In this document: positions 1-64,000 of the stretch, piece by piece | Layout: the number at the start of each line of letters is the position of its first letter | How positions within the stretch are numbered: position 1 is the stretch's first letter | Assembly: GCA_040954595.2 (NCBI GenBank) | Contig: CM082596.2 | Span: 8,569,124-8,633,123 of the forward strand | Length of the DNA stretch: 64,000 nt | Direction of reading: 5' to 3' | From: Balanoglossus misakiensis | Taxonomy: Eukaryota; Animalia; Hemichordata | Made by a program: the position numbers and the translations under genes | Notes under the pieces: generated by a model | The model's input: only the letters and a program-made list of their open reading frames with translations | What the model was told of the DNA's origin: nothing | The model's database searches: none

Positions 1-37
<37 letters not shown>

Positions 38-46
38 CACACACAC
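1..46. repeat. (AC)n microsatellite
   Basis: acacac... run at window start; another (CA)n at ~11623-11646. Confidence 0.95.
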
Positions 47-193
47 TGGAAAACTTAAACAACCCTGTAGCACCATGGTCATTACCCAATTTCACCAGAT
101 TTGCCAAAATATGATTGTTGAATATTTTGATGCTGTTGTTTGACCAATGTGTGTAACAACACATCTCAGTGATGAAACTCTTAATTTTTGTAG

Positions 194-685
194 ATTCATC
201 AGATGAACAAGATGAAATGGAAGATTTAATGCCCAGTCATTCAGAATCTGAGGTAAGTTCATTTACATTCAAACTTTCCCTTAAATGCTCTAATAATCAG
301 TATAAGGCTATAGTAAGTCAATTCTTTGTTTTGCATCTGATCAAAATTCTGAATGGTAGACGGCTAAGCGTTTATAAAACACTCAGAAAAAATAACTGTT
401 CTGTTTGGATTAAAGGGACAAAGTCTCTCTCTCAGTGCCCCTGTTTCCATTAATTATAGAGTGTTTGATGTTATTTTGTGTTATATTTGTATAATGAGAG
501 GTTCTTTTGACTGAAAATGAGCTGATGCAATGTCAAAAAGAGAAACTTTGTCTCTTAAACTGTGCACTGCTTTTTTTGGATATCAGGGTGAATGGGAAGA
601 ATTGTCTGACATGGAGGAAGATGTGGCTGATGAAGACATAGAGGGCGACAGACAGAGTGATGCTGACATGTCGAATGGTGACTGA
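194..685 (+). CDS. Last two coding exons (194-252, 587-685) of an unidentified gene with an acidic C-terminus; 5' part lies outside the window
   Basis: tag|ATTCATCAGAT...TCTGAG|gtaagt and tatcag|GGTGAATGG...GACTGA join in frame: (D)SSDEQDEMEDLMPSHSESE-GEWEELSDMEEDVADEDIEGDRQSDADMSNGD*. Confidence 0.6.
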
Positions 686-1825
686 GGGGAAAAGGATCTG
701 AAAGCAACTTTGAACAGCCCTGGCAAATATTATGAGTAAACTGTACTGAAGAGGGGGGAAAGAGGAGGGGGGGGGGGGGGTACAAATTCAGTGTATAAAG
801 TGATTGAGACGCATTTCAGAAACGAGAGGGCTACCCACAAGACAGCAATCAATATTTTTTCTTACTTAACACTGGCCACTTGATTAAAGAATTGCGAACA
901 GGTATCTTGACTTTATATGGTCATGTTTATTTGACTTGGTTTGAAAAGAGTTCATATCGTGCGAAATGTATAGTATCAAAATCATGGTTTTGTGATTAAC
1001 AAATAATTAACACATGATTGCAAAGGCAGTCTCAGGATCTGTTGCCTACCCAAAGATTTTGGTGGACATGACAGTAATGTTGATTAAGTGCTGAAATACA
1101 GTGACACAATTGTTCATGAGGAGTCTGGTCTGCATAGTGTTCATTTTGCAAATTGGTTTGGACGACGTACCCTATGTGTTTGGACCTCACATAGTTGCCT
1201 TCTGTTTGTAGAGAGAGCTAGAATTGTCAAGTTTTAGTGAGTTGTACCTTTTTCTTTCTCAGTTTTAGTTTTTTTAAAAACCTCTGAAACTGCCTGATTT
1301 CTTTTCAATTTCAATTAGAGGTTAACAGGGTTGTCCTCATTAAGATGTATTGAAATCATGACAACATTATCAATATTGTATTGTGGTAATTTTTGACTGC
1401 CTATTTGAGTGGGGGTGGGGGTGTAAAGAATTTTGTTCTCGGAAAGTATGGTCTAACTGCTTTGAGGCGATACCAAAGGATTCAGAGCATGTTTTGCTTG
1501 CTATCACTGGCAACATTCCAAACCATTCCAAAGATATCGCAATAGAACCCTTCAAAATAGCCTTTGCAAAAACCATTTTGTACTTGGACAGATGCTATTA
1601 ACCAAATCCATTCTAGGGGTTCTGAACTAGCATCTCTTGTTGACTTCTGAAATTTTGGAACCAAACATTGTTACAACTGAAAAAGTATAAGGTACCCTTG
1701 AATGTTCCAATTCTTATCAAATAGGAGTACATTGATGCTGTCATGTGACTAAGTCTCAGCCAATCACAAGTGAGAGATAATAAGCAAGATATTTATACGT
1801 TGACCCCACTGAAATTTCAGGTTAA

Positions 1826-1910
1826 CCCTTTCACCACCATGGTTTGGTCCAAATCCATTGTTTTCTGTGGTAAAGTGGGACCTCTACAGAAGGATCTGGG
1901 GGTGAAAAAG
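1826..1910. mobile_element. ~85-bp piggyBac-type MITE (TTAA-flanked)
   Basis: ttaa|CCCTTTCACC...GGTGAAAAAG|ttaa; family copies at ~12195-12280, ~18952-19035, ~20035-20122, ~31850-31934, 32141-32226. Confidence 0.7.
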
Positions 1911-2615
1911 TTAATGATATAGACTCCTTGTCAGCTGTTCTTTTTTTATGCAAAATAGCTCTTTATGTCACGTTGTGCATATTTTAGGGATGAATTACAC
2001 ACCAGCATTGTGTTGATAACATTTTTATCGCTATCATTTCATCAACCAAAATGTTCATATCTGAACTTTTGCAAAGCAGTTAAATTGGTTATTGATACCA
2101 TAGTAGGGCTAAATACAAATTTTATTCCTGATGTAAATAAACTTTGTACACTTGAATCCCAGGATTGATTGGAAACTGGGAATGTTTGTAAATAGGCTGG
2201 AGAATTGCTGACATTGCAGAATCTTGTTTTTGTAGTCTGTTTATCAAAACACGTGGGATCTGCAACACTGCTTCACCATCAGCTCATCACTCTCCCTGCT
2301 TTAGGGACATTGCCAGTTGTTTCCCCAATATATATTGGGACTTGGGACTCAGTGTGAAGTTTATTTATGCCAGGAATAATTGTTTATGGATTAACTTGGA
2401 AAGCAAATGTTTTAACAAATACACAACACAAGAAAGCGGTAAGCTTCTACAGCAGTCCAACCATATTTCATATTTTCATATCACAGACAAGCATACTAAA
2501 CATCACACGTGCATGCAGGCATAATATTTAGTGATCTGTCTGCTGTGAATGTCACATAGACATTGGCTCAATACCGACCATTCACACCATTCCATCAGTA
2601 TCTTTAGGCATTTAA

Positions 2616-2980
2616 AGGGACAAATTCTCTCTCTCGTTGCCCTTTTTCCATTAATTATATTTGATACAAGACACCGTTTATTTTATTCTACATGTGGATA
2701 TTTATTGAATCAACGTTCGGCCACACAAAAATTCCATCCCACTCCCAAACACAGGAGTGAAAACCTGGCCAAAATAAATAATCGGTCTCTACCATTTATT
2801 CATTTTGACGCGAATTTTAAATCTCATATTCTACAAGTGGGATGGAAGATGAGAGTGGTTAAATGTTCATTCACTACATATACACATGTACATTAACATA
2901 AATGGTGTCTTGTATCAAACATAATTAATGGAACAAGGGCAGCCAGAGAGAGATTTTGTCCCTAGAGAGATTTTGTCCCT
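2616..2980. mobile_element. Kolobok-type palindromic MITE (~350 bp, TTAA TSD)
   Basis: ttaa|AGGGACAAA(T/G)TCTCTCTCTCG...AGAGATTTTGTCCCT|ttaa; long internal inverted repeat; about 8 copies in the window. Confidence 0.8.
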
Positions 2981-4648
2981 TTAATCTCAAACTACACATC
3001 CAAAGTGTTCATAAAGAGAGATTGTTCACTGAACACAAGTCCACCCCCAAGTAAATGTAGAGGTTCATTTGTTCCCATCGAGATGTGCCAAAAATCACTC
3101 ATGGCAAAATAACTTGGAGTCTTTTGTTTTTAATGTATAAAAGGAAATCTAGTACAGTTTGCTTTTTAATAAAAAGACGTTCCATAAGACGTGTCTAAAA
3201 GTTTTCTTTCCAGACGGAGATGATACCAACCAGTGTTCTGTCTATTATGGTTTCAGATATGTGATATGTGTGTGTGTGTGTTGGTGTGTATTGCTAATTC
3301 TCTTTGAAAATGGTTTCCCCAATGACTTGCATCCACCCTTATGGAGACTGCACCACTGTCTAATATAAAAAGTCCTCTGATTTCAAACCCGCAAAGTCTA
3401 CAACTTTTGCGTTAAGGGGGGGGGGGGGGGGTACTAGCTTACTGGTAGGTTGGTCGGCTATGGCTGGAGATAACATTTGGACTGAGAAAAGGAAAGGAAC
3501 TCCAAAATACAGAGCATAATTCAGACTTCACATTGAATCTCAGGAATTCGTTCTCAGTTACAGCAGAGGTGTCTTCCCTAGACCTCAATTATTAGTATAC
3601 ACCTTGTATACCTTCCATAAAATCATATGTTTCCAAAGATTATGTGATACAACCTTCATAGGCTTGCAACCGAAACAGTTTCAGTGATTGGATCCATTTT
3701 TTCCCAGGCTACTTCAAATTATCCCTACATATATTATATTTCTGCCCTATCCATACATACACTACAAATAATACGAGTTGATAGTGAGCTTACCACCCAA
3801 GTTAACTGCTTTGGTGCTTTAGATTTTGTTGGACACAAACATTGAGAAGATAGTATACATGTATTGATAAAACACTTCTCTTCACACCCTAGACAATACT
3901 TGGTTAGGCATACACCCTCTAGCTGATGATGGCACCTCTGATTTACATATGATATGCATACGATATGGTATATGTCTAGTGTCACTTTTTTATGTGCGCC
4001 TCCCACTGAAATGGCTGTATTTCAGTTCTTATTCTTCGAACGACCGCTTGGTGGCGCACTTGATAGATCGTAACTCTTCAAGGTAAAATTTGTTTAGGTG
4101 ACGGTATACTGTCTATCATGTCTGTTTTATAGTGTAGAGCTTTGGCACTGAAGATAATTTTGGCTTGTTAAAAAAAACTTCCCCGACAACTTCTCCTGGC
4201 CCAGGTTGGCGTTCACTCGCGACGCGACGATTGCCGCAGCGCGCGCGTACTCACGGAACTGGCGCTCATAGGTACACGCTTGTCCATTCCCGAAGGAGTC
4301 AATTTCGTTCAAATTTGGATGTTTTCGGGGCTGGGGACGCGAATTAAGAAATGGAAAAAAAGGTTGACGATTTTTCCAATGAACGGTAAAATATAAATAG
4401 CACAGCTTTGGAAATCGTCACCAGCAAAAAGCACGTGTATAATTATGTTCTTATCAAGTTCTATTTATGAATCGTTCCATACATCCAAAATTCTTAACGC
4501 CTTGCGCGAACATAGCGGACCCGAAGAACCACGAGATTTGACATAATTGTCGTACCGATCCTGGTAACTGCCGCGCCATTGCTATATGTTTAAAGATGTA
4601 CCATAGACCCTGGAGAAACTGATCGATGTACGAATATTTTCAAAATAC

Positions 4649-7388
4649 ATGTACCATATAATGCGTATACTCAGAATAGTATTTCTGCTGGTTCTCATTC
4701 AACGCAAAGCGGGTACGTATCTGAAAGTATGATTGTCAAAATATTATTTATTTTATCGTCTATCCACTTTACCCACTTTTAACTTTTGGCCATTTTCAGT
4801 TTTTTTTTTTTCTGTTCTGCGTATCCATACAGTTTCTAGTTCAAGTTCCTGAGAACTACCTCGTTGTCGGTTTACACATGAAACGAAAGCTTACGTGTGC
4901 TCTGACAAGCGAACGTAATTTATTTCAATCCCGAAATAGTCTTTCTTGGAGTTTTAAACTTATTTTGATATAAACAAGTCTGCTGATATCACGGACATAT
5001 TTATGTTTAAGAGATGACAAAACAAAACATATGACCGATTTCCAGAAATTTATAATCGAAATCATCATGTGAGCTTATTATTGTCTTTATCAAGTAGCAC
5101 AGTATAGGCCTAGTAACCAGAATGGACAACAGCAGCCAGCAGTTGCACAAGCTCCAGTGAGCGGTCCTGTCTACGGGGAGTGGTCGCCCTGCACTCAAAC
5201 GTGTGGCGAGAGTTACAGAACCAGAAGTTACTTACCATGTAGTATAGGAACGTGTAGTGAACGACAAGGGTGTACAGTTCCTGCATGTGGTGAGTTTTTC
5301 CCAAGTGAACCAGTGCACGGATGATGGCGAATCGGGCGCTATAATTCATCACTATTTACAATAGTCGATATTGTCTTCAGCTGGTAAACGAATTTATACA
5401 TGTATATCCAGGGGAGAGGGGTGCTCTCATAGAAAGGTATACCGGAATGATCCCTAAAAATGTTGCAGACCAATGAATTAAAAAAAAAAAATTATGTGTC
5501 CCCATCATACTTTTCAGAGGGTTTTTACTTTCAAATATGGTGTACAATGCTGACTCAGCATTTTTCTTAATCTCACCATGCTGTACGTAGTTTCTCTATG
5601 GTAGAAATAATATTAAAATGGCGTTTTCTTGTAACTAAATACATACAAGGCTATGAGATTTCACGATAAATCCATATTTTCATTTGAAAATTTGTGGGAT
5701 TTTAGCTGAAATACATTTGTGACTGATTATGGCCATTTCCCCATCAAAACACAGGCTATGGACTTGTATTATGAAGATTCTTTATATTCAAGAGAATGGA
5801 TGAAACATTTTTGATGGGAGATAATTTGCATATTACTTTGCATACTATTTGCATTTACTTTGCATTCTATTTGCATGTACTTCATAATACATGTACATGT
5901 ACATACTGCAGTAGTGGGTTCAAAGCTGATTGTATATTTCTTAGGGGGGGGGGGGGGCACTGGGGGAAATTATTAATCATCCTACACTGCACTCATGTTT
6001 TCAACATACCAAAAAGGTGACAGAATAAATTTATCCTTTCCAGGAATGACCAAGATTTTCAAAGAAAACTCCAATGTGAAAATTCCCTGCCATCCGGAAC
6101 TTCAGGGGCCGACTACACGGTCCGAGTGGTTGCTGTACAATTCTCAGAGCCACAGTTGGCAGACGGTGATTCCTAAGAAGGGCGAGAAGTTACTGGACAG
6201 AAAGGGCAACCTGATGCTTATAAGGGTGACTGCCAAAGATGAAGGCACTTACCGCTGTAATATGAAGAACCAACAGGGAGTGACCATTGCGGAGGCTGTT
6301 TGGCACTTTAAAGGTATACGGTCACCTATGGAAAATTAGCTATAGTTACCATGGCGAATTGATATCTAGCCAATCACAGATTTTCAGTGGGTGGCACACG
6401 CGAAAAAAAAGAGCAGCACCATATGTTCTTTAGAACGCTCAAATACGCCATTTCAGCCATATATGGGCGTATGTAAATTGGAGGTGACCGTGTACATATC
6501 ACAAATCTGTTTATGAGATACCCAGATTATGGCAGATTACAACCAGGTTCGCGTCACAGAATACTGTCAAAATACTGCCAGCTACATATCCTTCTCCCTT
6601 CTACTACTGTACATGGGTTCTAACACGCCCATAATCTTTGTGCACTTTCTTCCAGTTGAAGGCAAAATCAATTACACAGCTGTAGGTGGTGGTGGTGGTG
6701 CTGTGGCCTTTCTGCTGATTGCTCCACTTGCTATTTGGATTATATGCAGAGTACGTAAAAAGTAAGTCAATTTTTTTTTTCAAATTAAAAATTAAAATGA
6801 TTTGTTTTACCTTTCTATGTCACATCAAGTGATGTACAACATGTAATTATGCAAATGTTGATACAAAAACTACCATTTTAATTATCAAGGTGATAACAGC
6901 TGGTTCTAAAATTTTAATGCAAGTGTAAGGAAGAACATCCAATGCATTTGCATCAGTTTGTCATCTCTTGGCGACGCATACCACAATAGCTGCATACTGT
7001 TTGTATGGAGGCTGATTAAATCGGTGTGGCACCATTTTAATACATAGCATTTTCAAAACGCTACATACAGCCACAATCGGGCATCGATAAGGTGTTCATG
7101 TGTACCTATCAGTAAGCTTATTTAGATGGACCAATTTAAGTTGGAAAATAAAATCATGAAAATAATGCAAAAAGTGGCAGCTATAGAGGCTTTAATGAGA
7201 AGCACTGAATTCTTGGTCATTTTGTAACAAATTATTTCAACCTTTTTACCCCATTTAGACGACAGGATTCTGAATACGTCACAAAGAGCAGAACACGCAA
7301 AGGGCACACGGACGATGATTACGATGATGAATATGGCAGAGATTTGGCAGATGAATACAGTGACTATGATTACGACAATGATTACTGA
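4649..7388 (+). CDS. Single-pass membrane protein: signal peptide, TSP1 repeat, Ig domain, TM, acidic Tyr-rich tail (TMEM81-like architecture); exons 4649-4712, 5098-5289, 6044-6313, 6656-6761, 7259-7388
   Basis: GT-AG junctions with compatible phases (1,1,1,2). MYHIMRILRIVFLLVLIQRKA; WSPCTQTCGESYRTR...CTVPAC (TSP1); VKIPC...W...LMLIRVTAKDEGTYRC (Ig); AVAFLLIAPLAIWIIC-RVRKK (TM and stop-transfer); tail ...DDDYDDEYGRDLADEYSDYDYDNDY*. Confidence 0.8.
6044..6313 (+). CDS. Ig-domain exon of the TSP1-Ig-TM gene
   Basis: ORF 5995-6339 holds the C...W...DxGxYxC Ig signature; ttccag acceptor, AAAG|gtatac donor. Confidence 0.85.
6312..6495. mobile_element. Kolobok-type MITE (TIR AGGTATACGGTCACC) at the Ig exon donor; inverted copy at ~15935-16112
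   Basis: ttaa|AGGTATACGGTCACC...GGTGACCGTGTAC; interior matches the reverse complement of 15935-16112. Confidence 0.7.
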
Positions 7389-7432
7389 TTATAAAATCAA
7401 CAAAGACAGACAAATTGGTGTGTTTTTACCTA

Positions 7433-7641
7433 CTGTAAAAAGGGTTATTTTCGCGAGGCAATAAATTTTTGCGAAATACGCGAGAGCCAAAAAAACGTGA
7501 AAATAAAAAAGTTGCGTACATTTTTTCGGAGATAACGATGCAGTAAATGAAATAAGAGAATGCAAAAATTAACCCTTGCATAACAGTTGCCTCTTTTGAT
7601 ATTGTGAAAATTTCACATCGCGAAAATAACCCGTTTTACAG
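7433..7641. mobile_element. TA-flanked MITE (CTGTAAAA...TTTTACAG), Tc1/mariner-like
   Basis: ta|CTGTAAAAAGGGTTATTTTCGCG...CGCGAAAATAACCCGTTTTACAG|ta; second copy 7813-8018; fragment ~18560-18630. Confidence 0.7.
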
Positions 7642-7812
7642 TATACCCTACAAGAACCTGGATATCCATGTACATTTGTACACTGACTTTGATCTTTTTT
7701 AAAGTTTGATGTAAAATTGTAAACTAAAATCTTGTTTTGTTAATAATTGGGTGAACTGAAATATGATGTAGAGATGCAGTGGGAATTTTATCCTTCTCAT
7801 GTCGTTTACTAA

Positions 7813-8018
7813 CTGTAAAACATTTTATTTTCGCAAGCAATCAATTTTCGCGAAATACGCGCGAGCCAAAGTAGCCTGAAAATAAAAAGTCGCGTCAATT
7901 TTTTTTAAAGATAACAATGCAGTGAATGAAATATGAAAACGCGAAAATTAATACTCGCGAAACAGTGGCCTCTCTCGATATCGCAAAAATATCAACTCAC
8001 GAAAATAGTGTTTTACAG
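7813..8018. mobile_element. Second copy of the TA-flanked MITE
   Basis: CTGTAAAACATTTTATTTTCGC...GAAAATAGTGTTTTACAG|ta; similar to 7433-7641 throughout. Confidence 0.65.
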
Positions 8019-10644
8019 TACTGTATTCTTTTATCTAAGCCGATTCCCACTGCTGTCTCATTTCAAACATGTTCTTACTTCAGAGAACAACATGATTATG
8101 CTCTCTTATGACACGTTATGTAATCCTGTTTTATATAATTTCCTGCAGATTAATTTATGTATAGTTAAATTATGCAGTGACTGAGTCGGATCTTGATTAA
8201 AAAGATTGGTTAAAAGTACTCTTATAAAAATAAAGCCAATCCATGTTCCTGATACTGTGTATATTTGTTTGTCGCCCTATAACTAACAAAAGACCATCAC
8301 CATCTGTGAATACAGACCCAATTTTTAATTTTTCTGTGGAAACAGGCAGATAATCCAAGCATGTTCCTCCCACATCTTTCTCCGTGTGCAGTAGCCCTTT
8401 TTGACTAGGGGCTCTGGTTATGGCTTCTCTCAACTTGGCAGTGGGTGCTGATGGTTTGATGATGTTGTTCCCAGAAAGACAGCTTCAACCAACCACCACC
8501 CGAATCTGCTACAGAGTATAATCACTGCAGCTACGGTCCGCCGAGATGTGCTAGAGGTTTTGCCTTGGTTTACATGTAAGCGTCTATGTACATGTAACAC
8601 ACAAACCAAGGCAAAACCTCGATCGAGCAACTGAACTGCAGCTAGTCCTGGGCAGCTGGTCTTTCGGAAAAAAAATAATTGAGTAACCTTATATCGAAAG
8701 TAAAGGTCGTTTATTACATCATCCAAGATAAAAGAACAGCTTTCCCGGAAAGCAAAACACCGATTACCAAGAATCACAACGTGGCTACGACATTGTTTAC
8801 AACATTGTTTGTTTTGACCAGCTGGTTTATTATTATTCATGTATTCATTGAAGCAGTACACAGCACTGTTTCGAAAAAGAGACGTTTGAAGTTATTTACT
8901 CGGAAAAAAATACATACGGCAGTAACGCAGTTATCCGATGCACAATGTAGAGGATCGTCAAACTTGTGCAACTTGGTGATTACCAGATTTGGGGGAACAA
9001 ATTTTCTCTTCAACATCACGCGTCCAGAAGCTGAAGACCTGTCATTCGGACATGCGTACGCCGAATTTCTTCAACTGCATTATGGGTGATTGGGTCGAAC
9101 TATTCAAAGTGAGGATATAACGCCCTTCGTGTTTTAAAAAGTCAAATCCATTGGAATACTTATCGTGATTTACAGCAACAATTCTGACATAAAATAAAGA
9201 AAATTTCAAATTTATTTACACGAATCAATGTAACTCTTCTAATATTTCAAACAAACTATCAATTACATGTGCAACAAAACTAGTCACCTACTCAGAGTAA
9301 ATGGTATGAACTACACATGTGATCAGTAACCAATCAGCGGTTAGGACCCCCCATAGCAAGTTGTTGTTCCCCCACACACAAGCAGAATCTCCAAGTTGGG
9401 AAATCTTCCTATATGGCTGTGAAAATTCCGCAGAAATAACCCAAGATCGTCGTCAGGGACAGTCCTATTGTTGACTATAGATAGAAAAGAAATAGAAGTC
9501 TCGGTGGTCAAAATATTTAGAGCTTCGTTACAATGGTAAGTACACAATCAGCGTCTTTCTACCATGGCGATGGGCTCAGACCTAATTTGGAATAGTCTCT
9601 GATCGTGTCAATGTATCAGCTGGTACCAATTTCCCTGTCATGTTCTGTTCAATTTTCCTTCAACGTGTCGACATTTATGAATATTATATTCACGCCATGG
9701 TGAAAAATTATTCTGTTCGGTATGTTACTACTTTGGATTCGTACCCTCGTTTGAAATTCGATGATGACTGGGTTTATCCGTTTGAATATCGTTGCATCGA
9801 AATAGATTGAGTTGAGGGATGTGCCATCCATGGTGGTTTCAAAAATATGTAGCAGTTTATTTGCTGTCTATCTGTCCAGTTTACCAGTATTCGATTTAGT
9901 AATCTGAACATTTCAAGCAAAGGATGTGCATTAATATACTTTGTTTGTTTACCGAAACAATTCATTGAATTGTCAAGACTGTTAGAAACCAAGGCTGTTC
10001 AAATTAGGGCATCTGCATACACTCAGAATCAAAGTAGACTGAAAAAATGTCATTTGTTTTCTCCCTCTGTGATATATATGGAACATTTTTTCAAGCAACT
10101 ATCAGGTGTAATTTTTCATATGATTGACACAAATTTGTGTGGCAAAGCATATTCCTTTCTTTTTACATAACATGAGGTGCAACACACACATTTACAGAGC
10201 GGAACCTCAAAACATTATGAATTGCCAGATGACTAAACGTTCATCATCAGAGTGATGAAGTTAGCCACCGGTCAAGTGCTTCCAAATGATGTTCCAGTAT
10301 ATTGCCATTATTGTATACTGTCGATTTTTGCCAAGTAATATCGTACAATCTTCAAGCACAGCATTCAATGAAATTAATTGCAATTTGCTGGGAGTTTTTT
10401 TTTTTGCATACAAGGTTGTGAATTCATGGGGGTATTGGGTTAAGGCTTTTCCAGGTCAGTTTTGCATCCTGATGAATTTGGTGTAATCCCAAAGATTTTT
10501 GACAACACAAATGTAGCTTCAACCTGAACCAAGGATATAAGCCTTAAAGGCCAGCTCGCCCTTGACTGTAACCTCTCATACAATGTGACCTGAGTCATCA
10601 CTTCAAGGGAAGGTCAAATTTCTCTGCTTAGGGACCTTTCCAAA

Positions 10645-11457
10645 GGTAACAGGTCGTTTCGGCACCGCGGAGTTTCGGCCCCAGTCACTTCGGCACCCAA
10701 TTTTGACGACCCCGGTCTGTTCGGCCCCGACACCCCAGTCGTTTCGGTACTTATCTGTAATGGCCCAACTAAACTTGGCTCTAGGTCCCCCGGGTATATA
10801 CCCGTATTAAAAGGGTATCATCAGGCGCCACAGTCTTTCAGATAAGTAACAAGTTGAATTAGTTCTCGCTTCCTGTACAGTATCATTTTAATGTAGCTAA
10901 TGAAATAGGTAAACATCATCTAATGGTTCTGCGTGCATAAATTATAGTCCCGACGCGTGCCAAGTTTGTGGCCTAGGTTACAGCACGTACATTTAAAGCA
11001 ATATGTTATACGAAATTTTTATTTCTTCCAAACGAATACAAGTTTAACTTAAAGTGAGAAAACTAAACAGCATTGCAACCGGGTAGAATGGCATATAGTG
11101 TGGCGCGACTCAGTGCTTTGTCGGCGCGACCTGCTTTGTGGAGCTATACAGTACAGATGACCGATAAAGATGTATTTGCATAATGACCGATAAAACATGC
11201 CATAGATTGTGTTAATCGCTGCTATGAATTTGCATTTTCCTAGTCCCGTCTGCTTGAATTTTACTTTTGCTAGGGTTACCACTATTACTTTTATAACAGT
11301 CTCAGGAAAAATACATACGTTTTATTCAATTTTACTTAAGGCTACTGATAAGTGCCGAAACGACTGGGGTGTCGGGGCCGTACAGACCGGGGTCGTGGAA
11401 ATTGGGTGCCGAAGTGACTGGGGCCGAAACTCCGCGGTGCCGAAACGACTCGAAAGC
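10645..11457. mobile_element. Non-autonomous DNA transposon with ~100-bp subterminal inverted repeats and 8(-9)-bp TSD (Zisupton- or MULE-like)
   Basis: TTTCCAAA at 10637-10644 and 11458-11465; GTCGTTTCGGCACCGCGG... at 10653 mirrored by ...CCGCGGTGCCGAAACGAC ending 11449; outermost bases not inverted. Confidence 0.75.
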
Positions 11458-12364
11458 TTTCCAAATATTACTTGAGAAAAATCAGTCAACAGTGTTTTAT
11501 CTAGATGGGGGAGGGGGATTGCAGGGTTGCCCCTTAAAATGATGTCACAGAATGGAAATCCCCCCAAATATTCTGGCAAAGGGGGCATAACTGTATCCCC
11601 CTTGTTGATGTCATCCTGGATGCACACACACACACACACACACACATAAATTGTATGCGGTTTAACTGGGCTAATACAAAGTGCTCAGTATTAAGAAGAG
11701 CTGACTATTAAGTAAGGGTAGTTGAACTTCCCTTAGTTTATAGTCCGCTCTTCTTAGTACTGAACTAAGTTGGAGAACGATAGGAGGTATAATCTCTACA
11801 ACGTCGTTTCAAAACGTTGTACAGATTATACTGGCTATCGTTTCTCTGGCTACCCTTTCTTCATACAAATACATTCCAGTGTATCATCACAACATGAATA
11901 TCGTGGAGGTGAAATTTCATCTCCTGATTGAAGTCCATGAGTACTCTTCAGAAAGAAAACAAGTGAAAAATTTGTTGATGGAAACATGATGTTGATCAGA
12001 CTGCAGTGCAGGCTCATTGAGTCATAATAATGGTCATTTAACAGTCATTCCAGAATCAACTTCGTTCAAACTGGGGCAAAGACATTGTACTTCAGTGAAT
12101 GAGTTTAAAATTGAAACCTTTATATACTTGAAGCTCCAATAATTCCAACTTTGAGCAATTTTTGTTTCGGGTATCAACTGTGGTTTCTTGTTCTACCCTT
12201 TACCACCATGGTTCAGTCCAAACCTATTGTTTCCTGTGCTAAGGTTGGACCCCTAAATAGGGAACTGGGGATGAAAGGTATAAGTTTCTGGTTAAGACAT
12301 CCAGAAAGCTTGAAATTATGTAGTACAGAGAACTAAAATATGACTATTTCTGTCCTCATTACAG

Positions 12365-15300
12365 GCAGCAGTTGGGTCGGGTGCAGAACCAGCCTACTTG
12401 CCAGTTGGGACTGATGTCAGTGCCAAATACAGAGGTGCATTTTGTGAAGCAAAAGTCAAAACAGCAAAGAAGTTGGTCAAGTGTAAGGTAAGCCATGTGT
12501 GACCCTTGTTAAAGGGACAAAGTCTCTCTCTCGCTGCCCTTTAACCATTAATTATGTTTGATGCAAGACACCGTTTATGTTAATGTCCATGTGGATATAT
12601 AGTAAATCCACGTTCAACCACACACACCTTCCATCCCACTTGTAGACACGAGAGTGAAAAAACTCGCCAAAATGAATAATCAGTCTCTACCGTTTATTCA
12701 TTTTTGCGTGATTTTTACTCTCATATCCTACAAACTGGATGGAAGTTGTGTGTGGTTGAACGTTCATTCACTACGTATACACATGTACATTAACATAAAG
12801 TGTCTTGTATCAAACATAATTAATGGAAAAAAGGGCAGCGAGAGAGAGACTTTGTCCCTTTAATAATCTATCAAGTTAGGAAAGGGGCATCATGGAAAAC
12901 CATTTCCCTCCGTCTTCCTCCAAAAGGATACCCACATGCTGTTTCTGCTGTCATTTTGTTCTGTGTAAATGCCAGGACTTGTAGTTGTACTGGCCTTATT
13001 GCTTTTCACAACAGCATATACAACTTGTTGTATGAAGGGCTTCACACATTTCATGTTTGGCTTGACGATAATTGAAGGGGATATCATGAAGTCTTCAAAC
13101 ATATTAAGTATGTTGCTGAGGATATTACTGAATTGTAAATATCCTTGAATTTACTGATTTTTCCATTTGTCTGATGCAGTGTTAAACTTACCATTATATT
13201 TTGATGCAGATTTGTGATGAATATAAGCCTTGATGTTTATATTTCAACATGTGAAAACATGAATATTTTACAAAACCCCATGCTTCTGTGAGGACCATCA
13301 TGGCTGTGTCACGACTGACCAGTTGTTTTGAAATTTGGATACATCCCATGGGAGGTTTCTACATCCTAAGATATTTTGTGTGAAAATAAAAAGATGTATA
13401 TTCATCTTTTCTGACTTACAAGAAATCATTTTCTCTAAATACGTCATTAATCGTGTGATATTCTTTAAAAAAAATCTGTTTGCTGTAGGGTTTCTTGTTG
13501 TCTCAAAATTAATGCGTAGTGGCTGATACTGTTTATTTGCTCTGGGCAGGTCATATCTTGGTACAATTGATGTCAAATATCACAATAGAGCTGTGTCAAC
13601 CACTAGGTCATCTGTAATTTACTTACGTTTGGAAGATATAAATGTACTGATGTATGAAGATACTTGTGTAATGGTTTTGACCTTTGGTTTGACCTTTGTT
13701 TGTGATCATAGCACCATTCTTGATTTCTGTTGTCCCTGTAATTATGATGGTCTTAGTTCTTCTCCTGAGAATTACTGTCCACCTGACCTATTCAGTTATA
13801 TGCTCGGTCCTAGATTGACATGCATCCAAGCATAAAAATGTGTCTGCCAAACATACATGATGTATCTGCTGAAGGAATTGTCTTTAATCATGAGATGACA
13901 GATATATTTTAGATAGATCTGTCTTAACACTGATAATGGTCTAGGCAAATTTGAGCGTGTTAACTTCTATTAATTCAGATCATGATGGTTAACATACATT
14001 TATGGTCCTACTTCTACTTGTATATTTTGGTATTTGTCTAACAGCTCGCCCTATTTGCTTTGTCTGTGTACTCCATAGATTAATTTCAAGGATGGATCTA
14101 CAGCAGTGGTAACAGATGACCAAGTCAAGGGACCGCTAAGGGTAAGATCCTTGTTAAGAGTTTGGTCTTAAAAAACACCCATTGGCCAGTTCAGGGACAC
14201 ACATGATTTATCTGAAACTGATGTCACAACAGAACACGAAGATGAAAAAAAGAAAACAATTATACACAGTGTTCAAATGTTTTTCAGATAGTGCAGTAAT
14301 GGGTAAAACTACCTACCTTACCTACTGCTTTGAAGTGTCGTGCAAGATATATCACATAGCCTTACTTTAAACTATTGCCAAGTTGTTTACTGGATGACCT
14401 AGATGACCTATCACATCAACACTGTGCATTGTTATTGTGACACTTTTTTTCTTGTTTTTTGCAGAATGGTCTGCAAGTGGAAGCTAAACACCCTGATGGA
14501 GTTTATATGGAGGGTACAATCACAAAATTAACAGATGCGAGTTCCTATACAGTTGGTAAGTGTTGTATTTGACTCCATTATGAGGGCAGATATGCGATGT
14601 CAGTAGGTGAAATTAGGTGCAACTCAGCATTCTTTATTTTTTATTCTCCCAAGACTTATGTATCAGTATTTTTTATGCCACCTTCAAACTGTTTGTTTTT
14701 TGTCATACTTTACCATTGAGTTACTGAAAAACATGTCTTTTTTGCTAGCATGTTAATTTATCTGGGTATAAAAATTTGCTAATTTAAGATGCCACTATTC
14801 TTATTCAAAGTTCTTATATTTACCATGGTTAAGGTGCCTTCATAGCTAAATTAAAAACATGCTAATTATTCTTAGAATGCAAATTTGCTGAAAAAAAGCA
14901 TGCCGCTTTAAGTGCTTTACAGTGTTGTATTTTACTCCGTCCACAAAACCTGTATCAAGGCTGTCGATATTGATATCAGCATAGAAATGATAATGTGAAG
15001 CAGATCTGATATTCTTTTATGTCAAATGACATCATTCGCATTTAAGTTGGTATTCAGATTTCCAGCTGACGGGCAACATGGTGCAGACAATGGTTGTGCA
15101 GACGAATCATCATGGGGCTGATGAGGCACTATACCCGATACATTTTGTGGTTCTAAAGTATAAACATACTTGGACAATCTTTCACTAGATGCCGCCATGT
15201 TGTTTGCCCATCACCTGGAAATGGCAATGCCGTGGGTTGCATGACCAGATCATGTGATTGATATTAACGAATTGTCCCTTTTGGGTTTGCAGTGTTCGAT

Positions 15301-18300
15301 GATGGCGATGAGAGGACATTGAGAAGAACAGCTCTGTGCCTTCAAGGAGAAAGACATTTCAATGAAAGTGAGGTAAGAATTTGATGTAGACTCACATTAT
15401 GAAAGTGTAATAAGAATGAGGCGAAATAAAAAAAAAATTGTGCTGTTCCAATTACCCGTCCTATCCTAATTTTACCCCGCCGACCCTAATTTTTTTTAGA
15501 GCTTTGTAAACTGGATGTAAAAAAAAACAATGTTACATTAAATATACAAAATTTATTGAAATTGCGAGAATCACGCAAGAACTATGACATCATTCTTCTA
15601 CACTGCAGCGGCCAAAGATAAACGAAATTGCAAATTAAAAAAAATGCTCTACCTACCAACCCTATTTTTGAAACCCATGTAATCGGAACAGCACATATTG
15701 TTTTGGCCTGAGCGATATCAATGTCCAATGCACATTAGGATGTTCTGCAAATTATAGACCCATTTTACCTTTTTGTTATTTCTCCTTCAAAACAGACACT
15801 TGATCATCTGCCATTGACCGATCCCGAGAATTTTGGAACTCCAGTCATGAGAGAAGGAAAAAAGAGTCGGAAACGAAGAAGAGCAAGTCCCTATTCCTGG
15901 TAAGTTCAAAATCAAAATAATGTACTTCAGTCAAAGGTATACGGTCACCACCAATTTACATATGCCCATATATGGCTGAAATGGAGTACTAGAGCATTCT
16001 AAAGAACATATGGTGGCACTCTTTTTTCACATGTGCCACAAACTGAAAATCTGTCATTGACTAGATCTCATTTGCCATGGTAACTGCAGCTAATTTTGCA
16101 TAGGTGACAGTATTGTGAAAAATGTATGTGGCTGTTGTACAGAGCTATGCATCCAAACATAAATGTACGATACAGGAGGATGTGGAGGCCATATTCGTGA
16201 CCCTACATTACTTTTACATACTTGTACATGTACTTCCGTTGATATGAATCCACAAGGTTGACTAAGACATCTTCAAATACAGCAGATGTACTCTATATGT
16301 ACTGAATTCCAAAAGTGACTCTTTTTCAAGTATTATTTTATGTTTCTTGCGCCAAAATGTAAGATTTTGACAACCCACTGCCAATGGATGTACAAGGGTG
16401 AAGGTCATGATGAGGTCATGAAAGTGACATGAACACACTGTGCTGCAGTTGATTTAGCCGGCACGCGAGACACAAAGTTAATTGCAGACTTCACACTACT
16501 GGCATTTAGAAGCACCACAATTTGGAAATACCTGTAGTTCATTTATAAAATCTGTCTGTAATTTTTTTTTTTTTGGGGGGGAGGGGGGGGGGGGGTGCCA
16601 TTCCCTGCTGTGATGTATAAAATTTGATGTATAAAATGTAAAGAGCCAATAAATATTCATCCAAATTCTCAAGATTGGTTTTGATTATTTTTGCTTTACA
16701 GCCGGAGTGAGGATGAAGAAGAAGAGGTTGAATTAGAATCCCAGAAAAGGAAACGTCTGTCTGCGCAAGATGAAAATATTGGTCAAGTTGTTTTGATCGA
16801 AATTAATGATAAACGGAAGACACAGTGGTATCCGGCACTAGTGAGTAGATCTTGAGTCATTCTGTTTACAAATTGAATCATTTTACATTTTCACATATAG
16901 TGTGGAGGCTTATTAGCATAATTTATTTGTCTTTAATGGGACTAAGTCTCTCTCTCTCGCTGCCCTTTTTTCAATTATGTTTGATACAAGACACCATTTA
17001 TGTTATTCTACATGTGGATGTATAGTGAATCAACGTTCGACCACATACAACTTCTACCTTACTAGTTGTAGACACAAGAGTAAAAAACTTGCCAAAATGA
17101 ATAATCAGTGTTTGCAATTTATTCATTTTGGGTGAGTTTTTACTCTCATATCCTACAAACGGGATGGAAGTTGTGTGTGGTCGATTCACCATATATCCAC
17201 AAGGAGAATAATATAGACAGTGTCTTGTATCAAACCTAACTACTGGAAGGAGGGCAGCATGAGAGGGACTTTGTCCCTTTAATTGTTTGAAGCCATTACT
17301 TGTATGCTTGAATTGAACTTATAAGGCCATTTTGCAGACAGGCCAGAAAGGCCGACAATCGTCTCAAGTGCATGTGTGTAATTTCGTGTGTACAAACGTT
17401 ACCGCCAATCCAAATGTTCTGCAAATTTTGCTTTCGACGCATTCAAATAGTGGACAGACTCCAGCTTGTCTGTTGTTAGGACTGCACACTGCCTTATGTT
17501 ATTGACTGTGTACAGTTTTCATAACAAGAGTCAACGGTTTCACACATGCACACAAGACGATCGCCGGACTTTCAAACTGATTGCATTCCACTATGATTTC
17601 CTTCAATGTGTTCCATAAATTGAGCAGAGACCGTGTCATTGACAATGATTATTCTTTCAATTTCTACAGTGCGTGTATCCACACAGAGTACCTGAAGTGG
17701 AAGTGAAAGGAAAAGACCATATCATTGTTAGATCTTTCAAGGATGGAAAATCGTAAGTAGGATCTCCAGCATTTGTAATGCAGTACAACTAAAAAATTTT
17801 TAGAGCCAGCCATTTTGTCACAATTTTTGTTCATGTATTCAATGACCCCAGACAAGCTATATTTAACCCTAATGCTACTGGGTGTCAAACGTGTCAAGTC
17901 CCTTAAAATACGTATTTGCAATTTTTTCTTCTTAAACGTATTTTGACTGTCTTGGCATTGGGTCTCACACGTACTTAGACCAACATATTTTGACGAATAG
18001 GGTAAGAAACTTAAAAATTGCTGACCCCTTCTTTATTAACAGCGGGAAATTCGGGTCTGCTTCTTTTTCAAATTACTGGTCCGGCATAAAAACAGCTGGT
18101 CTGGGGCCACCGGGTTAGCGTGAATTTCGCACGCTGGTAGTATGTGTGTTTGTGTAATTCTGTGATCGCTGTGGTCAAGCGTTTCATGTCATTGTGCTTT
18201 TCATTTCTTTACAGACACAGTGTTTCAGTAAAAGAGGTGCGAGAGTTCATCCAAAAGGAACATACGTTATCCAAGGTAGAAGCGGGATTAAAACCAGGTA

Positions 18301-21300
18301 CGTTTCAACTTCTCTCGGCTTGAAATAGTATTTGATAGCATGTGACATGGTGGTGCGGATATGTGTGAAGAAATAACTGTAGGCATGTTTTGAGTCAGTG
18401 TGAGATTGATGGGGAATCGTTTCATGTCATTTGCAAGTTGTATATTGTTAGATGCAAAAAGATCTTATTTTCTGACATCATGAAGGAACTCCCCTACTGT
18501 ACGATATACTGATATCGGGTCCATTTTATCAGTGTTATGTCATATCAGTGTTATTGCATCACTCGCAAAACAGTGGCCTCTCTCGATATCGGGAAAATTT
18601 CAACTCGCAAAAATAGAGTGTTTGACAGTATTTTGAATTCACATGTATTTGATTGCAGCCATTGAGAAGGCAATCGCTTTCCAAGACACTGGAGAGTTGC
18701 CGTCCAACTGGGATTCCAATCTTTTGAGGCGGAAGAGAGATGATAGTGAGAGTGAAGAGGATGGAGATGAAGATAATGGAGACGAGTCAGATGAAGACTC
18801 CGATGATGAATATGATGAAGAAAAGGACAGATGGTTAGCAGAGTTGTATAAATTCATGGAAGAAAGAGGTTGGTAGTCTTTCATTTCTGTCACAAACTCT
18901 TGATACTGTTAATTGGATAATGCTTTGTTGAACCATTACTTGAACTGTTCAACCCTTCCACCATTATGGTTCAGTCCAAATCCATTGTTTTCTATGTGGT
19001 TAGGTTGGGCCTCTTTACAGAGAACTGGGGGGTAAATTGCTTCCTGTTTGAAACTCTGACCTTAGTGAGTTGTGAATCATTTACCTGTACTGGAGTTCAC
19101 CTCCAATCTCCTCAGCCCCTTTTTGCACACAAAAATTAAATCCATGTATTAAGATAAGATGTGAAGGTCAGAATTCAATTAGTAAAATATGGCAGACACT
19201 AAAATGGGTGTGGCAGGTGGAAACTTGGCCAAAATATTCCCAATTATATTATACCAGTATATTGTTGGTGTAAATCACGCTATTTGATTGGTCGAGACAC
19301 GACACGTGACCGTGATATATTAGCCATATACCACAGTCATATATCATAGTCAAAGAAAATGCCTTTTTAAAATGTTTTATGCAAAGTTTATATATACTGG
19401 CATAATATAATAGCAATAAAACACCCCCAGCCATGGTATACCACGAGATTTTGACCAGTTCAACTCCATATACGCACTCGTTATCGCTCGTGCGTATATG
19501 TTGTGAACTGGTCAAAATCTCGTGGTATACCATGGCTGGGGATGTTTTATTGCTTAAATTTATTGCAGGTATGATACAATAGTAATGCAAGAATACTGCT
19601 GTGGCACCTCAAAACAGACAAAAATGGAACAGCCAGTCTAATTTATGGGCAGTATGCAGTCTCCGAGACAATACTTCTCATCTCATGCAGCATTGTTTCT
19701 GAAGTATTCCAAAGATATTGCCGTATGTCTATATATCAAATGATGATAGTTATTTCCTTGAAAGAAATTTCACAAGATTCACCCATATCTCTCTCTCTCT
19801 CTTTCGCAGGAACACCAATCAATAAACCACCAGTGTTGGGATACAGAGACCTCAATCTTTATAAATTGTATAAACTCGTGCAAGAAATGGGAGGATGTAA
19901 GAAAGTGACTGATAATCAAAAATGGAGAACTGTTTACACAAAAATGGGCATTCCAGTCCTCAATTCTGCTGCTTCTTATAATATTAAAGCTGCCTATAAC
20001 AAGTAAGTGAGGAGTCTTAATGTTGGTGAATGTTTCATCCTTTCATGACTATGGTTCAGTCAAAATCCATTGGTTTCTGTGGTATGGTTGGACCTCTAAC
20101 GAGGGAACTAGGTGTGAAAGGGTTAAAGGGACAAAGTCTCTGTCTCGCTGCCCTTTTTCCATTAATTATGGTTGATACAAGACAACTGTTTATGGTATTC
20201 TACATGTGGATATATAGTGAATCAACGTTCGACCACACACAACTTCCATCCCGTTTGTAGGATATGAGAGTAAAAATCTTGCCAAAATGAATAAACGGTA
20301 AACACCGATTATTCATTTGGGCAAGTTTTCCTCTCTCGTGGAATTTTCCTCTTATGTTACAAATGTATTTATTCACGCACTCCAGAATTGATAAAAAGCA
20401 TTGTTAATACTTTCCATTTCAGATATTTATATGCTTTTGAGGATCACTGCAGAAAGCTTGGATCAAGTTTTACTGTGACTAGAAGGTACAGCAGTAGTCG
20501 ACTCAGGCAACAGAAACCGAAGGCAGTGAAGAGGCTCAGTACAAGAGAGTCTGATGAAGAAGATAACAAAACCAAGAAAAAGGTGGGTTTTCCAAATGGA
20601 TGTCTTATTTCAGGTAAAATAATTTGCCTTCTTTGAGTTCACTATTCACACCAAAGTAAAGTTCAGATACGTCGCCTTTTGGAAATATATGGTTTAAGGG
20701 GTTCCTATGTTGTCCTTAATGCCTTTACTTTTTTTTTACCATAGTCTGGAAGGAAGTCTGATGCTAAGAAAGATTTAGAGAAAGAAGCAGAATTGGAACG
20801 AGAACGAGAAGAAGAGAAAGAAAGAGAACAAGAAAGGGAGCGAGAGAGGGAACTGGAACTTGAAAGAGAAAAGGAATTGGAGAGAGAGAAAGAGTTGAAG
20901 GAGAAGGAAAAAGAACGGAAAGAATCCAAGAAGAGAAAATCCAGAGATGATACGGCCAAAAGAGCAGAAGAGAAAGAGATGGAAATTGAAGGATCAGAAA
21001 AGGCTAGTGGCAACTCACCCAAGTAAGTCAATTTCAAAGCTTTGAGTCAAGTTGACGATTCCTATACCTTTGCATGTAGTGTGGCTAATTTTCTTGAGTC
21101 ACGAGTGAGTTTGTTGAGTTGGTGGTGCTGCATATGGGCTTAGAGGGCCCACTGGATGTGATTATTTGAAGTTGAACACCTTGACTACAACCAGCTGTGT
21201 ACAACCCTATATACAAAAGAAGCTACAGGCAAGGTAGTCAAAGGGTTCAACTGCCAAGTTTAGGTCCACCTAACACCCTGGGAATGCAGTATGTTTGTTT

Positions 21301-24300
21301 AGGGACATCAATGAAAAATAGCGTCAAGGACACTGTGGTCCCATTTGAGGACATAGCACATAGCAACATAGCAATGGATGGCAAGATATGGAAAAGTAGG
21401 TCAAAGGTCACCTGAGGTCATGCAAAATTTGGGCAAGAAATTTTGACCCTATACTGGTCCAAGTTGAACAAAAACCAAACCTATAGCCCTATTGGTTAGC
21501 CTGTAATTAGGTATGCACATAATTAATGAGATATGCAGGTGTCACAGGTGACCCATATTTTGGCTTTTCAATTTTAGTCCCAACCCTCCAAACGCGAAGT
21601 CTGTATCTGCTCTGGATGCCAAGATATGATAAAGTAGGTCAAAGGTCACCTGAGGTCATGCAAAATTTGGGCAAGAAATTTTGACCTTATACTGGTCCAT
21701 GTTCAATAAAAACCAAACCTATAGCCTTATTGGTTAGCCTAGGATTAGGTATGCACATAATTAATGAGATATGCAGGTGTCACAGGTGACCCCCAATTTT
21801 GGCTTTTCAATTTTAGTGCCAACCCTCCAAACGCCAAGTCTGTACCTGCTCTAGATGCCAATATATGGTAAAGTAGGTCAAAGGTCACCTAAGGTCATGC
21901 AAAATTTGGGCAAGAAATTTTGACCCTATACTGGTCCATGTTCAACAAAAACCAAACCTATAGCCTTATTGGTTAGCCTGGAATTAGGTATGCACATAAT
22001 TAATGAGATATGCAGGTGTCACAGGTGACCCCCAATTTTGGCTTCTCAATTTTAGTGCTAATCCTCCAAACGCCAAGTCTGTACCTGCTCTGGATGCCAA
22101 GATATGGAAAAGTAGGTCAAAGGTCACCTGAGGTCATGCAAAATTTGGGCAAGAAATTTTGACCCTATACTGGTCCATGTTCAACAAAAACCAAACCTAT
22201 AGCCCTATTGGTTAGCCTGGAATTAGGTATGCACATAATTAATGAGATATGCAGGTGTCACAGGTGACCCATATTTTGGCTTTTCAATTTTAGTCCCAAC
22301 CCTCCAAACGCCAAGTCTGTACCTGCTCTGGATGCCCAGATATAGGAAAGTAGGTCAAAGGTCACCTGAGGTCACCCAAAATTTGGGCAAGAAATTTTGA
22401 CCCTATACTGGTCCATGTCCCACAAGAACGAAACCTCTAGCCCTATTAATTAGCCCGGAATTAGGTATGCACATAATTAATGTGTTAAGCAGGTGTTACA
22501 GGTGAGCCCAAAAATTTGCCTTTTATTTTGGCCCCATTGTGCTCACTGGCCAATAGACAGTCACTGTACAGGACTATTGCACAGACCAGAATTCCACAAT
22601 AAGACGTGGACATAGCTTAACCATAGAGGTATAAGTAAAGGTATAAATTTAATAAAAAGACTAAAAAATTCATAAAAAATAAAACATCCATGATATCAAC
22701 TTAACACTTACAGGTCGGTGTGAGGTTGACATAAGGTACATACATCAGTCTGCACGATAACCCCTCGATTAGGGCGTGTCTGGTACCAGTGATTTGATTG
22801 GCTGTTATCGAGTTATTGGCATGTTCGTCATCGTCCGACAAACCATTTTTTACATGGGTAGGCACAAATTTTCACGCATCAAGATCAATTATTTTTTAAC
22901 ATTGCGTGAACAGTTTCTATCATAAATTGATATTTTTGTGAAATTTATACGCAAACTAAATATTTTCGCAATGATTTGCGAATGCTGACAACCTCTGTAC
23001 GCATACCAACCCATGCGCTTAATTTTGCCTACCCTACACACAAATGGTTTACACTTCCGCCAAATTCATGTCAACACGAAGTACGCGGCACGAAGTGTGA
23101 CAATTTCAAGGACTCTTGTCCTCGAACTGACCCACTTTCTGTTATACTTGGAACATCTGAAACTTTTTCTGATTTTTTTTTCTTCTATTTGGCGTGGTCT
23201 TGCCATGAAATGAAAGAAATGACTGTGAACCAGATTTGAATAGGTTCCTCAAATAACCACTCAATGCATTCATACATACTGACTTTTTAAAACATGTAAT
23301 TTTTATCCTAAATGGTTTACATGGAACACCATAGATATGACACCAAGCGAATTATCTATCGAAACTAATTAACTCTCCAATGAAGAAAAACGAATGGAGA
23401 GAACAAAAACGCTAGCCTAGACAAAAACGCCTACTTTGTAACCGATCGTATACAACAGCGGCTGTGGACCCGGCAGATATGCCCCAATATGGTAAAAAAA
23501 TGGGCGTAAAAGTCAAGTCTGGTGACATGGCGGGAAATTTTCACGGTATACAACAGCGGCTGTGGACCCGGTTCTGGAGGCTCAGATGAAAAACATGGCC
23601 CAAACAAGCAGAGTTATGACTGATCTGTGATTAAAAACATGCATTGCCATACGTTATCCTCTAAATTCCACCCGAACTAAAGTGTAATTAGCTAAGAACA
23701 CCGAGGAGATACTTCCGTATTAGTCTGCCTCACATGAATGAGCAAATGATCTACCGTAGACAGACGCTCATTATGCATGACCTGCCACTTTCCACCAATA
23801 GACGCAGCTCTACGGTATCACATGACATTATTATTGAGTTGATCTGCACACGTGAAAATTTCCCGCCATGTCACCAGACTTGACTTTTACGCCCATTTTT
23901 TTACCATATTGGGGCATATCTGCCAACGCAAAACTTTATGGGGAGTGACAAATGACATGCTGCATTCAAGAAAATAAAACTGGATTGGACAATGCGGCGC
24001 TAAATGCTCACATGACTGAAATCCGGCGTGTGTCAATCAATGTTTTTTTATGGATGTCTTCAAACTCACGCGTTCCAAAACAAAATCTGGGTAGGCGGTA
24101 AACCGAGAGTGTTGCATTTTGAAGTTGAAAGATCCCTGGAGTAAACCATGTGTCGATGTAGGGGTTTGCACTCTCCTAATGGCTCAAACGTTCGAACAAA
24201 ATGGACTCGAAAATAATAGCATTTTCTATATTTTTCCTCATATTTATATTATCCTACGGGCACATCTTAGCATTTGACTGCACATTTGACTATTTTGGAA

Positions 24301-27300
24301 TGAAAGGTAATATCAGAAGGGCATATTTTTCATACAAGATTGCCGATATGATTTTTAGACCAAAAAGTACAACATATCAAAGAGAGGCCTGTAAATCCCC
24401 CGGAATATGCACTCTCTATTTGGTCACGCGCTGAGGAATCCTACGGAACCGGCAGCATCATAGGACCCGCTTACCGGGACAGTCCATGACTTCCCGAACA
24501 CGATAGTAGCAGCCGTTTTTGCACAGAGGTGACGCCAAGACCAAGATTTTGCCCTAAAATTGACAAAATATTCGGATTTTGCCCAATATCGACTAACGTA
24601 AATTGGCTACATTTCTGCCGACAGCAAGCGCGCTCAGTGAACCCAGTTGACCTGATTTTCGTTTATTTACATACTGAGGTACGTTTAATCCACATAAATC
24701 GGCAATCCCGTCTTTAGACCAAAAAGTACAAATGTTGAAAGTCGAGTATGCTTCAAATTAAGGAATTTTAGCAACCTTAATTCAGAGTAAAAAAAATATG
24801 TTTTGAAAAATGTATATTTAACAACAAATTACTGTACAACGTTCGTCAGACATGCAGTCGACACCTCCCATCCTCATAATAGTAAAGTCATTCTCTAGTT
24901 TACGAGAAAACCGCAACTTAAATTCGCCAATATCGCTGGCTTTTGTTTACTTTCAATTACGCGCATGGATAACGCCTCTGTTGCGGATATTACCCGGCAT
25001 TCATAGGTACCGGAAGTTGGGGCTATCGTGCAGACTGCATATCAATTTTCAAAGCAATCTGACCAGTAATTGTTGACTTACAGAGTTTTGATCAATTTCA
25101 CATTTTACAAGCTAATTTGCATATTTTTGGGCCTGGCAACTTCGTTTGGACAAACTCCCATCTACAGCCCAGCCTGCACCTACACACCAAATATTGAGGT
25201 GATACGCGCAGCGGTTTTCAAGTTTTTGATGTGGACGGACATACATCCATACATCCATACATCCATACATCCATACATCCATCCATCCATACATACATAC
25301 AGACGCAACCCATCCCATAAGGTCCCATGGTATATAGGCCTATACCAATGGGACCTAAAAACATCTTGTGTTCATTCAAGTTTGGTATGCAGTGAAGGCT
25401 ATTCTTCACTTGATCGAATCATTAACTGGCTGTCTACTATCTTGCTTTCAGAAGTGAAACTGGTGACAGAGATGGCGAAGATTCTGACTTCGGCGTCGGC
25501 GAAAAGATCCAGGTCAAATATGGCAGAGGTCGTAATCAGAAAGTGTATGAGGCTAAGGTAGAACCCTCAGTTATTAACTTTTCACACCCAGTGCAGGGCT
25601 TACTCTGGCTACTCAGCCAATACAGCATGAACACAAGTAGCCAGGCTTTAAACTCAAAGGGTGCAAAGTCCTATAAATTAAACATGATAACCGAGCATTT
25701 CATATGTCACCCACTTTGCGACGACCGCTTTCTTTTCAAATTAAAATTCCTGATAGGCTGTTCTGTTTGTTTGTTTTTTGTCAATCTTGTAGATAGTTGA
25801 CCTGGAGAAGGAAGAGGGGGATACAACATACTATGTGCACTACAGTGGCTGGAATGTGCGTTATGATGAGTGGATACACAGAGACAGGATTGTCAAATCT
25901 TTGGAGAGTCCCAAAGAGTCGCCGGTACCTGTGAAGAAAACCAAGACGGGAAAGACGCCAACGAAAGCTAAACCGAGCGACAAGGAAAAGGAAAAAGAAG
26001 AGGAGGAGAAGGAGGTGGTGGTGAAAGAAGAAGCTGAGGACAAAAGCAAAGAGAAACAAGTGGACAAAGAGAAGAATAAAGAGAAGGAGAAAGACCGAGA
26101 TAAGGGGAAAGGAAAGCGTGGACGTCCGCCCGTCGGAAAAGCTGCTCAGCCGTCAACACCGAGAAATGGCAACAATGGTAGTGGCGGCACAAACAGGGCC
26201 AAGTCGCCAGTGACTTCATCGCCCGGCCAACTGAAAACGAGAGTGACTAGATCTGATAGAAACAGTCTATCAGATTCACCGTTTGCCCTGGGCTTGGAAG
26301 GTAATCACCTTTTGATGTAGTTTTTGTCTCCCGTTTGGTGTACAGTGAAAACCTGTTTATTAAGGACACCTTTAGGAGCAGAAAAATTGTCTGTCCTGAG
26401 TGAAACTAGCTTTTGTCTTGAAAAATGTCTATAGTTGAACAGTTTCCTGTTAAGAGAGGTGTCCATAATGATGGGTTTGATTGTATTCAGGGATCTCCCC
26501 ACACCGAACAGTCTGATAGCCTTGTCCAGCACTCAAACAAAAAATAGCTGTCCAGTTCTATTATTCATTTCTCCATTTAACGTGTGCATGTTTTTCAAAG
26601 GAAAAGTGTCAAAATTGTGTCAAACGTACGTCCATAGTTTGATACCATCTACTCAAGTCAAAGCTAAACAAATTGTAACATTCCGTATTTATAGAATCCA
26701 CATGGACTCAGCTGTCCAGCCTGACCCTATTATTTCCAGTCAGTCAGTCATTATAAGCTGGACAAAAACAAATAGTTATGAATATTCATATTGTCCAGCA
26801 CTGATCTGAGGATGGGGAGATACCGGTTTATTGATATAGACCAGTCCTTGTCTAATTTGTTCTCTTGCTGTCAGTGGGTCGTTACACTTAGCACTGACCA
26901 TGTAGTGGCATTAGAAGGCTTTAGATTGGTATGGTTAGAGTGTGCTTTCCTTGCAGCTCTGTTTCCCATGAAAGCCTTTACTTATGTTTGAATCTATTGA
27001 TGTTCCTTTGACAGAAAAACCAAGAACAAGAAGAAGCTCAGGCGTGGCTGACAACAGACCGAAGCTTGAAGACAGTGGTGAGGCTTTAATACACACTAAC
27101 CTGAATTTGAATTTCATTCAAGTCAAACCTGTCTATAGTGGCCAGTCAAGGGACTTTCTCACACTCCTGACACGCTGGGAGTGTGGGACATCGATCACTG
27201 AATCAAAATCTGCATATGACGCGAGTGCTGATTGGTTGAGAAAGTGTTCTTTTGCCAATGCGCAGTAAATGTTATCCAATGGCACGATGTGTATTATGTG

Positions 27301-30249
27301 TAGACGACAGTTCCAGAGTCATTTATTCAATGTTTTAAACAAATTTGGCTAATAAATGACCGTGTGAGAAACATAATCTCACAAACCAAGGACCTCGTCT
27401 GGGATGTTCTGACAGAAAATCCCCAACTCGTGTGAGAAATATGACCCCAGGTCTATTATTCCTAAACTGGTGGTGTCTTTTGTAGGCAGGTCAATTTATG
27501 CACATGTAAATTGCACAGGGACTGTAACAAAGTGGCTACTATATAGAGGTGATCATGTCTGGTATGGATGAAGTCGTTGGTTGCGATGACATCACTAATG
27601 AGACAGGATTATCAATGATCAAAATTAATCCACTGTAGATGATTGTGATTTGACGATTCCTCCATTCTTATCTTTTTGCAGAGTCCGAGAGTGAACATGA
27701 AGACCAGCCGAGCCCGCTGAGAAGGGACAAAGTGGAGAAGGAAGAAGTGAAACTTGGCAACAAAGATGACGCCAAAGTTGAAGAGGAAGAGGGTGCAGAT
27801 GAGGACAAAGATGGCGGCAAACAGCAGAAGAAAGAATCTCCTCCCTCGACACCAGCAGAAGAAACTAAGAAAGAGAAAAGAGCGCCACCAGTGGAGAAGA
27901 CGCAGGAAGAGAAGAAAGAGAGCAACGGAAAAGGGCGTGCAAGGAAAGAACGCAAGGCAGCCGAGGCAAAAGTCAAGAAAGACAAGGAAAGTGTTGAGAA
28001 AAAGGAGACTTTGAAAAAGAACTCGGATGTGAAAAAAGAGGCTAAAAAGGAGATGGAGGTGAAAACGGACAATAAAGTGGAGAAGGAGGTCGAGCCGGAA
28101 CCGGAAGAGAAGGAGAAAGAGAAGGAGGAGAAGACAGAAAAGAAGAAATCCCGGAAAAGAGGCCGGAAAGGCGAAGAGAAGAAGGCAGAAAACAAGAGCG
28201 AGGTGGTAGAAAGTGAGAAGAAAGAGAAAGTGCAGGAGACGGTCAAAGAAGAAGTTCAAATGGAATGTGTCGAGGAAATCAAGGAAGAGGAAAAAGAGGA
28301 GGAGGAGCCAAAAGAGGAGCTTGTCTGCCAGGAGAAGGAACCCAGTGATGTTGCACTTGGGAGTGCCGAGACGTCGACGGAAAGTGCCAGCTCAGAAAAG
28401 ACTGAAACTCCACCGAGTGTTGAGAAGAAGGAAGTCAAACAGGAGGCAGAGAAGGCAGCATGCACAGTGACACAGACCAAAACAGTGGAAGACAGCAAAC
28501 ACCGAGAGGCAGAAAGCACCACCAGGTCTTTGCTGAACACACCGCCCGCCACACCGGAAAGCATCCCGCAGAGCGTTGCCCATGACGATCCGACAGTGGG
28601 CGATTGCAAAACAAGAGAGGATGCCAAGAGTGACAGTGAGTCTAGCATAGAGGTGGATAGTGCCACAGCATCACAGGCGATGACGATAGCCGCAATACCC
28701 ACCCACGCGCTGGCTCTTCTAAGCAGCGTCAGTGCCATGCCCAGCAGCAGTCTGACCAGCATTCATAACGTCACCGCCACCGAAAGCAACAGCAGCAACG
28801 AAGTGGAGACCAACGGTTCGACTCGCAAGAGGCATCGAGAATCCACCAGTGAGGAAACCTCCCCCAACAAGCGGCGCCGGCAGAGTCGGAAGCGGGCGAC
28901 CAACGGACGGACGAGACGGGACAGCGCCCGGGAGAAGCCGCCGCAGAGCAGCGACAGTGACGAAGCGGCCCATTTAGACAGTGCAGTCGGCGGTAGTCAC
29001 GGTAACAGTCGAGTCCAACCCAAAGATGGCTCCGGTCATTCATCCAACGGCTCCTCGTCTCACACAACAGCGGCCTCGACGTCGAATTCAGGAAATGGTA
29101 AACCGCACAGTCCTGGTTCAAGGTCAAAGTCGCCCCAACAACCCAGGTCACCAAGGCAGTCCAAATGGAATTTTGTTATAGGTGAGTGATGTCAATGCTC
29201 ATTAACAGATCTTGCATAGTGATAATGAGTTGTTATGAAGTGCAATCCACTCCTTGAGGAACAGACAACAACTGTATTCACCACAGCAAAGTGACACAAT
29301 ATACACAATGTTGTTTTCAAGCTATAGCACCTGTTTATTACCTCCCAAGAAATGCATTCTCTTCTGGTAACTCACAAACAGATGTGTGTCACCCTTATGG
29401 CCAGTCAGTTATGTATTCATTATTCTTTTGACACTGGCATTAATGAAATGTCCTGCCAGAACGAACAATGGATAATGTTTGTTGATTATTCACCTAGAAT
29501 TCCTACTTTACGCAAACAGAAAAGCTGTGTACAGGGTTTGAAAACTAACAACACTTCATGCATTTATCATTCAATAGACCTGGCACATATACAATGTCCA
29601 GAAGACAGAATTGCCCTTATACAACAGCAGTTAGCAGAACTACGAAAAATTTATACCTCTCTAAAAGCAGAAGTTGCAAGTATTGACAGAAGGAGAAAAA
29701 GGCTTCGAAGGAAAGAAAGGGAAGGTGAGTCTGGATAATACATGGTGTTGATGTGGAATTGATATTCTGATTGAGAATACTAGCATCTGGCGCTATATCT
29801 TATCCAATAGCGCGATGTGTATCATAGGGACAGAGACTACAACATGCCCCCAGGCGACAGTTCCAGAGTCATTTATTCAATGTTTTAAACAAATTTGGCT
29901 AATATGTGACCGTGTGAGAAAAATAATCTCACTCACCAAGGACCTGGGATCATATTTCTCACACTCGTCGGGCGAGTGTGGGACAGAAAATCCCCAACTC
30001 GTGTGAGAAATATGATCCCAGGTCCTTGGGAGGGTGAGATTCTATTAATCTTGCATATAATACAAAAACTGACATCTCTTTGGGCTTTCATAACTTGAGT
30101 AAACACAGATAGATAGTATATCGGCTATGCAATATTTCTGACATTTCCTCTTTGTGTGTTTGATTTCAGCAGCCGCCCAACACCAAGCAGCTCAAGCACT
30201 GGCCGCACAACAACACCAGAATTCGAATACATCACTGGAATGTTCATAG
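12365..30249 (+). CDS. ARID4: AT-rich interactive domain protein 4 (ARID4A/ARID4B, RBBP1 family). Exons 12365-12487, 14079-14141, 14465-14555, 15293-15372, 15796-15899, 16702-16840, 17670-17752, 18215-18297, 18659-18868, 19810-20002, 20423-20582, 20745-21022, 25452-25557, 25793-26300, 27015-27077, 27682-29181, 29578-29724, 30170-30249
   Basis: [74 protein letters not shown] (Tudor/RBB1NT); [29 protein letters not shown] (ARID); [17 protein letters not shown]...[13 protein letters not shown] (Tudor-knot); [22 protein letters not shown] (C-terminal R2); all splice phases compatible. The ATG lies in an upstream exon. Confidence 0.95.
12513..12859. mobile_element. Kolobok-type palindromic MITE copy
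   Basis: ttaa|AGGGACAAAGTCTCTCTCTCGCTGCCC...GGGCAGCGAGAGAGAGACTTTGTCCCT|ttaa. Confidence 0.85.
15420..15708. mobile_element. MITE with 3-bp TSD and GG..CC ends (Zator/Harbinger-like)
   Basis: tga|GGCGAAATAA...TGTGCTGTTCCAATTAC and GTAATCGGAACAGCACA...TTTTGGCC|tga. Confidence 0.6.
16937..17278. mobile_element. Kolobok-type palindromic MITE copy
   Basis: ttaa|TGGGACTAAGTCTCTC...GACTTTGTCCCT|ttaa. Confidence 0.8.
19249..19557. mobile_element. Non-autonomous element with long 3' hairpin (Crypton-like)
   Basis: Starts TTA...GATTGG; ~70-bp arms AGCAATAAAACACCCCCAGCCATGGTATACCACGAGATTTTGACCAGTTCA / TGAACTGGTCAAAATCTCGTGGTATACCATGGCTGGGGATGTTTTATTGCT; no TSD seen; family assignment is inference. 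Confidence 0.5.
19810..20002 (+). CDS. ARID4: ARID DNA-binding domain core exon of ARID4
   Basis: [43 protein letters not shown]...[12 protein letters not shown]. Confidence 0.95.
20127..20340. mobile_element. Truncated Kolobok-type MITE inserted at the terminal TTAA of a piggyBac-type MITE
   Basis: ...GTGAAAGGG|TTAA|AGGGACAAAGTCTC. Confidence 0.7.
21319..25357 (-). mobile_element. Helentron-associated non-autonomous element (HINE/DINE-like), ~4 kb, in an ARID4 intron
   Basis: On - strand: TTTT|AGGTCCCATTGG...CATGGGACC inverted repeat, then (ATGG/ATGT)n microsatellite (25240-25300); far end AATGGGACC subTIR, short GTGTC-CTT-GACGC hairpin, T-run; same ends as 55114-57526. Confidence 0.7.
21375..22530. 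repeat. ~239-bp tandem satellite, ~5 units, inside the HINE
   Basis: AAGTAGGTCAAAGGTCACCTGAGGTCATGCAAAATTTGGGCAAG recurs at ~21394, 21632, 21871, 22110, 22348. Confidence 0.95.
25793..26300 (+). CDS. ARID4: Tudor-knot/chromo-barrel exon of ARID4
   Basis: [21 protein letters not shown]; AT-hook-like KRGRPP. Confidence 0.92.
27155..27462. repeat. Interspersed repeat (Crypton-like); second copy ~29765-30050
   Basis: Shared GACAGTTCCAGAGTCATTTATTCAATGTTTTAAACAAATTTGGCTAATA...GTGTGAGAAA...CCCCAACTCGTGTGAGAAATATGA. Confidence 0.6.
27682..29181 (+). CDS. ARID4: Large low-complexity exon of ARID4 containing LxCxE
   Basis: 1500-bp open exon (ORF 27732-29189), gcag acceptor, ATAG|gtgagt donor, LVCQE at 28320-28334. 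Confidence 0.9.
29765..30050. repeat. Second copy of the Crypton-like repeat with terminal hairpin
   Basis: Matches 27270-27460; hairpin CCAAGGACCTGGGATCATATTTCTCACAC / GTGTGAGAAATATGATCCCAGGTCCTTGG. Confidence 0.6.
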
Positions 30250-31383
30250 CAAGCGTTGTTTCTGACCCAGTCACCTTCAAGGAAATATCTTTTATAAAGA
30301 TGGAAGCTATTCTTTATTCCCAGAGATATATCTATTATTATTTTTTCATACTCTAAGTTTAAATATAGAATGTAAAATTGTAATTTATAAGATCTGATAA
30401 TCCAGAAAACAGTAAATATTGATTGCTTAGACGTGTTAATTGTGAAGCCCCAGTTGTATTTTATTGTGTCAGTGAAAAATGCATATGACAAATGCCATTG
30501 TTCTTTTCAGAGTTAATATGAAAACACATACACCTGGACTGTTTTGATTCTCTCTGTTTTATTTGTGAGAGCACAGCCAAGATGTCTAATTCCAGTACAT
30601 TTCAAAAACTCATTTATTTATGTTAGAGCAGTCAGTGTCAGTCAGGGTTTGCTTTGTCTCTTTGTATTTGCATATTGACTGGCCGTCAGGATATTCACGT
30701 CAATTGCTGTATCCCCCAGGAAATTGTCCCTCCCCAAACATTTTGGAGTGACTTCCAGGCCAGAGGAGTGGGCGGCCAGTCAATTTAACACATCTCATGG
30801 AGTATAGCTTTGATGGGAACACAGTCATGCATCTTCATTTCGTACTGTAACATTTCTTGTGTATGCACGTCACTTCCAGAAAAACAGTATTCGGTCAGAT
30901 GACACTGAAAACTAATGACAAGCTAACTGTGTAAAAAATGAAGTACCAAATTTAACAATGATTCAGCCAAAAGACAGTGCAGAAAAGAGGTGTTACAGAA
31001 TGAAATGGTCAAATTGTAGTAATAATGTGATACGGAAGTCATGAGCGTTTACAATCGGTGTCTGATGGTTGTGAGACAACATTCGTCATCTGTATTATGT
31101 TCATATTTCAGCCATGTTTTAAATTTCCTGTATCAATTGAGCTGAAGCAAATCTTGGTCGACCTCCTGCACCTAAGCAGAATGAACACAAAATAGTTCAG
31201 ATAAAAAGCAATCATTGGTTTTCATTTGTGGGTGTTTGTCACTGTCAAGACCACACTGCCATCCGACACAGATGTCAACCAAACTTTTAAAGAATTTCTA
31301 TTGTGAAACCCATTTGGGCAGTCAGTCACGTTGATTGTAACACAGTTATTTACAGTTCATGGAAAATCAATTCTCTTGTTTAA

Positions 31384-31731
31384 AGGGACAAAGTCTCTCT
31401 CTCGCTGCCCTCTTTTCATGAATTATGTTTGATACAAGACACCGTTTATGTTATTCTACATGTGGATATATAGTGAATCAACATTCAACCACACACAACT
31501 TCCATCCCGTTTGTAGACAGTAGAGTGAAAAAACTCGCCAAAATGAATATTCAGTCTTTACCATTTATTCATTTTGGCGAGATTTTTACTCTCATATCCT
31601 CCAAACGGGATGGAAGTTGTGTATGGTCGAATGTTGATTCAATATATATCCACATGTAAAATAACATAAATGGTGTCTTGTATCTAACATAATTAATGGA
31701 AAAAGGCCTGCAAGATACAGACTTTGTCCCT
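31384..31731. mobile_element. Kolobok-type palindromic MITE copy (probable ARID4 3'UTR)
   Basis: ttaa|AGGGACAAAGTCTC...GACTTTGTCCCT|ttaa. Confidence 0.85.
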
Positions 31732-32140
31732 TTAAATGTATTCATTTGGGATTAAGAATCAACTTGACAGTGATGGTTGACTTTTGGCAAGGTTCCAAAT
31801 CCAGACCAGACAAATGTGCCAGAACGTAAGCCACTGTTGTTTAGTTTAGCCCTTTCACCACCATGGTTCAGTCCAAGCCTATTGTTTACTGTGGTATGGT
31901 TGGGCCTCTAAAGAGGTAACTGGGGGTGAAAGGGTTAAAGTTACCTTAGTTTGTTGTTTAAATGAACCCCCCCCCCCCCCTCCCAGTGGAATGGGCTGCA
32001 AGTCTTACTGGTGATAGCCATATGGTAAAGTATTGTTGTGTGTAAGTCTTGGAATGTCAATCTTTTGTTCAATTCCAAGTGAAGGGCTCTGGTGACTTTG
32101 AGAGTGTTTTTCCTCTGATATTTAATAATCACACAATTAA

Positions 32141-32226
32141 CCCTTTCACCGCCATGGTTCAGTCCAAAGCCATTGTTTTCTATGGTAAGTTTGGACCTTT
32201 AAAAGAGGGAACTGGGGGTGAAAGGG
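32141..32226. mobile_element. piggyBac-type MITE, intact copy
   Basis: ttaa|CCCTTTCACC...GGTGAAAGGG|ttaa. Confidence 0.8.
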
Positions 32227-35200
32227 TTAAACATTCACTTGAAGCAAAATATTGCAAATCTGTTAAAATATCTGTACATCAAAATTCTAAACATTTGTGT
32301 AGTAAAAAGCTCAAATCTTTATTTGTCAAACAAAGCTGAGAGACTAGAATGTCTTGACTGGAGTTGGGTTAAAGTGCATCAACTCTGTGTCATAACAAAG
32401 GTGCAGAAGTTTTCAACATTTTGATGCTGTCAATTTATTGGGCTTCTAAGTGTGACACTATTTAAATTATCTTATATTTTGTATACATTTTTATGTGGGG
32501 AAAAAATGTTTTATTTGACACCAAGACAATTATATAAACTAATAAGGTGTCAAAAATGCGAACTTTGTGGGATGGAAGGTAGCATGGGTGTAGAGTTCAA
32601 CAGTTTTTTTAAGAGCAACAGCTAATTTTCTGTACAGCAATAAACTTTGGAAGATAATGTGTGTGATTTAATCCTGTACAGAGAGATTTAACAAATTTTG
32701 GCAATCTTCTTACCCCTATGTACTTTTAACAGAGCATAGTTCAATCACACAAAAAATCAGAAAGAAACAAAACAAGGAATTGGGATATATGTGTCACTCA
32801 TGGACTTCCAGAGATCATATGTAATTAATGCCATTTTTTATACATATATTATTCTTTATCATAAAGTTATTGTTGTCCTCCTTAGATTTAAAATAAAACT
32901 AATATTTGTTTATAGTCTGTGAAGTTTGAAGCAGAACAACTTGTAATTTGGTAGATATTTGTGTAATATAGAGCCAATGTTTTGGATGGTTGCATAGGCC
33001 AGCCCCAAACTGTTTGTATCTTTTGTCAATGCAGTTGTTGGTAAACAGAGAGCACATAATCACTGTCTACTCTTTGAAATTCCCTGGTTTCCAGCAAAAG
33101 CTGAGAAGTGTGCTGAACTTTGTTTATCTACTACAGTGCTAGGCGTATTCTGTGTTGGCTCTAACTGCCTGCATATCAACAGCATTACATTTGTTGAGAC
33201 ACGCTGTAGTCATTCAGTACATCTTGTATGCAATTTGACACATTTCAATAAATGTAAAGAGATTTTGGGTTTGCATTCATGTGAAACCTTAAAAAAACTA
33301 TTTGTATTACAGTTTGTCATTCTCTGTGTCTGCCGTAGAAATAGTCAGTATGAATAAGTTGTAACATATTCAGATAGATTGACAAGAATACAATAAAATG
33401 CTGTTCATGATTGTACCAGAAAATAGTCTTTTGTTGTTGTATTTTCTTGGACTGACCTACAAATCGTGTGCTGCATTTTCTACATGTTTAAGGACCAAAC
33501 ATGTTCCAAAGACCATGTTGAAAATGTGGGTTAAAACATTTTTCACAAAATTAATGATATCAGAGAGAAATGTTTTTATTAAAAATGAAACCATGATGTC
33601 ACTAGTGGATATTTGTTTAATACATGCATACATGTATGTGAAATTACGAAACAGTCAAAAACATCAGTCGGAAATTTGTCATTTTTGGACAATTTTCATG
33701 AGCATAACCCACAGAAAATGTCCAAAAGTGACAAAAATGAAGCTAGTATCCGGCCAGATTGAGCAATGCAGTTGAAGCTGATCCCAGGACAGTGCCATTT
33801 TTATCACAAATAAGTGTAATCTTGATATGCTATCAGGCAAATAGACAGAATTTAAAGCATGTCTGAATTTTTTTTTATCCAGTTGCAGCGCCCTCTGTGG
33901 TGTTTGGATGACGCCTAGGAGTGGAAGGGAATTGCACAGCGGGACTGGGGGTTAGAGTTCTGATATTGTCGATGGTGTGTACGTCATGCCAGTGGAGGCT
34001 GTCATTACAATAAATAAATCTATACAGTTACTATTGTAGAAATCCAGCCAGTGTCTTGTGCTGTCCCAATATCACCAATATAACCAAATGATCAAACTAC
34101 ACAATGCAGCATCAATTGATAAAATACAGCTGATTTTAATCATATAGAATCAAGTTAAATTTAAATAGTTTTTTTACATAAGTACTACTTGTCGAATAAA
34201 TATCTAAAATAAAAATACAGTAATAATAACTTGATAGCAAAGAATTAACAGTGTGTGTGTCTGTGTAAGTGTTCCTGCTAACTAGTGTGGAGTATGAATA
34301 TTATATACAAATATTCATCAAGTGTTACTGTATCAGGGGATAGAGCACAAAGACCTCAATGAATAGAATTTGAACAAAAATACCGCTGCAAGATTTCACA
34401 AAATATTGCTCTTTGATTGGAAAATACCTAATATGTATATCATCAGTGAAAAAGTTAATATATAATTTCTAAAAGGGACATTAGCAGTAACTTTTGGCTT
34501 CATTTTTTAGTATATGTGTTCTGTGTATCAAATGCAGTTTTTTCTTCTACTCCAAACAGCATGCTAATATACCCAGTACTCAGCTTGTCAACATAGATCC
34601 ATGTGTGTAATGCCCATTGTTGTTGTTGACAAATGTATTCTAGTCTGGACTTGAATTCAAATTTTGGACAATAACAATGCTGACTACATACATGTAAATT
34701 GTGTTAGTAAGCTAAATGCTGGACATTTCATCATGTTTCAGGAATTTGAACAAGAAACTGCAGTAGATACACAAAACAAAAATACGGAAAAGATAGCAAA
34801 AAGTTACAGCTAATGCCATAACGGAGCTGGAAGTAAAATCTGAAAAGTGGATTCCAGCGAATAATCCCACAGTATAAAACTATCAATGGATGATAAAAAC
34901 TGGATGGCATCCATAAATAGCCACAAATATGACTCCTAAAATGTACAAGCAAATCTATAATACATATACACATTCAAGACTGAAAATGTTCCAAAGTAAT
35001 ACTTAGGATGTACGTTCGTCAAAATTGAAAGTATAGTAATTTCTTTTAATTGTTGATTTTTGGATTATCTTGGGTAGGGGTGAATGAAAATCCGTGATAA
35101 AATATAGGGGTCACCGTGCTTGTTTTTGAAATACAGAGCCATGAATTTAGTTGACAATAGAAGAAAACTGCTGACTCAACATTTTTCACCAATGGTTTAT

Positions 35201-35592
35201 CTATAAAATATTTTCACAAAATTTATCTCAAAATAGAGTGTGGTGACCATACGATTCTATTTCACCCATGAATTTATATTTACTGGACTGACCTATGTGT
35301 AAAATTTTGTGAATTTGACAATAGTAGAAGTTTGTTTTCTAGCAATTATCAATGTATTCCTATGGGAAAAAGATGAGTGCACGCAGTTTTCCGGTTTATG
35401 TTCTGCGCATATATCCTTAACATTCCCATGGTCAGCATTTGCATTCTGTTTCAGGCAAGATTTTAAAAATCGTCATTGTACATTTCATCATGGTGGCCTT
35501 TATAATCATGCAAGACAATTTCGTCTCAACATCTTCCACCAAACCCGCAATATGTACTTACACAAGTAGAGTGTCCCTCAAGAACTGTACAA

Positions 35593-36983
35593 CTAACACT
35601 CAACTCCGTACTTATCAAAATTTCTGAGAATCACTCCAAGTTGTAAGTGGAGCCTACCCATACCCACAGTCTGTAAGAGATCTCGGTCGGAACTACTGTA
35701 GACTAAATCAGGATTCCGTAATTGTGGTCCTCCGCCGACAAAGTTGTGTGAAATCTGTTCCCGGAACACTCCACTCGGCCTCCAAGTGACGCACTCAATG
35801 TCGTGCGTCCCAGGTGCTGTTGGCACATGACAGAAACCATAGCCGTACAATTCATTCCGTGCGTACGCATCTTGATGGTACACTTGAAAGTGGAATTTGG
35901 GCCAGCCTGAAAAATCACAAAAAAACACATATTAAAGGGATAAAGTCTCTCTTTCGCTACTCTTTTTCCACTAATTATGTTTAATACAAGTCTACAAGAC
36001 ACCATTTATGTTAATGTACATGTGGATATATATTGAATCAACATTCGACCACACACACCTTCCATTCCGCTTGTAGACACGAGAGTGAAAAAACTCACCA
36101 AATGAATAATCGTTCTCTACCATTTATTCAAGTTGGGCGAGTTTTTACTCTCATATCATACAAGTGGGATGGAAGTTGTGTTTGTTGAACGTTGATTCAC
36201 TATATATACACATGAACACTAACATAAATGGTGTCTTGTATCAAACATAATTCATGGAAAAAGGGCAGCGAGAGAGAGACTTTGTCCCTTTAATAATATG
36301 TGCGCAAAGCCTCGACAGTGGCAGATTCTCCAGTCTAATTAGGTATGTTGCAAATAATACATTATGTTTACTGTCCACAACCTGCCATCACGAAATATTA
36401 CTGACCATGACAACTATCTTACCTTGCAAACCGTTTGTCGATAGATGAATATCTATTGGATGTCCCCAAGCACAGAATTTCTCATTTTCTGGGATATCCA
36501 CCTGGGTCTGTCCTTCTTTCTGACCAGCCAGCAATTTCCATGCACCTCCTACAAAAATACAGCAAATTAAACGAATAATATAAATCACCCTTCAAGACAG
36601 GTGATCATGTGTTCTCCAGTGAATCTGAACCATCTCAAAGGCAAAGACATCCTTCTCAGACTTCAAAAGACCAGGTACGGTAGTATGTAATTTGTATAAC
36701 AAACAACAACAACAACAGATGGATAGACATCAATTTTTATAATTAGCCAGTTACAACTTACTAGTATGTTTTTCACTGAGAAATGGTGTTTCCTCTATGA
36801 TGTCAACATGATATAATAATAAATATGTCTAAATGTGTGAAATTGTCCAAAATTGCCATTTCATATGCAAAGTAGAATGAATGACACACACTTACCTGCA
36901 TGGACTCCCCATTTACAAAATAAACTGTTCTCGGGAAATCCACTCGCACCAACTATCTCCCCTATGATATGTACTTCAGCCAT
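35593..36983 (-). CDS. B9D2: B9 domain-containing protein 2 (ciliary transition zone, MKS complex); coding exons 36983-36896, 36548-36423, 35906-35593 (175 aa)
   Basis: [47 protein letters not shown]...[22 protein letters not shown]...[10 protein letters not shown] closely matches B9D2; 88+126+314=528 nt. Confidence 0.97.
35936..36289. mobile_element. Kolobok-type palindromic MITE copy in B9D2 intron
   Basis: ttaa|AGGGATAAAGTCTC...GACTTTGTCCCT|ttaa. Confidence 0.85.
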
Positions 36984-37049
36984 CTGCTCTGCAGGTCAAA
37001 AGAAAAGAAACAATATATCGTGAGAGTTTCTAAACCCTATGTAATTCGT

Positions 37050-37275
37050 AGGGGGCTGGATGGCAACACTGCACTCAAAGTTAACTTTTCATCCAGACCT
37101 AGAGGTCATGCTTTGAAATTGTCCAAACCAGCAACATTAACAAGACTCGACATCAGAAAGCATTCATTTTACGCCGAGGGTTGTCAACCTGTGGAACAGT
37201 CTCCCAGATGGGGTTGTCAACACCAGCAGTACAAACTCCTTCAAGAACAATTACGACTGTTACCAGCGTAACATG
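37050..37275 (+). mobile_element. 5'-truncated CR1/L2-clade LINE fragment (ORF2 C-terminus, frameshifted)
   Basis: RPRGHALKLSKP..RLDIRKHSF, then after a frameshift PRVVNLWNSLPDGVVNTSSTNSFKNNYD, the typical CR1/L2 ORF2 tail. Confidence 0.8.
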
Positions 37276-37758
37276 GATCGTTTCAACCGTCACTAGCACA
37301 TGATTACCAAGAGGGATGTTTCATTATCTGGATTGGATATCTATTCCCTGATCTGAACTGATCTGGTACTGATAGGTCTACGGAACTGGAGCTACATTGC
37401 CACGCTTCAGTTACATCTTTGACATGTATGAGAAGACGGGTGCACCAACTTATTAATTACATGTAGTTGTATGATGTAATTTATATGAAAAAAAGGACAT
37501 CATTCCATAATTCGCCATACATCCGTATCTCGGTGTTTCGTTTGGTGTTGTACTGGAGGCCTGGTTTGAACACAGGCATTGCTGAGAGTCAGTGGTTTGA
37601 ACCAAACCCCAGCCTCCTCCGCCCACAATGGGCCAAACTACCCAAATAGCAGGGGTCAACTCTCCACAGACTCCAGTCGAACAAATAAGAATACAGAATA
37701 CTGTACTCCACTTCCGTCTGTGAATACTACCTGTACTATAGTTGAGTAGCCCGAGGTT

Positions 37759-37859
37759 TAGCTGCAGCTCAGTAGCTCGTGGTTTTGCCTTGCACAAACC
37801 ATGGACGTAATCCATGCACAAACCAAGGCAAAACCTCGAGCTAGTACTGAACTCAGCTA
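37759..37859. mobile_element. Short TAG..CTA MITE with near-perfect 9-bp TSD (AcademH-like)
   Basis: cccgaggtt|TAGCTGCAGCTCAG...CTGAACTCAGCTA|ccggaggtt; relatives at ~8550-8645 and ~38070-38118. Confidence 0.55.
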
Positions 37860-38184
37860 CCGGAGGTTCTGCCTATTTTTTGATTACAACATGTTCATGC
37901 CCGATAGATATATGATGTTAACGCTTGTTGGATTGGCGTCGAACGTTTCACCAGCGAAGGTTCACATAGTTATTTATTTACAGTTGTACATCAGTGTGTT
38001 GTGTTGTATCACATCAGTTGGGCTTCAAGTCATAGAGACGGCAAATCCTGCTGGTGTTGTCGTCTAACCCACAAACCAACATGCAAAACGTCGAGTCGAG
38101 CAACTGATCTGCAGCTAACAGAAAAAAAGTATCTACCGACCGGGTCGAGTGGAATAAAAATGTTCCAGGGACAGAGTAAACACA

Positions 38185-38275
38185 CTTACTTTCAACTCCA
38201 CAAAACTCCCACCGCTGACAGAAATCAAATCTGGCGTCGTCGCAACTATGCGGAATTTACGCATGCGCAACAATA
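38185..38275 (-). promoter_or_regulatory. Probable non-coding first exon and promoter of B9D2
   Basis: Minus-strand donor AA|GTAAGT at 38190/38189; CpG-rich; NRF1-like GCATGCGC at 38261-38268. Confidence 0.45.
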
Positions 38276-38495
38276 AGGTCAGAGGTTATCTGCAGCGCCC
38301 TCATGTCTGGAAAAAATGCCTAATGTGGATCCAGGGTTGGAGAAAGATACCAGAGATAATTTCTCGAACTCCTAAGCTCATGTTTCTACATAGAATCAGA
38401 CCAATTTCAGAATAAATTTAGGTTACAGATTACACTTGTCAGGCAAAGTGGCTATCAATTGTTTATCTGTTTATTGATCAAAGCGGCACCCAGAC

Positions 38496-38954
38496 TAGTC
38501 TCGGTTACCCAGACGCCTTTGCTTCTTCCGATGCTCTCCAGAAAAAGGGTCTGGGGAAATGCTATTGAAAGCTTTGTAAAACAAAATGGCCGATGTCAGG
38601 ATTTTGATCATCGCCTGATTGGCTGAGCTGTCAGTATGACCCGGGTCACTGACTCTCGACAATGTGTGATTATTTGTCGTATCTTCATATCAAGAGACCG
38701 GTACTTGTTGGTTGATGCGAAAGGCAAAAGGCGTCCTCTGTTAGCATTGTTGGAGAAATTATATGAAATATATTTGGTAGACGATTGTCGAAACTATCGC
38801 AGTGACCCGGGTCATACTGACAGCTCAGCCAATCAGGCGATGATCAAAATCCTGACATCGGCCATTTTGTTTTACAAAGCTTTCAATAGCATTTCCCCAG
38901 ACCCTTTTCTGGAGAGCATCGGAAGAAGCAAAGGCGTCTGGGTAACCGAGACTA
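38496..38954. mobile_element. Fold-back MITE with ~155-bp near-perfect TIRs and 9-bp TSD (AcademH-like)
   Basis: cacccagac|TAGTCTCGGTTACCCAGACGCC...GGCGTCTGGGTAACCGAGACTA|cacccagac. Confidence 0.85.
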
Positions 38955-39322
38955 CACCCAGACATGGCTTTGATACTTTTCACATAATAGCCACCAGGAA
39001 AATTTCATTTGTCAATTGTCATGATTGTTTTTCAATAACAGGGAACACAGGAATATTCTTGTTGAAAAAAAGTTAAACAAAGAACAATATCACTTCTTGC
39101 TGTTGTCTGTCGGTGCTGTAAATAACTGTAAAAGAACACTACAATCGCGCCCCCACCCCATTTTTTTTTCCACAATCAAACCTGCCATTCCTTGCCATAC
39201 TTTCTAAGGGACTGGTCAGTTTATTCGGCCTGGGGGGGGGGGGTTCTATTTTGTGGTAACGTTATCAAAAAGTGACTGACCCCCATTGAAAATGGAAATG
39301 TGGGTATTGCCGGAGCGCCCTC

Positions 39323-40156
39323 TGTTATGTAGGTTAAGTTTGCTATTGTTTTCGTGACCATGTGTGTTTATCGTTTACTTTCGTAATTTGAATATTTACG
39401 TGACCAGGTGTGATGCATTCATTACTTTTCTCGTATAAAAGCGTGCACGTTGCCACGTTGTGCCGTCTCTGCTGATTTGGACTGGCCCGTGTGAGCTGTG
39501 TTCCGTTCCTCACCGGCTTGGAAGCTTTGCCGTATCTCGTGTTGTTGGTCTGGAAGTCGCGCCTAGAAGCCGTGCTGTCTCATATTGTACATGTACTGGT
39601 CTAGAAGTCGCTCCTAGAAGCCGTGCTGTCTCATGTGGAACTGGTCTGGAAGTCGCGCCTAGAAGCTGTGCTGTCTCGTGTGGAATTGGCCCGGAAGCCG
39701 TGCGGTCTACCGCTGGATTTTTGCCAGAGCGCTACTCGGACTGAACGTCGCCGTCGGAACTGTCGCGGTGTTGTCGCGTTCGTCGTAAGCTAGTGCTACG
39801 GAACATTGGACTTTAGTCTTTCATTTCCACACCTGGTCACATTTAACGTAGTCGCTTATTTGTGTGTGTGTTTTTCGGTGTAAAATCATTTTGACATTTA
39901 TCAATGCTTTAGTTGTATTAATTAAAAGTTTCCATAAGGGACCGTTCAGTTTTTACGGCAGGGGGGGGGGGGGCGGCAAGTTTGTGTCATCTGTTCTCAA
40001 AATCAGGCCGACCCCCCTTCACCCAGGACCAAAAAATGATGACCCCCCCTTTGACAGACCCAAAAATATGATGACCCCCCCCCCCCCACGCCCAAAACAT
40101 TCGCCGTCCTGATCCTATGTACACTGTATGCAATACAGGGAATGAGGCTCCTCACA
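39323..40156 (+). mobile_element. Solo-LTR-like element, copy 1
   Basis: cctc|TGTTATGTAG...CTCCTCACA; TATAAAA at ~39434; ATTAAA at 39921; internal ~45-bp repeats. Confidence 0.65.
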
Positions 40157-40161
40157 CCCTC

Positions 40162-40996
40162 TGTTATGTAGGTTAAGTTTGCTATTGTTTTCGTGACCAT
40201 GTGTGTTTATCGTTTACTTTCGTAATTTGAATATTTACGTGACCAGGTGTGATGCATTCATTACTTTTCTCGTATAAAAGCGTGCACGTTGCCACGTTGT
40301 GCCGTCTCTGCTGATTTGGACTGGCCCGTGTGAGCTGTGTTCCGTTCCTCACCGGCTTGGAAGCTTTGCCGTATCTCGTGTTGTTGGTCTGGAAGTCGCG
40401 CCTAGAAGCCGTGCTGTCTCATATTGTACATGTACTGGTCTAGAAGTCGCTCCTAGAAGCCGTGCTGTCTCATGTGGAACTGGTCTGGAAGTCGCGCCTA
40501 GAAGCTGTGCTGTCTCGTGTGGAATTGGCCCGGAAGCCGTGCGGTCTACCGCTGGATTTTTGCCAGAGCGCTACTCGGACTGAACGTCGCCGTCGGAACT
40601 GTCGCGGTGTTGTCGCGTTCGTCGTAAGCTAGTGCTACGGAACATTGGACTTTAGTCTTTCATTTCCACACCTGGTCACATTTAACGTAGTCGCTTATTT
40701 GTGTGTGTGTTTTTCGGTGTAAAATCATTTTGACATTTATCAATGCTTTAGTTGTATTAATTAAAAGTTTCCATAAGGGACCGTTCAGTTTTTACGGCAG
40801 GGGGGGGGGGGGGCGGCAAGTTTGTGTCATCTGTTCTCAAAATCAGGCCGACCCCCCTTCACCCAGGACCAAAAAATGATGACCCCCCCTTTGACAGACC
40901 CAAAAATATGATGACCCCCCCCCCCCCACGCCCAAAACATTCGCCGTCCTGATCCTATGTACACTGTATGCAATACAGGGAATGAGGCTCCTCACA
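40162..40996 (+). mobile_element. Solo-LTR-like element, copy 2 (tandem, virtually identical)
   Basis: TGTTATGTAG...CTCCTCACA|cctc; by eye identical to copy 1 except poly-G length; 4-bp CCTC flanks the pair. Confidence 0.65.
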
Positions 40997-41351
40997 CCTC
41001 AATTATATATTTCTTAAAGTATTATTGAAGTATATAATAGCATATCGTTCCAATCAAGAAATCTATGAACAAATTAAAATGACAAGTCAATACAATAGTT
41101 GCTAGAATTGGTAAAACAAGAAAAGTGGCGGGGGTGGGCGTGGGAGAAAATTTTGTAAAAATACGGTGCTCAAACTTGCATTTTAATGAACTCAAAAGCA
41201 AATTAACTCAATGTTAGGGAGGACAAATTTTAATTTTGCCACTCCACTCAAAGTAAGCATCGGGGGTGGGGTGGCAAGAAGTCTTCCCTGGTACACTAGA
41301 CAAACCAGTGAATAAATGCAATGTGGCGAAGAATGGAGGGGGTGGGTTTAA

Positions 41352-42081
41352 GGGAGCATTCGTTTTTTACAGGGAGGGGGGGCCGGTGGAATTTGAGTCG
41401 CCGACTAAATGTAAAAGGCAACCCCCCCTGGAAATTACTTTTCTAAAATGTGACCCCCCCCCCAAAAAAAAGTTTATCCACCGGATTAAACTTATCATGG
41501 ACACAGCGCTCCCATGAAAAGAATTTGAAACCGATGTTTCCCCTCATCAGTGGGTAGTAAAACTGAACATTGTTTTTATTTTTTAAGTATTTGTATTCTG
41601 TGTTGGGAGACATTGTAAACCGAGAATTGAAGGGGGTGGGTTTGGGAGGGGGTGTCCCCCTCCCACGTAAGAAAATTTTATAAAATACAGAGCTCAAAGC
41701 TGCATTTTAATGAACCCAGCAAAAGCAAATTAACGTCGCCGCTCAAAGTTATCATGGGGTGGGGGCAAGTCCCCTGACCTGGGACACTAGATAAACCAGT
41801 CAATGATTGAAAGGTGTTGATGAATGGAGGGGGTGGGTGTGGGAGGGGGTGTCCCCCTCCCACATTAGAAAATTTTGTAAAATAAAGGACGCGAAACTGC
41901 ATTTTTGTGGACTCAAAATAAATATTTAGCCGTCAAAGTTTTCAAGTCCCCCCCTTTCAGTCCCTATATAATAATCCCTTGATTATAAAATTTGTCCCCC
42001 CCTAAAAACTGCTTTGTAAAAGTAAACCCCCCCCCCTGATTTCCACCGCCCCCCCCCTCCCTGTAAAAAACGAATGCTCCC
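41352..42081. mobile_element. PIF/Harbinger-type MITE (TAA TSD)
   Basis: taa|GGGAGCATTCGTTTTTTACAGGGAGGGG...CCCTCCCTGTAAAAAACGAATGCTCCC|taa. Confidence 0.85.
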
Positions 42082-43161
42082 TAAAGTGTATGAACGAACC
42101 AAAGAGGGCGTCTCTGGGTTAATGTTTAACAGACTGGACGCGGGGATATGGTAGGAAGCAAGCTGGAGGCAGGATTTGGGACAGATCTTTCTCGGCTAAA
42201 AGTAAGTGCTTTCTTGATGAATTCTCTTAAAATTCTTGACAGATCTGGAAAATAAGTGCATGAGGAATCGTTTGAATTGGGTTTTTGAACAGCTTTCTGC
42301 AAAATAATAGTTTAAATTGTAAATCTGCTTGTGTTCAGAGGTCACCTAAGGTCACTTTAAGTGGCATTTTCAGTAGCTATTTCCTTGTAGAGAATTAGGA
42401 ATCAGGAAAACAAAAGTAGCGATAGAAAGGAAATATTATCGTTCTTAGTATTTTGGATTGTTCGGCTAAATGCACAGACTAGGCTGGAATCATTATGACA
42501 TCAGAAAGTACCTGAAATTTGTGATTGAACTCATTACAGTTCCGTACATAGCCATTAACCACTTGTGAATAACAGGTAGTCGTATTTTGCCAATCCCTCG
42601 GCAGTGTGTTTTGAGGAGTCCACACAGCTGAGGGAGAGGTTGGACTATGGACCTGTGCACATTCAGTGGATCAGTTGTTTTTTCCCAACAGCTGAGGGAG
42701 CTAGTACCGGTATATATAACCCGAGGCCTGACAAAATGCTTGGTCCATAGTTGCGTCAACCAATATAAACAATGAGAAAATTTTGCTACCCAATAATGCT
42801 AAATATAGAGCTGTCATGATTAGGAAAGTGTTACCATGGAACAATTTGGTTTGATTTTAATAATGACAAAATATTAATTTGGTCCTCAGTCACATTATGG
42901 TCAGGTAACAGTTCGAAAAGTTTATCAATGATGTGCTCCTAGTGTGTATCATTGATAAAATCATATGACTTTTTTATCCAAATTTTAAATTTTGATTTTG
43001 CTTAAGCTTCAGGTCAATCACCAATAATATAGCCATATGTCTGTACATTCTTTTTACAGGTGTAGTAGAATAAGATGTTATTTGAGCTGTAGTATATTAC
43101 TCCGATGAATCCATGTTAAAATGGCATCTTTGCAAGCAGACGACTGTCAAAGAACACATAC

Positions 43162-43771
43162 CAGGGGCGCGTTCGATTTGCACGATCATGATTGTGATTG
43201 GCCAATCGTGATCGTGATTACGCGTTCGAATACGCCCAATCATAATCATGATTGACAATCACAACAATCACGCCTCCGAGCGTGATTATTGTGATTACAC
43301 ACACACAAAAATGGCGGACGACGCAGCAGCCGGTACCGAAGCGGCGGTAATTTTAAAACTCCCAAGAGCCGTGTTTGACTTGTATTGCGATATATTTAGG
43401 CGAGGCAAGTTGTTAGACGCAAGTTGAATTATAAGTGCCATGTTTTATTTATATTATACTTCGTTTTTACCATGGATAAAAAAAAAAAAGTGTAAGGGCG
43501 CCAGTCCGCGGTCTGCCTATCTTATTCTACTGTACTGGGTTTAGGGAGAGTTCGCTCGGTAATTTCGATAACTGTTTTGTTTGTCAGTTTGTTTTTGTAT
43601 AACAAAAATTGAGTATTTTCAAACATTTTAATCGTAAAAGTACGCACCGACGCTGATGGCAGCCATTACATGTAAACATGATTACGCTATTCCGTTTTGT
43701 TTACAGCCTCGCTTTCAACAATGACGTCACGCCAATCACAATCATGATCGTGCAAATTGAATGCGCCCCTG
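43162..43771. mobile_element. MITE with ~40-bp TIRs, probably Harbinger-type
   Basis: tac|CAGGGGCGCGTTCGATTTGCACGATCATGATTGTGATTGGC...GCCAATCACAATCATGATCGTGCAAATTGAATGCGCCCCTG|tac. Confidence 0.75.
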
Positions 43772-43992
43772 TACAATGCCATACTTTGATCCTTTCAATT
43801 TGTATCTTATCAAACTGGCAGAAGATATTACCGAAGGTGTGTAGAACTTTGTTCATTTTGCTTTCAGAATTCATGGTGGAATTCAGTGATGGGGCTGTTT
43901 GTTCTCTTCCCTATGGATAATGATCCACTCAGGAGACATTGTGATTCCTACATCAGTGTATGACTGCAATTTCTCACGGCTAGATCCATTAA

Positions 43993-44300
43993 AGGGACAA
44001 AGTCTTTCTCTCGCTGCCCTTTTTCCATTAATTATGTTTGATACATGTGGATATATAGTGAATCTACCTTGACTACACACAACTTCCATCCTGTTTGTAG
44101 GATATGAGAGTGAACATTTTGCCAAAATGAATAAATGGTAAAGAGTGATTATTAATTTTGGCGAGTTTTTTTTCTCTTGTTTCTACAAGTGGGGTGGAAA
44201 CTGTGTGGTTGAACGTTGATTCACTATATATCAACATGTACATTAACATAAACAGTGTCTTGTATCAAACATAATTAATGGAAAAAGGGCAGGGAGAGAA
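43993..44300. mobile_element. Kolobok-type palindromic MITE copy, right end eroded
   Basis: ttaa|AGGGACAAAGTCTTTCTCTCGCTGCCC...GGAAAAAGGGCAGGGAGAGA. Confidence 0.75.
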
Positions 44301-44940
44301 ACTCAAATCACCAACTACCAACAGATTCTGTCTTGTGACGTGCTGGGAGTTTCACCTCGAGTCAAATTACTGATTCTGAAAATTAAAGTCTACCCCAGTA
44401 TATTTCACATAGTCTGTTGTATGACTCACCTTTTTTTTTTTACTCTGGAAAGGGAAATGTGTTATTGTTGATAAATTATTGAGTTATGGACAAGAAGTTA
44501 ACTTTAGATGGCCTTTCACAACACTGCTTGTCCGGGAAGGTAGATCGAAAGTGGATTGAATGCACAAAGCGTAGTCCCCCTCAGAAATCGCCCCAAAACA
44601 CAGAGAATATTGATATTAATAGGTAAAGAGAATAGCAGGTATGAATTTTGACATGGAATAGGTGGTATTGACGCCGATTTATTGATTAAATTTCGCCTTT
44701 ATTTGAGTGAAAACATCTTCGGAACTTTGAAATATACTTGTGTCGAAAGTAGATTTGATTTCATGACTTCCCACTTTTCTAAAGTCATAGGTGTAACAAC
44801 CCCCAAGCGACTGGTGTGTTATTTAATTACTGCCGCTGATCTGGTTATATTCTTTGATAGGTGAGACAGATGTATTAGTTCTGTTGGTCATCACTTTGAA
44901 GAACTTCCAAAGCTGAAGGCAGCTCAAAGATTATCCAAAG

Positions 44941-46114
44941 ATGGCAGATTTTGATTGGTTTAGGGAGTACCTTATAAGGCTGGCAGATGACATCGGAAAT
45001 GGTGAGTGTACATTTAATATTGTACATTTAACATTTGAATGTTTTTATCCCTGAGTGAATGGTGCTCTGGGACACTCATGAATGGATGTCTTAACCCATC
45101 AGTGTGCACGCCGTGGTTGTTCAGGGAATGTCTATAATTATGCAGTAGTTGCATCCACAGTCATCTCACATACAACCAGTGTTTCATCTAGACGATGGGG
45201 GGTATTAGATGGGGGGATTGACATGTTAACACCCCATAGCAATTTGTCTAGGGGGGACCAGTGCCCCTTAAAATGATGCCATTCACATGTTGGAGATATT
45301 ACAACCCCACTTGCCAGAGTGGAATCCCCCCAAAAAATTCTGGCAAAGGGGGACATATCCCCCCTGCTGATACCATCATGAGTGAAACACTGTACAACAG
45401 AGCTGATTTTATTCAAACTTGGCACAAAGACAATACATGTACATGATCATCCCATTTTCACTTTGAAATTTAAGACAGTGATCTACTGTACTTTTAACAT
45501 TTTTCTCAAAAGATTTCTTTCCAGAAAAATGTGTACGGTACTATAACTTTTTCTTTTTTCTGTTAAAGATGACCTGATTAAATTGGTAGATGGACTGGGT
45601 GCTATATTGAAACCTTCAATACCAACAGTTGTGAGGGAAGAAATTCTGAGAGAGAAACGTGCATACGTTTTACTTGACAAGTTGTGTAAATTTGGACATT
45701 TATCAAGAGACAAACCTGAAACACTTATTCAACTGTTGAAAAATGCCAGACTTTACGTGTTAGCACGGCATGTAGAAGTTCGATATGAGAAAGGATTTGA
45801 CAAAGACTATCCATATGATGAAGTGACAATTGAGTCTATGGTGAAAGTTGATAGCCCTCAAGAGATGAGTGACAGAAGTGGAGAGAGTTTCCACACATTC
45901 ACAACTGAGAGGACCTCAGCAGGACCACAGTTACCATCTACCAGTTGGCCAACATTCCCAACTGAGAGGACCTCAGCAGGACCACAGTTACCATCTCCCT
46001 CACAGCATCCAAGTCCCTCTAGAGAAGTGCAGCCAATGACATCAACTCGTCCCAAGATTCCAGCAGTGACAGCCACTCATTCCAAGACTCAAGTATACAC
46101 AACAGAATCTCATG
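44941..46114 (+). CDS. Death effector domain exons (44941-45001, 45569-46114) plus Ser/Thr/Pro linker
   Basis: MADFDWFREYLIRLADDIGNDDLIKLVDGL...EEILREKRAYVLLDKLCKFGHLSRDKPETLIQLLKNARLYVLARHVEVRY fits the six-helix DED pattern; 60-bp duplication TERTSAGPQLPS x2 at ~45904-45999. Confidence 0.7.
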
Positions 46115-49100
46115 GTAAGCGTATATCTCATGGTACCATACATTTTTATATACATTTTGTATTACACAAATACCCTTCAACCAGAATTAAATAATTATGA
46201 TTTTGAAAGAGATGAAATGATTGAACGAAATTGCATGTAGTCTATCTTCAGCTGGTCAAAGTGATTGTAACACATGTCATTTTGAGGTCATCTGACCCTT
46301 TGAAAAGTTATCAATTGTGCAGTTCAAATGCTCATGGTTAGATGCTGTCCTCATTAACGACACACCGTCCTACACAAGGCTTTGAATGATCTCATTTGTA
46401 ACCTCAAGGTAAAATGAAAATTTAATTTTGAAGAAAAACGGTGGTCATTGCAAGCATTTTGAGCAGTTGATCACTTACAATGCTTGTGGTAATTGAAATA
46501 TATTAGGAGTTAAACACACAGGTCAGAATGAATTCACCAATGTTTATCTTTCATATATACTTCAGGTTTTTCAGATGTTGGTGATGTTGCTGCTAGCAGT
46601 GCAGTTAGTTCAGCTGCAACACAGGCAGAGATGACGACAATGATGAAAGATCCAGAAGGTGAAACCACAAGTGTACGACACCACATCGACAGACATGCAC
46701 AATATTCCTTGACATCAAGACGACAGTCACCATCACCTAGGCAACAAACTGTTTTAGTAGGAAAGGACACTAATGAGAAAGGTAAAAAAATTACCAATCA
46801 GTCATTCCCAGGTGCAAGTATTGACAGCTACATGTTAAGTAATATGGAGAATTATCTTGCACCACCAGTGTGGGATGGGGATTTGTGGAAATGAAATTTT
46901 CACTACCAAATTTATGCACGATTTGAAAAAAAGGAAATTAAAGACAATGATCAAATTTCTTGCTTTTCTGTAACAAAATCTGCTTCTGTCATATCGCTGT
47001 GTTAGTGTGTGATTTCTTCACAAATAGGTTTACATTGCAAATCAATAAACACATCTTGTGTGCTCTTTTTTCAGATAAGGACCTCAAAAAGACCATCATA
47101 TTCCTGGCTGAAAAGTGGAATCGTGTGAAGGACACTGTATCTGCCCTCAACTGTCAACTTGCCAGCAGTGTAGCCGAAGACAGACAACGTAAAACATGCT
47201 GTGTTGTTTTGGAGGCAAGTGATGCAGAAAGGAAAGATGCAGCTGATTGTGGAGTTGAGTTGATACTTCCAAGTTTGAGAGACGAACTCGAGGATGCCTT
47301 TGGAAAAGATGAGCCCGTTCCAAAATGGATTCTTGTACCAGAGGTATACTTTACAACCCTTACAGAGTTACAAAATGTGGAATTCATTGTGGAACATGCC
47401 AAGCCTTCAGCAAAGCTCCTGGTTGCAAATGTTTTGAGGAAACGATATTTCAAAGATGCTAAGATTATCCTCATCAATCACACCATCCCATCAGTTGAAG
47501 TACAAGACAAACACATCAAATTTGCTGAGGAGGCATCTGCAGTTTTCTCTGTTGGACCAGATGTCTTTGAACATTACAAGAAATTCTACCAAACAAACGC
47601 AGTTCCTGTAAGACATGAGTTGTATCTTCCGAGACCAGAGAAAGAATTCTTTGATGTTAATGTGGATCAAATAGAAAAAACAAGTGACTTGAAACAAATC
47701 CTGACTGTGATAACTGATGAAGATGTGAAATCCCCACGATATAAAACACTGGCAGCTGAAGTTGGAAAAACAGCTAGTACATTCGACCAGATGCAAATGA
47801 CGGTTCCATTGTGGTGTGTACGTACTCCCCCGCAAGCTGATGTTGCTAACACAAATACTTTTCTTACAGTCAACTTAAATTGCCCCTACATAAAACCAAA
47901 CATTTATCCCTCATACGGCTCTCAAGATGATATTTACAGATATTTACGCCTGAGTAATGTCTGTATTATACCACCTGATGAGCCATTCAGGATGGAGGGA
48001 TTACGATCCATTGCTGCAGGACTACCTGTGTTAGTTCCGGAAAGAACTGCCTTAGCAACTTTCATGAACACATACCTAGGCCATGAAGCAAAGTATTTCC
48101 TGTATGACCCTTCCATTGATGGGAATTTGTCAGAACAGATCAATAAGATGTTGAACACAACACATGCAATACCCACGGCGACACGTTTGAAGAATATGTA
48201 TCTCAGTCACACAGAGATTACTGACAGTCATGAAAAGTTCAGAGCTTGTTTCAAAGAAGTTCAGAGTACACAGCCTGCACAAAGTAAGTATATTTCCTTT
48301 ACATTTACTGATCATAAGGTTAAAAGTCAGGCCATTGATTGAAAACAGTAGGATATCACAGATAAGCAAAATTTGAAGTTTCCTTCCAATATAATCTCAT
48401 TCATCTTAATTATTACAAGACTTCCTAGTATGAATTTTAGTCATTAGATTTTTTTGCTACTTTCTTCCTGTTCCAACACCTCAATTACCAGTTGAGGATG
48501 GAAAGACTATGGAGTGTAATTCATGCCAAAATTAGCACACAGCTTTTCGATGAGAGTATTCACTTTTCGATGAGAGTATTTGCGCTTTTCGATCAGAGTA
48601 TTCACTTTTCCATCAGAGCACACAGCTTTTCGATCAGAGTATTCGCTCTTTTCGATCAGAGTATTCACTTTTCCATCAGAGCACACAGCTTTTCGATCAG
48701 AGTTACCACCCCCACTTTACGATGAGGGCGCCCGCTTATTGATAAGAGCACCTAGCTTTTCGATTAGAACACCCAGCTTTTCTATCAGAGCGCTAAAGCT
48801 TTTCGATGAGGACGCACAGCTTTTCGATTAGAGTATGTCAGGTCTACTGGGGGTGAGCTTAGGGGGTCTTATAGCGGTGACCCGGAAGTTTAAAGTTTTG
48901 AAACTTTGACAGTGTGGACGCCCAATTTGTTTGCCGTCGACGCGTCGCGTCCTGGACGTAGCCCAGTGATCAAATGCACGGGTTGGATTTTACAAGAAAA
49001 TAACGTCATTTATTTTGCAAAGATCAACGTGAGTTCACTGCACAAAGTGGACCGTTGCCGACCCCCCCCCCCCCCCCCCCCCGTATCATCTCTTTCATCT

Positions 49101-52100
49101 TGTGTCCGGCCGCACTTGCGTTTGTGTGTCTCTGGGGACGCCAAGAATGCATATGCGTCTTTTTCTAATTTGAATATTTTGAATGGGTTAATTTAATGCT
49201 TACAAATTGATACATTTTAGGTCTGCTTCGACTGGAACGCGTCAAGTGTACATGTTGTTATGGAAGTTTATTTTAGAACCGCGTGGCTTGCCCTTCAAAA
49301 AAAAGCTTCTGTATTTAAGGTTGACAATTTACTTGCCGTGTATCATTATATAGTTGCTCCGGGCAATCGGGCGAAGCTTAATTTCGAACCCTGTTAAATA
49401 AATATACAAAACTCTTAAGCCCTAGTAACTAACTTTTAGCGATTTTTCAACTGTTTTTTTTCTTTAAGAATTTTTTGTTCTTCGCACAAACGATTCATGC
49501 CAAACTGCTACAGTGAATATACGCGCGCGCACAACGAAACCACAAAAGATCGAAACTTCAAAATGCGGCAGCAACTGACACTATTTCCTTAAATACCACA
49601 AGGCGAGGAGGCATGAATTGCAATTAAGATAATGAAGAAATTTCGACAATGATACTGTGTTGTGTGAGTTACATGTGTTTCTATATATACCTACTACTCT
49701 TACCCCCATCAGTGTTTGACCCTCGAAAGCTTACAGACACTACTGCTTTGTTTCAACTAATCCTTCGCCCTGTGAATATACTCGTACATTGACCTTTTGG
49801 GGCGGGATTCTTTTTTGGCGCGCAACCACTAGTACCAGGCCGCAGACCAGGAACTGGCGACCCGCCGTTTGTTTCCAACGCCAAATTTGATTCTAATGTT
49901 GAATTTCCGAGAAAACAATTTATCTGACCTGTAGTTTTCTTGGCTCGCTTACGTTTTAATTTGGAAACATTTAAAAAAATCATACGCCACCGTCTTGATG
50001 ACTGGCCCCTATTTTAATAATGGTATCGCCATGTTTCGCAAAGTTAGCTCAGATTCCATGAACTCGAGATTCTGTGCTATTTTCCTCAATCTACTGGCCG
50101 GTTTTGGTTCTCTGCTGAACCACTTCTCCGGCCTGGCGTCAACACGGTGAACGGTTCGTGTTTTGAAGCCGTTTCCCATGCACATGGTCAAAGTTTGACC
50201 TTCCGGTTTACTGATCTCCCTAGCATATTACTATAAATTTGATGGAAATTCCAGTGACGCGTTGTGACGTAGCCATGACGCGTTGTGACGTAGGCAAAAC
50301 GCCAGCGGGCCAAGTTGTAAAAACTCTTCAGTGAACTAGGGCGTCTGGGGCGCTCTTTAATCGAAAAGAGGGTGTTCTCATCGAAAAGTGAATACTGTAA
50401 TCGAAAAGCTGAGGTACTCTCATCGAAAAGAGGGGCGCTCTTTAATCGAAAAGAGGGTGTTCTCATCGAAAAGTGAATACTGTAATCGAAAAGCTGAGGT
50501 ACTCTCATCGAAAAGAGGGGCGCTCTTTAATCGAAAAGAGGGTGTTCTCATCGAAAAGTGAATACTGTAATCGAAAAGCTGAGGTACTCTCATCGAAAAG
50601 CGGGTGCTCTCATCGAAAAGCTTGGTGCTAATTTTGGCATGAATTACACTCCATAAAAGACTCCCTCAACTCGTGAAGATTTTGCAACTTTTGAAGGTGG
50701 CCAGCCTTCCCAGTCACTCTCACCCAAACCAGAAAACCTGGGTATAAGTAGAGTTTAAGCTTTAACTTTTCACTTGACTTTTATCAAAGATGTTGGCACC
50801 CTGTGTGATTAAGTTAACGACCATACCTCTGATGGTATGTACCCAATTATATCTATATGATAACCTCATATTGATAATGTTGACAGCTGACTTACAGTCC
50901 AGACTTTAATTAAAATTTGTCAACAATAACGATGTTGAGTGTAAATTTGCATAAGCTTTGTGTTGGGCATTACATCATGATTGGAGTAGAATAAAAAACT
51001 GCAGATGATACAAAAATAGTGTAAAATAACCACAAGATACGGTACTATCAGAACTGAAGTGGTAGAAATGGGTGCATATCAGATTTCATATGTTTGATTG
51101 ATAATTTGAAAACAACTAAAGAAAAGATATAACTACAGAAAAAGGTGTTTTCATGAACTAAAGAAATAAAAACTAGTGTGTTTTTGCTAGTAATTTGTAC
51201 ATCTTGATATTTTAATTAATTAATTGAGTTGAAGCGATTTATAGTGCAAATGTCAGTCATTTACATTTTTTTTTCTGTTTGCTAGTTACAAGTCCCCAAA
51301 CTGCTACCCATAGTGGAAGGAGTCCTTCAACTGATGAAGGTGTAGGAACTTTAGAAAATGCCTGTTCTCCTCAGCCACAAAAAAATGGTAAGTAGAGTTG
51401 GGATTACTTAGTTTAATATGCATTACGGTAGTTTCTGAAGTGAAAAAAATACACACCTATTTTCACTGAACTGCTCTTATTTAAAAATTTAAACTTTTCT
51501 CTTACAGGCGGTCCAGAATCTGCTGTTGTTTCAGATGAGAAACCAACAAGTGAAACTTGTAAATCAAAATGGATACGACGGAAAAGGCCTTTAATGCCAA
51601 GTAAGTTGTATTTTCTTCAGTTCTGCAGTAAGCTTCTTCATGATTTCACCACAAAATCTAGTTTTACAAAATCCATTCCTTTTTACATATTACATATTAT
51701 CCAATGATCCTGAACACCATAGGTTCTAGGGCAGTCACCCCCTGGACATTTCATACCCACAAAAAGCTTACTCTAATCCTACCCCATAACGCTGATTGAT
51801 TGAAATTTCCAGTTGGTGTGTTCAGTGGGTAACCAAATTATATTACGTCAACTGCTCTAAACACACGAGATAACTGAGCATTGAAATTAACATCAACTGA
51901 CGCTTCATGTTTCGTTTTACTATCATCTGCATTGATATTTCATTGCTATTTCCAGTAGGATAAATATATAATAATCTTTTAGGAGAAAACCTAAATTAAT
52001 GCTGAACTGTTTCACTGTTTATTCAACCCATAGCTGTTCAGTGTGAAGTAAATCTGGAATTTGAAGAAAAAAAGATGAAGATGGATATGGAGATGGAAAA

Positions 52101-55100
52101 GATGAGAGTGGAAACAGAACGCAAGAAAATGGAGCTTGAAACAGAACAGAAAAGGATGGACCGTGAAACAGAACACCGCAGGATAGAACTTGAAAAGTTG
52201 AAGGTGGAAAGGGAGAAAGAAAACAAGGCATTGGAGCTTGAAACAGAACAGAAGAGGATGGAGCTTGAAACAGAACACCGGAGGATAGAACTTAAAAAGT
52301 TGAAGGTGGAAAGGGAGAAAGAAAACAAGGCAATGGAGCTTGAAACAGAACAGAAAAAGATGGACCATGAAACAGAACACAAAAAGATGGACCATGAAAC
52401 AGAACACAAAAGGATGGAGCATGAAAGAGAAAAGATGAAGATGGAACTTGAAAAGGAGAAAATGGAGCAGAAACAGATGTTCATAAATCAAATAACAGCG
52501 ATTTATGAACTTCAGATAAAGAAAATCATGGACAGAGATGACCCAGATCTGATAGAACAGTTAGATAAAGCCTATGAGAAATATAAAGCAAGACTTGATG
52601 GAGTTGTGCAAGGCTCTTTATGGTTCTTACTAAGTTTCCTTTCGGAGGAAGACATTGATTATTTCTGGCAGAAATACAAAGCTGGAGAAGTTGATGAAAT
52701 GCTGAGTGGTATCCTAATAACATCCGATATGAGATCCTTAGCAGAGAAAGCTGGATGTGTTGTCAGAGTCAGAATGAAGATAGATGAAAAGGAGTATGAG
52801 ACTGTCAAACACATACTTCATGGTGAGTTATAGTTTTCACAACTATCATTATTGAATATCTTGAAGCACCAAATGAATTAGCAGACCATCCTACATAAGT
52901 TTTGCATGCTCTCACGGCCAAATGTATGCAATTAAAATGTAAATTTATTTTTGGAAGAATTTGGTGAAGTTGGAAATACACCTTTTTATTTCAGCGAGGT
53001 CTGCCAATAAAGACACAGCTGATGGTAACAAACAAAACCAGGTAAATAACAATCTGATTTCTAAGAGTAAACGGATAAGCACAAAGAGGTTTATGGAATT
53101 GATCCATACTGTTTGCTGTAAAAAGTTGTATGTCATATCAACACAGCTATATATTACAATATTGTGAAAACTTAATTGACAAATATTGGCCCCAAATATT
53201 CGATGAACTTCAACACTTTAAAATCATTCTCAAATTGCATGGTAACTGTAGCTATATTTTCTTAGGTGGCCATATACATTTAACACTGACACCCAGTAAA
53301 ATTTTAAAACCGCAAGGTCACATCCCCCAAATAAACAAATTGTTCATCATGATCATGAGTTCATTGACCAGAATATGTGACTGTGTGCCAGACACATTTC
53401 ACACAAAACCCAAACCTTTGTGGAATGTTGTTGTTACCAGGGTTTTATGCTTTTGGTGTGTTTTGGGGATATTTCAGGTACATCTAACAGACAGTGAATC
53501 TGGTAAGGGAACAACGGCTTCGCAGAAATATAATGACCCACAGGTAAGTAACTTTTGAACTGAAGTTAAAGCGCATAGCTCGTCTCACATGCATTTTCCA
53601 ACTGTAGCCGCTGGTTACAGATGTTTAGTGATCAGTCAATCCCATAAGGCAATGCTCTGTCCTAACAACAGAGAAGATGGCGGTGACCATAATCTGTGTC
53701 GGAGATCGGGAAAAGACACTTAGCTTGGGTGAAAATTTTAGGAGGGACAAAACCAGAATCTACTTATATGGTGCGCATGAAATATGGAAGGAAGCGAAGG
53801 CAGTCCACTATTTGAATTCATCGAACGGAAAATTTGCTGGGAAGTTACGTGCATGTGCATGAGACGAGCTACGCGCTTTAAGTCAGCTGGTTGCACAAGT
53901 GAAAAATAATCTGATCGAGAGAAAGTTTTTAACATCAAATTGTAACACCAACAGTTGCTTCAGAATAAAGTATAGTGAGATTTTTCGTGATGCCATTGTA
54001 CTATTTTTGATGGACAAAATACTTTGTGTATTGGGGATATTTCAGGTACATCTAACGGTCAGTGAAGCTGGTAAGGGAACAACGGCTTGGCAGGAATATA
54101 ATGACTCACAGGTAAGTGAGTTTTGAGCTGAATTCATAGGCAGCTGCTTGCTGCTGTAGTGAAAATATAGTCTGTCTGTCATGAGCGAGATGAAAACTTT
54201 AAATTGTAAGTCACACAAGTACGTGTTTCAGAATAATGTCATCATTCCATTGCACTCCTTTTTTATCTTGGTGAAGAGTATTCACTATGTTTAACCATTG
54301 TACCGGTATGATGTCATCTTGTTATCCACGGTGACGTCACAGTTTAATTGTGATTTTTCTATAATATTACTACTGTTTATGATTTCATATTGAGAATATT
54401 TTGATTAAACAAGTGTTGCCTGTTGATTGTTACAGGTTCTCATCAATGCCGCAAAGCATGGTGACATTGCAAAGATCCAGTCGCTGATAGCTGATGGATA
54501 TGATGTCAATGCAAGGGGTAAATTATACATGGACTATCGCCTGATCCCTGTAAGTGTTTATATTGGCCTTTTGTACAACAACAATCACACACAAGGATAA
54601 CTACACATATGAAACAGCAAAGAATTTGAATTCTAACATCAAATTTTCAAGACTATCTGTGCATCATATTCGGCCCATTATTGTACTCACCATCGTCAAG
54701 CAAAGATTGTTAAAACGTTCCATTTATTTATATTGGCCTAGCTTTTGTACACTCTGCATATCTGTGACTGCAGCTCACTGTAATGAAATTGCTAGAGGAT
54801 TTTATTCAAACGATCAAGTGTTGACACATATGAAATGTATCAGATTTGTGATGTCATTTTTATTCCAACCTTTAAACATCTTCATTCCAGTATTTAACAG
54901 CATTGCATGCAGCATCCTGGAAAGGTGGATTGGATACTATGAGTGTGTTGATTTCCCATGGTTCAGATGTCAATGCGAAGACTAGGGTACATAAACTAAC
55001 AAGTTATTACTTCATTAAGGACAAAGAAAATGGCTTCATGTGTATTTATATCTTTATGATCTCTGGATAATTTTGTTATTGACAATTATATAAATTACAA

Positions 55101-58100
55101 AACATTTGTTTTTGGGTCCCATTGGTATGTATCATGGGACCTTATGGGATCGGTTACGTCTGTATGTATGGATGTATGCCAGTATGGATGGATGGATGGA
55201 TGGATGGATGGATGGATGGATGTATGTCCGTCCACATCAAAAACTTGCAAACCGCTGCGTGTATCACCTTGATATTTGGTGTGCTGATGCAGGCTGGGCT
55301 GTAGATGGGAGTTTGTTCAAATGAAGTTGTCATTGTCAAAAATATGCAAATTAGCTGGAAAAATGTGAATTTGGGCAAAACTCAGTAACTCAAGAACTAC
55401 TGGTCAGATTGCTTTGCAAAGTGGTGTGTATTTACTTTATTGAGTTGTTTTAATTAGGCAGGAACTCTCCTGCTGTGTTTCATATAAACACAGCAAATTC
55501 CTGATGATTACATAACTGGCTAAGTTTTAAAAAGGCCAGCTGTTCTACCGTTAAAGTCATATTTGTAAACGCAGTTTTTTTACCAATGTTGCAAGTTTCT
55601 TATTGCTACAATGTCCGTGAAATCGGGTGCGTCTAATAATATGGCCTTATGCCAAGTTTCAAAACAAACTTTTTCTGTTCTCAGGAGAAGACATCGCCAA
55701 AAATCAGGTCAAAAACAAAGTACTTCCCAGTATGCAATCATACACTTCTACTCCTGCTGCATGACTTGTGTTCTTTCATTTTGCTCAAAAGTCTGAAGCC
55801 TATTCCTCATACAGTTCAAAAATCGTTTTACTCATACAAAGTTTGAGTTTTTGATATTTTCAAGTGTCATGTCTTGTCCATATATTCACCCCATAATGTA
55901 ATCTGAGACCTAGCGACTACTTCCACATAAACAATGTTGCAAATTAGTTACATGCCCATTGATAAAATGATACATGATGCACTGTCTGGGTCAACTAAGT
56001 CTGGGTCAACACTACTGAAGCCATGTGTCAATGGGTGACAAGGCATCAAATGTCAAAGTGACAGCCATTGAAAACTTCAACCAATCAGAGTAAATGATTT
56101 TAGAGGATAATTAATGAGAGGTCAACTACATGTCAAAGTGTATTCATATGTTAATTTCATGCATGTTTCATGGTTGTTGCGTTGACCAGCTGAGCAATTA
56201 TCAGCAACTGAGACAATGGAAAAGACATAGACCCATCAATTATGGGCAGTTGAGACAATGGAAAAGACATAGATCAGCAGTTGAGACAATGGCAAAGAAT
56301 ATCACCGTTAGTCTTTGGGCACTGAATGAAAGGGCGCATGTCCTGAGCAACACTGAAAAGGTTGCGTTCACAAATATGTACTTCTCCGTTTTTCCAAATC
56401 TTTGAATTTATGCCATTGCCACCTGCTCAGAAAGAGGGTGCGTTTATAATTATGGTTGCGTCTACAAATATGACTTTAACGGTATTTAGTGTATGTACAG
56501 TACAATGCCATTGGCAGCTTATGGGTCAGTCAGGGTTTGCCCATTGATCTCTCGCTACATGTACCCACGGTTACTAGAAGAAGACGGTTAGGAAACTCTA
56601 TTGTTAGGAAGGTGTGAACGAGGTGTTAGCTAGGAGAGTACATGTCCGAACCGCTATGTGGGGTTGTATTGGGGAACGTAGCTAATTTTTGAACCCCTTC
56701 ATCTGCCCTTTTTCGTCAGAGTACAGCGCCACTTTTTTTTGTACGAGTTCCATATAGGCTTATGGAGTGCACGGTCATAGTCTGTTGGGCTTGCGACACC
56801 CTACCATTGTTTCTTGGGTGGTTAAGTAAAAGTCCGGATTCAAAAAGCGTTGAATTTTGAACCCCTAGAATTCAACCCTGATGGTCGCATTTCTGTTTTT
56901 TTTAATATATTTAGATATTTTACACCTTTTTGTATTGCATGGGCTATTTCGTTTATTCCAATTGGAATATTTCGTTGAGATTGCATACCCATTTCGATAC
57001 AGTCGTTAACATTATCGATATAGCCTTTGGCGGCCATCTTGTTTGTTTTGGTTCGCATCGAATCTCTAGGGCACAGTCAAGACAAAGAATGTATGGCTTC
57101 ATCATGTCCTTGAAAGTTCAAAATTGTCATAAATGTGCTGTGACTTTATAAATTATCCACTCTCTGTTCTGTTTTCCTCAAATCTGGTGGTATACGTACT
57201 GTGCGTGCAAGCAATTCCGTAAACATGAGTATGGTTTGCTTTGGATTGTAGAGGTAATGACGTCATTTTGACCGAGCGGTCAGTTATTCTGTCTGTTTAT
57301 TCGTATGGCCAGGCTCGTTAGCACCTGATATCTTTCGTTTACACTAAGTGTTTACCGAGGCGAGCATCTAACAATGGAGAAAAAATAGTTTCCTAACCGT
57401 CTTCTTCTAGTAACCGTGATGTACCGTATGTGTGTGTGTGTGTATCTGTCTGTATATGGCCATGTACTCCGGTGTAGACTTTTTCTTGTGTAATCCCTCA
57501 ATGGGACCACCATGTCCTTGACGCGATTTTTAGAGTCTTCAATTAACACCATGTGTGGTTTGGTTAATTCTAATCAACATACAAACATTTGCTTGTCAGT
57601 TTGTTTTGTTTGTATGGTGAAAGAGACCTGACAGTACATTTTAATTTTTGTGACATTGTTCTCATGCTCCTCCTTCATTACTTACAGAATGGAGACACAC
57701 CTTTGCACTTTGCAGCAATATATGATGAAGGCAGTGAGAGATTGTTATTGGAACACAAAGCTGATGCTAACATACAAAACAAGGTAAATACAAACCTGAT
57801 TTCTACAGGTTATTGCTACTCAACATACAAACATTTGTTTGTTTGTTCTGTTTATTTATTTAAGGAGATCTCACAGTACATTTCAATTTTTGTGACATTG
57901 TTCTCATGCTCCTCCTTCATTACTTACAGCATGGAGACACACCTTTGCACTATGCAGCAGCAAGGTATGGTGATGAAGGCCGTGTCAGATTGTTATTGGA
58001 ATACAAAGCTGATGCTAACATACAAAACAAGGTAAATTCCACCATGACTTCTACAGGGTAATTCTAATCAACAAACAAACATGTATTTGTTTGTTTGTTT

Positions 58101-61100
58101 GTTTGTTTGTTTGTTTAAGGAAATCTCACAGTACATTTCAATTTTTGTGACATTGTTGTCATGCTCCTCCTTCATTACTTACAGGGTGGAGACACACCTT
58201 TGCACTCTGCAGCAAGGTCTGGTGATGAAGGCTGTGTCAGATTGTTATTGGAACACAAAGCTGATGCTAACATACAAAACAAGGTAAATACAAACCTGAC
58301 TTCTATAGGTTAATTCTAATCAACAAACAAACATGTATTTGTTTGTTTGTTTAAGGAAGTACATTTCAATTTTTGTGACATTGTTCTCATGCTCCTCCTT
58401 CATTACTTACAGAATGGAGACACACCTTTGCACTTTGCAGCAGAGGATGGCGATGAAAGCTGTGTCAGATTGTTATTGGAACACAAAGCTGATGCTAACA
58501 TACAAAACAAGGTAAATGCAAACCTGATTTCTACAGGTTATTGCTACTCAACATACAAACATTTGTTTGTTTGTTCTGTTTATTTATTTAAGGAGATCTC
58601 ACAGTACATTTCAATTTTTGTGACATTGTTCTCATGCTCCTCCTTCATTACTTACAGAATGGAGACACACCTTTGCACTTTGTAGCAAGGTATTGCGATG
58701 GAGGCCGTGTCAGATTGTTATTGGAACACAAAGCTGATGCTAACATTCATAACAAGGTAAATACAAACCTGACTTCTATAGGTTAATTCTAATCAACAAA
58801 CAAACATGTATTTGTTTGTTTGTTTGTTTGTTTGTTTAAGGAAACCTCACAGTACATTTCAATTTTTGTGACATTGTTCTCATGCTCCTCCTTCATTACT
58901 TACAGCATGGAGACACACCTTTGCACTATGCAGCAGCAAGGTATGGTGATGAAGGCCGTGTCAGATTGTTATTGGAATACAAAGCTGATGCTAACATACA
59001 AAACAAGGTAAATTCCACCATGACTTCTACAGGGTAATTCTAATCAACAAACAAACATGTATTTGTTTGTTTGTTTGTTTGTTTGATTGTTTGTTTGTTT
59101 AAGGAAATCTCACAGTACATTTCAATTTTTGTGACATTGTTGTCATGCTCCTCCTTCATTACTTACAGGGTGGAGACACACCTTTGCACTCTGCAGCAAG
59201 GTCTGGTGATGAAGGCTGTGTCAGATTGTTATTGGAACACAAAGCTGATGCTAACATACAAAACAAGGTAAATACAAACCTGACTTCTATAGGTTAATTC
59301 TAATCAACAAACAAACATGTATTTGTTTGTTTGTTTAAGGAAGTACATTTCAATTTTTGTGACATTGTTCTCATGCTCCTCCTTCATTACTTACAGAATG
59401 GAGACACACCTTTGCACTTTGCAGCAGAGGATGGCGATGAAAGCTGTGTCAGATTGTTATTGGAACACAAAGCTGATGCTAACATACAAAACAAGGTAAA
59501 TACAAACCTGATTTCTACAGGTTATTGCTACTCAACATACAAACATTTGTTTGTTTGTTCTGTTTATTTATTTAAGGAGATCTCACAGTACATTTCAATT
59601 TTTGTGACATTGTTCTCATGCTCCTCCTTCATTACTTACAGAACGGAGACACACCTTTGCACATTGTTGCAGCAAGGTATGGCGATGAAGGCCGTGTCAG
59701 ATTGTTATTGGAACACAAAGCTGATGCTAACATACAAAACAAGGTAAATACAAACCTGACTTCTATAGGTTAATTCTAATCAACAAACAAACAAACATGT
59801 ACGTGTTTGTTTGTTTGTTTAAGGAAACCTCACATTTATACATTTCAATTTTTGTGACATTGTTCTCATGCTCCTCCTTCATTACTTACAGAATGGAGAC
59901 ACACCTTTGCACTTTGCAGCAGCAAGGTTTGGTGGTATCGGTAAAGGCTGTGTCAGATTGTTATTGGAACACAAAGCTGATGCTAACATACAAAACAAGG
60001 TAAATACAAACCTGACTTCTACAGGTTATTGCTACTCAACATACCAACATTTGTTTGTTTGTTCTGTTTATTTATTTAAGGAGATCTCACAGTACATTTC
60101 AATTTTTGTGACATTGTTCTCATGCTCCTCCTTCATTACTTACAGAATGGAGACACACCTTTGCACTTTGTAGCAAGGGATGGCGATGAAGGCCGTGTCA
60201 GATTGTTATTGGAACACAAAGCTGATGCTAACATTCATAACAAGATAAATACAAACCTGACTTCTATAGGTTAATTCTAATCAACAAACAAACATGTATT
60301 TGTTTGTTTGTTTGTTTAAGGAAACCTCACAGTACATTTCAATTTTTGTGACATTGTTCTCATGCTCCTCCTTCATTACTTACAGAATGGAGACACACCT
60401 TTGAACTTTGCAGCAAGGTATTGTGATGAAGGCTGTGTCAGATTGTTATTGGAACACAAAGCTGATGCTAACATTCATAACAAGGTAAATACAAACCTGA
60501 CTTCTATAGGTTAATTCTAATCAACAAACATGTATTTGTTTGTTTGTTTGTTTAAGGAAACCTCACAGTACATTTCAATTTTTGTGACATTGTTCTCATG
60601 CTCCTCCTTCATTACTTACAGAATGGAGACACACCTTTGCACTTTGCAGCAGAGGATGGCCATGAAAGCTGTGTCAGATTGTTATTGGAACACAAAGCTG
60701 ATGCTAACATACAACACAAGGTAAATACAAACCTGACTTCTACAGGTTAATTGCCTTTACTAGGTCAAAGGTAAAGGACACACTGTTCACATACAAATTC
60801 AAGCATGCACAAAATCAAATCACATCTTGTTTGGCATGAACTGGAGGTGCTTTAATAACCAGTAACAACAAGAAAAACTGAACAATACTGATTTAACAAA
60901 GCACCCCACCTTTCTGTAGAAACAGGCAAGACAGAAAGGCAAAGTACAAAATACCATGATGAGGAAAATCATCAAATGGCAAAGTCTGAAACTGAACAGT
61001 ATAAAAGTCAGCTAATAGGGGGGGGGGGGGGGGAAACGACGTCAGGGTGGGAGAAAATGTGACTGGTAACAAAATGGCGTTCTGCAAGGCATCATGGGAG

Positions 61101-63913
61101 ATAAAGTCAAACCGCGGGAGCTGCCACTAGAGGGCTCTCCCTATCATAACAGCAATTAACCAAATTTTCAGCAAGAGACTTGCTATCAAATTTTACACAA
61201 TTGCCTTTACTAGGTCAAAGGTAAAGGACACACTGTTCACATACAAATTCAAGCATGCACAAAATCAAATCACATCTTGTTTGGCATGAACTGGAGGTGC
61301 TTTAATAACCAGTAACAACAAGAAAAACTGAACAATACTGATTTAACAAAGCACCCCACCAAAGCAGAGCTACCCAAACAAGATGTGAGAAAGGAGAAAA
61401 AGAAAGAAAACTCAACTACTCTAAACTATTACAAACAAACCACCACTGCCTCCACCCTTTTTAGACAAATGAAAGGAATGGAGGAGAAACTGGCTAGGGC
61501 TACTGGGAGAGAGCCCATGATTGTAGTAATGTAGAAGCGCTCAGTGGCAGGAATGGCAAGAAAGTCTTTGTATACTATAGAGCGCCAGTCCCCTTGCAAA
61601 CGAATCAACGAGTCTGATACTCCTGCCAGGGAAGCTGTGGTGGCCCCCCTTCACTTGAGGCTGTGAAAACTGAAGCCTAGAGGGTCAAGGCCAATGGCGG
61701 TGACTAGCGAACGAAAACGCTAGGTTAAAACAGGCTGAGTGAGTGGTTTAAATGTGCTACGGTGGTAAATTACAAATGCTGGGGAGGAGGGTGAGGCTGG
61801 AAGCAACTCAATCATATTGCATTATGCAATATGCGAGAACTGGGCAAACAGCACTGTTTGGCAGCAAAGCCAGAGGGTTGATGTATCTGTGTCCATTGGC
61901 AGCGAGTGTGATCCTGTCAATAACACTAGTGTCATCAGTGTCTGATAAATGGGTGCATGCAGAAGCAACGGTGTCCAAAGTGTCCATGTCCTGTACAGCT
62001 GCAACTGAGGCTGAATTAGAAAACAAGTGTGAACTGAGTGGCTGCAATGGAGGCGGATTTGTCTGTGACATAGCGAATTCCATCTGAGGGAGAAGTGACG
62101 TACGATTCGATGGCTGCAAGTGTGGCGGAATAGTGTGCACCTGTTCTAACATAGGTTGGCTCGCCCACTGTGGGTTGTGAAGACTGTGTAATGGTGTCTG
62201 TTGTGCTGACAATCAAAGGTTGGTAACCATGGCTAGGGTAGTGTAGATTGCGCGTCCAGTGGATCCATCTGTGTGAAATCTAGCTGAATGCAGAGACGAT
62301 GGTTTGGTAGGGGTCTCAACTGTGGAGCTCGCAATAGAGCGATCTGCAACTGCGGCGGAAAGTCAGTTGGGATGTAGGTGTCGGTGAGTCAGCCTGTGGG
62401 TTGCTTTTTTGGTTTGTATGGACATTCACTTGGTGGGTGTGACAGTTGAAGGTCGCGGATACGCAAACAGAAACGACAGATGTGATGTTCCATTATCCCT
62501 TCCTGGTTGTTGTGGTCATTGTTGAACTTACATTTTCCAAGCTGGTAGTCTGCACAGTATCTGGGGTTTGTCTTGTATTTGTAGCTGGTGTTGGCTCTCA
62601 TAGGGGCTTTGGTCAACTTGATATGTAAACATCTGGCTTTCTCCTTGGTGAAATCATATTGCCATGTGTTTTCCCCAGTCTCGATAGAACGCAGGACTGC
62701 ACAATGGAGCTCCCTGACATCGGCCCATTGGTAAATTTCTGCTAGGTGTAATAGTTCTATAAGGTGATCAGTTCTGGCAAGTCTGGTGGCAAGTGGCTCT
62801 ACATGGTGGATGATGTATAGTTCTCCACGTACTAGTGCTGGCATTGACAATGTGGCATATGATTGGTCATCAATGCTGCTGTCGGACTTGTGGGCATATT
62901 CGTGTGGCCATGGAACTTGGTAACGCACTTGCTCGCTGGATCTGCGAGCCACACCAGACTTGGGCTTTTTGCGATTGTGGAGTTTACGGAAGGTTTTGTA
63001 GTGCTGCTTACCTCCCTGCTCGAGCTGCGTGGCAGAGTCTGAGTCTGTACAGGATGACGAAGATGCTGAGGAATCTGTGTCAAACATCTTGGTATGGTGC
63101 GAGAGCAGCATTATGGCGAAGAGATGTAATGGTGGGCTTGTCCTGAGAATCCTCCATACCTGTAGGCGGTTTTGCCTTCAACTTTTCATTTCTCGCTAGT
63201 TCTCTCTTTAATTCTATTTCAATCTCCAGCTCTTCATTTTCCTTCTTAATCGCCTCTAGCATTTGCTTTTTAGGGCTGATAATGTCTCGATTACCTTCGC
63301 TGGTGTCCGGCTTAGACCATTCTGTCTTGATTGTGTCCTTTGTATTTTTCAAGTGGTCAGATGGTGTCACACTTGAAGTGCTGGCGTGCGTTTGAGGCGA
63401 CGATTTGTGGTCCATCTCGAAGGAGTTGTCCTTGTTTTCTCTACAGAGGTGTCCGGAAGGTCCTTTGTGGTGTTTCAAGTAGATAAGACAGGTTCTGCAA
63501 AGTCTTTGCGGCCTAGATGACATCGGATTGCAAATTGAGATTGCTCAGAAAATGTGACTGGTAACAAAATGGCGTTCTGCAAGGCATCATGGGAGATAAA
63601 GTCAAACCGCGGGAGCTGCCACTAGAGGGCTCTCCCTATCATAACAGCAATTAACCAAATTTTCAGCAAGAGACTTGCTATCAAATTTTACACAATTAAT
63701 TCTAATCAACAAACAAACATACATGTATGTGTTTGTTTGTTTGTTTAAGGAAACCTCACATTACATTTCAATTTTTGTGACATTGTTCTCATGCTCCTCC
63801 TTCATTACTTACAGAATGGAGACACACCTTTGCACTTTGCACCAAGGGATGGCGATGAAGGCCGTGTCAGATTGTTATTGGAACACAAAGCTGATGCTAA
63901 CATACAAAACAAG
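44941..63913 (+). CDS. Multidomain putative innate-immune/cell-death protein: DED, GT-B glycosyltransferase-like, coiled coil, TRADD-N-like, ankyrin repeats (3' end outside window). Exons 44941-45001, 45569-46114, 46566-46781, 47075-48283, 51286-51387, 51508-51600, 52034-52822, 52995-53041, 53478-53543, 54046-54111, 54436-54549, then the ankyrin exons
   Basis: All exons bounded by AG/GT with compatible phases (phase 1 through 52995, then phase 0), giving a continuous stop-free frame; domain calls from motif recognition. Confidence 0.8.
47075..48283 (+). CDS. GT-B fold glycosyltransferase-like (GT4/Glycos_transf_1) exon
   Basis: AKIILINHTIP; ASAVFSVGPDVFEHY; SQDDIYRYLRLSNVCIIPPDEPFRMEGLRSIAAGLPVLV resembles the GT4 EPFGLVxLEAxAxGxPVI motif. 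Confidence 0.75.
48508..50655. mobile_element. Non-autonomous DNA transposon with 6-bp TSD and TAYGG ends (IS3EU-like), subterminal repeat arrays
   Basis: aaagac|TATGGAGTGTAATTCATGCCAAAATTAGCAC...GTGCTAATTTTGGCATGAATTACACTCCATA|aaagac; TTTTCGAT arrays 48543-48830 and inverted ATCGAAAA arrays 50360-50620. Confidence 0.8.
52034..52822 (+). CDS. Exon with charged coiled-coil repeats followed by a TRADD-N-like domain
   Basis: Repeats of MELETEQKR/MDHETEHKK; then LDGVVQGSLWFLLSFLSEEDIDYFWQKYKAGEVDEMLSGILIT, matching the invertebrate TRADD-N pattern (GS-hydrophobic strand...W..Y..G). Confidence 0.7.
53478..54111 (+). repeat. Duplicated 66-bp exon with flanking intron (53478-53543, 54046-54111)
   Basis: VHLTDSESGKGTTASQKYNDPQ vs VHLTVSEAGKGTTAWQEYNDSQ; shared TTGGGGATATTTCAG acceptor. 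Confidence 0.85.
53570..53877. mobile_element. Kolobok-type MITE, different family
   Basis: ttaa|AGCGCATAGCTCGTCTCA...TGAGACGAGCTACGCGCT|ttaa. Confidence 0.8.
54436..54549 (+). CDS. N-capping ankyrin exon
   Basis: VLINAAKHGDIAKIQSLIADGYDVNARG...; tacag acceptor, gtaagt donor, phase 0. Confidence 0.8.
55114..57526 (+). mobile_element. Helentron-associated non-autonomous element (HINE), same termini family as 21319-25357
   Basis: TTTTT|GGGTCCCATTGG...CATGGGACC, (GGAT)n at 55185-55222, 3' AATGGGACC...GTCCTTGACGCGA|TTTTT; 55114-55370 is the reverse complement of ~25100-25357. Confidence 0.7.
56566..57418. mobile_element. Non-autonomous element with 7-bp TSD and CA..TG TIRs (P-element-like), nested in the HINE
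   Basis: atgtacc|CACGGTTACTAGAAGAAGACGGTTAGGAAACT...AGTTTCCTAACCGTCTTCTTCTAGTAACCGTG|atgtacc. Confidence 0.8.
57560..60750 (+). repeat. Tandem array of ~245-bp units, each one ankyrin exon plus intron (13 units). Exons 57688-57783, 57930-58031, 58185-58283, 58413-58511, 58658-58756, 58906-59007, 59169-59267, 59397-59495, 59642-59743, 59892-59999, 60146-60244, 60386-60484, 60622-60720
   Basis: Each unit CTTCATTACTTACAG|xxxGGAGACACACCTTTG...AAG|GTAAAT encodes xGDTPLHxAAxxGDEGxVRLLLEHKADANIQNK; all phase 0, 96-108 nt. Confidence 0.95.
61525..61885 (-). pseudogene. Tyrosine recombinase C-terminal remnant
   Basis: CPVLAY; GLDPLGFSFHSLK*RGATTASLAGVSDSLIRLQGDWRSIVYKDF corresponds to the HSxRxGxAT...GxWxS..Y catalytic motifs, with a stop and frameshifts. 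Confidence 0.8.
62389..63523 (-). pseudogene. Frameshifted gag-like ORF1 of the DIRS/Ngaro element (63523-63080 and 63111-62389)
   Basis: N-terminal CRTC..HHKGPSGHLC knuckle; WPHEY...YATLSMPALVRGEL...YQWADVRELH..VLRSIETGENTW; C-terminal CADYQLGKC...H...HICRFC...HPPSECP zinc fingers. Confidence 0.75.
63815..63913 (+). CDS. 14th ankyrin exon; array continues beyond window
   Basis: NGDTPLHFAPRDGDEGRVRLLLEHKADANIQNK with the same flanking intron sequence. Confidence 0.9.
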
Positions 63914-64000
63914 GTAAATACAAACCTGACTTCTATAGGTTAATTCTAATCAACAAACAAACAAACATGTGATTGTTTGTTTGTTTAAGGAAACCTCACA

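Follow-up and report, generated by a model that had tools for sequence, protein, structure and literature searches.

A stretch of 64,000 nucleotides from the hemichordate Balanoglossus misakiensis (GenBank assembly GCA_040954595.2, contig CM082596.2, positions 8,569,124 to 8,633,123 of the forward strand; hereafter the window) contains a chain of exons that a preliminary description read as a DED, a glycosyltransferase, a coiled coil, a TRADD-N domain and variable ankyrin repeats, possibly constituting an undescribed receptor class. The locus raises the questions of whether these parts belong to one gene, what each of them is, and whether their combination is new.

With regard to novelty, Kaur et al. 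(2021; PMC8195603) described GT4-TRADD-N proteins in hemichordates, amphioxus (cephalochordates) and corals (cnidarians), with GT4 before TRADD-N and repeats after it; they also reported a conserved turn of a tiny residue plus Ser in TRADD-N and placed this domain where the constant and variable parts of the proteins meet. Among the rows listed from their supplement, GT4, TRADD-N and ankyrins occur together without an NTPase in at least 30 (from B. belcheri, A. digitifera and S. pistillata) and also within a longer Saccoglossus protein, and DED, TRADD-N and ankyrins occur together in Saccoglossus; none of these listed rows has a DED ahead of GT4, TRADD-N and ankyrins. Because Kaur et al. describe GT4-TRADD-N proteins with repeats and list the combination with ankyrins, the class is not undescribed and the claim of a new receptor class does not stand; the locus probably represents a variant within a class of immune proteins already recorded from marine invertebrates. 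In the literature that we found on GT4-TRADD-N proteins, no member had been tested.

Gene model

The gene model consists of 26 exons with compatible phases, running from an ATG at 44941 to 63913 and encoding 1,602 codons with 0 stops, which bears out the single phase-compatible chain described previously. Acceptors are canonical in 25 of 25 cases and donors in 24 of the 25 internal cases; the exception is the ankyrin exon 60146-60244, which is followed by AT where the donor GT is expected (at 60245). The gene runs past the end of the window, with its 3' end beyond position 64000. A candidate exon at 50660-50741 was discarded as it lacked a good donor. The features are as follows.

44941..45001, forward strand: exon 1, start codon and first helix of a DED-like death-fold domain; the start matches that of the Glandiceps protein P0035
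45569..46114, forward strand: exon 2, remainder of the DED-like domain (to about 45792), then a Ser/Pro/Thr-rich linker
46566..46781, forward strand: exon 3, predicted low-complexity linker, phase-compatible, with no Pfam match and no homology support
47075..48283, forward strand: exon 4, entire GT4-conflict (GT-B) domain with a degenerate active site
48508..50655, no strand assigned: intronic inverted-repeat element with internal tandem repeats, outside the protein
51286..51600, forward strand: exons 5 and 6 (51286-51387 and 51508-51600), linker with motifs common to the Ptychodera relatives
52034..52822, forward strand: exon 7, TRADD-N fold containing an inserted helical segment
52995..54111, forward strand: exons 8-10 (52995-53041, 53478-53543 and 54046-54111), short linkers
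54436..54986, forward strand: exons 11 and 12 (54436-54549 and 54891-54986), divergent capping and first ankyrin repeats
57688..60720, forward strand: 13 tandem units of exon plus intron, one ankyrin repeat per phase-0 exon
60749..63697, reverse strand: retroelement-like insertion with split direct repeats, within an ankyrin intron and outside the protein
63815..63913, forward strand: 14th array exon; the array goes on beyond the window end

We infer that these exons form one transcript. The alignment with homologues runs through the GT4, linker and TRADD-N exons and hence supports the joins among them, while the TRADD-N to ankyrin join is predicted from phase alone. Alternatively, the locus may be split here: a DED-GT4-TRADD-N gene would stop with exon 7 or shortly beyond it, and the ankyrins would belong to a gene of their own or to an array that is not expressed. 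Homology with relatives ends at the end of exon 7, read-through from this exon meets a stop three codons into the intron, AATAAA occurs at 53006, 53330 and 53964, and the linker exons 8-10, of which exons 9 and 10 (66 nt each) are duplicates of one another, have no homologues. On the other hand, no separate start precedes the ankyrin exons, since only 3 open codons lie ahead of 54436 in frame, every donor and acceptor in this stretch is canonical, and the chain enters exons 8-10 in phase 1 and leaves them in phase 0, a change that exon 8 makes and that the join needs; in addition, the string of GT4, TRADD-N and ankyrins is among the supplementary entries listed for corals and Saccoglossus. We consider a division into two units unlikely and treat the locus as a single gene below.

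A further claim, that no exon encodes a Walker A motif and that NACHT and NB-ARC are absent, holds within the window. No Walker A-like motif was found in the gene model, the 2 six-frame matches to such a motif both fall outside the gene and on the minus strand, and profiles for NACHT, LRR, TPR and the post-TRADD-N region of the relatives gave nothing significant in six frames of the window, which contains no NACHT or NB-ARC domain with Walker A. A modular immune protein that is free of an NTPase within the window is a sound reading.

The DED-like region

Evidence for the N-terminal DED is divided. ESM Atlas gave a score of 0.89 with a death fold in 10 of 10 matches, and this part of the earlier assignment persists as a lead; by contrast, Pfam DED (PF01335) reached 16.5 bits against a cut-off of 35.9 (E 0.01, with a query piece without the first 20 residues), and our own DED profile scored 7.9 bits as compared to 7.5 for the best of 500 shuffles. 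A PDB search with the region gave no match. The DED assignment, made from sequence comparisons, is only a lead. Among the relatives, a DED stands right before a GT4 of the same subfamily in P0012 (57 bits) and, weakly, in P0002.

The GT4 domain and its active site

The glycosyltransferase assignment is firm, with the GT4-conflict family (PF20706) matching at 81.7 bits against a cut-off of 26 (E 7e-23). Only 2 of the 11 motif sites of the family are retained, H410, the conserved His of the N-terminal domain, and E577, the first Glu of the Glu-x7-Glu donor-binding motif. This motif is incomplete, its second Glu being R585 and the Gly of EPFG being R580, and the Gly-Gly loop, Arg and Lys-Gly-x-Asp are also replaced; T488, P495 and D294-T295 occupy the columns with the family R, K and G-G, respectively. 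Correspondence with enzymes was established by motif for the Arg, Lys, Gly-loop and His sites and by alignment for the Glu-x7-Glu stretch, where the motif from EPFG to the second Glu aligns with that of BshA. In other GT4 enzymes, according to the available part of PMC8760489, the second Glu contacts ribose and the Arg and Lys contact pyrophosphate, while one Glu is dispensable in some of these enzymes; the portion of PMC8231724 available reports that Ala substitutions of the Gly, Arg, Lys and Glu left hardly any activity.

All 11 motif sites are intact in 52 of 157 GT4 domains. The loss of motif residues seen here is common to the 7 nearest relatives, and these domains together form a clade of 8 with support of 100 in a quick tree, which includes Ptychodera and Glandiceps proteins and within which many structural positions of GT4 remain conserved. 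GT4 degeneracy also appeared to be associated with a following TRADD-N (8 of 47 intact domains versus 72 of 106 others, with 4 of the 157 rows left out for gaps); we do not claim this link, because it vanished in independent pairs (median p 1) and because the query biases the set towards degenerate domains.

The preliminary description regarded the glycosyltransferase as an effector, as Kaur et al. do for the class, which here would call for an active enzyme with a new specificity. Each of the 8 clade members retains His410 and Glu577, the equivalents of these two residues are called catalytic in MshA in the part of PMC8231724 available, and new Arg residues (R496, R580 and R585) could bind phosphate in another way. 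However, 9 of the 11 motif sites are replaced, and the replacements vary within the clade (R, W, Q or D in place of the second Glu), a pattern more in keeping with relaxed constraint than with a new specificity. The GT-B domain is real; the case for an effector role is weaker given the extensive loss of catalytic motifs, and an active, re-specified enzyme seems improbable to us. We predict from the motif residues that the domain is inactive, and it is probably a pseudoenzyme rather than an effector.

The TRADD-N fold and its helical insert

The TRADD-N assignment is well supported, even though TRADD-like_N (PF20694) gave no direct Pfam match at E 0.1-1, as is also the case for several close relatives. 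ESM Atlas linked the region to TRADD-like_N clusters (0.93, 215 of 256 features), its AlphaFold model has a pLDDT of 85.7, and a structural search of 48,161 chains returned TRADD-N 1F2H as the top match (Z 7.0, rmsd 4.1, 106 aligned), on a par with coiled coils at 6.7 and not well above the next rows; Foldseek placed 1F3V at rank 2 (E 0.99). The turn of a tiny residue plus Ser is present as G936-S937 (52612-52617), bordered by AlphaFold strands 186-191 and 196-200. Folding the TRADD-N core from a single sequence gave a poor model (pLDDT 50.9), which was set aside. A sequence search with the homologue alignment used for the insert gave no solved structure.

Strand 1 of TRADD-N lies at 52036-52065 and is followed by a helical insert of about 155 residues, made of 27/54/102-nt DNA repeats, and then by the remainder of the fold; in the AlphaFold model, the insert would sit between the first strand and the first helix. 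The coiled coil, previously described as a separate part before TRADD-N, is instead placed inside this fold. It had also been proposed that a long coiled coil drives oligomerisation and thereby replaces an NTPase. A helical insert after strand 1 is present in most aligned relatives, with the longest found here, and AlphaFold shows two long helices (15-85 and 120-165); however, insert length differs several-fold among relatives and grew here via short internal DNA repeats, the middle of the insert is predicted to be disordered, and a composition of 45% Glu plus Lys also fits a single stable helix or a spacer. Oligomerisation through the insert is hence a doubtful mechanism.

Relatives and the origin of the ankyrin tail

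The closest relatives, at 52-63%, are from Ptychodera flava; their tail is a helical region, devoid of an NTPase, together with LRRs. Ptychodera flava XP_070546064.1 and XP_070546356.1 and Glandiceps XP_077996746.1 share with the window gene 43-59% identity over GT4, linker motifs, a TRADD-N with an insert and the same loss of motif residues, and differ from it in having a helical region and LRRs in the place of ankyrins. In a quick tree, P0001-P0004 form the sister group and P0005 the outgroup, and all of these carry a terminal helical region plus LRR. Because the closest relatives end in this way, the ankyrins are likely a swapped-in sensor. The helical region of the relatives aligns weakly, in register, with the part of NACHT proteins that follows the P-loop (hhalign E 0.0067, probability 5.7%).

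GT4-NACHT-LRR NLRs are reportedly present in corals. The amphioxus proteins of this type, P0090 and P0113, likewise carry GT4-conflict N-terminal to a repeat sensor and have a NACHT, which the window gene does not have in the window; P0090 retains 11 of 11 GT4 motif sites, in contrast to the degenerate domain here. Our own profile identified TRADD-N in 56 of 156 fetched relatives, with tails of LRR, TPR, NHL or PARP14-like type. GT4, TRADD-N and ankyrins occurred together in 0 of the 156 relatives inspected, and a third homologue search yielded 5 proteins among 7,988 candidates, with ankyrins in none. P0129, which is XP_019641871.1 of the table of Kaur et al. (placed under DEDD2; PMC8195603), passes Pfam TRADD-like_N and was scored by our own TRADD-N profile; this sole table entry checked has no ankyrin by Pfam or by eye. 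The tie of the window gene to the DEDD2 clade consists of profile linkage to XP_019641871.1 only. GT4-TRADD-N proteins of that clade have GT4-conflict before TRADD-N, repeats after it and no NTPase (PMC8195603), and the window gene resembles them in its GT4-conflict before TRADD-N, in the repeats predicted to follow and in having no NTPase within the window; the window gene differs from the class in its additional N-terminal DED-like domain, as judged from the supplement rows listed, in its degenerate GT4 active site, a loss on which the main text is silent for GT4, in the long helical insert inside TRADD-N and in a young array with one exon per repeat.

The ankyrin array

The variable ankyrins of the preliminary description were recovered by Pfam, as Ankyrin PF00023 exceeded its cut-off of 21.1 in 3 of the 4 ankyrin exons scanned (29.8, 44.1 and 37.4 bits), with a weak Ank_4 match only in the capping exon. 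Array exons are 96-108 nt long, each encoding one repeat, and the frame is kept in 14 of 14 of them, whereas 8 of 12 array intron lengths are not divisible by 3. The 12 whole units compared are 228-263 bp long and 87-100% identical, and the array holds a 4-unit higher-order repeat. Variation is clustered among the repeats, with 23 of 32 allele changes falling within 33 of 99 columns, mainly codons 8-21 (permutation p 0.00025). Part of this variation falls where the outer helix begins, away from the usual binding face of ankyrin repeats. Fungal NLRs, as described in the part of PMC4986451 available, are alike in their near-identical internal repeats and in variation focused on few positions, and differ in having an NTPase and demonstrated positive selection, while here every repeat has an exon to itself.

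Neutral turnover of a minisatellite-like array could also produce variation, with the gene, or its ankyrin array, being a young and decaying product of shuffling. Consistent with decay are the donor lost at 60245, the retroelement-like insertion inside the array, substitutions in the ankyrin core motif of two array copies, and an excess of amino-acid changes that is not significant (24 to 2, p 0.076, a count that omits one gapped codon holding both kinds of change). Nevertheless, the 1,602 codons contain no stop or frameshift, exon length changes are all multiples of 3, and the variation is clustered rather than even; this reading is, in our judgment, quite improbable.

Proposed mechanism

We lean, by a modest degree, towards reading the product of the locus as a single cytosolic GT4-TRADD-N protein with a role in immunity or cell death that works as follows. 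Target recognition would fall to the variable ankyrin array and switching to TRADD-N, whose clamp would be released upon sensing; the DED-like domain would then recruit death-fold partners, such as a FADD- or caspase-8-like protein, in an order borrowed by analogy from Kaur et al. The GT4 domain is predicted to act as a non-catalytic scaffold or ligand-binding module. The ankyrins would have replaced the helical-region-plus-LRR tail by exon shuffling at the intron after TRADD-N, and gain, loss and exchange of repeats would diversify the binding surface.

A bolder and rather speculative extension, which we think unlikely to hold as a whole, is that the acorn-worm GT4 is a pseudoenzyme that keeps only two sugar-contacting residues and acts as a cytosolic glycan or nucleotide-sugar sensor, or as a decoy for pathogen glycosyltransferase inhibitors, within DED receptors that have no NTPase and descend from NLRs that shed their P-loop, with the young exon-modular ankyrin array diversifying a second recognition surface here. 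Should GT4 prove dead throughout a clade that two acorn-worm genera share, the published account of GT4 as an effector would have to be extended by a second branch, with GT-B folds as sensors, decoys or scaffolds. The gene resembles a snapshot of sensor swapping, from an LRR tail to an ankyrin array, on a fixed chassis, and the array offers directly testable repeat polymorphism.

Gene Structure and Relation to Described Receptors

The window DNA is AT-rich and of animal type, with spliced genes. At 44941-63913 on the + strand, 26 phase-compatible exons yield 1,602 stop-free codons in an exon-phase model, in agreement with the single exon chain proposed in a preliminary description; phase 1 joins exons 1-7, exon 8 changes to phase 0, and each ankyrin repeat is a single phase-0 exon. 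The GT4-conflict (GT4; PF20706) and ankyrin domains of the predicted protein both exceeded Pfam cut-offs, confirming these two calls, and neither a Walker A motif nor a match to the NACHT, LRR, or TPR profiles was found in the gene, consistent with the reported lack of an NTPase. Relatives align continuously over GT4, two linker exons, and TRADD-N, which provides outside support for those joins; the DED-to-GT4 and TRADD-N-to-ankyrin joins are predicted from phase and the absence of an independent start. DED-before-GT4 order is seen in the relatives P0012 and, weakly, P0002. We consider it unlikely that the locus represents two units.

The proposal of an undescribed receptor class did not hold. 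The available sections of Kaur et al. (PMC8195603) describe GT4, then TRADD-N, then LRRs in cephalochordates, hemichordates, and cnidarians, with TRADD-N, lying between the constant and the variable parts, proposed as a switch. GT4+TRADD-N+ankyrin accounts for at least 34 supplement rows, at least 30 with exactly that string (at least two from B. belcheri, at least 27 from A. digitifera representing at least eight loci, and at least one from Stylophora); others include at least three with an added AP-ATPase and at least one longer Saccoglossus protein. In one checked row, XP_019641871.1 (P0129), no ankyrin was found; the database names of three other such entries include ankyrin. Among the supplement rows listed, four combine DED with GT4, and none of these four included TRADD-N. 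The points that appear new are a probable pseudoenzyme clade, an insert within TRADD-N, and an apparent LRR-to-ankyrin swap; overall, the preliminary observation was borne out in part and its interpretation supported in part.

The N-terminal DED is the weak domain call; ESM Atlas gives DED as a lead and the N-terminus is 32% identical to that of the Glandiceps protein P0035 over 148 residues, but DED scored below the Pfam cut-off and, against three confirmed DEDs, no better than shuffles.

A Probable GT4 Pseudoenzyme

By identity to the GT4 exon, the closest proteins are those of Ptychodera flava, at 52-63%, and of Glandiceps talaboti, at 43%, so an acorn worm is the likely source of the DNA. 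All 11 motif positions are retained in 52 of the 157 GT4 domains of the compared set, and two, His410 and Glu577, in the window GT4. The latter lacks the second Glu and the Gly that follows Glu-Pro-Phe, as well as the Gly-Gly loop and both the Gly-Arg and the Lys-Gly-x-Asp motif; the stretch from Glu-Pro-Phe to the second Glu was placed by alignment to BshA, the other sites by motif only. According to the available parts of PMC8760489 and PMC8231724, sugar contacts in characterised GT4 enzymes are made by the His and the first Glu, while the second Glu binds the ribose and the pyrophosphate is bound by Arg and Lys; replacement of these sites by Ala almost abolishes activity, and some enzymes can dispense with one Glu. 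The motif loss is common to the seven nearest GT4 domains, all of which keep the His and first Glu, and which form one clade with the window GT4 (support 100; quick tree of 48 chosen rows of 157). Judged from sequence, the window GT4 is thus probably a disarmed pseudoenzyme; an active, re-specified enzyme, for which the retained His and first Glu would speak, seems improbable given the sites lost.

A statement on inactive GT4 was not found in the available main text of PMC8195603, nor was a report of one in such receptors in the literature searched, outside of which most subscription journals fall. A second degenerate GT4 group, mainly hemichordate, shows a different loss pattern. A raw association between degeneracy and a following TRADD-N disappeared under phylogenetic control. 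Other architectures among the relatives include a hemichordate-type group (P0016-P0050) with a repeated partial GT4 N-domain ahead of a degenerate GT4, TRADD-N, and NHL repeats, a GT4, death, and DXO-like nuclease fusion (P0059), and a GT4, TRADD-N, and PARP14-like fusion (P0061).

TRADD-N and Its Helical Insert

While the window protein had no direct Pfam match for TRADD-N, the call was supported by ESM Atlas (0.93), by a profile that likewise picks up P0129, a protein passing PF20694, and by the Gly-Ser turn named for TRADD-N by Kaur et al. (available sections of PMC8195603). In an AlphaFold model of the region (pLDDT 85.7; 26 sequences), the best structural match of model 1-261 among 48,161 chains was TRADD-N 1F2H (Z 7.0, rmsd 4.1, 106 aligned), with coiled coils next (Z 6.7); Foldseek gave E 0.99. 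Because this match begins at the strand preceding the coiled coil, and because in most relatives this strand likewise precedes a helical insert, which varies in length, the coiled coil, described previously as lying ahead of TRADD-N, is present and is placed by model and alignment within its fold, as an insertion enlarged in the window gene by short DNA repeats. A coiled-coil oligomer substituting for the NTPase is compatible with the main reading developed below; we regard it as doubtful.

Likely Replacement of an LRR Tail by Ankyrins

In the nearest full-length relatives, TRADD-N is followed by a helical region and LRRs, without a P-loop. This tail occurs in both the sister group (P0001-P0004) and the Glandiceps outgroup (P0005; joining branch support 88, quick tree); the window gene therefore likely lost it and acquired ankyrin exons. 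Three GT4-NACHT-LRR proteins align with this helical region weakly, in matching register, through the part that follows their P-loop (8.0, 4.3, and 4.0 bits; best of 300 shuffles, 1.8); hhalign against NACHT proteins gave E 0.0067 and a probability of 5.7%. In the TRADD-N proteins P0001-P0005, P0008, P0009, and P0114, the pre-LRR helical region weakly resembles a NACHT module lacking its P-loop part, and these may possibly be NLRs that shed their NTPase.

The array comprises 14 exons, 11 of them distinct, and extends beyond the window end; units are 87-100% identical, and a four-unit block is duplicated at 96.9%. Codons 8-21 (33 of 99 columns) hold 23 of the 32 allele changes (permutation p 0.00025), and codons 22-33 are nearly invariant; the 24 amino-acid to 2 silent changes (p 0.076, one gapped codon omitted) do not amount to evidence of positive selection. 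The nearest precedent is the ankyrin arrays of fungal NLRs (available part of PMC4986451). Exon 60146-60244 has an AT instead of a GT donor, with the frame kept if it is skipped and a stop reached if it is retained; array exons differ in length only by multiples of three, and decay of the gene or array is the least probable reading.

One array intron carries an insertion:
60749-63697, insertion resembling a retroelement, its direct repeats split and 100% identical
60749-60910 = 61199-61360 and 61052-61202 = 63547-63697, the split direct repeats
63544-63083 and 63177-62392, minus strand, two ORFs with Cys/His clusters, no Pfam match

We take this layout to resemble a young non-autonomous Ngaro/DIRS-type retrotransposon.

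At every step by inference, and with slightly better than even confidence, we favor a mechanism in which the ankyrin array would bind a foreign or damage-associated protein, TRADD-N would let go of its flanking domains, and the DED-like domain would recruit death-fold partners, with GT4 serving, without catalysis, as a scaffold or a module that binds a ligand.

Other Features of the Window

2609-2963, 12505-12867, 16932-17286, 20123-20340, 31379-31739, 35930-36297, and 44032-44299, palindromic MITE-like repeats, ~350 bp
5073-6336, + strand, exons encoding an Ig domain (Pfam E 3e-7) and, by eye, a thrombospondin-like motif
18600-30200, + strand, gene of several exons encoding an ARID domain (Pfam E 1e-16) and long charged regions
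21375-22536, ~238-bp tandem array
35596-35931, - strand, B9-C2 domain exon (E 2e-31)
39318-40998, 842-bp tandem duplication, 99.9% identity, possibly an assembly artefact
48508-50655, foldback-like element in an intron, its long, imperfectly inverted ends composed of 20-85 bp tandem repeats

The ARID gene is presumably ARID4-like, and a possible membrane segment lies near 6700, after the 5073-6336 exons. The seven MITE-like repeats form one family, 74-89% alike.

Follow-up and report, generated by a model that had tools for sequence, protein, structure and literature searches.

Proteins joining a GT4 domain, a TRADD-N domain and ankyrin repeats have been recorded in Saccoglossus (XP_006822589.1), Branchiostoma and Acropora (Kaur et al. 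2021, PMC8195603, Fig. 4 source data). In marine-invertebrate proteins with GT4 and TRADD-N (DEDD2 clade), as far as that paper describes them, GT4 precedes the TRADD-N-like domain and a variable repeat tail follows. Repeat diversification has been studied elsewhere. In Podospora, the ankyrin repeats of NLRs are polymorphic in number between individuals, and their concave face is under selection (Dyrka et al. 2014, PMC4986451); the fungal ANK, TPR and WD repeats show about 85% likeness or more, evolve in concert and vary in the inner helix and hairpin. Brown-algal receptors built from LRR or TPR repeats are encoded by symmetric one-repeat exons with recombination, inactivated exons and concave-face selection, and alternative splicing is documented for them in the parts consulted of two reports (PMC3341825; Teng et al. 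2024, PMC11378527). For Ectocarpus in particular, PMC3341825 describes exons that each encode one repeat, inactive exons within introns, and recombination; the phrase 'conserved introns', which an earlier reading made from the sequence alone (hereafter the sequence-only reading) had attached to these arrays, occurs nowhere in the consulted text of that paper, and near-identical introns are not described there.

Here we analyze a locus of the acorn worm Balanoglossus misakiensis that appears to bring these two themes together. The window is a stretch of 64,000 nucleotides (GCA_040954595.2, contig CM082596.2, 8,569,124 to 8,633,123, forward strand), and all positions below count from its first letter. 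On the plus strand, at 57688-63913, it contains a tandem array of 14 phase-0 exons, each encoding one ankyrin repeat; the window end truncates the array, so that 14 is a minimum. Cassettes 1 to 13 occupy 57688-60720, starting at 57688, 57930, 58185, 58413, 58658, 58906, 59169, 59397, 59642, 59892, 60146, 60386 and 60622, and cassette 14 lies at 63815-63913 with its following intron leaving the window. Between these two, intron 13 carries a 2.95-kb retroelement-like insert, labelled DIRS/Ngaro-like (60749-63697, minus strand), with split direct repeats, each 100% identical (60749-60910 with 61199-61360, and 61052-61202 with 63547-63697), and two minus-strand ORFs without a Pfam match. As the sequence-only reading had proposed, all 14 exons are phase 0-0, the units (228-263 bp; TRF period 245, 13 copies) are close to 245 bp, and the exons differ by in-frame indels, falling into four length classes of 96-108 nt that are all multiples of three. 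None contains a stop codon. AG precedes every exon and GT follows 13 of the 14, with AT at 60245 after exon 11, and Pfam Ank scored above its cut-off in each of the three exons scanned. Eleven exon sequences are distinct; exons 2-3-4 reappear as exons 6-7-8. DNA identity averages 92% (minimum 88%), and the 11 distinct repeats have a mean column identity of 83% in protein, borderline against the level of about 85% over at least 100 residues reported for fungi, with three further exact duplicates. A profile search with the cassettes scored 7989 candidates; the best 120 of 4837 proteins included none with near-identical repeats, and their top local identities were mostly 40-60%.

The variation is unevenly placed within the unit. 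Counting derived alleles over a 198-nt unit gave 49, comprising 33 in the exon, 14 in the first 46 intron nucleotides and 2 in the last 53. A permutation scan placed 22 of the 49 within one 30-nt window (p=5e-5; exon only, 22/33, p=3e-4), corresponding to repeat positions 10-19, which bears out the predicted clustering of differences within the repeat. The companion statement that introns are almost invariant is true of their last 53 nt; it fails for the first 46 nt and for a microsatellite that makes intron length range from 129 to 161 nt. Intron indels are not confined to multiples of three, while those in the exons all keep the frame.

Variable residues were located by repeat numbering and compared with designed ankyrin libraries. 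In both, a scaffold is fixed, and the positions randomized in ANK-N5C (3, 10, 13 and 33; PMC4308713, as far as consulted) also vary in the window. With position 14 included, DARPin-type positions hold 15 of the 33 exon alleles (p=0.007). The proposed match to DARPins is nevertheless partial and is a likeness of sequence only, since positions 2 and 5 are invariant in the window, positions 11-12 and 15-20, which are not library-randomized, account for 14 of the 33 alleles, and much of the variation, including indels, sits at 14-20; loop indels span positions 11-17.

The presence of an intron and an exon in the same unit provides a built-in neutral control. Relative to the intron, the nonsynonymous rate in the variable block is 5.3-fold (p=2e-6), and 2.8-fold relative to that part of the intron which varies most (p=0.002), whereas the synonymous rate of the block does not differ from that of the 5' intron (0.43 versus 0.30, p=0.39). 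The GY94 model gives an omega of about 4.2 for the block (p=0.016), a value for a block picked post hoc and from a tree-based estimate that recombination inflates; over the whole exon omega is 1.8 (p=0.22), and counting tests of dN/dS give p=0.10-0.25. Outside the block omega is about 0.8 and the substitution rate equals that of the intron, a pattern that gives no evidence of purifying selection acting on the scaffold. The absence of stops is uninformative, since 33 changes would produce none with a chance of 0.26. The comparison of dN/dS with intron divergence suggested by the sequence-only reading came out in its favour for the nonsynonymous excess and the block omega and without significance in the counting tests; overall, these sequence comparisons suggest, but do not prove, positive selection on the block.

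Recombination has left clearer traces. Blocks 2-3-4 and 6-7-8 agree at 727 of 728 aligned bases, apart from one 8-base microsatellite gap, and 28 of 120 site pairs are incompatible, implying at least four recombination intervals (Rm). The three-unit duplication and the incompatible pairs point to unequal crossover or gene conversion, as had been anticipated, and variants appear to have been exchanged between units. The array thereby resembles the brown-algal systems in its one repeat per symmetric exon (14/14), recombination among exons and an inactivated exon (exon 11, without GT); it differs in being ankyrin-based and animal, and a link to ROCO proteins is possible for it too. From the fungal NLRs, which it resembles in repeat likeness, concerted evolution and variable segments, it is set apart by units that each include an intron (the word 'exon' is absent from the consulted text of PMC4986451), by the lack, within the window, of the central NACHT or NB-ARC between head and repeats, and by being one assembled array, where the fungal polymorphism was seen between individuals.

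A contig pile-up of a single sample shows the same pattern. On one unit, 368 and 407 contigs were piled in two runs that are not independent, as they stem from one sample, possibly the source of the assembly. Twenty-two of the 23 listed variants are exonic, 16 of them at positions 9-19, and none falls in 77 upstream intron bases. The nonsynonymous share (18/22) is near the neutral 75-79%. Nine variants are new relative to the window, and of the 22 in the exon 13 match window alleles; given the repeated pattern and these additions, the genome likely carries many more such cassettes. As to the lineage-specific expansion expected of GT4/TRADD-N proteins, the TRADD-N and cap exons are each covered by several differing contigs, a depth that does not equal copy number. 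We also considered an assembly artefact and rejected it, because many in-frame changes separate the units and window alleles recur among the contigs; unit number and order are taken as assembled, and no contig piece spanned the array.

Upstream of the array we could build a gene model that, ignoring an element in exon 5, stays open for 1634 codons with AG/GT at all boundaries except the exon 11 donor. Its predicted domain order is a death-fold-like region, a GT4-conflict glycosyltransferase, a coiled coil, a TRADD-N-like domain and the ankyrins, all on the plus strand. A predicted first coding exon (44941-45001; ATG, open frame, GT donor) would start the death-fold-like N-terminus. Exon 2 (45569-46114) holds a DED-like stretch followed by a low-complexity linker; its first Atlas match is DED at 0.89, below the 0.9 bar and hence a lead only, and neither Pfam nor a profile of DEDs from eight relatives detected a DED, nor did BLASTP of the exon against the protein P0002 give a match. 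GT4/TRADD-N proteins usually, though not obligatorily, begin with a death-fold domain. Exon 3 (46566-46781; AG/GT, phase 1-1) is a linker. Exon 4 (47075-48283) encodes the GT4-conflict domain (PF20706, E 3.8e-23, 82.5 bits against a cut-off of 26), 52-59% identical to four Ptychodera flava proteins; the closest proteins overall are from P. flava. In the nucleotide-sugar motif of this domain, the second acidic residue is R in the window copy and E in the corals. Exon 5 (96 nt, phase 1-1) is interrupted by a 2.15-kb element and spans 48492-50741, and two small linker exons follow (51286-51387 and 51508-51600; AG/GT, phase 1-1) within the stretch aligned to the protein P0001.

The exon at 52034-52822 encodes the coiled coil and the TRADD-N-like domain and ends in a phase-1 donor. 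It is 51% identical to P0001, and Atlas scored it at 0.93, with TRADD-like_N on 45-58% of members in the top three clusters. Pfam gave no match on the window piece itself and found PF20694 in 4 of 26 scanned relatives of the region. A model of 86 residues, from a truncated piece, aligned to the TRADD-N structure 1f2h only at rank 19 (Z 2.9, rmsd 4.6, 76 residues), with no Foldseek match at E <= 0.001 and none at Z >= 5 in a wide VIA search. A search with the P0001 region returned only P0001 itself and P0002. The GT4-conflict and TRADD-N-like domains support an immune-type context, as first proposed from the array. Between the TRADD-N exon and the ankyrin cap exon the window leaves no room for NACHT or NB-ARC, and Pfam matched neither. 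The architecture also departs from its nearest kin: Pfam ankyrin is found in none of the seven GT4 matches and none of the 26 further TRADD-N-region matches scanned, and the closest P. flava GT4/TRADD-N relatives carry LRR tails where the window model has ankyrins. Montipora proteins found in this analysis do combine GT4, TRADD-N-like and similar ankyrin repeats.

Between head and array, three small predicted exons with AG/GT and an open frame are inferred to form a bridge, with no homology support: one at 52995-53041, taking phase 1 to 0, and two of 66 nt at 53478-53543 and 54046-54111 that are duplicates (91% identity over 108 nt). Beyond them lie an ankyrin cap exon (54436-54549) and a divergent first repeat exon (54891-54986), the latter matched by Pfam Ank. 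Among 157 fetched proteins the best match to cap and first repeat is a P. flava ankyrin-Roc-COR protein (XP_070546714/XP_070546715; 64 bits versus 42 for the next, 51% over 67 columns), which aligns at its residues 12-73, the extreme N-terminus. This protein shares a homologous cap and first repeat, a similar repeat consensus and similar variable positions with the window, but average likeness among its 14 scored repeats is only 53% and it has no GT4/TRADD-N head; tblastn of the protein against the window found the ankyrin exons only. Capture from an ankyrin-Roc-COR gene is the probable origin of the window's ankyrin module, and exons past the window end may encode Roc-COR.

Since differences pile up around the binding helix and units appear to swap them, the array likely encodes a fast-changing recognition surface. 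Starting from what was observed (units of phase-0 symmetry, the duplication of three of them, a mosaic of sites, clustered variation and the GT4 exon upstream), we hold it slightly better than even that the array is the variable recognition part of an acorn-worm immune signalling protein of the GT4/TRADD-N type, with unequal crossover and gene conversion diversifying it in the germline and selection retaining amino-acid changes where helix 1 ends. Because the best match of the ankyrin module is an ankyrin-Roc-COR protein, a separate gene is possible: the GT4/TRADD-N gene would stop at or soon after 52822, and the ankyrins would form the N-terminal sensor in a ROCO gene with its GTPase past the window end, the mode of diversification being the same. 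The position of the P. flava match, the correlated variability of repeat positions in the two proteins (Spearman 0.55, p=8e-4), a stop by 52833 on reading through the TRADD-N exon and the unsupported bridging exons all speak for this arrangement, yet we think it unlikely. The bridging exons supply the needed phase change with canonical sites, a separate start exon was not identified, and the donor after the TRADD-N-like block looks conserved: in 18 of 21 aligned relatives (4 of 25 rows being excluded as truncated, out of register or divergent) the residue after the block fits a phase-1 intron after G, with tails diverging beyond. TRADD-N and ankyrin fusions are moreover recorded for Saccoglossus (PMC8195603, as consulted).

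A second concern is that the copy may be decaying. The exon 5 element (about 48508-50661) ends in inverted repeats and is flanked by a short duplication, and reading into it meets a stop. Exon 11 has lost its donor, exon 14 has a proline in helix 1, and array exon 1 combines a deletion with a charged residue at repeat position 20. Such damage, the non-significant counting tests, the scaffold omega and the uninformative lack of stops would all suit a neutral, minisatellite-like expansion of young units in a dying gene. The block would then be a local hot spot for mutation or slippage, or else an old patch of divergent sequence spread by conversion, and would not be selected for binding; according to the consulted part of PMC5120217, newly formed repeats generally undergo rapid divergence while selection is relaxed. 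We judge this improbable, as the block exceeds the 5' intron in nonsynonymous and not in synonymous rate, only exon indels all keep the frame, the contigs vary in the same block, and variation is enriched at library-randomized positions (p=0.007-0.03). Less credible still is a generator working within the individual, in which regulated skipping of symmetric exons or somatic rearrangement would draw many ankyrin combinations from one locus. Phase 0-0 cassettes with identical acceptor regions make any of them skippable in frame, exon 11 would be skipped or mis-spliced, and brown-algal ROCO genes produce as many as nine splice forms that differ in their set of LRR exons (PMC11378527, as consulted). 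No observation requires such a generator, however: germline events account for the mosaic, what separates the two RefSeq isoforms of the ankyrin-Roc-COR relative in P. flava is the Roc region and not the repeats, and the consulted text of PMC11378527 reports no somatic recombination even in brown algae.

Under the germline reading of a GT4/TRADD-N-type receptor, near-identical flanks (the last 53 intron bases with the exon start, and the helix-2 half) would let units misalign, whole units would be gained, lost or overwritten with the frame intact, and other loci with the same cassette would serve as sequence donors. At positions 3 and 10-19, substitutions and indels that keep the frame would alter the groove and the loop between helix 1 and helix 2, and with them the ligand. 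With the ankyrin exons spliced to the upstream head, a bound ligand would bring the adaptor domains, death-fold-like and TRADD-N-like, together in clusters that start defence or cell-death signalling; the GT4 domain would act as effector, or as scaffold if inactive.

The domain architecture is thus known from acorn worms, lancelets and corals, and repeat shuffling from fungi and brown algae; searches of open-access full text found neither their union in an animal ankyrin array nor any report of an animal hypervariable array with one ankyrin per exon. In the consulted parts, Kaur et al. (PMC8195603) treat domain architecture and describe neither cassettes at the exon level nor homogenized introns. 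The array addresses how immune receptors diversify in invertebrate deuterostomes, and it would reveal at which ankyrin positions a fixed scaffold is varied by natural selection, loop indels at 11-17 included. Its invariant flanks would allow a single primer pair to amplify all cassettes, making germline, somatic and splicing diversity directly testable. A bolder possibility, which we consider unlikely, is that hundreds of single-ankyrin exons across the acorn-worm genome form a library of interchangeable parts, recombined between loci and combined by exon skipping (somatic rearrangement being less likely) into combinatorial intracellular receptors in each animal, with death-fold, TRADD-N and glycosyltransferase outputs. 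If true, this would be a deuterostome diversity generator built on neither immunoglobulin nor LRR domains.

The array of hypervariable one-ankyrin cassettes at 57688..63913 (+) is real. As the sequence-only reading had stated, it comprises 14 exons of 96-108 nt, all with an open frame and a length divisible by three, and each codes for a single ankyrin repeat; 11 of their sequences are distinct, and the three exons scanned all passed Pfam Ank. An AG acceptor precedes every exon and a GT donor follows 13 of the 14, with AT after exon 11. Units, each an exon with its intron, measure 228-263 bp, and the array extends past the window end. Cassettes 6-7-8 are a copy of 2-3-4, introns included, with 727 of 728 aligned bases equal. 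Intron 13 carries a 2.95-kb retroelement-like insert (60749-63697, -). Its split direct repeats come in two pairs, of 162 and 151 bp, each with identical members, and its two ORFs found no match in a Pfam scan. It looks like what we take to be an internally deleted DIRS/Ngaro-type element; a broken piece also resembles, by eye, a tyrosine-recombinase C-terminus. In the open-access literature searched, no description of hypervariable one-ankyrin exons with homogenised introns in an animal came to light.

Variation was measured as derived alleles per site across all 14 units. The 30 nt of repeat positions 10-19 at the helix-1 end, here called the block, hold 22 alleles versus 11 in the other 69 exon bases, and a 30-nt scan confirmed clustering across the unit (p=5e-5) and within the exon (p=3e-4). 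The introns, earlier described as almost invariant, are so at the 3' end (2 alleles in the last 53 bases) but not in the 5' part, where the first 46 bases hold 14 alleles; this part occurs in several types and contains a microsatellite of variable length. A likeness to DARPins had also been proposed. When repeat positions are numbered in the standard way, 15 of the 33 exon alleles sit at 3, 10, 13, 14 and 33 (p=0.007), and position 14 also belongs to the classic DARPin randomised set. Since positions 2 and 5 are fixed in the array and 14 exon alleles lie at positions 11-12 and 15-20, the analogy is only partial; the ANK-N5C library randomises positions 2, 3, 5, 10, 13 and 33, which belong to the beta-turn and to helix 1 (PMC4308713).

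The amino-acid-changing rate per site is 0.86 in the block versus 0.16 in introns (p=2e-6) and 0.30 in their most variable part (p=0.002), while the block's synonymous rate shows no rise (p=0.39). A GY94 model of the 11 distinct exons, inserted codons removed, put omega in the block at ~4.2 (p=0.016 for the comparison with 1), in a region picked post hoc from the same data and by a tree method that recombination biases; over the whole exon omega was 1.8 (p=0.22), and outside the block 0.8 (p=0.80). Counting found 19 nonsynonymous versus 3 synonymous changes in the block (p=0.10-0.25), or 22.5 versus 1.5 when multi-hit codons were treated alternatively. Given the post hoc choice and the recombination bias, positive selection on the block is suggested, short of proof. 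All exon indels are in frame; stop codons are absent, which carries no weight on selection.

The 16 informative sites make 120 pairs, of which 28 carry all four combinations; recurrent mutation could explain some of these. There are at least four recombination intervals, some inside the block. Together with the exact duplication, this pattern fits unequal crossover and conversion, and supports the earlier claim of such exchange. The region is present in three contig sets, all from one sample that may be the assembly's own source; 368 and 407 contigs aligned to one 238-nt unit. Counting variants listed at 3% or more, with those near contig ends unlisted and divergent introns liable to clipping, 22 of 23 were exonic, 16 fell in positions 9-19 and none in 77 upstream intron bases; one row marks merely a change private to the reference exon. 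Eighteen exonic variants change a residue and four are silent; nine are not among the window alleles. One 126-nt contig with 16 differences reached a depth of 1473 versus 41-68 for exact flank pieces of the same run; depth is not copy number, but the genome probably holds cassettes by the dozens or even hundreds.

Upstream of the cassettes, 14 exon pieces starting at 44941 can be joined to them through canonical sites in a 1634-codon open frame, provided that an element in head exon 5 is disregarded. Head exon 4 encodes a GT4-conflict glycosyltransferase whose closest matches are acorn-worm proteins, from Ptychodera flava (52-59%) and Glandiceps (43%), with lancelets coming next; this ranking indicates an enteropneust as the host. 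In the exon that ends at 52822, a coiled coil stands together with a TRADD-N-like domain (Atlas 0.93), for which Pfam and fold searches gave no clear assignment; a death-effector-like N-terminus of the predicted protein is a lead only. Internal tandem repeats (52096-52453; periods 27, 54 and 102 bp) in the coiled-coil exon are absent from P. flava relatives. Relatives continue after the TRADD-N-like domain with LRR, NHL, TPR or unassigned tails, and with ankyrins in none of the 33 examined. Because the next residue is compatible with the phase-1 intron in 18 of 21 aligned relatives (4 of 25 rows excluded), this exon appears to be a swap point. Downstream, a 66-nt phase-0 exon and its flanks are duplicated (53457-53564 and 54025-54132, 91% alike), and contig joints suggest that other copies may be arranged otherwise.

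According to Kaur et al., GT4-TRADD-N-LRR proteins are predicted immune proteins of hemichordates, lancelets and cnidarians, and ankyrin-tailed GT4-TRADD-N forms, including Saccoglossus XP_006822589.1, appear in the source data (PMC8195603). Similarly, coral GT1-ankyrin genes without NACHT are described as clustered and expanded (PMC12314368). Four retrieved proteins of the coral Montipora (P0037, P0039, P0053, P0092) are GT4-TRADD-N-like-ankyrin proteins with similar internal repeats; positions 2 and 3 are the most variable in two of the three scored, unlike in the array. The top match of the cassette profile, Prymnesium parvum P0034, is another highly conserved ankyrin array: its 13 scored repeats are 78% alike and differ at positions 5, 10, 13 and 19.

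On the 5' side lies a B9-C2 ciliary gene (35596-36900, -), and thus housekeeping genes adjoin the array gene. Farther out are an ARID4-like gene (about 18000-29800, +) with ARID and Tudor-knot domains and an intronic 239-bp tandem repeat (4.8 copies, 21375-22536), and an immunoglobulin-domain exon (5977-6336, +). An 841-bp tandem duplication (39318-40998, 99.9% identity) is either recent or an assembly artefact, and a palindromic MITE-like element of ~360 bp has seven full or partial copies (2611, 12505, 16932, 20123, 31375, 35930, 43988).

The cap exon (54436..54549) and first repeat exon (54891..54986), between head and array, resemble the N-terminal end of one P. flava ankyrin-Roc-COR protein far more closely than any other of 157 fetched proteins (64 bits versus 42 for the next), and the repeats of that protein vary at similar positions. 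The ankyrin module may have been captured from a gene of this kind; alternatively, the array is part of a separate ROCO gene whose GTPase would lie past the window, a reading that we regard as unlikely. Coding exon 5 is interrupted by a 2.15-kb element with long terminal inverted repeats (48508-50661) and a 6-8 bp flanking duplication; 20/42/85-bp tandem repeats lie within both its ends. Reading into it from the exon 5 acceptor meets a stop, though exon 5 could be skipped in frame. Cassette exon 12 has a changed conserved histidine, exon 1 a deletion and exon 14 a proline in helix 1. Where the GT4 motif has its second acidic residue, the window encodes R, two P. flava relatives have W and two coral proteins have E. 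Even if the family is active, the copy in the window may be in decay. Neutral expansion in a dying gene, to which the exon-5 element, the missing GT of exon 11 and the exon 14 proline point, seems somewhat less likely still than the ROCO gene, and splicing or somatic combinatorics as main generator is the least probable.

We lean, at slightly better than even, towards germline crossover and conversion of units combined with selection at the helix-1 end. Conserved flanks would let units misalign in the germline, and exchange within or between loci would alter their number and order while keeping the frame. Changes towards the end of helix 1 would be retained by selection, and the ankyrin repeats would serve an adaptor-effector head as its sensor.
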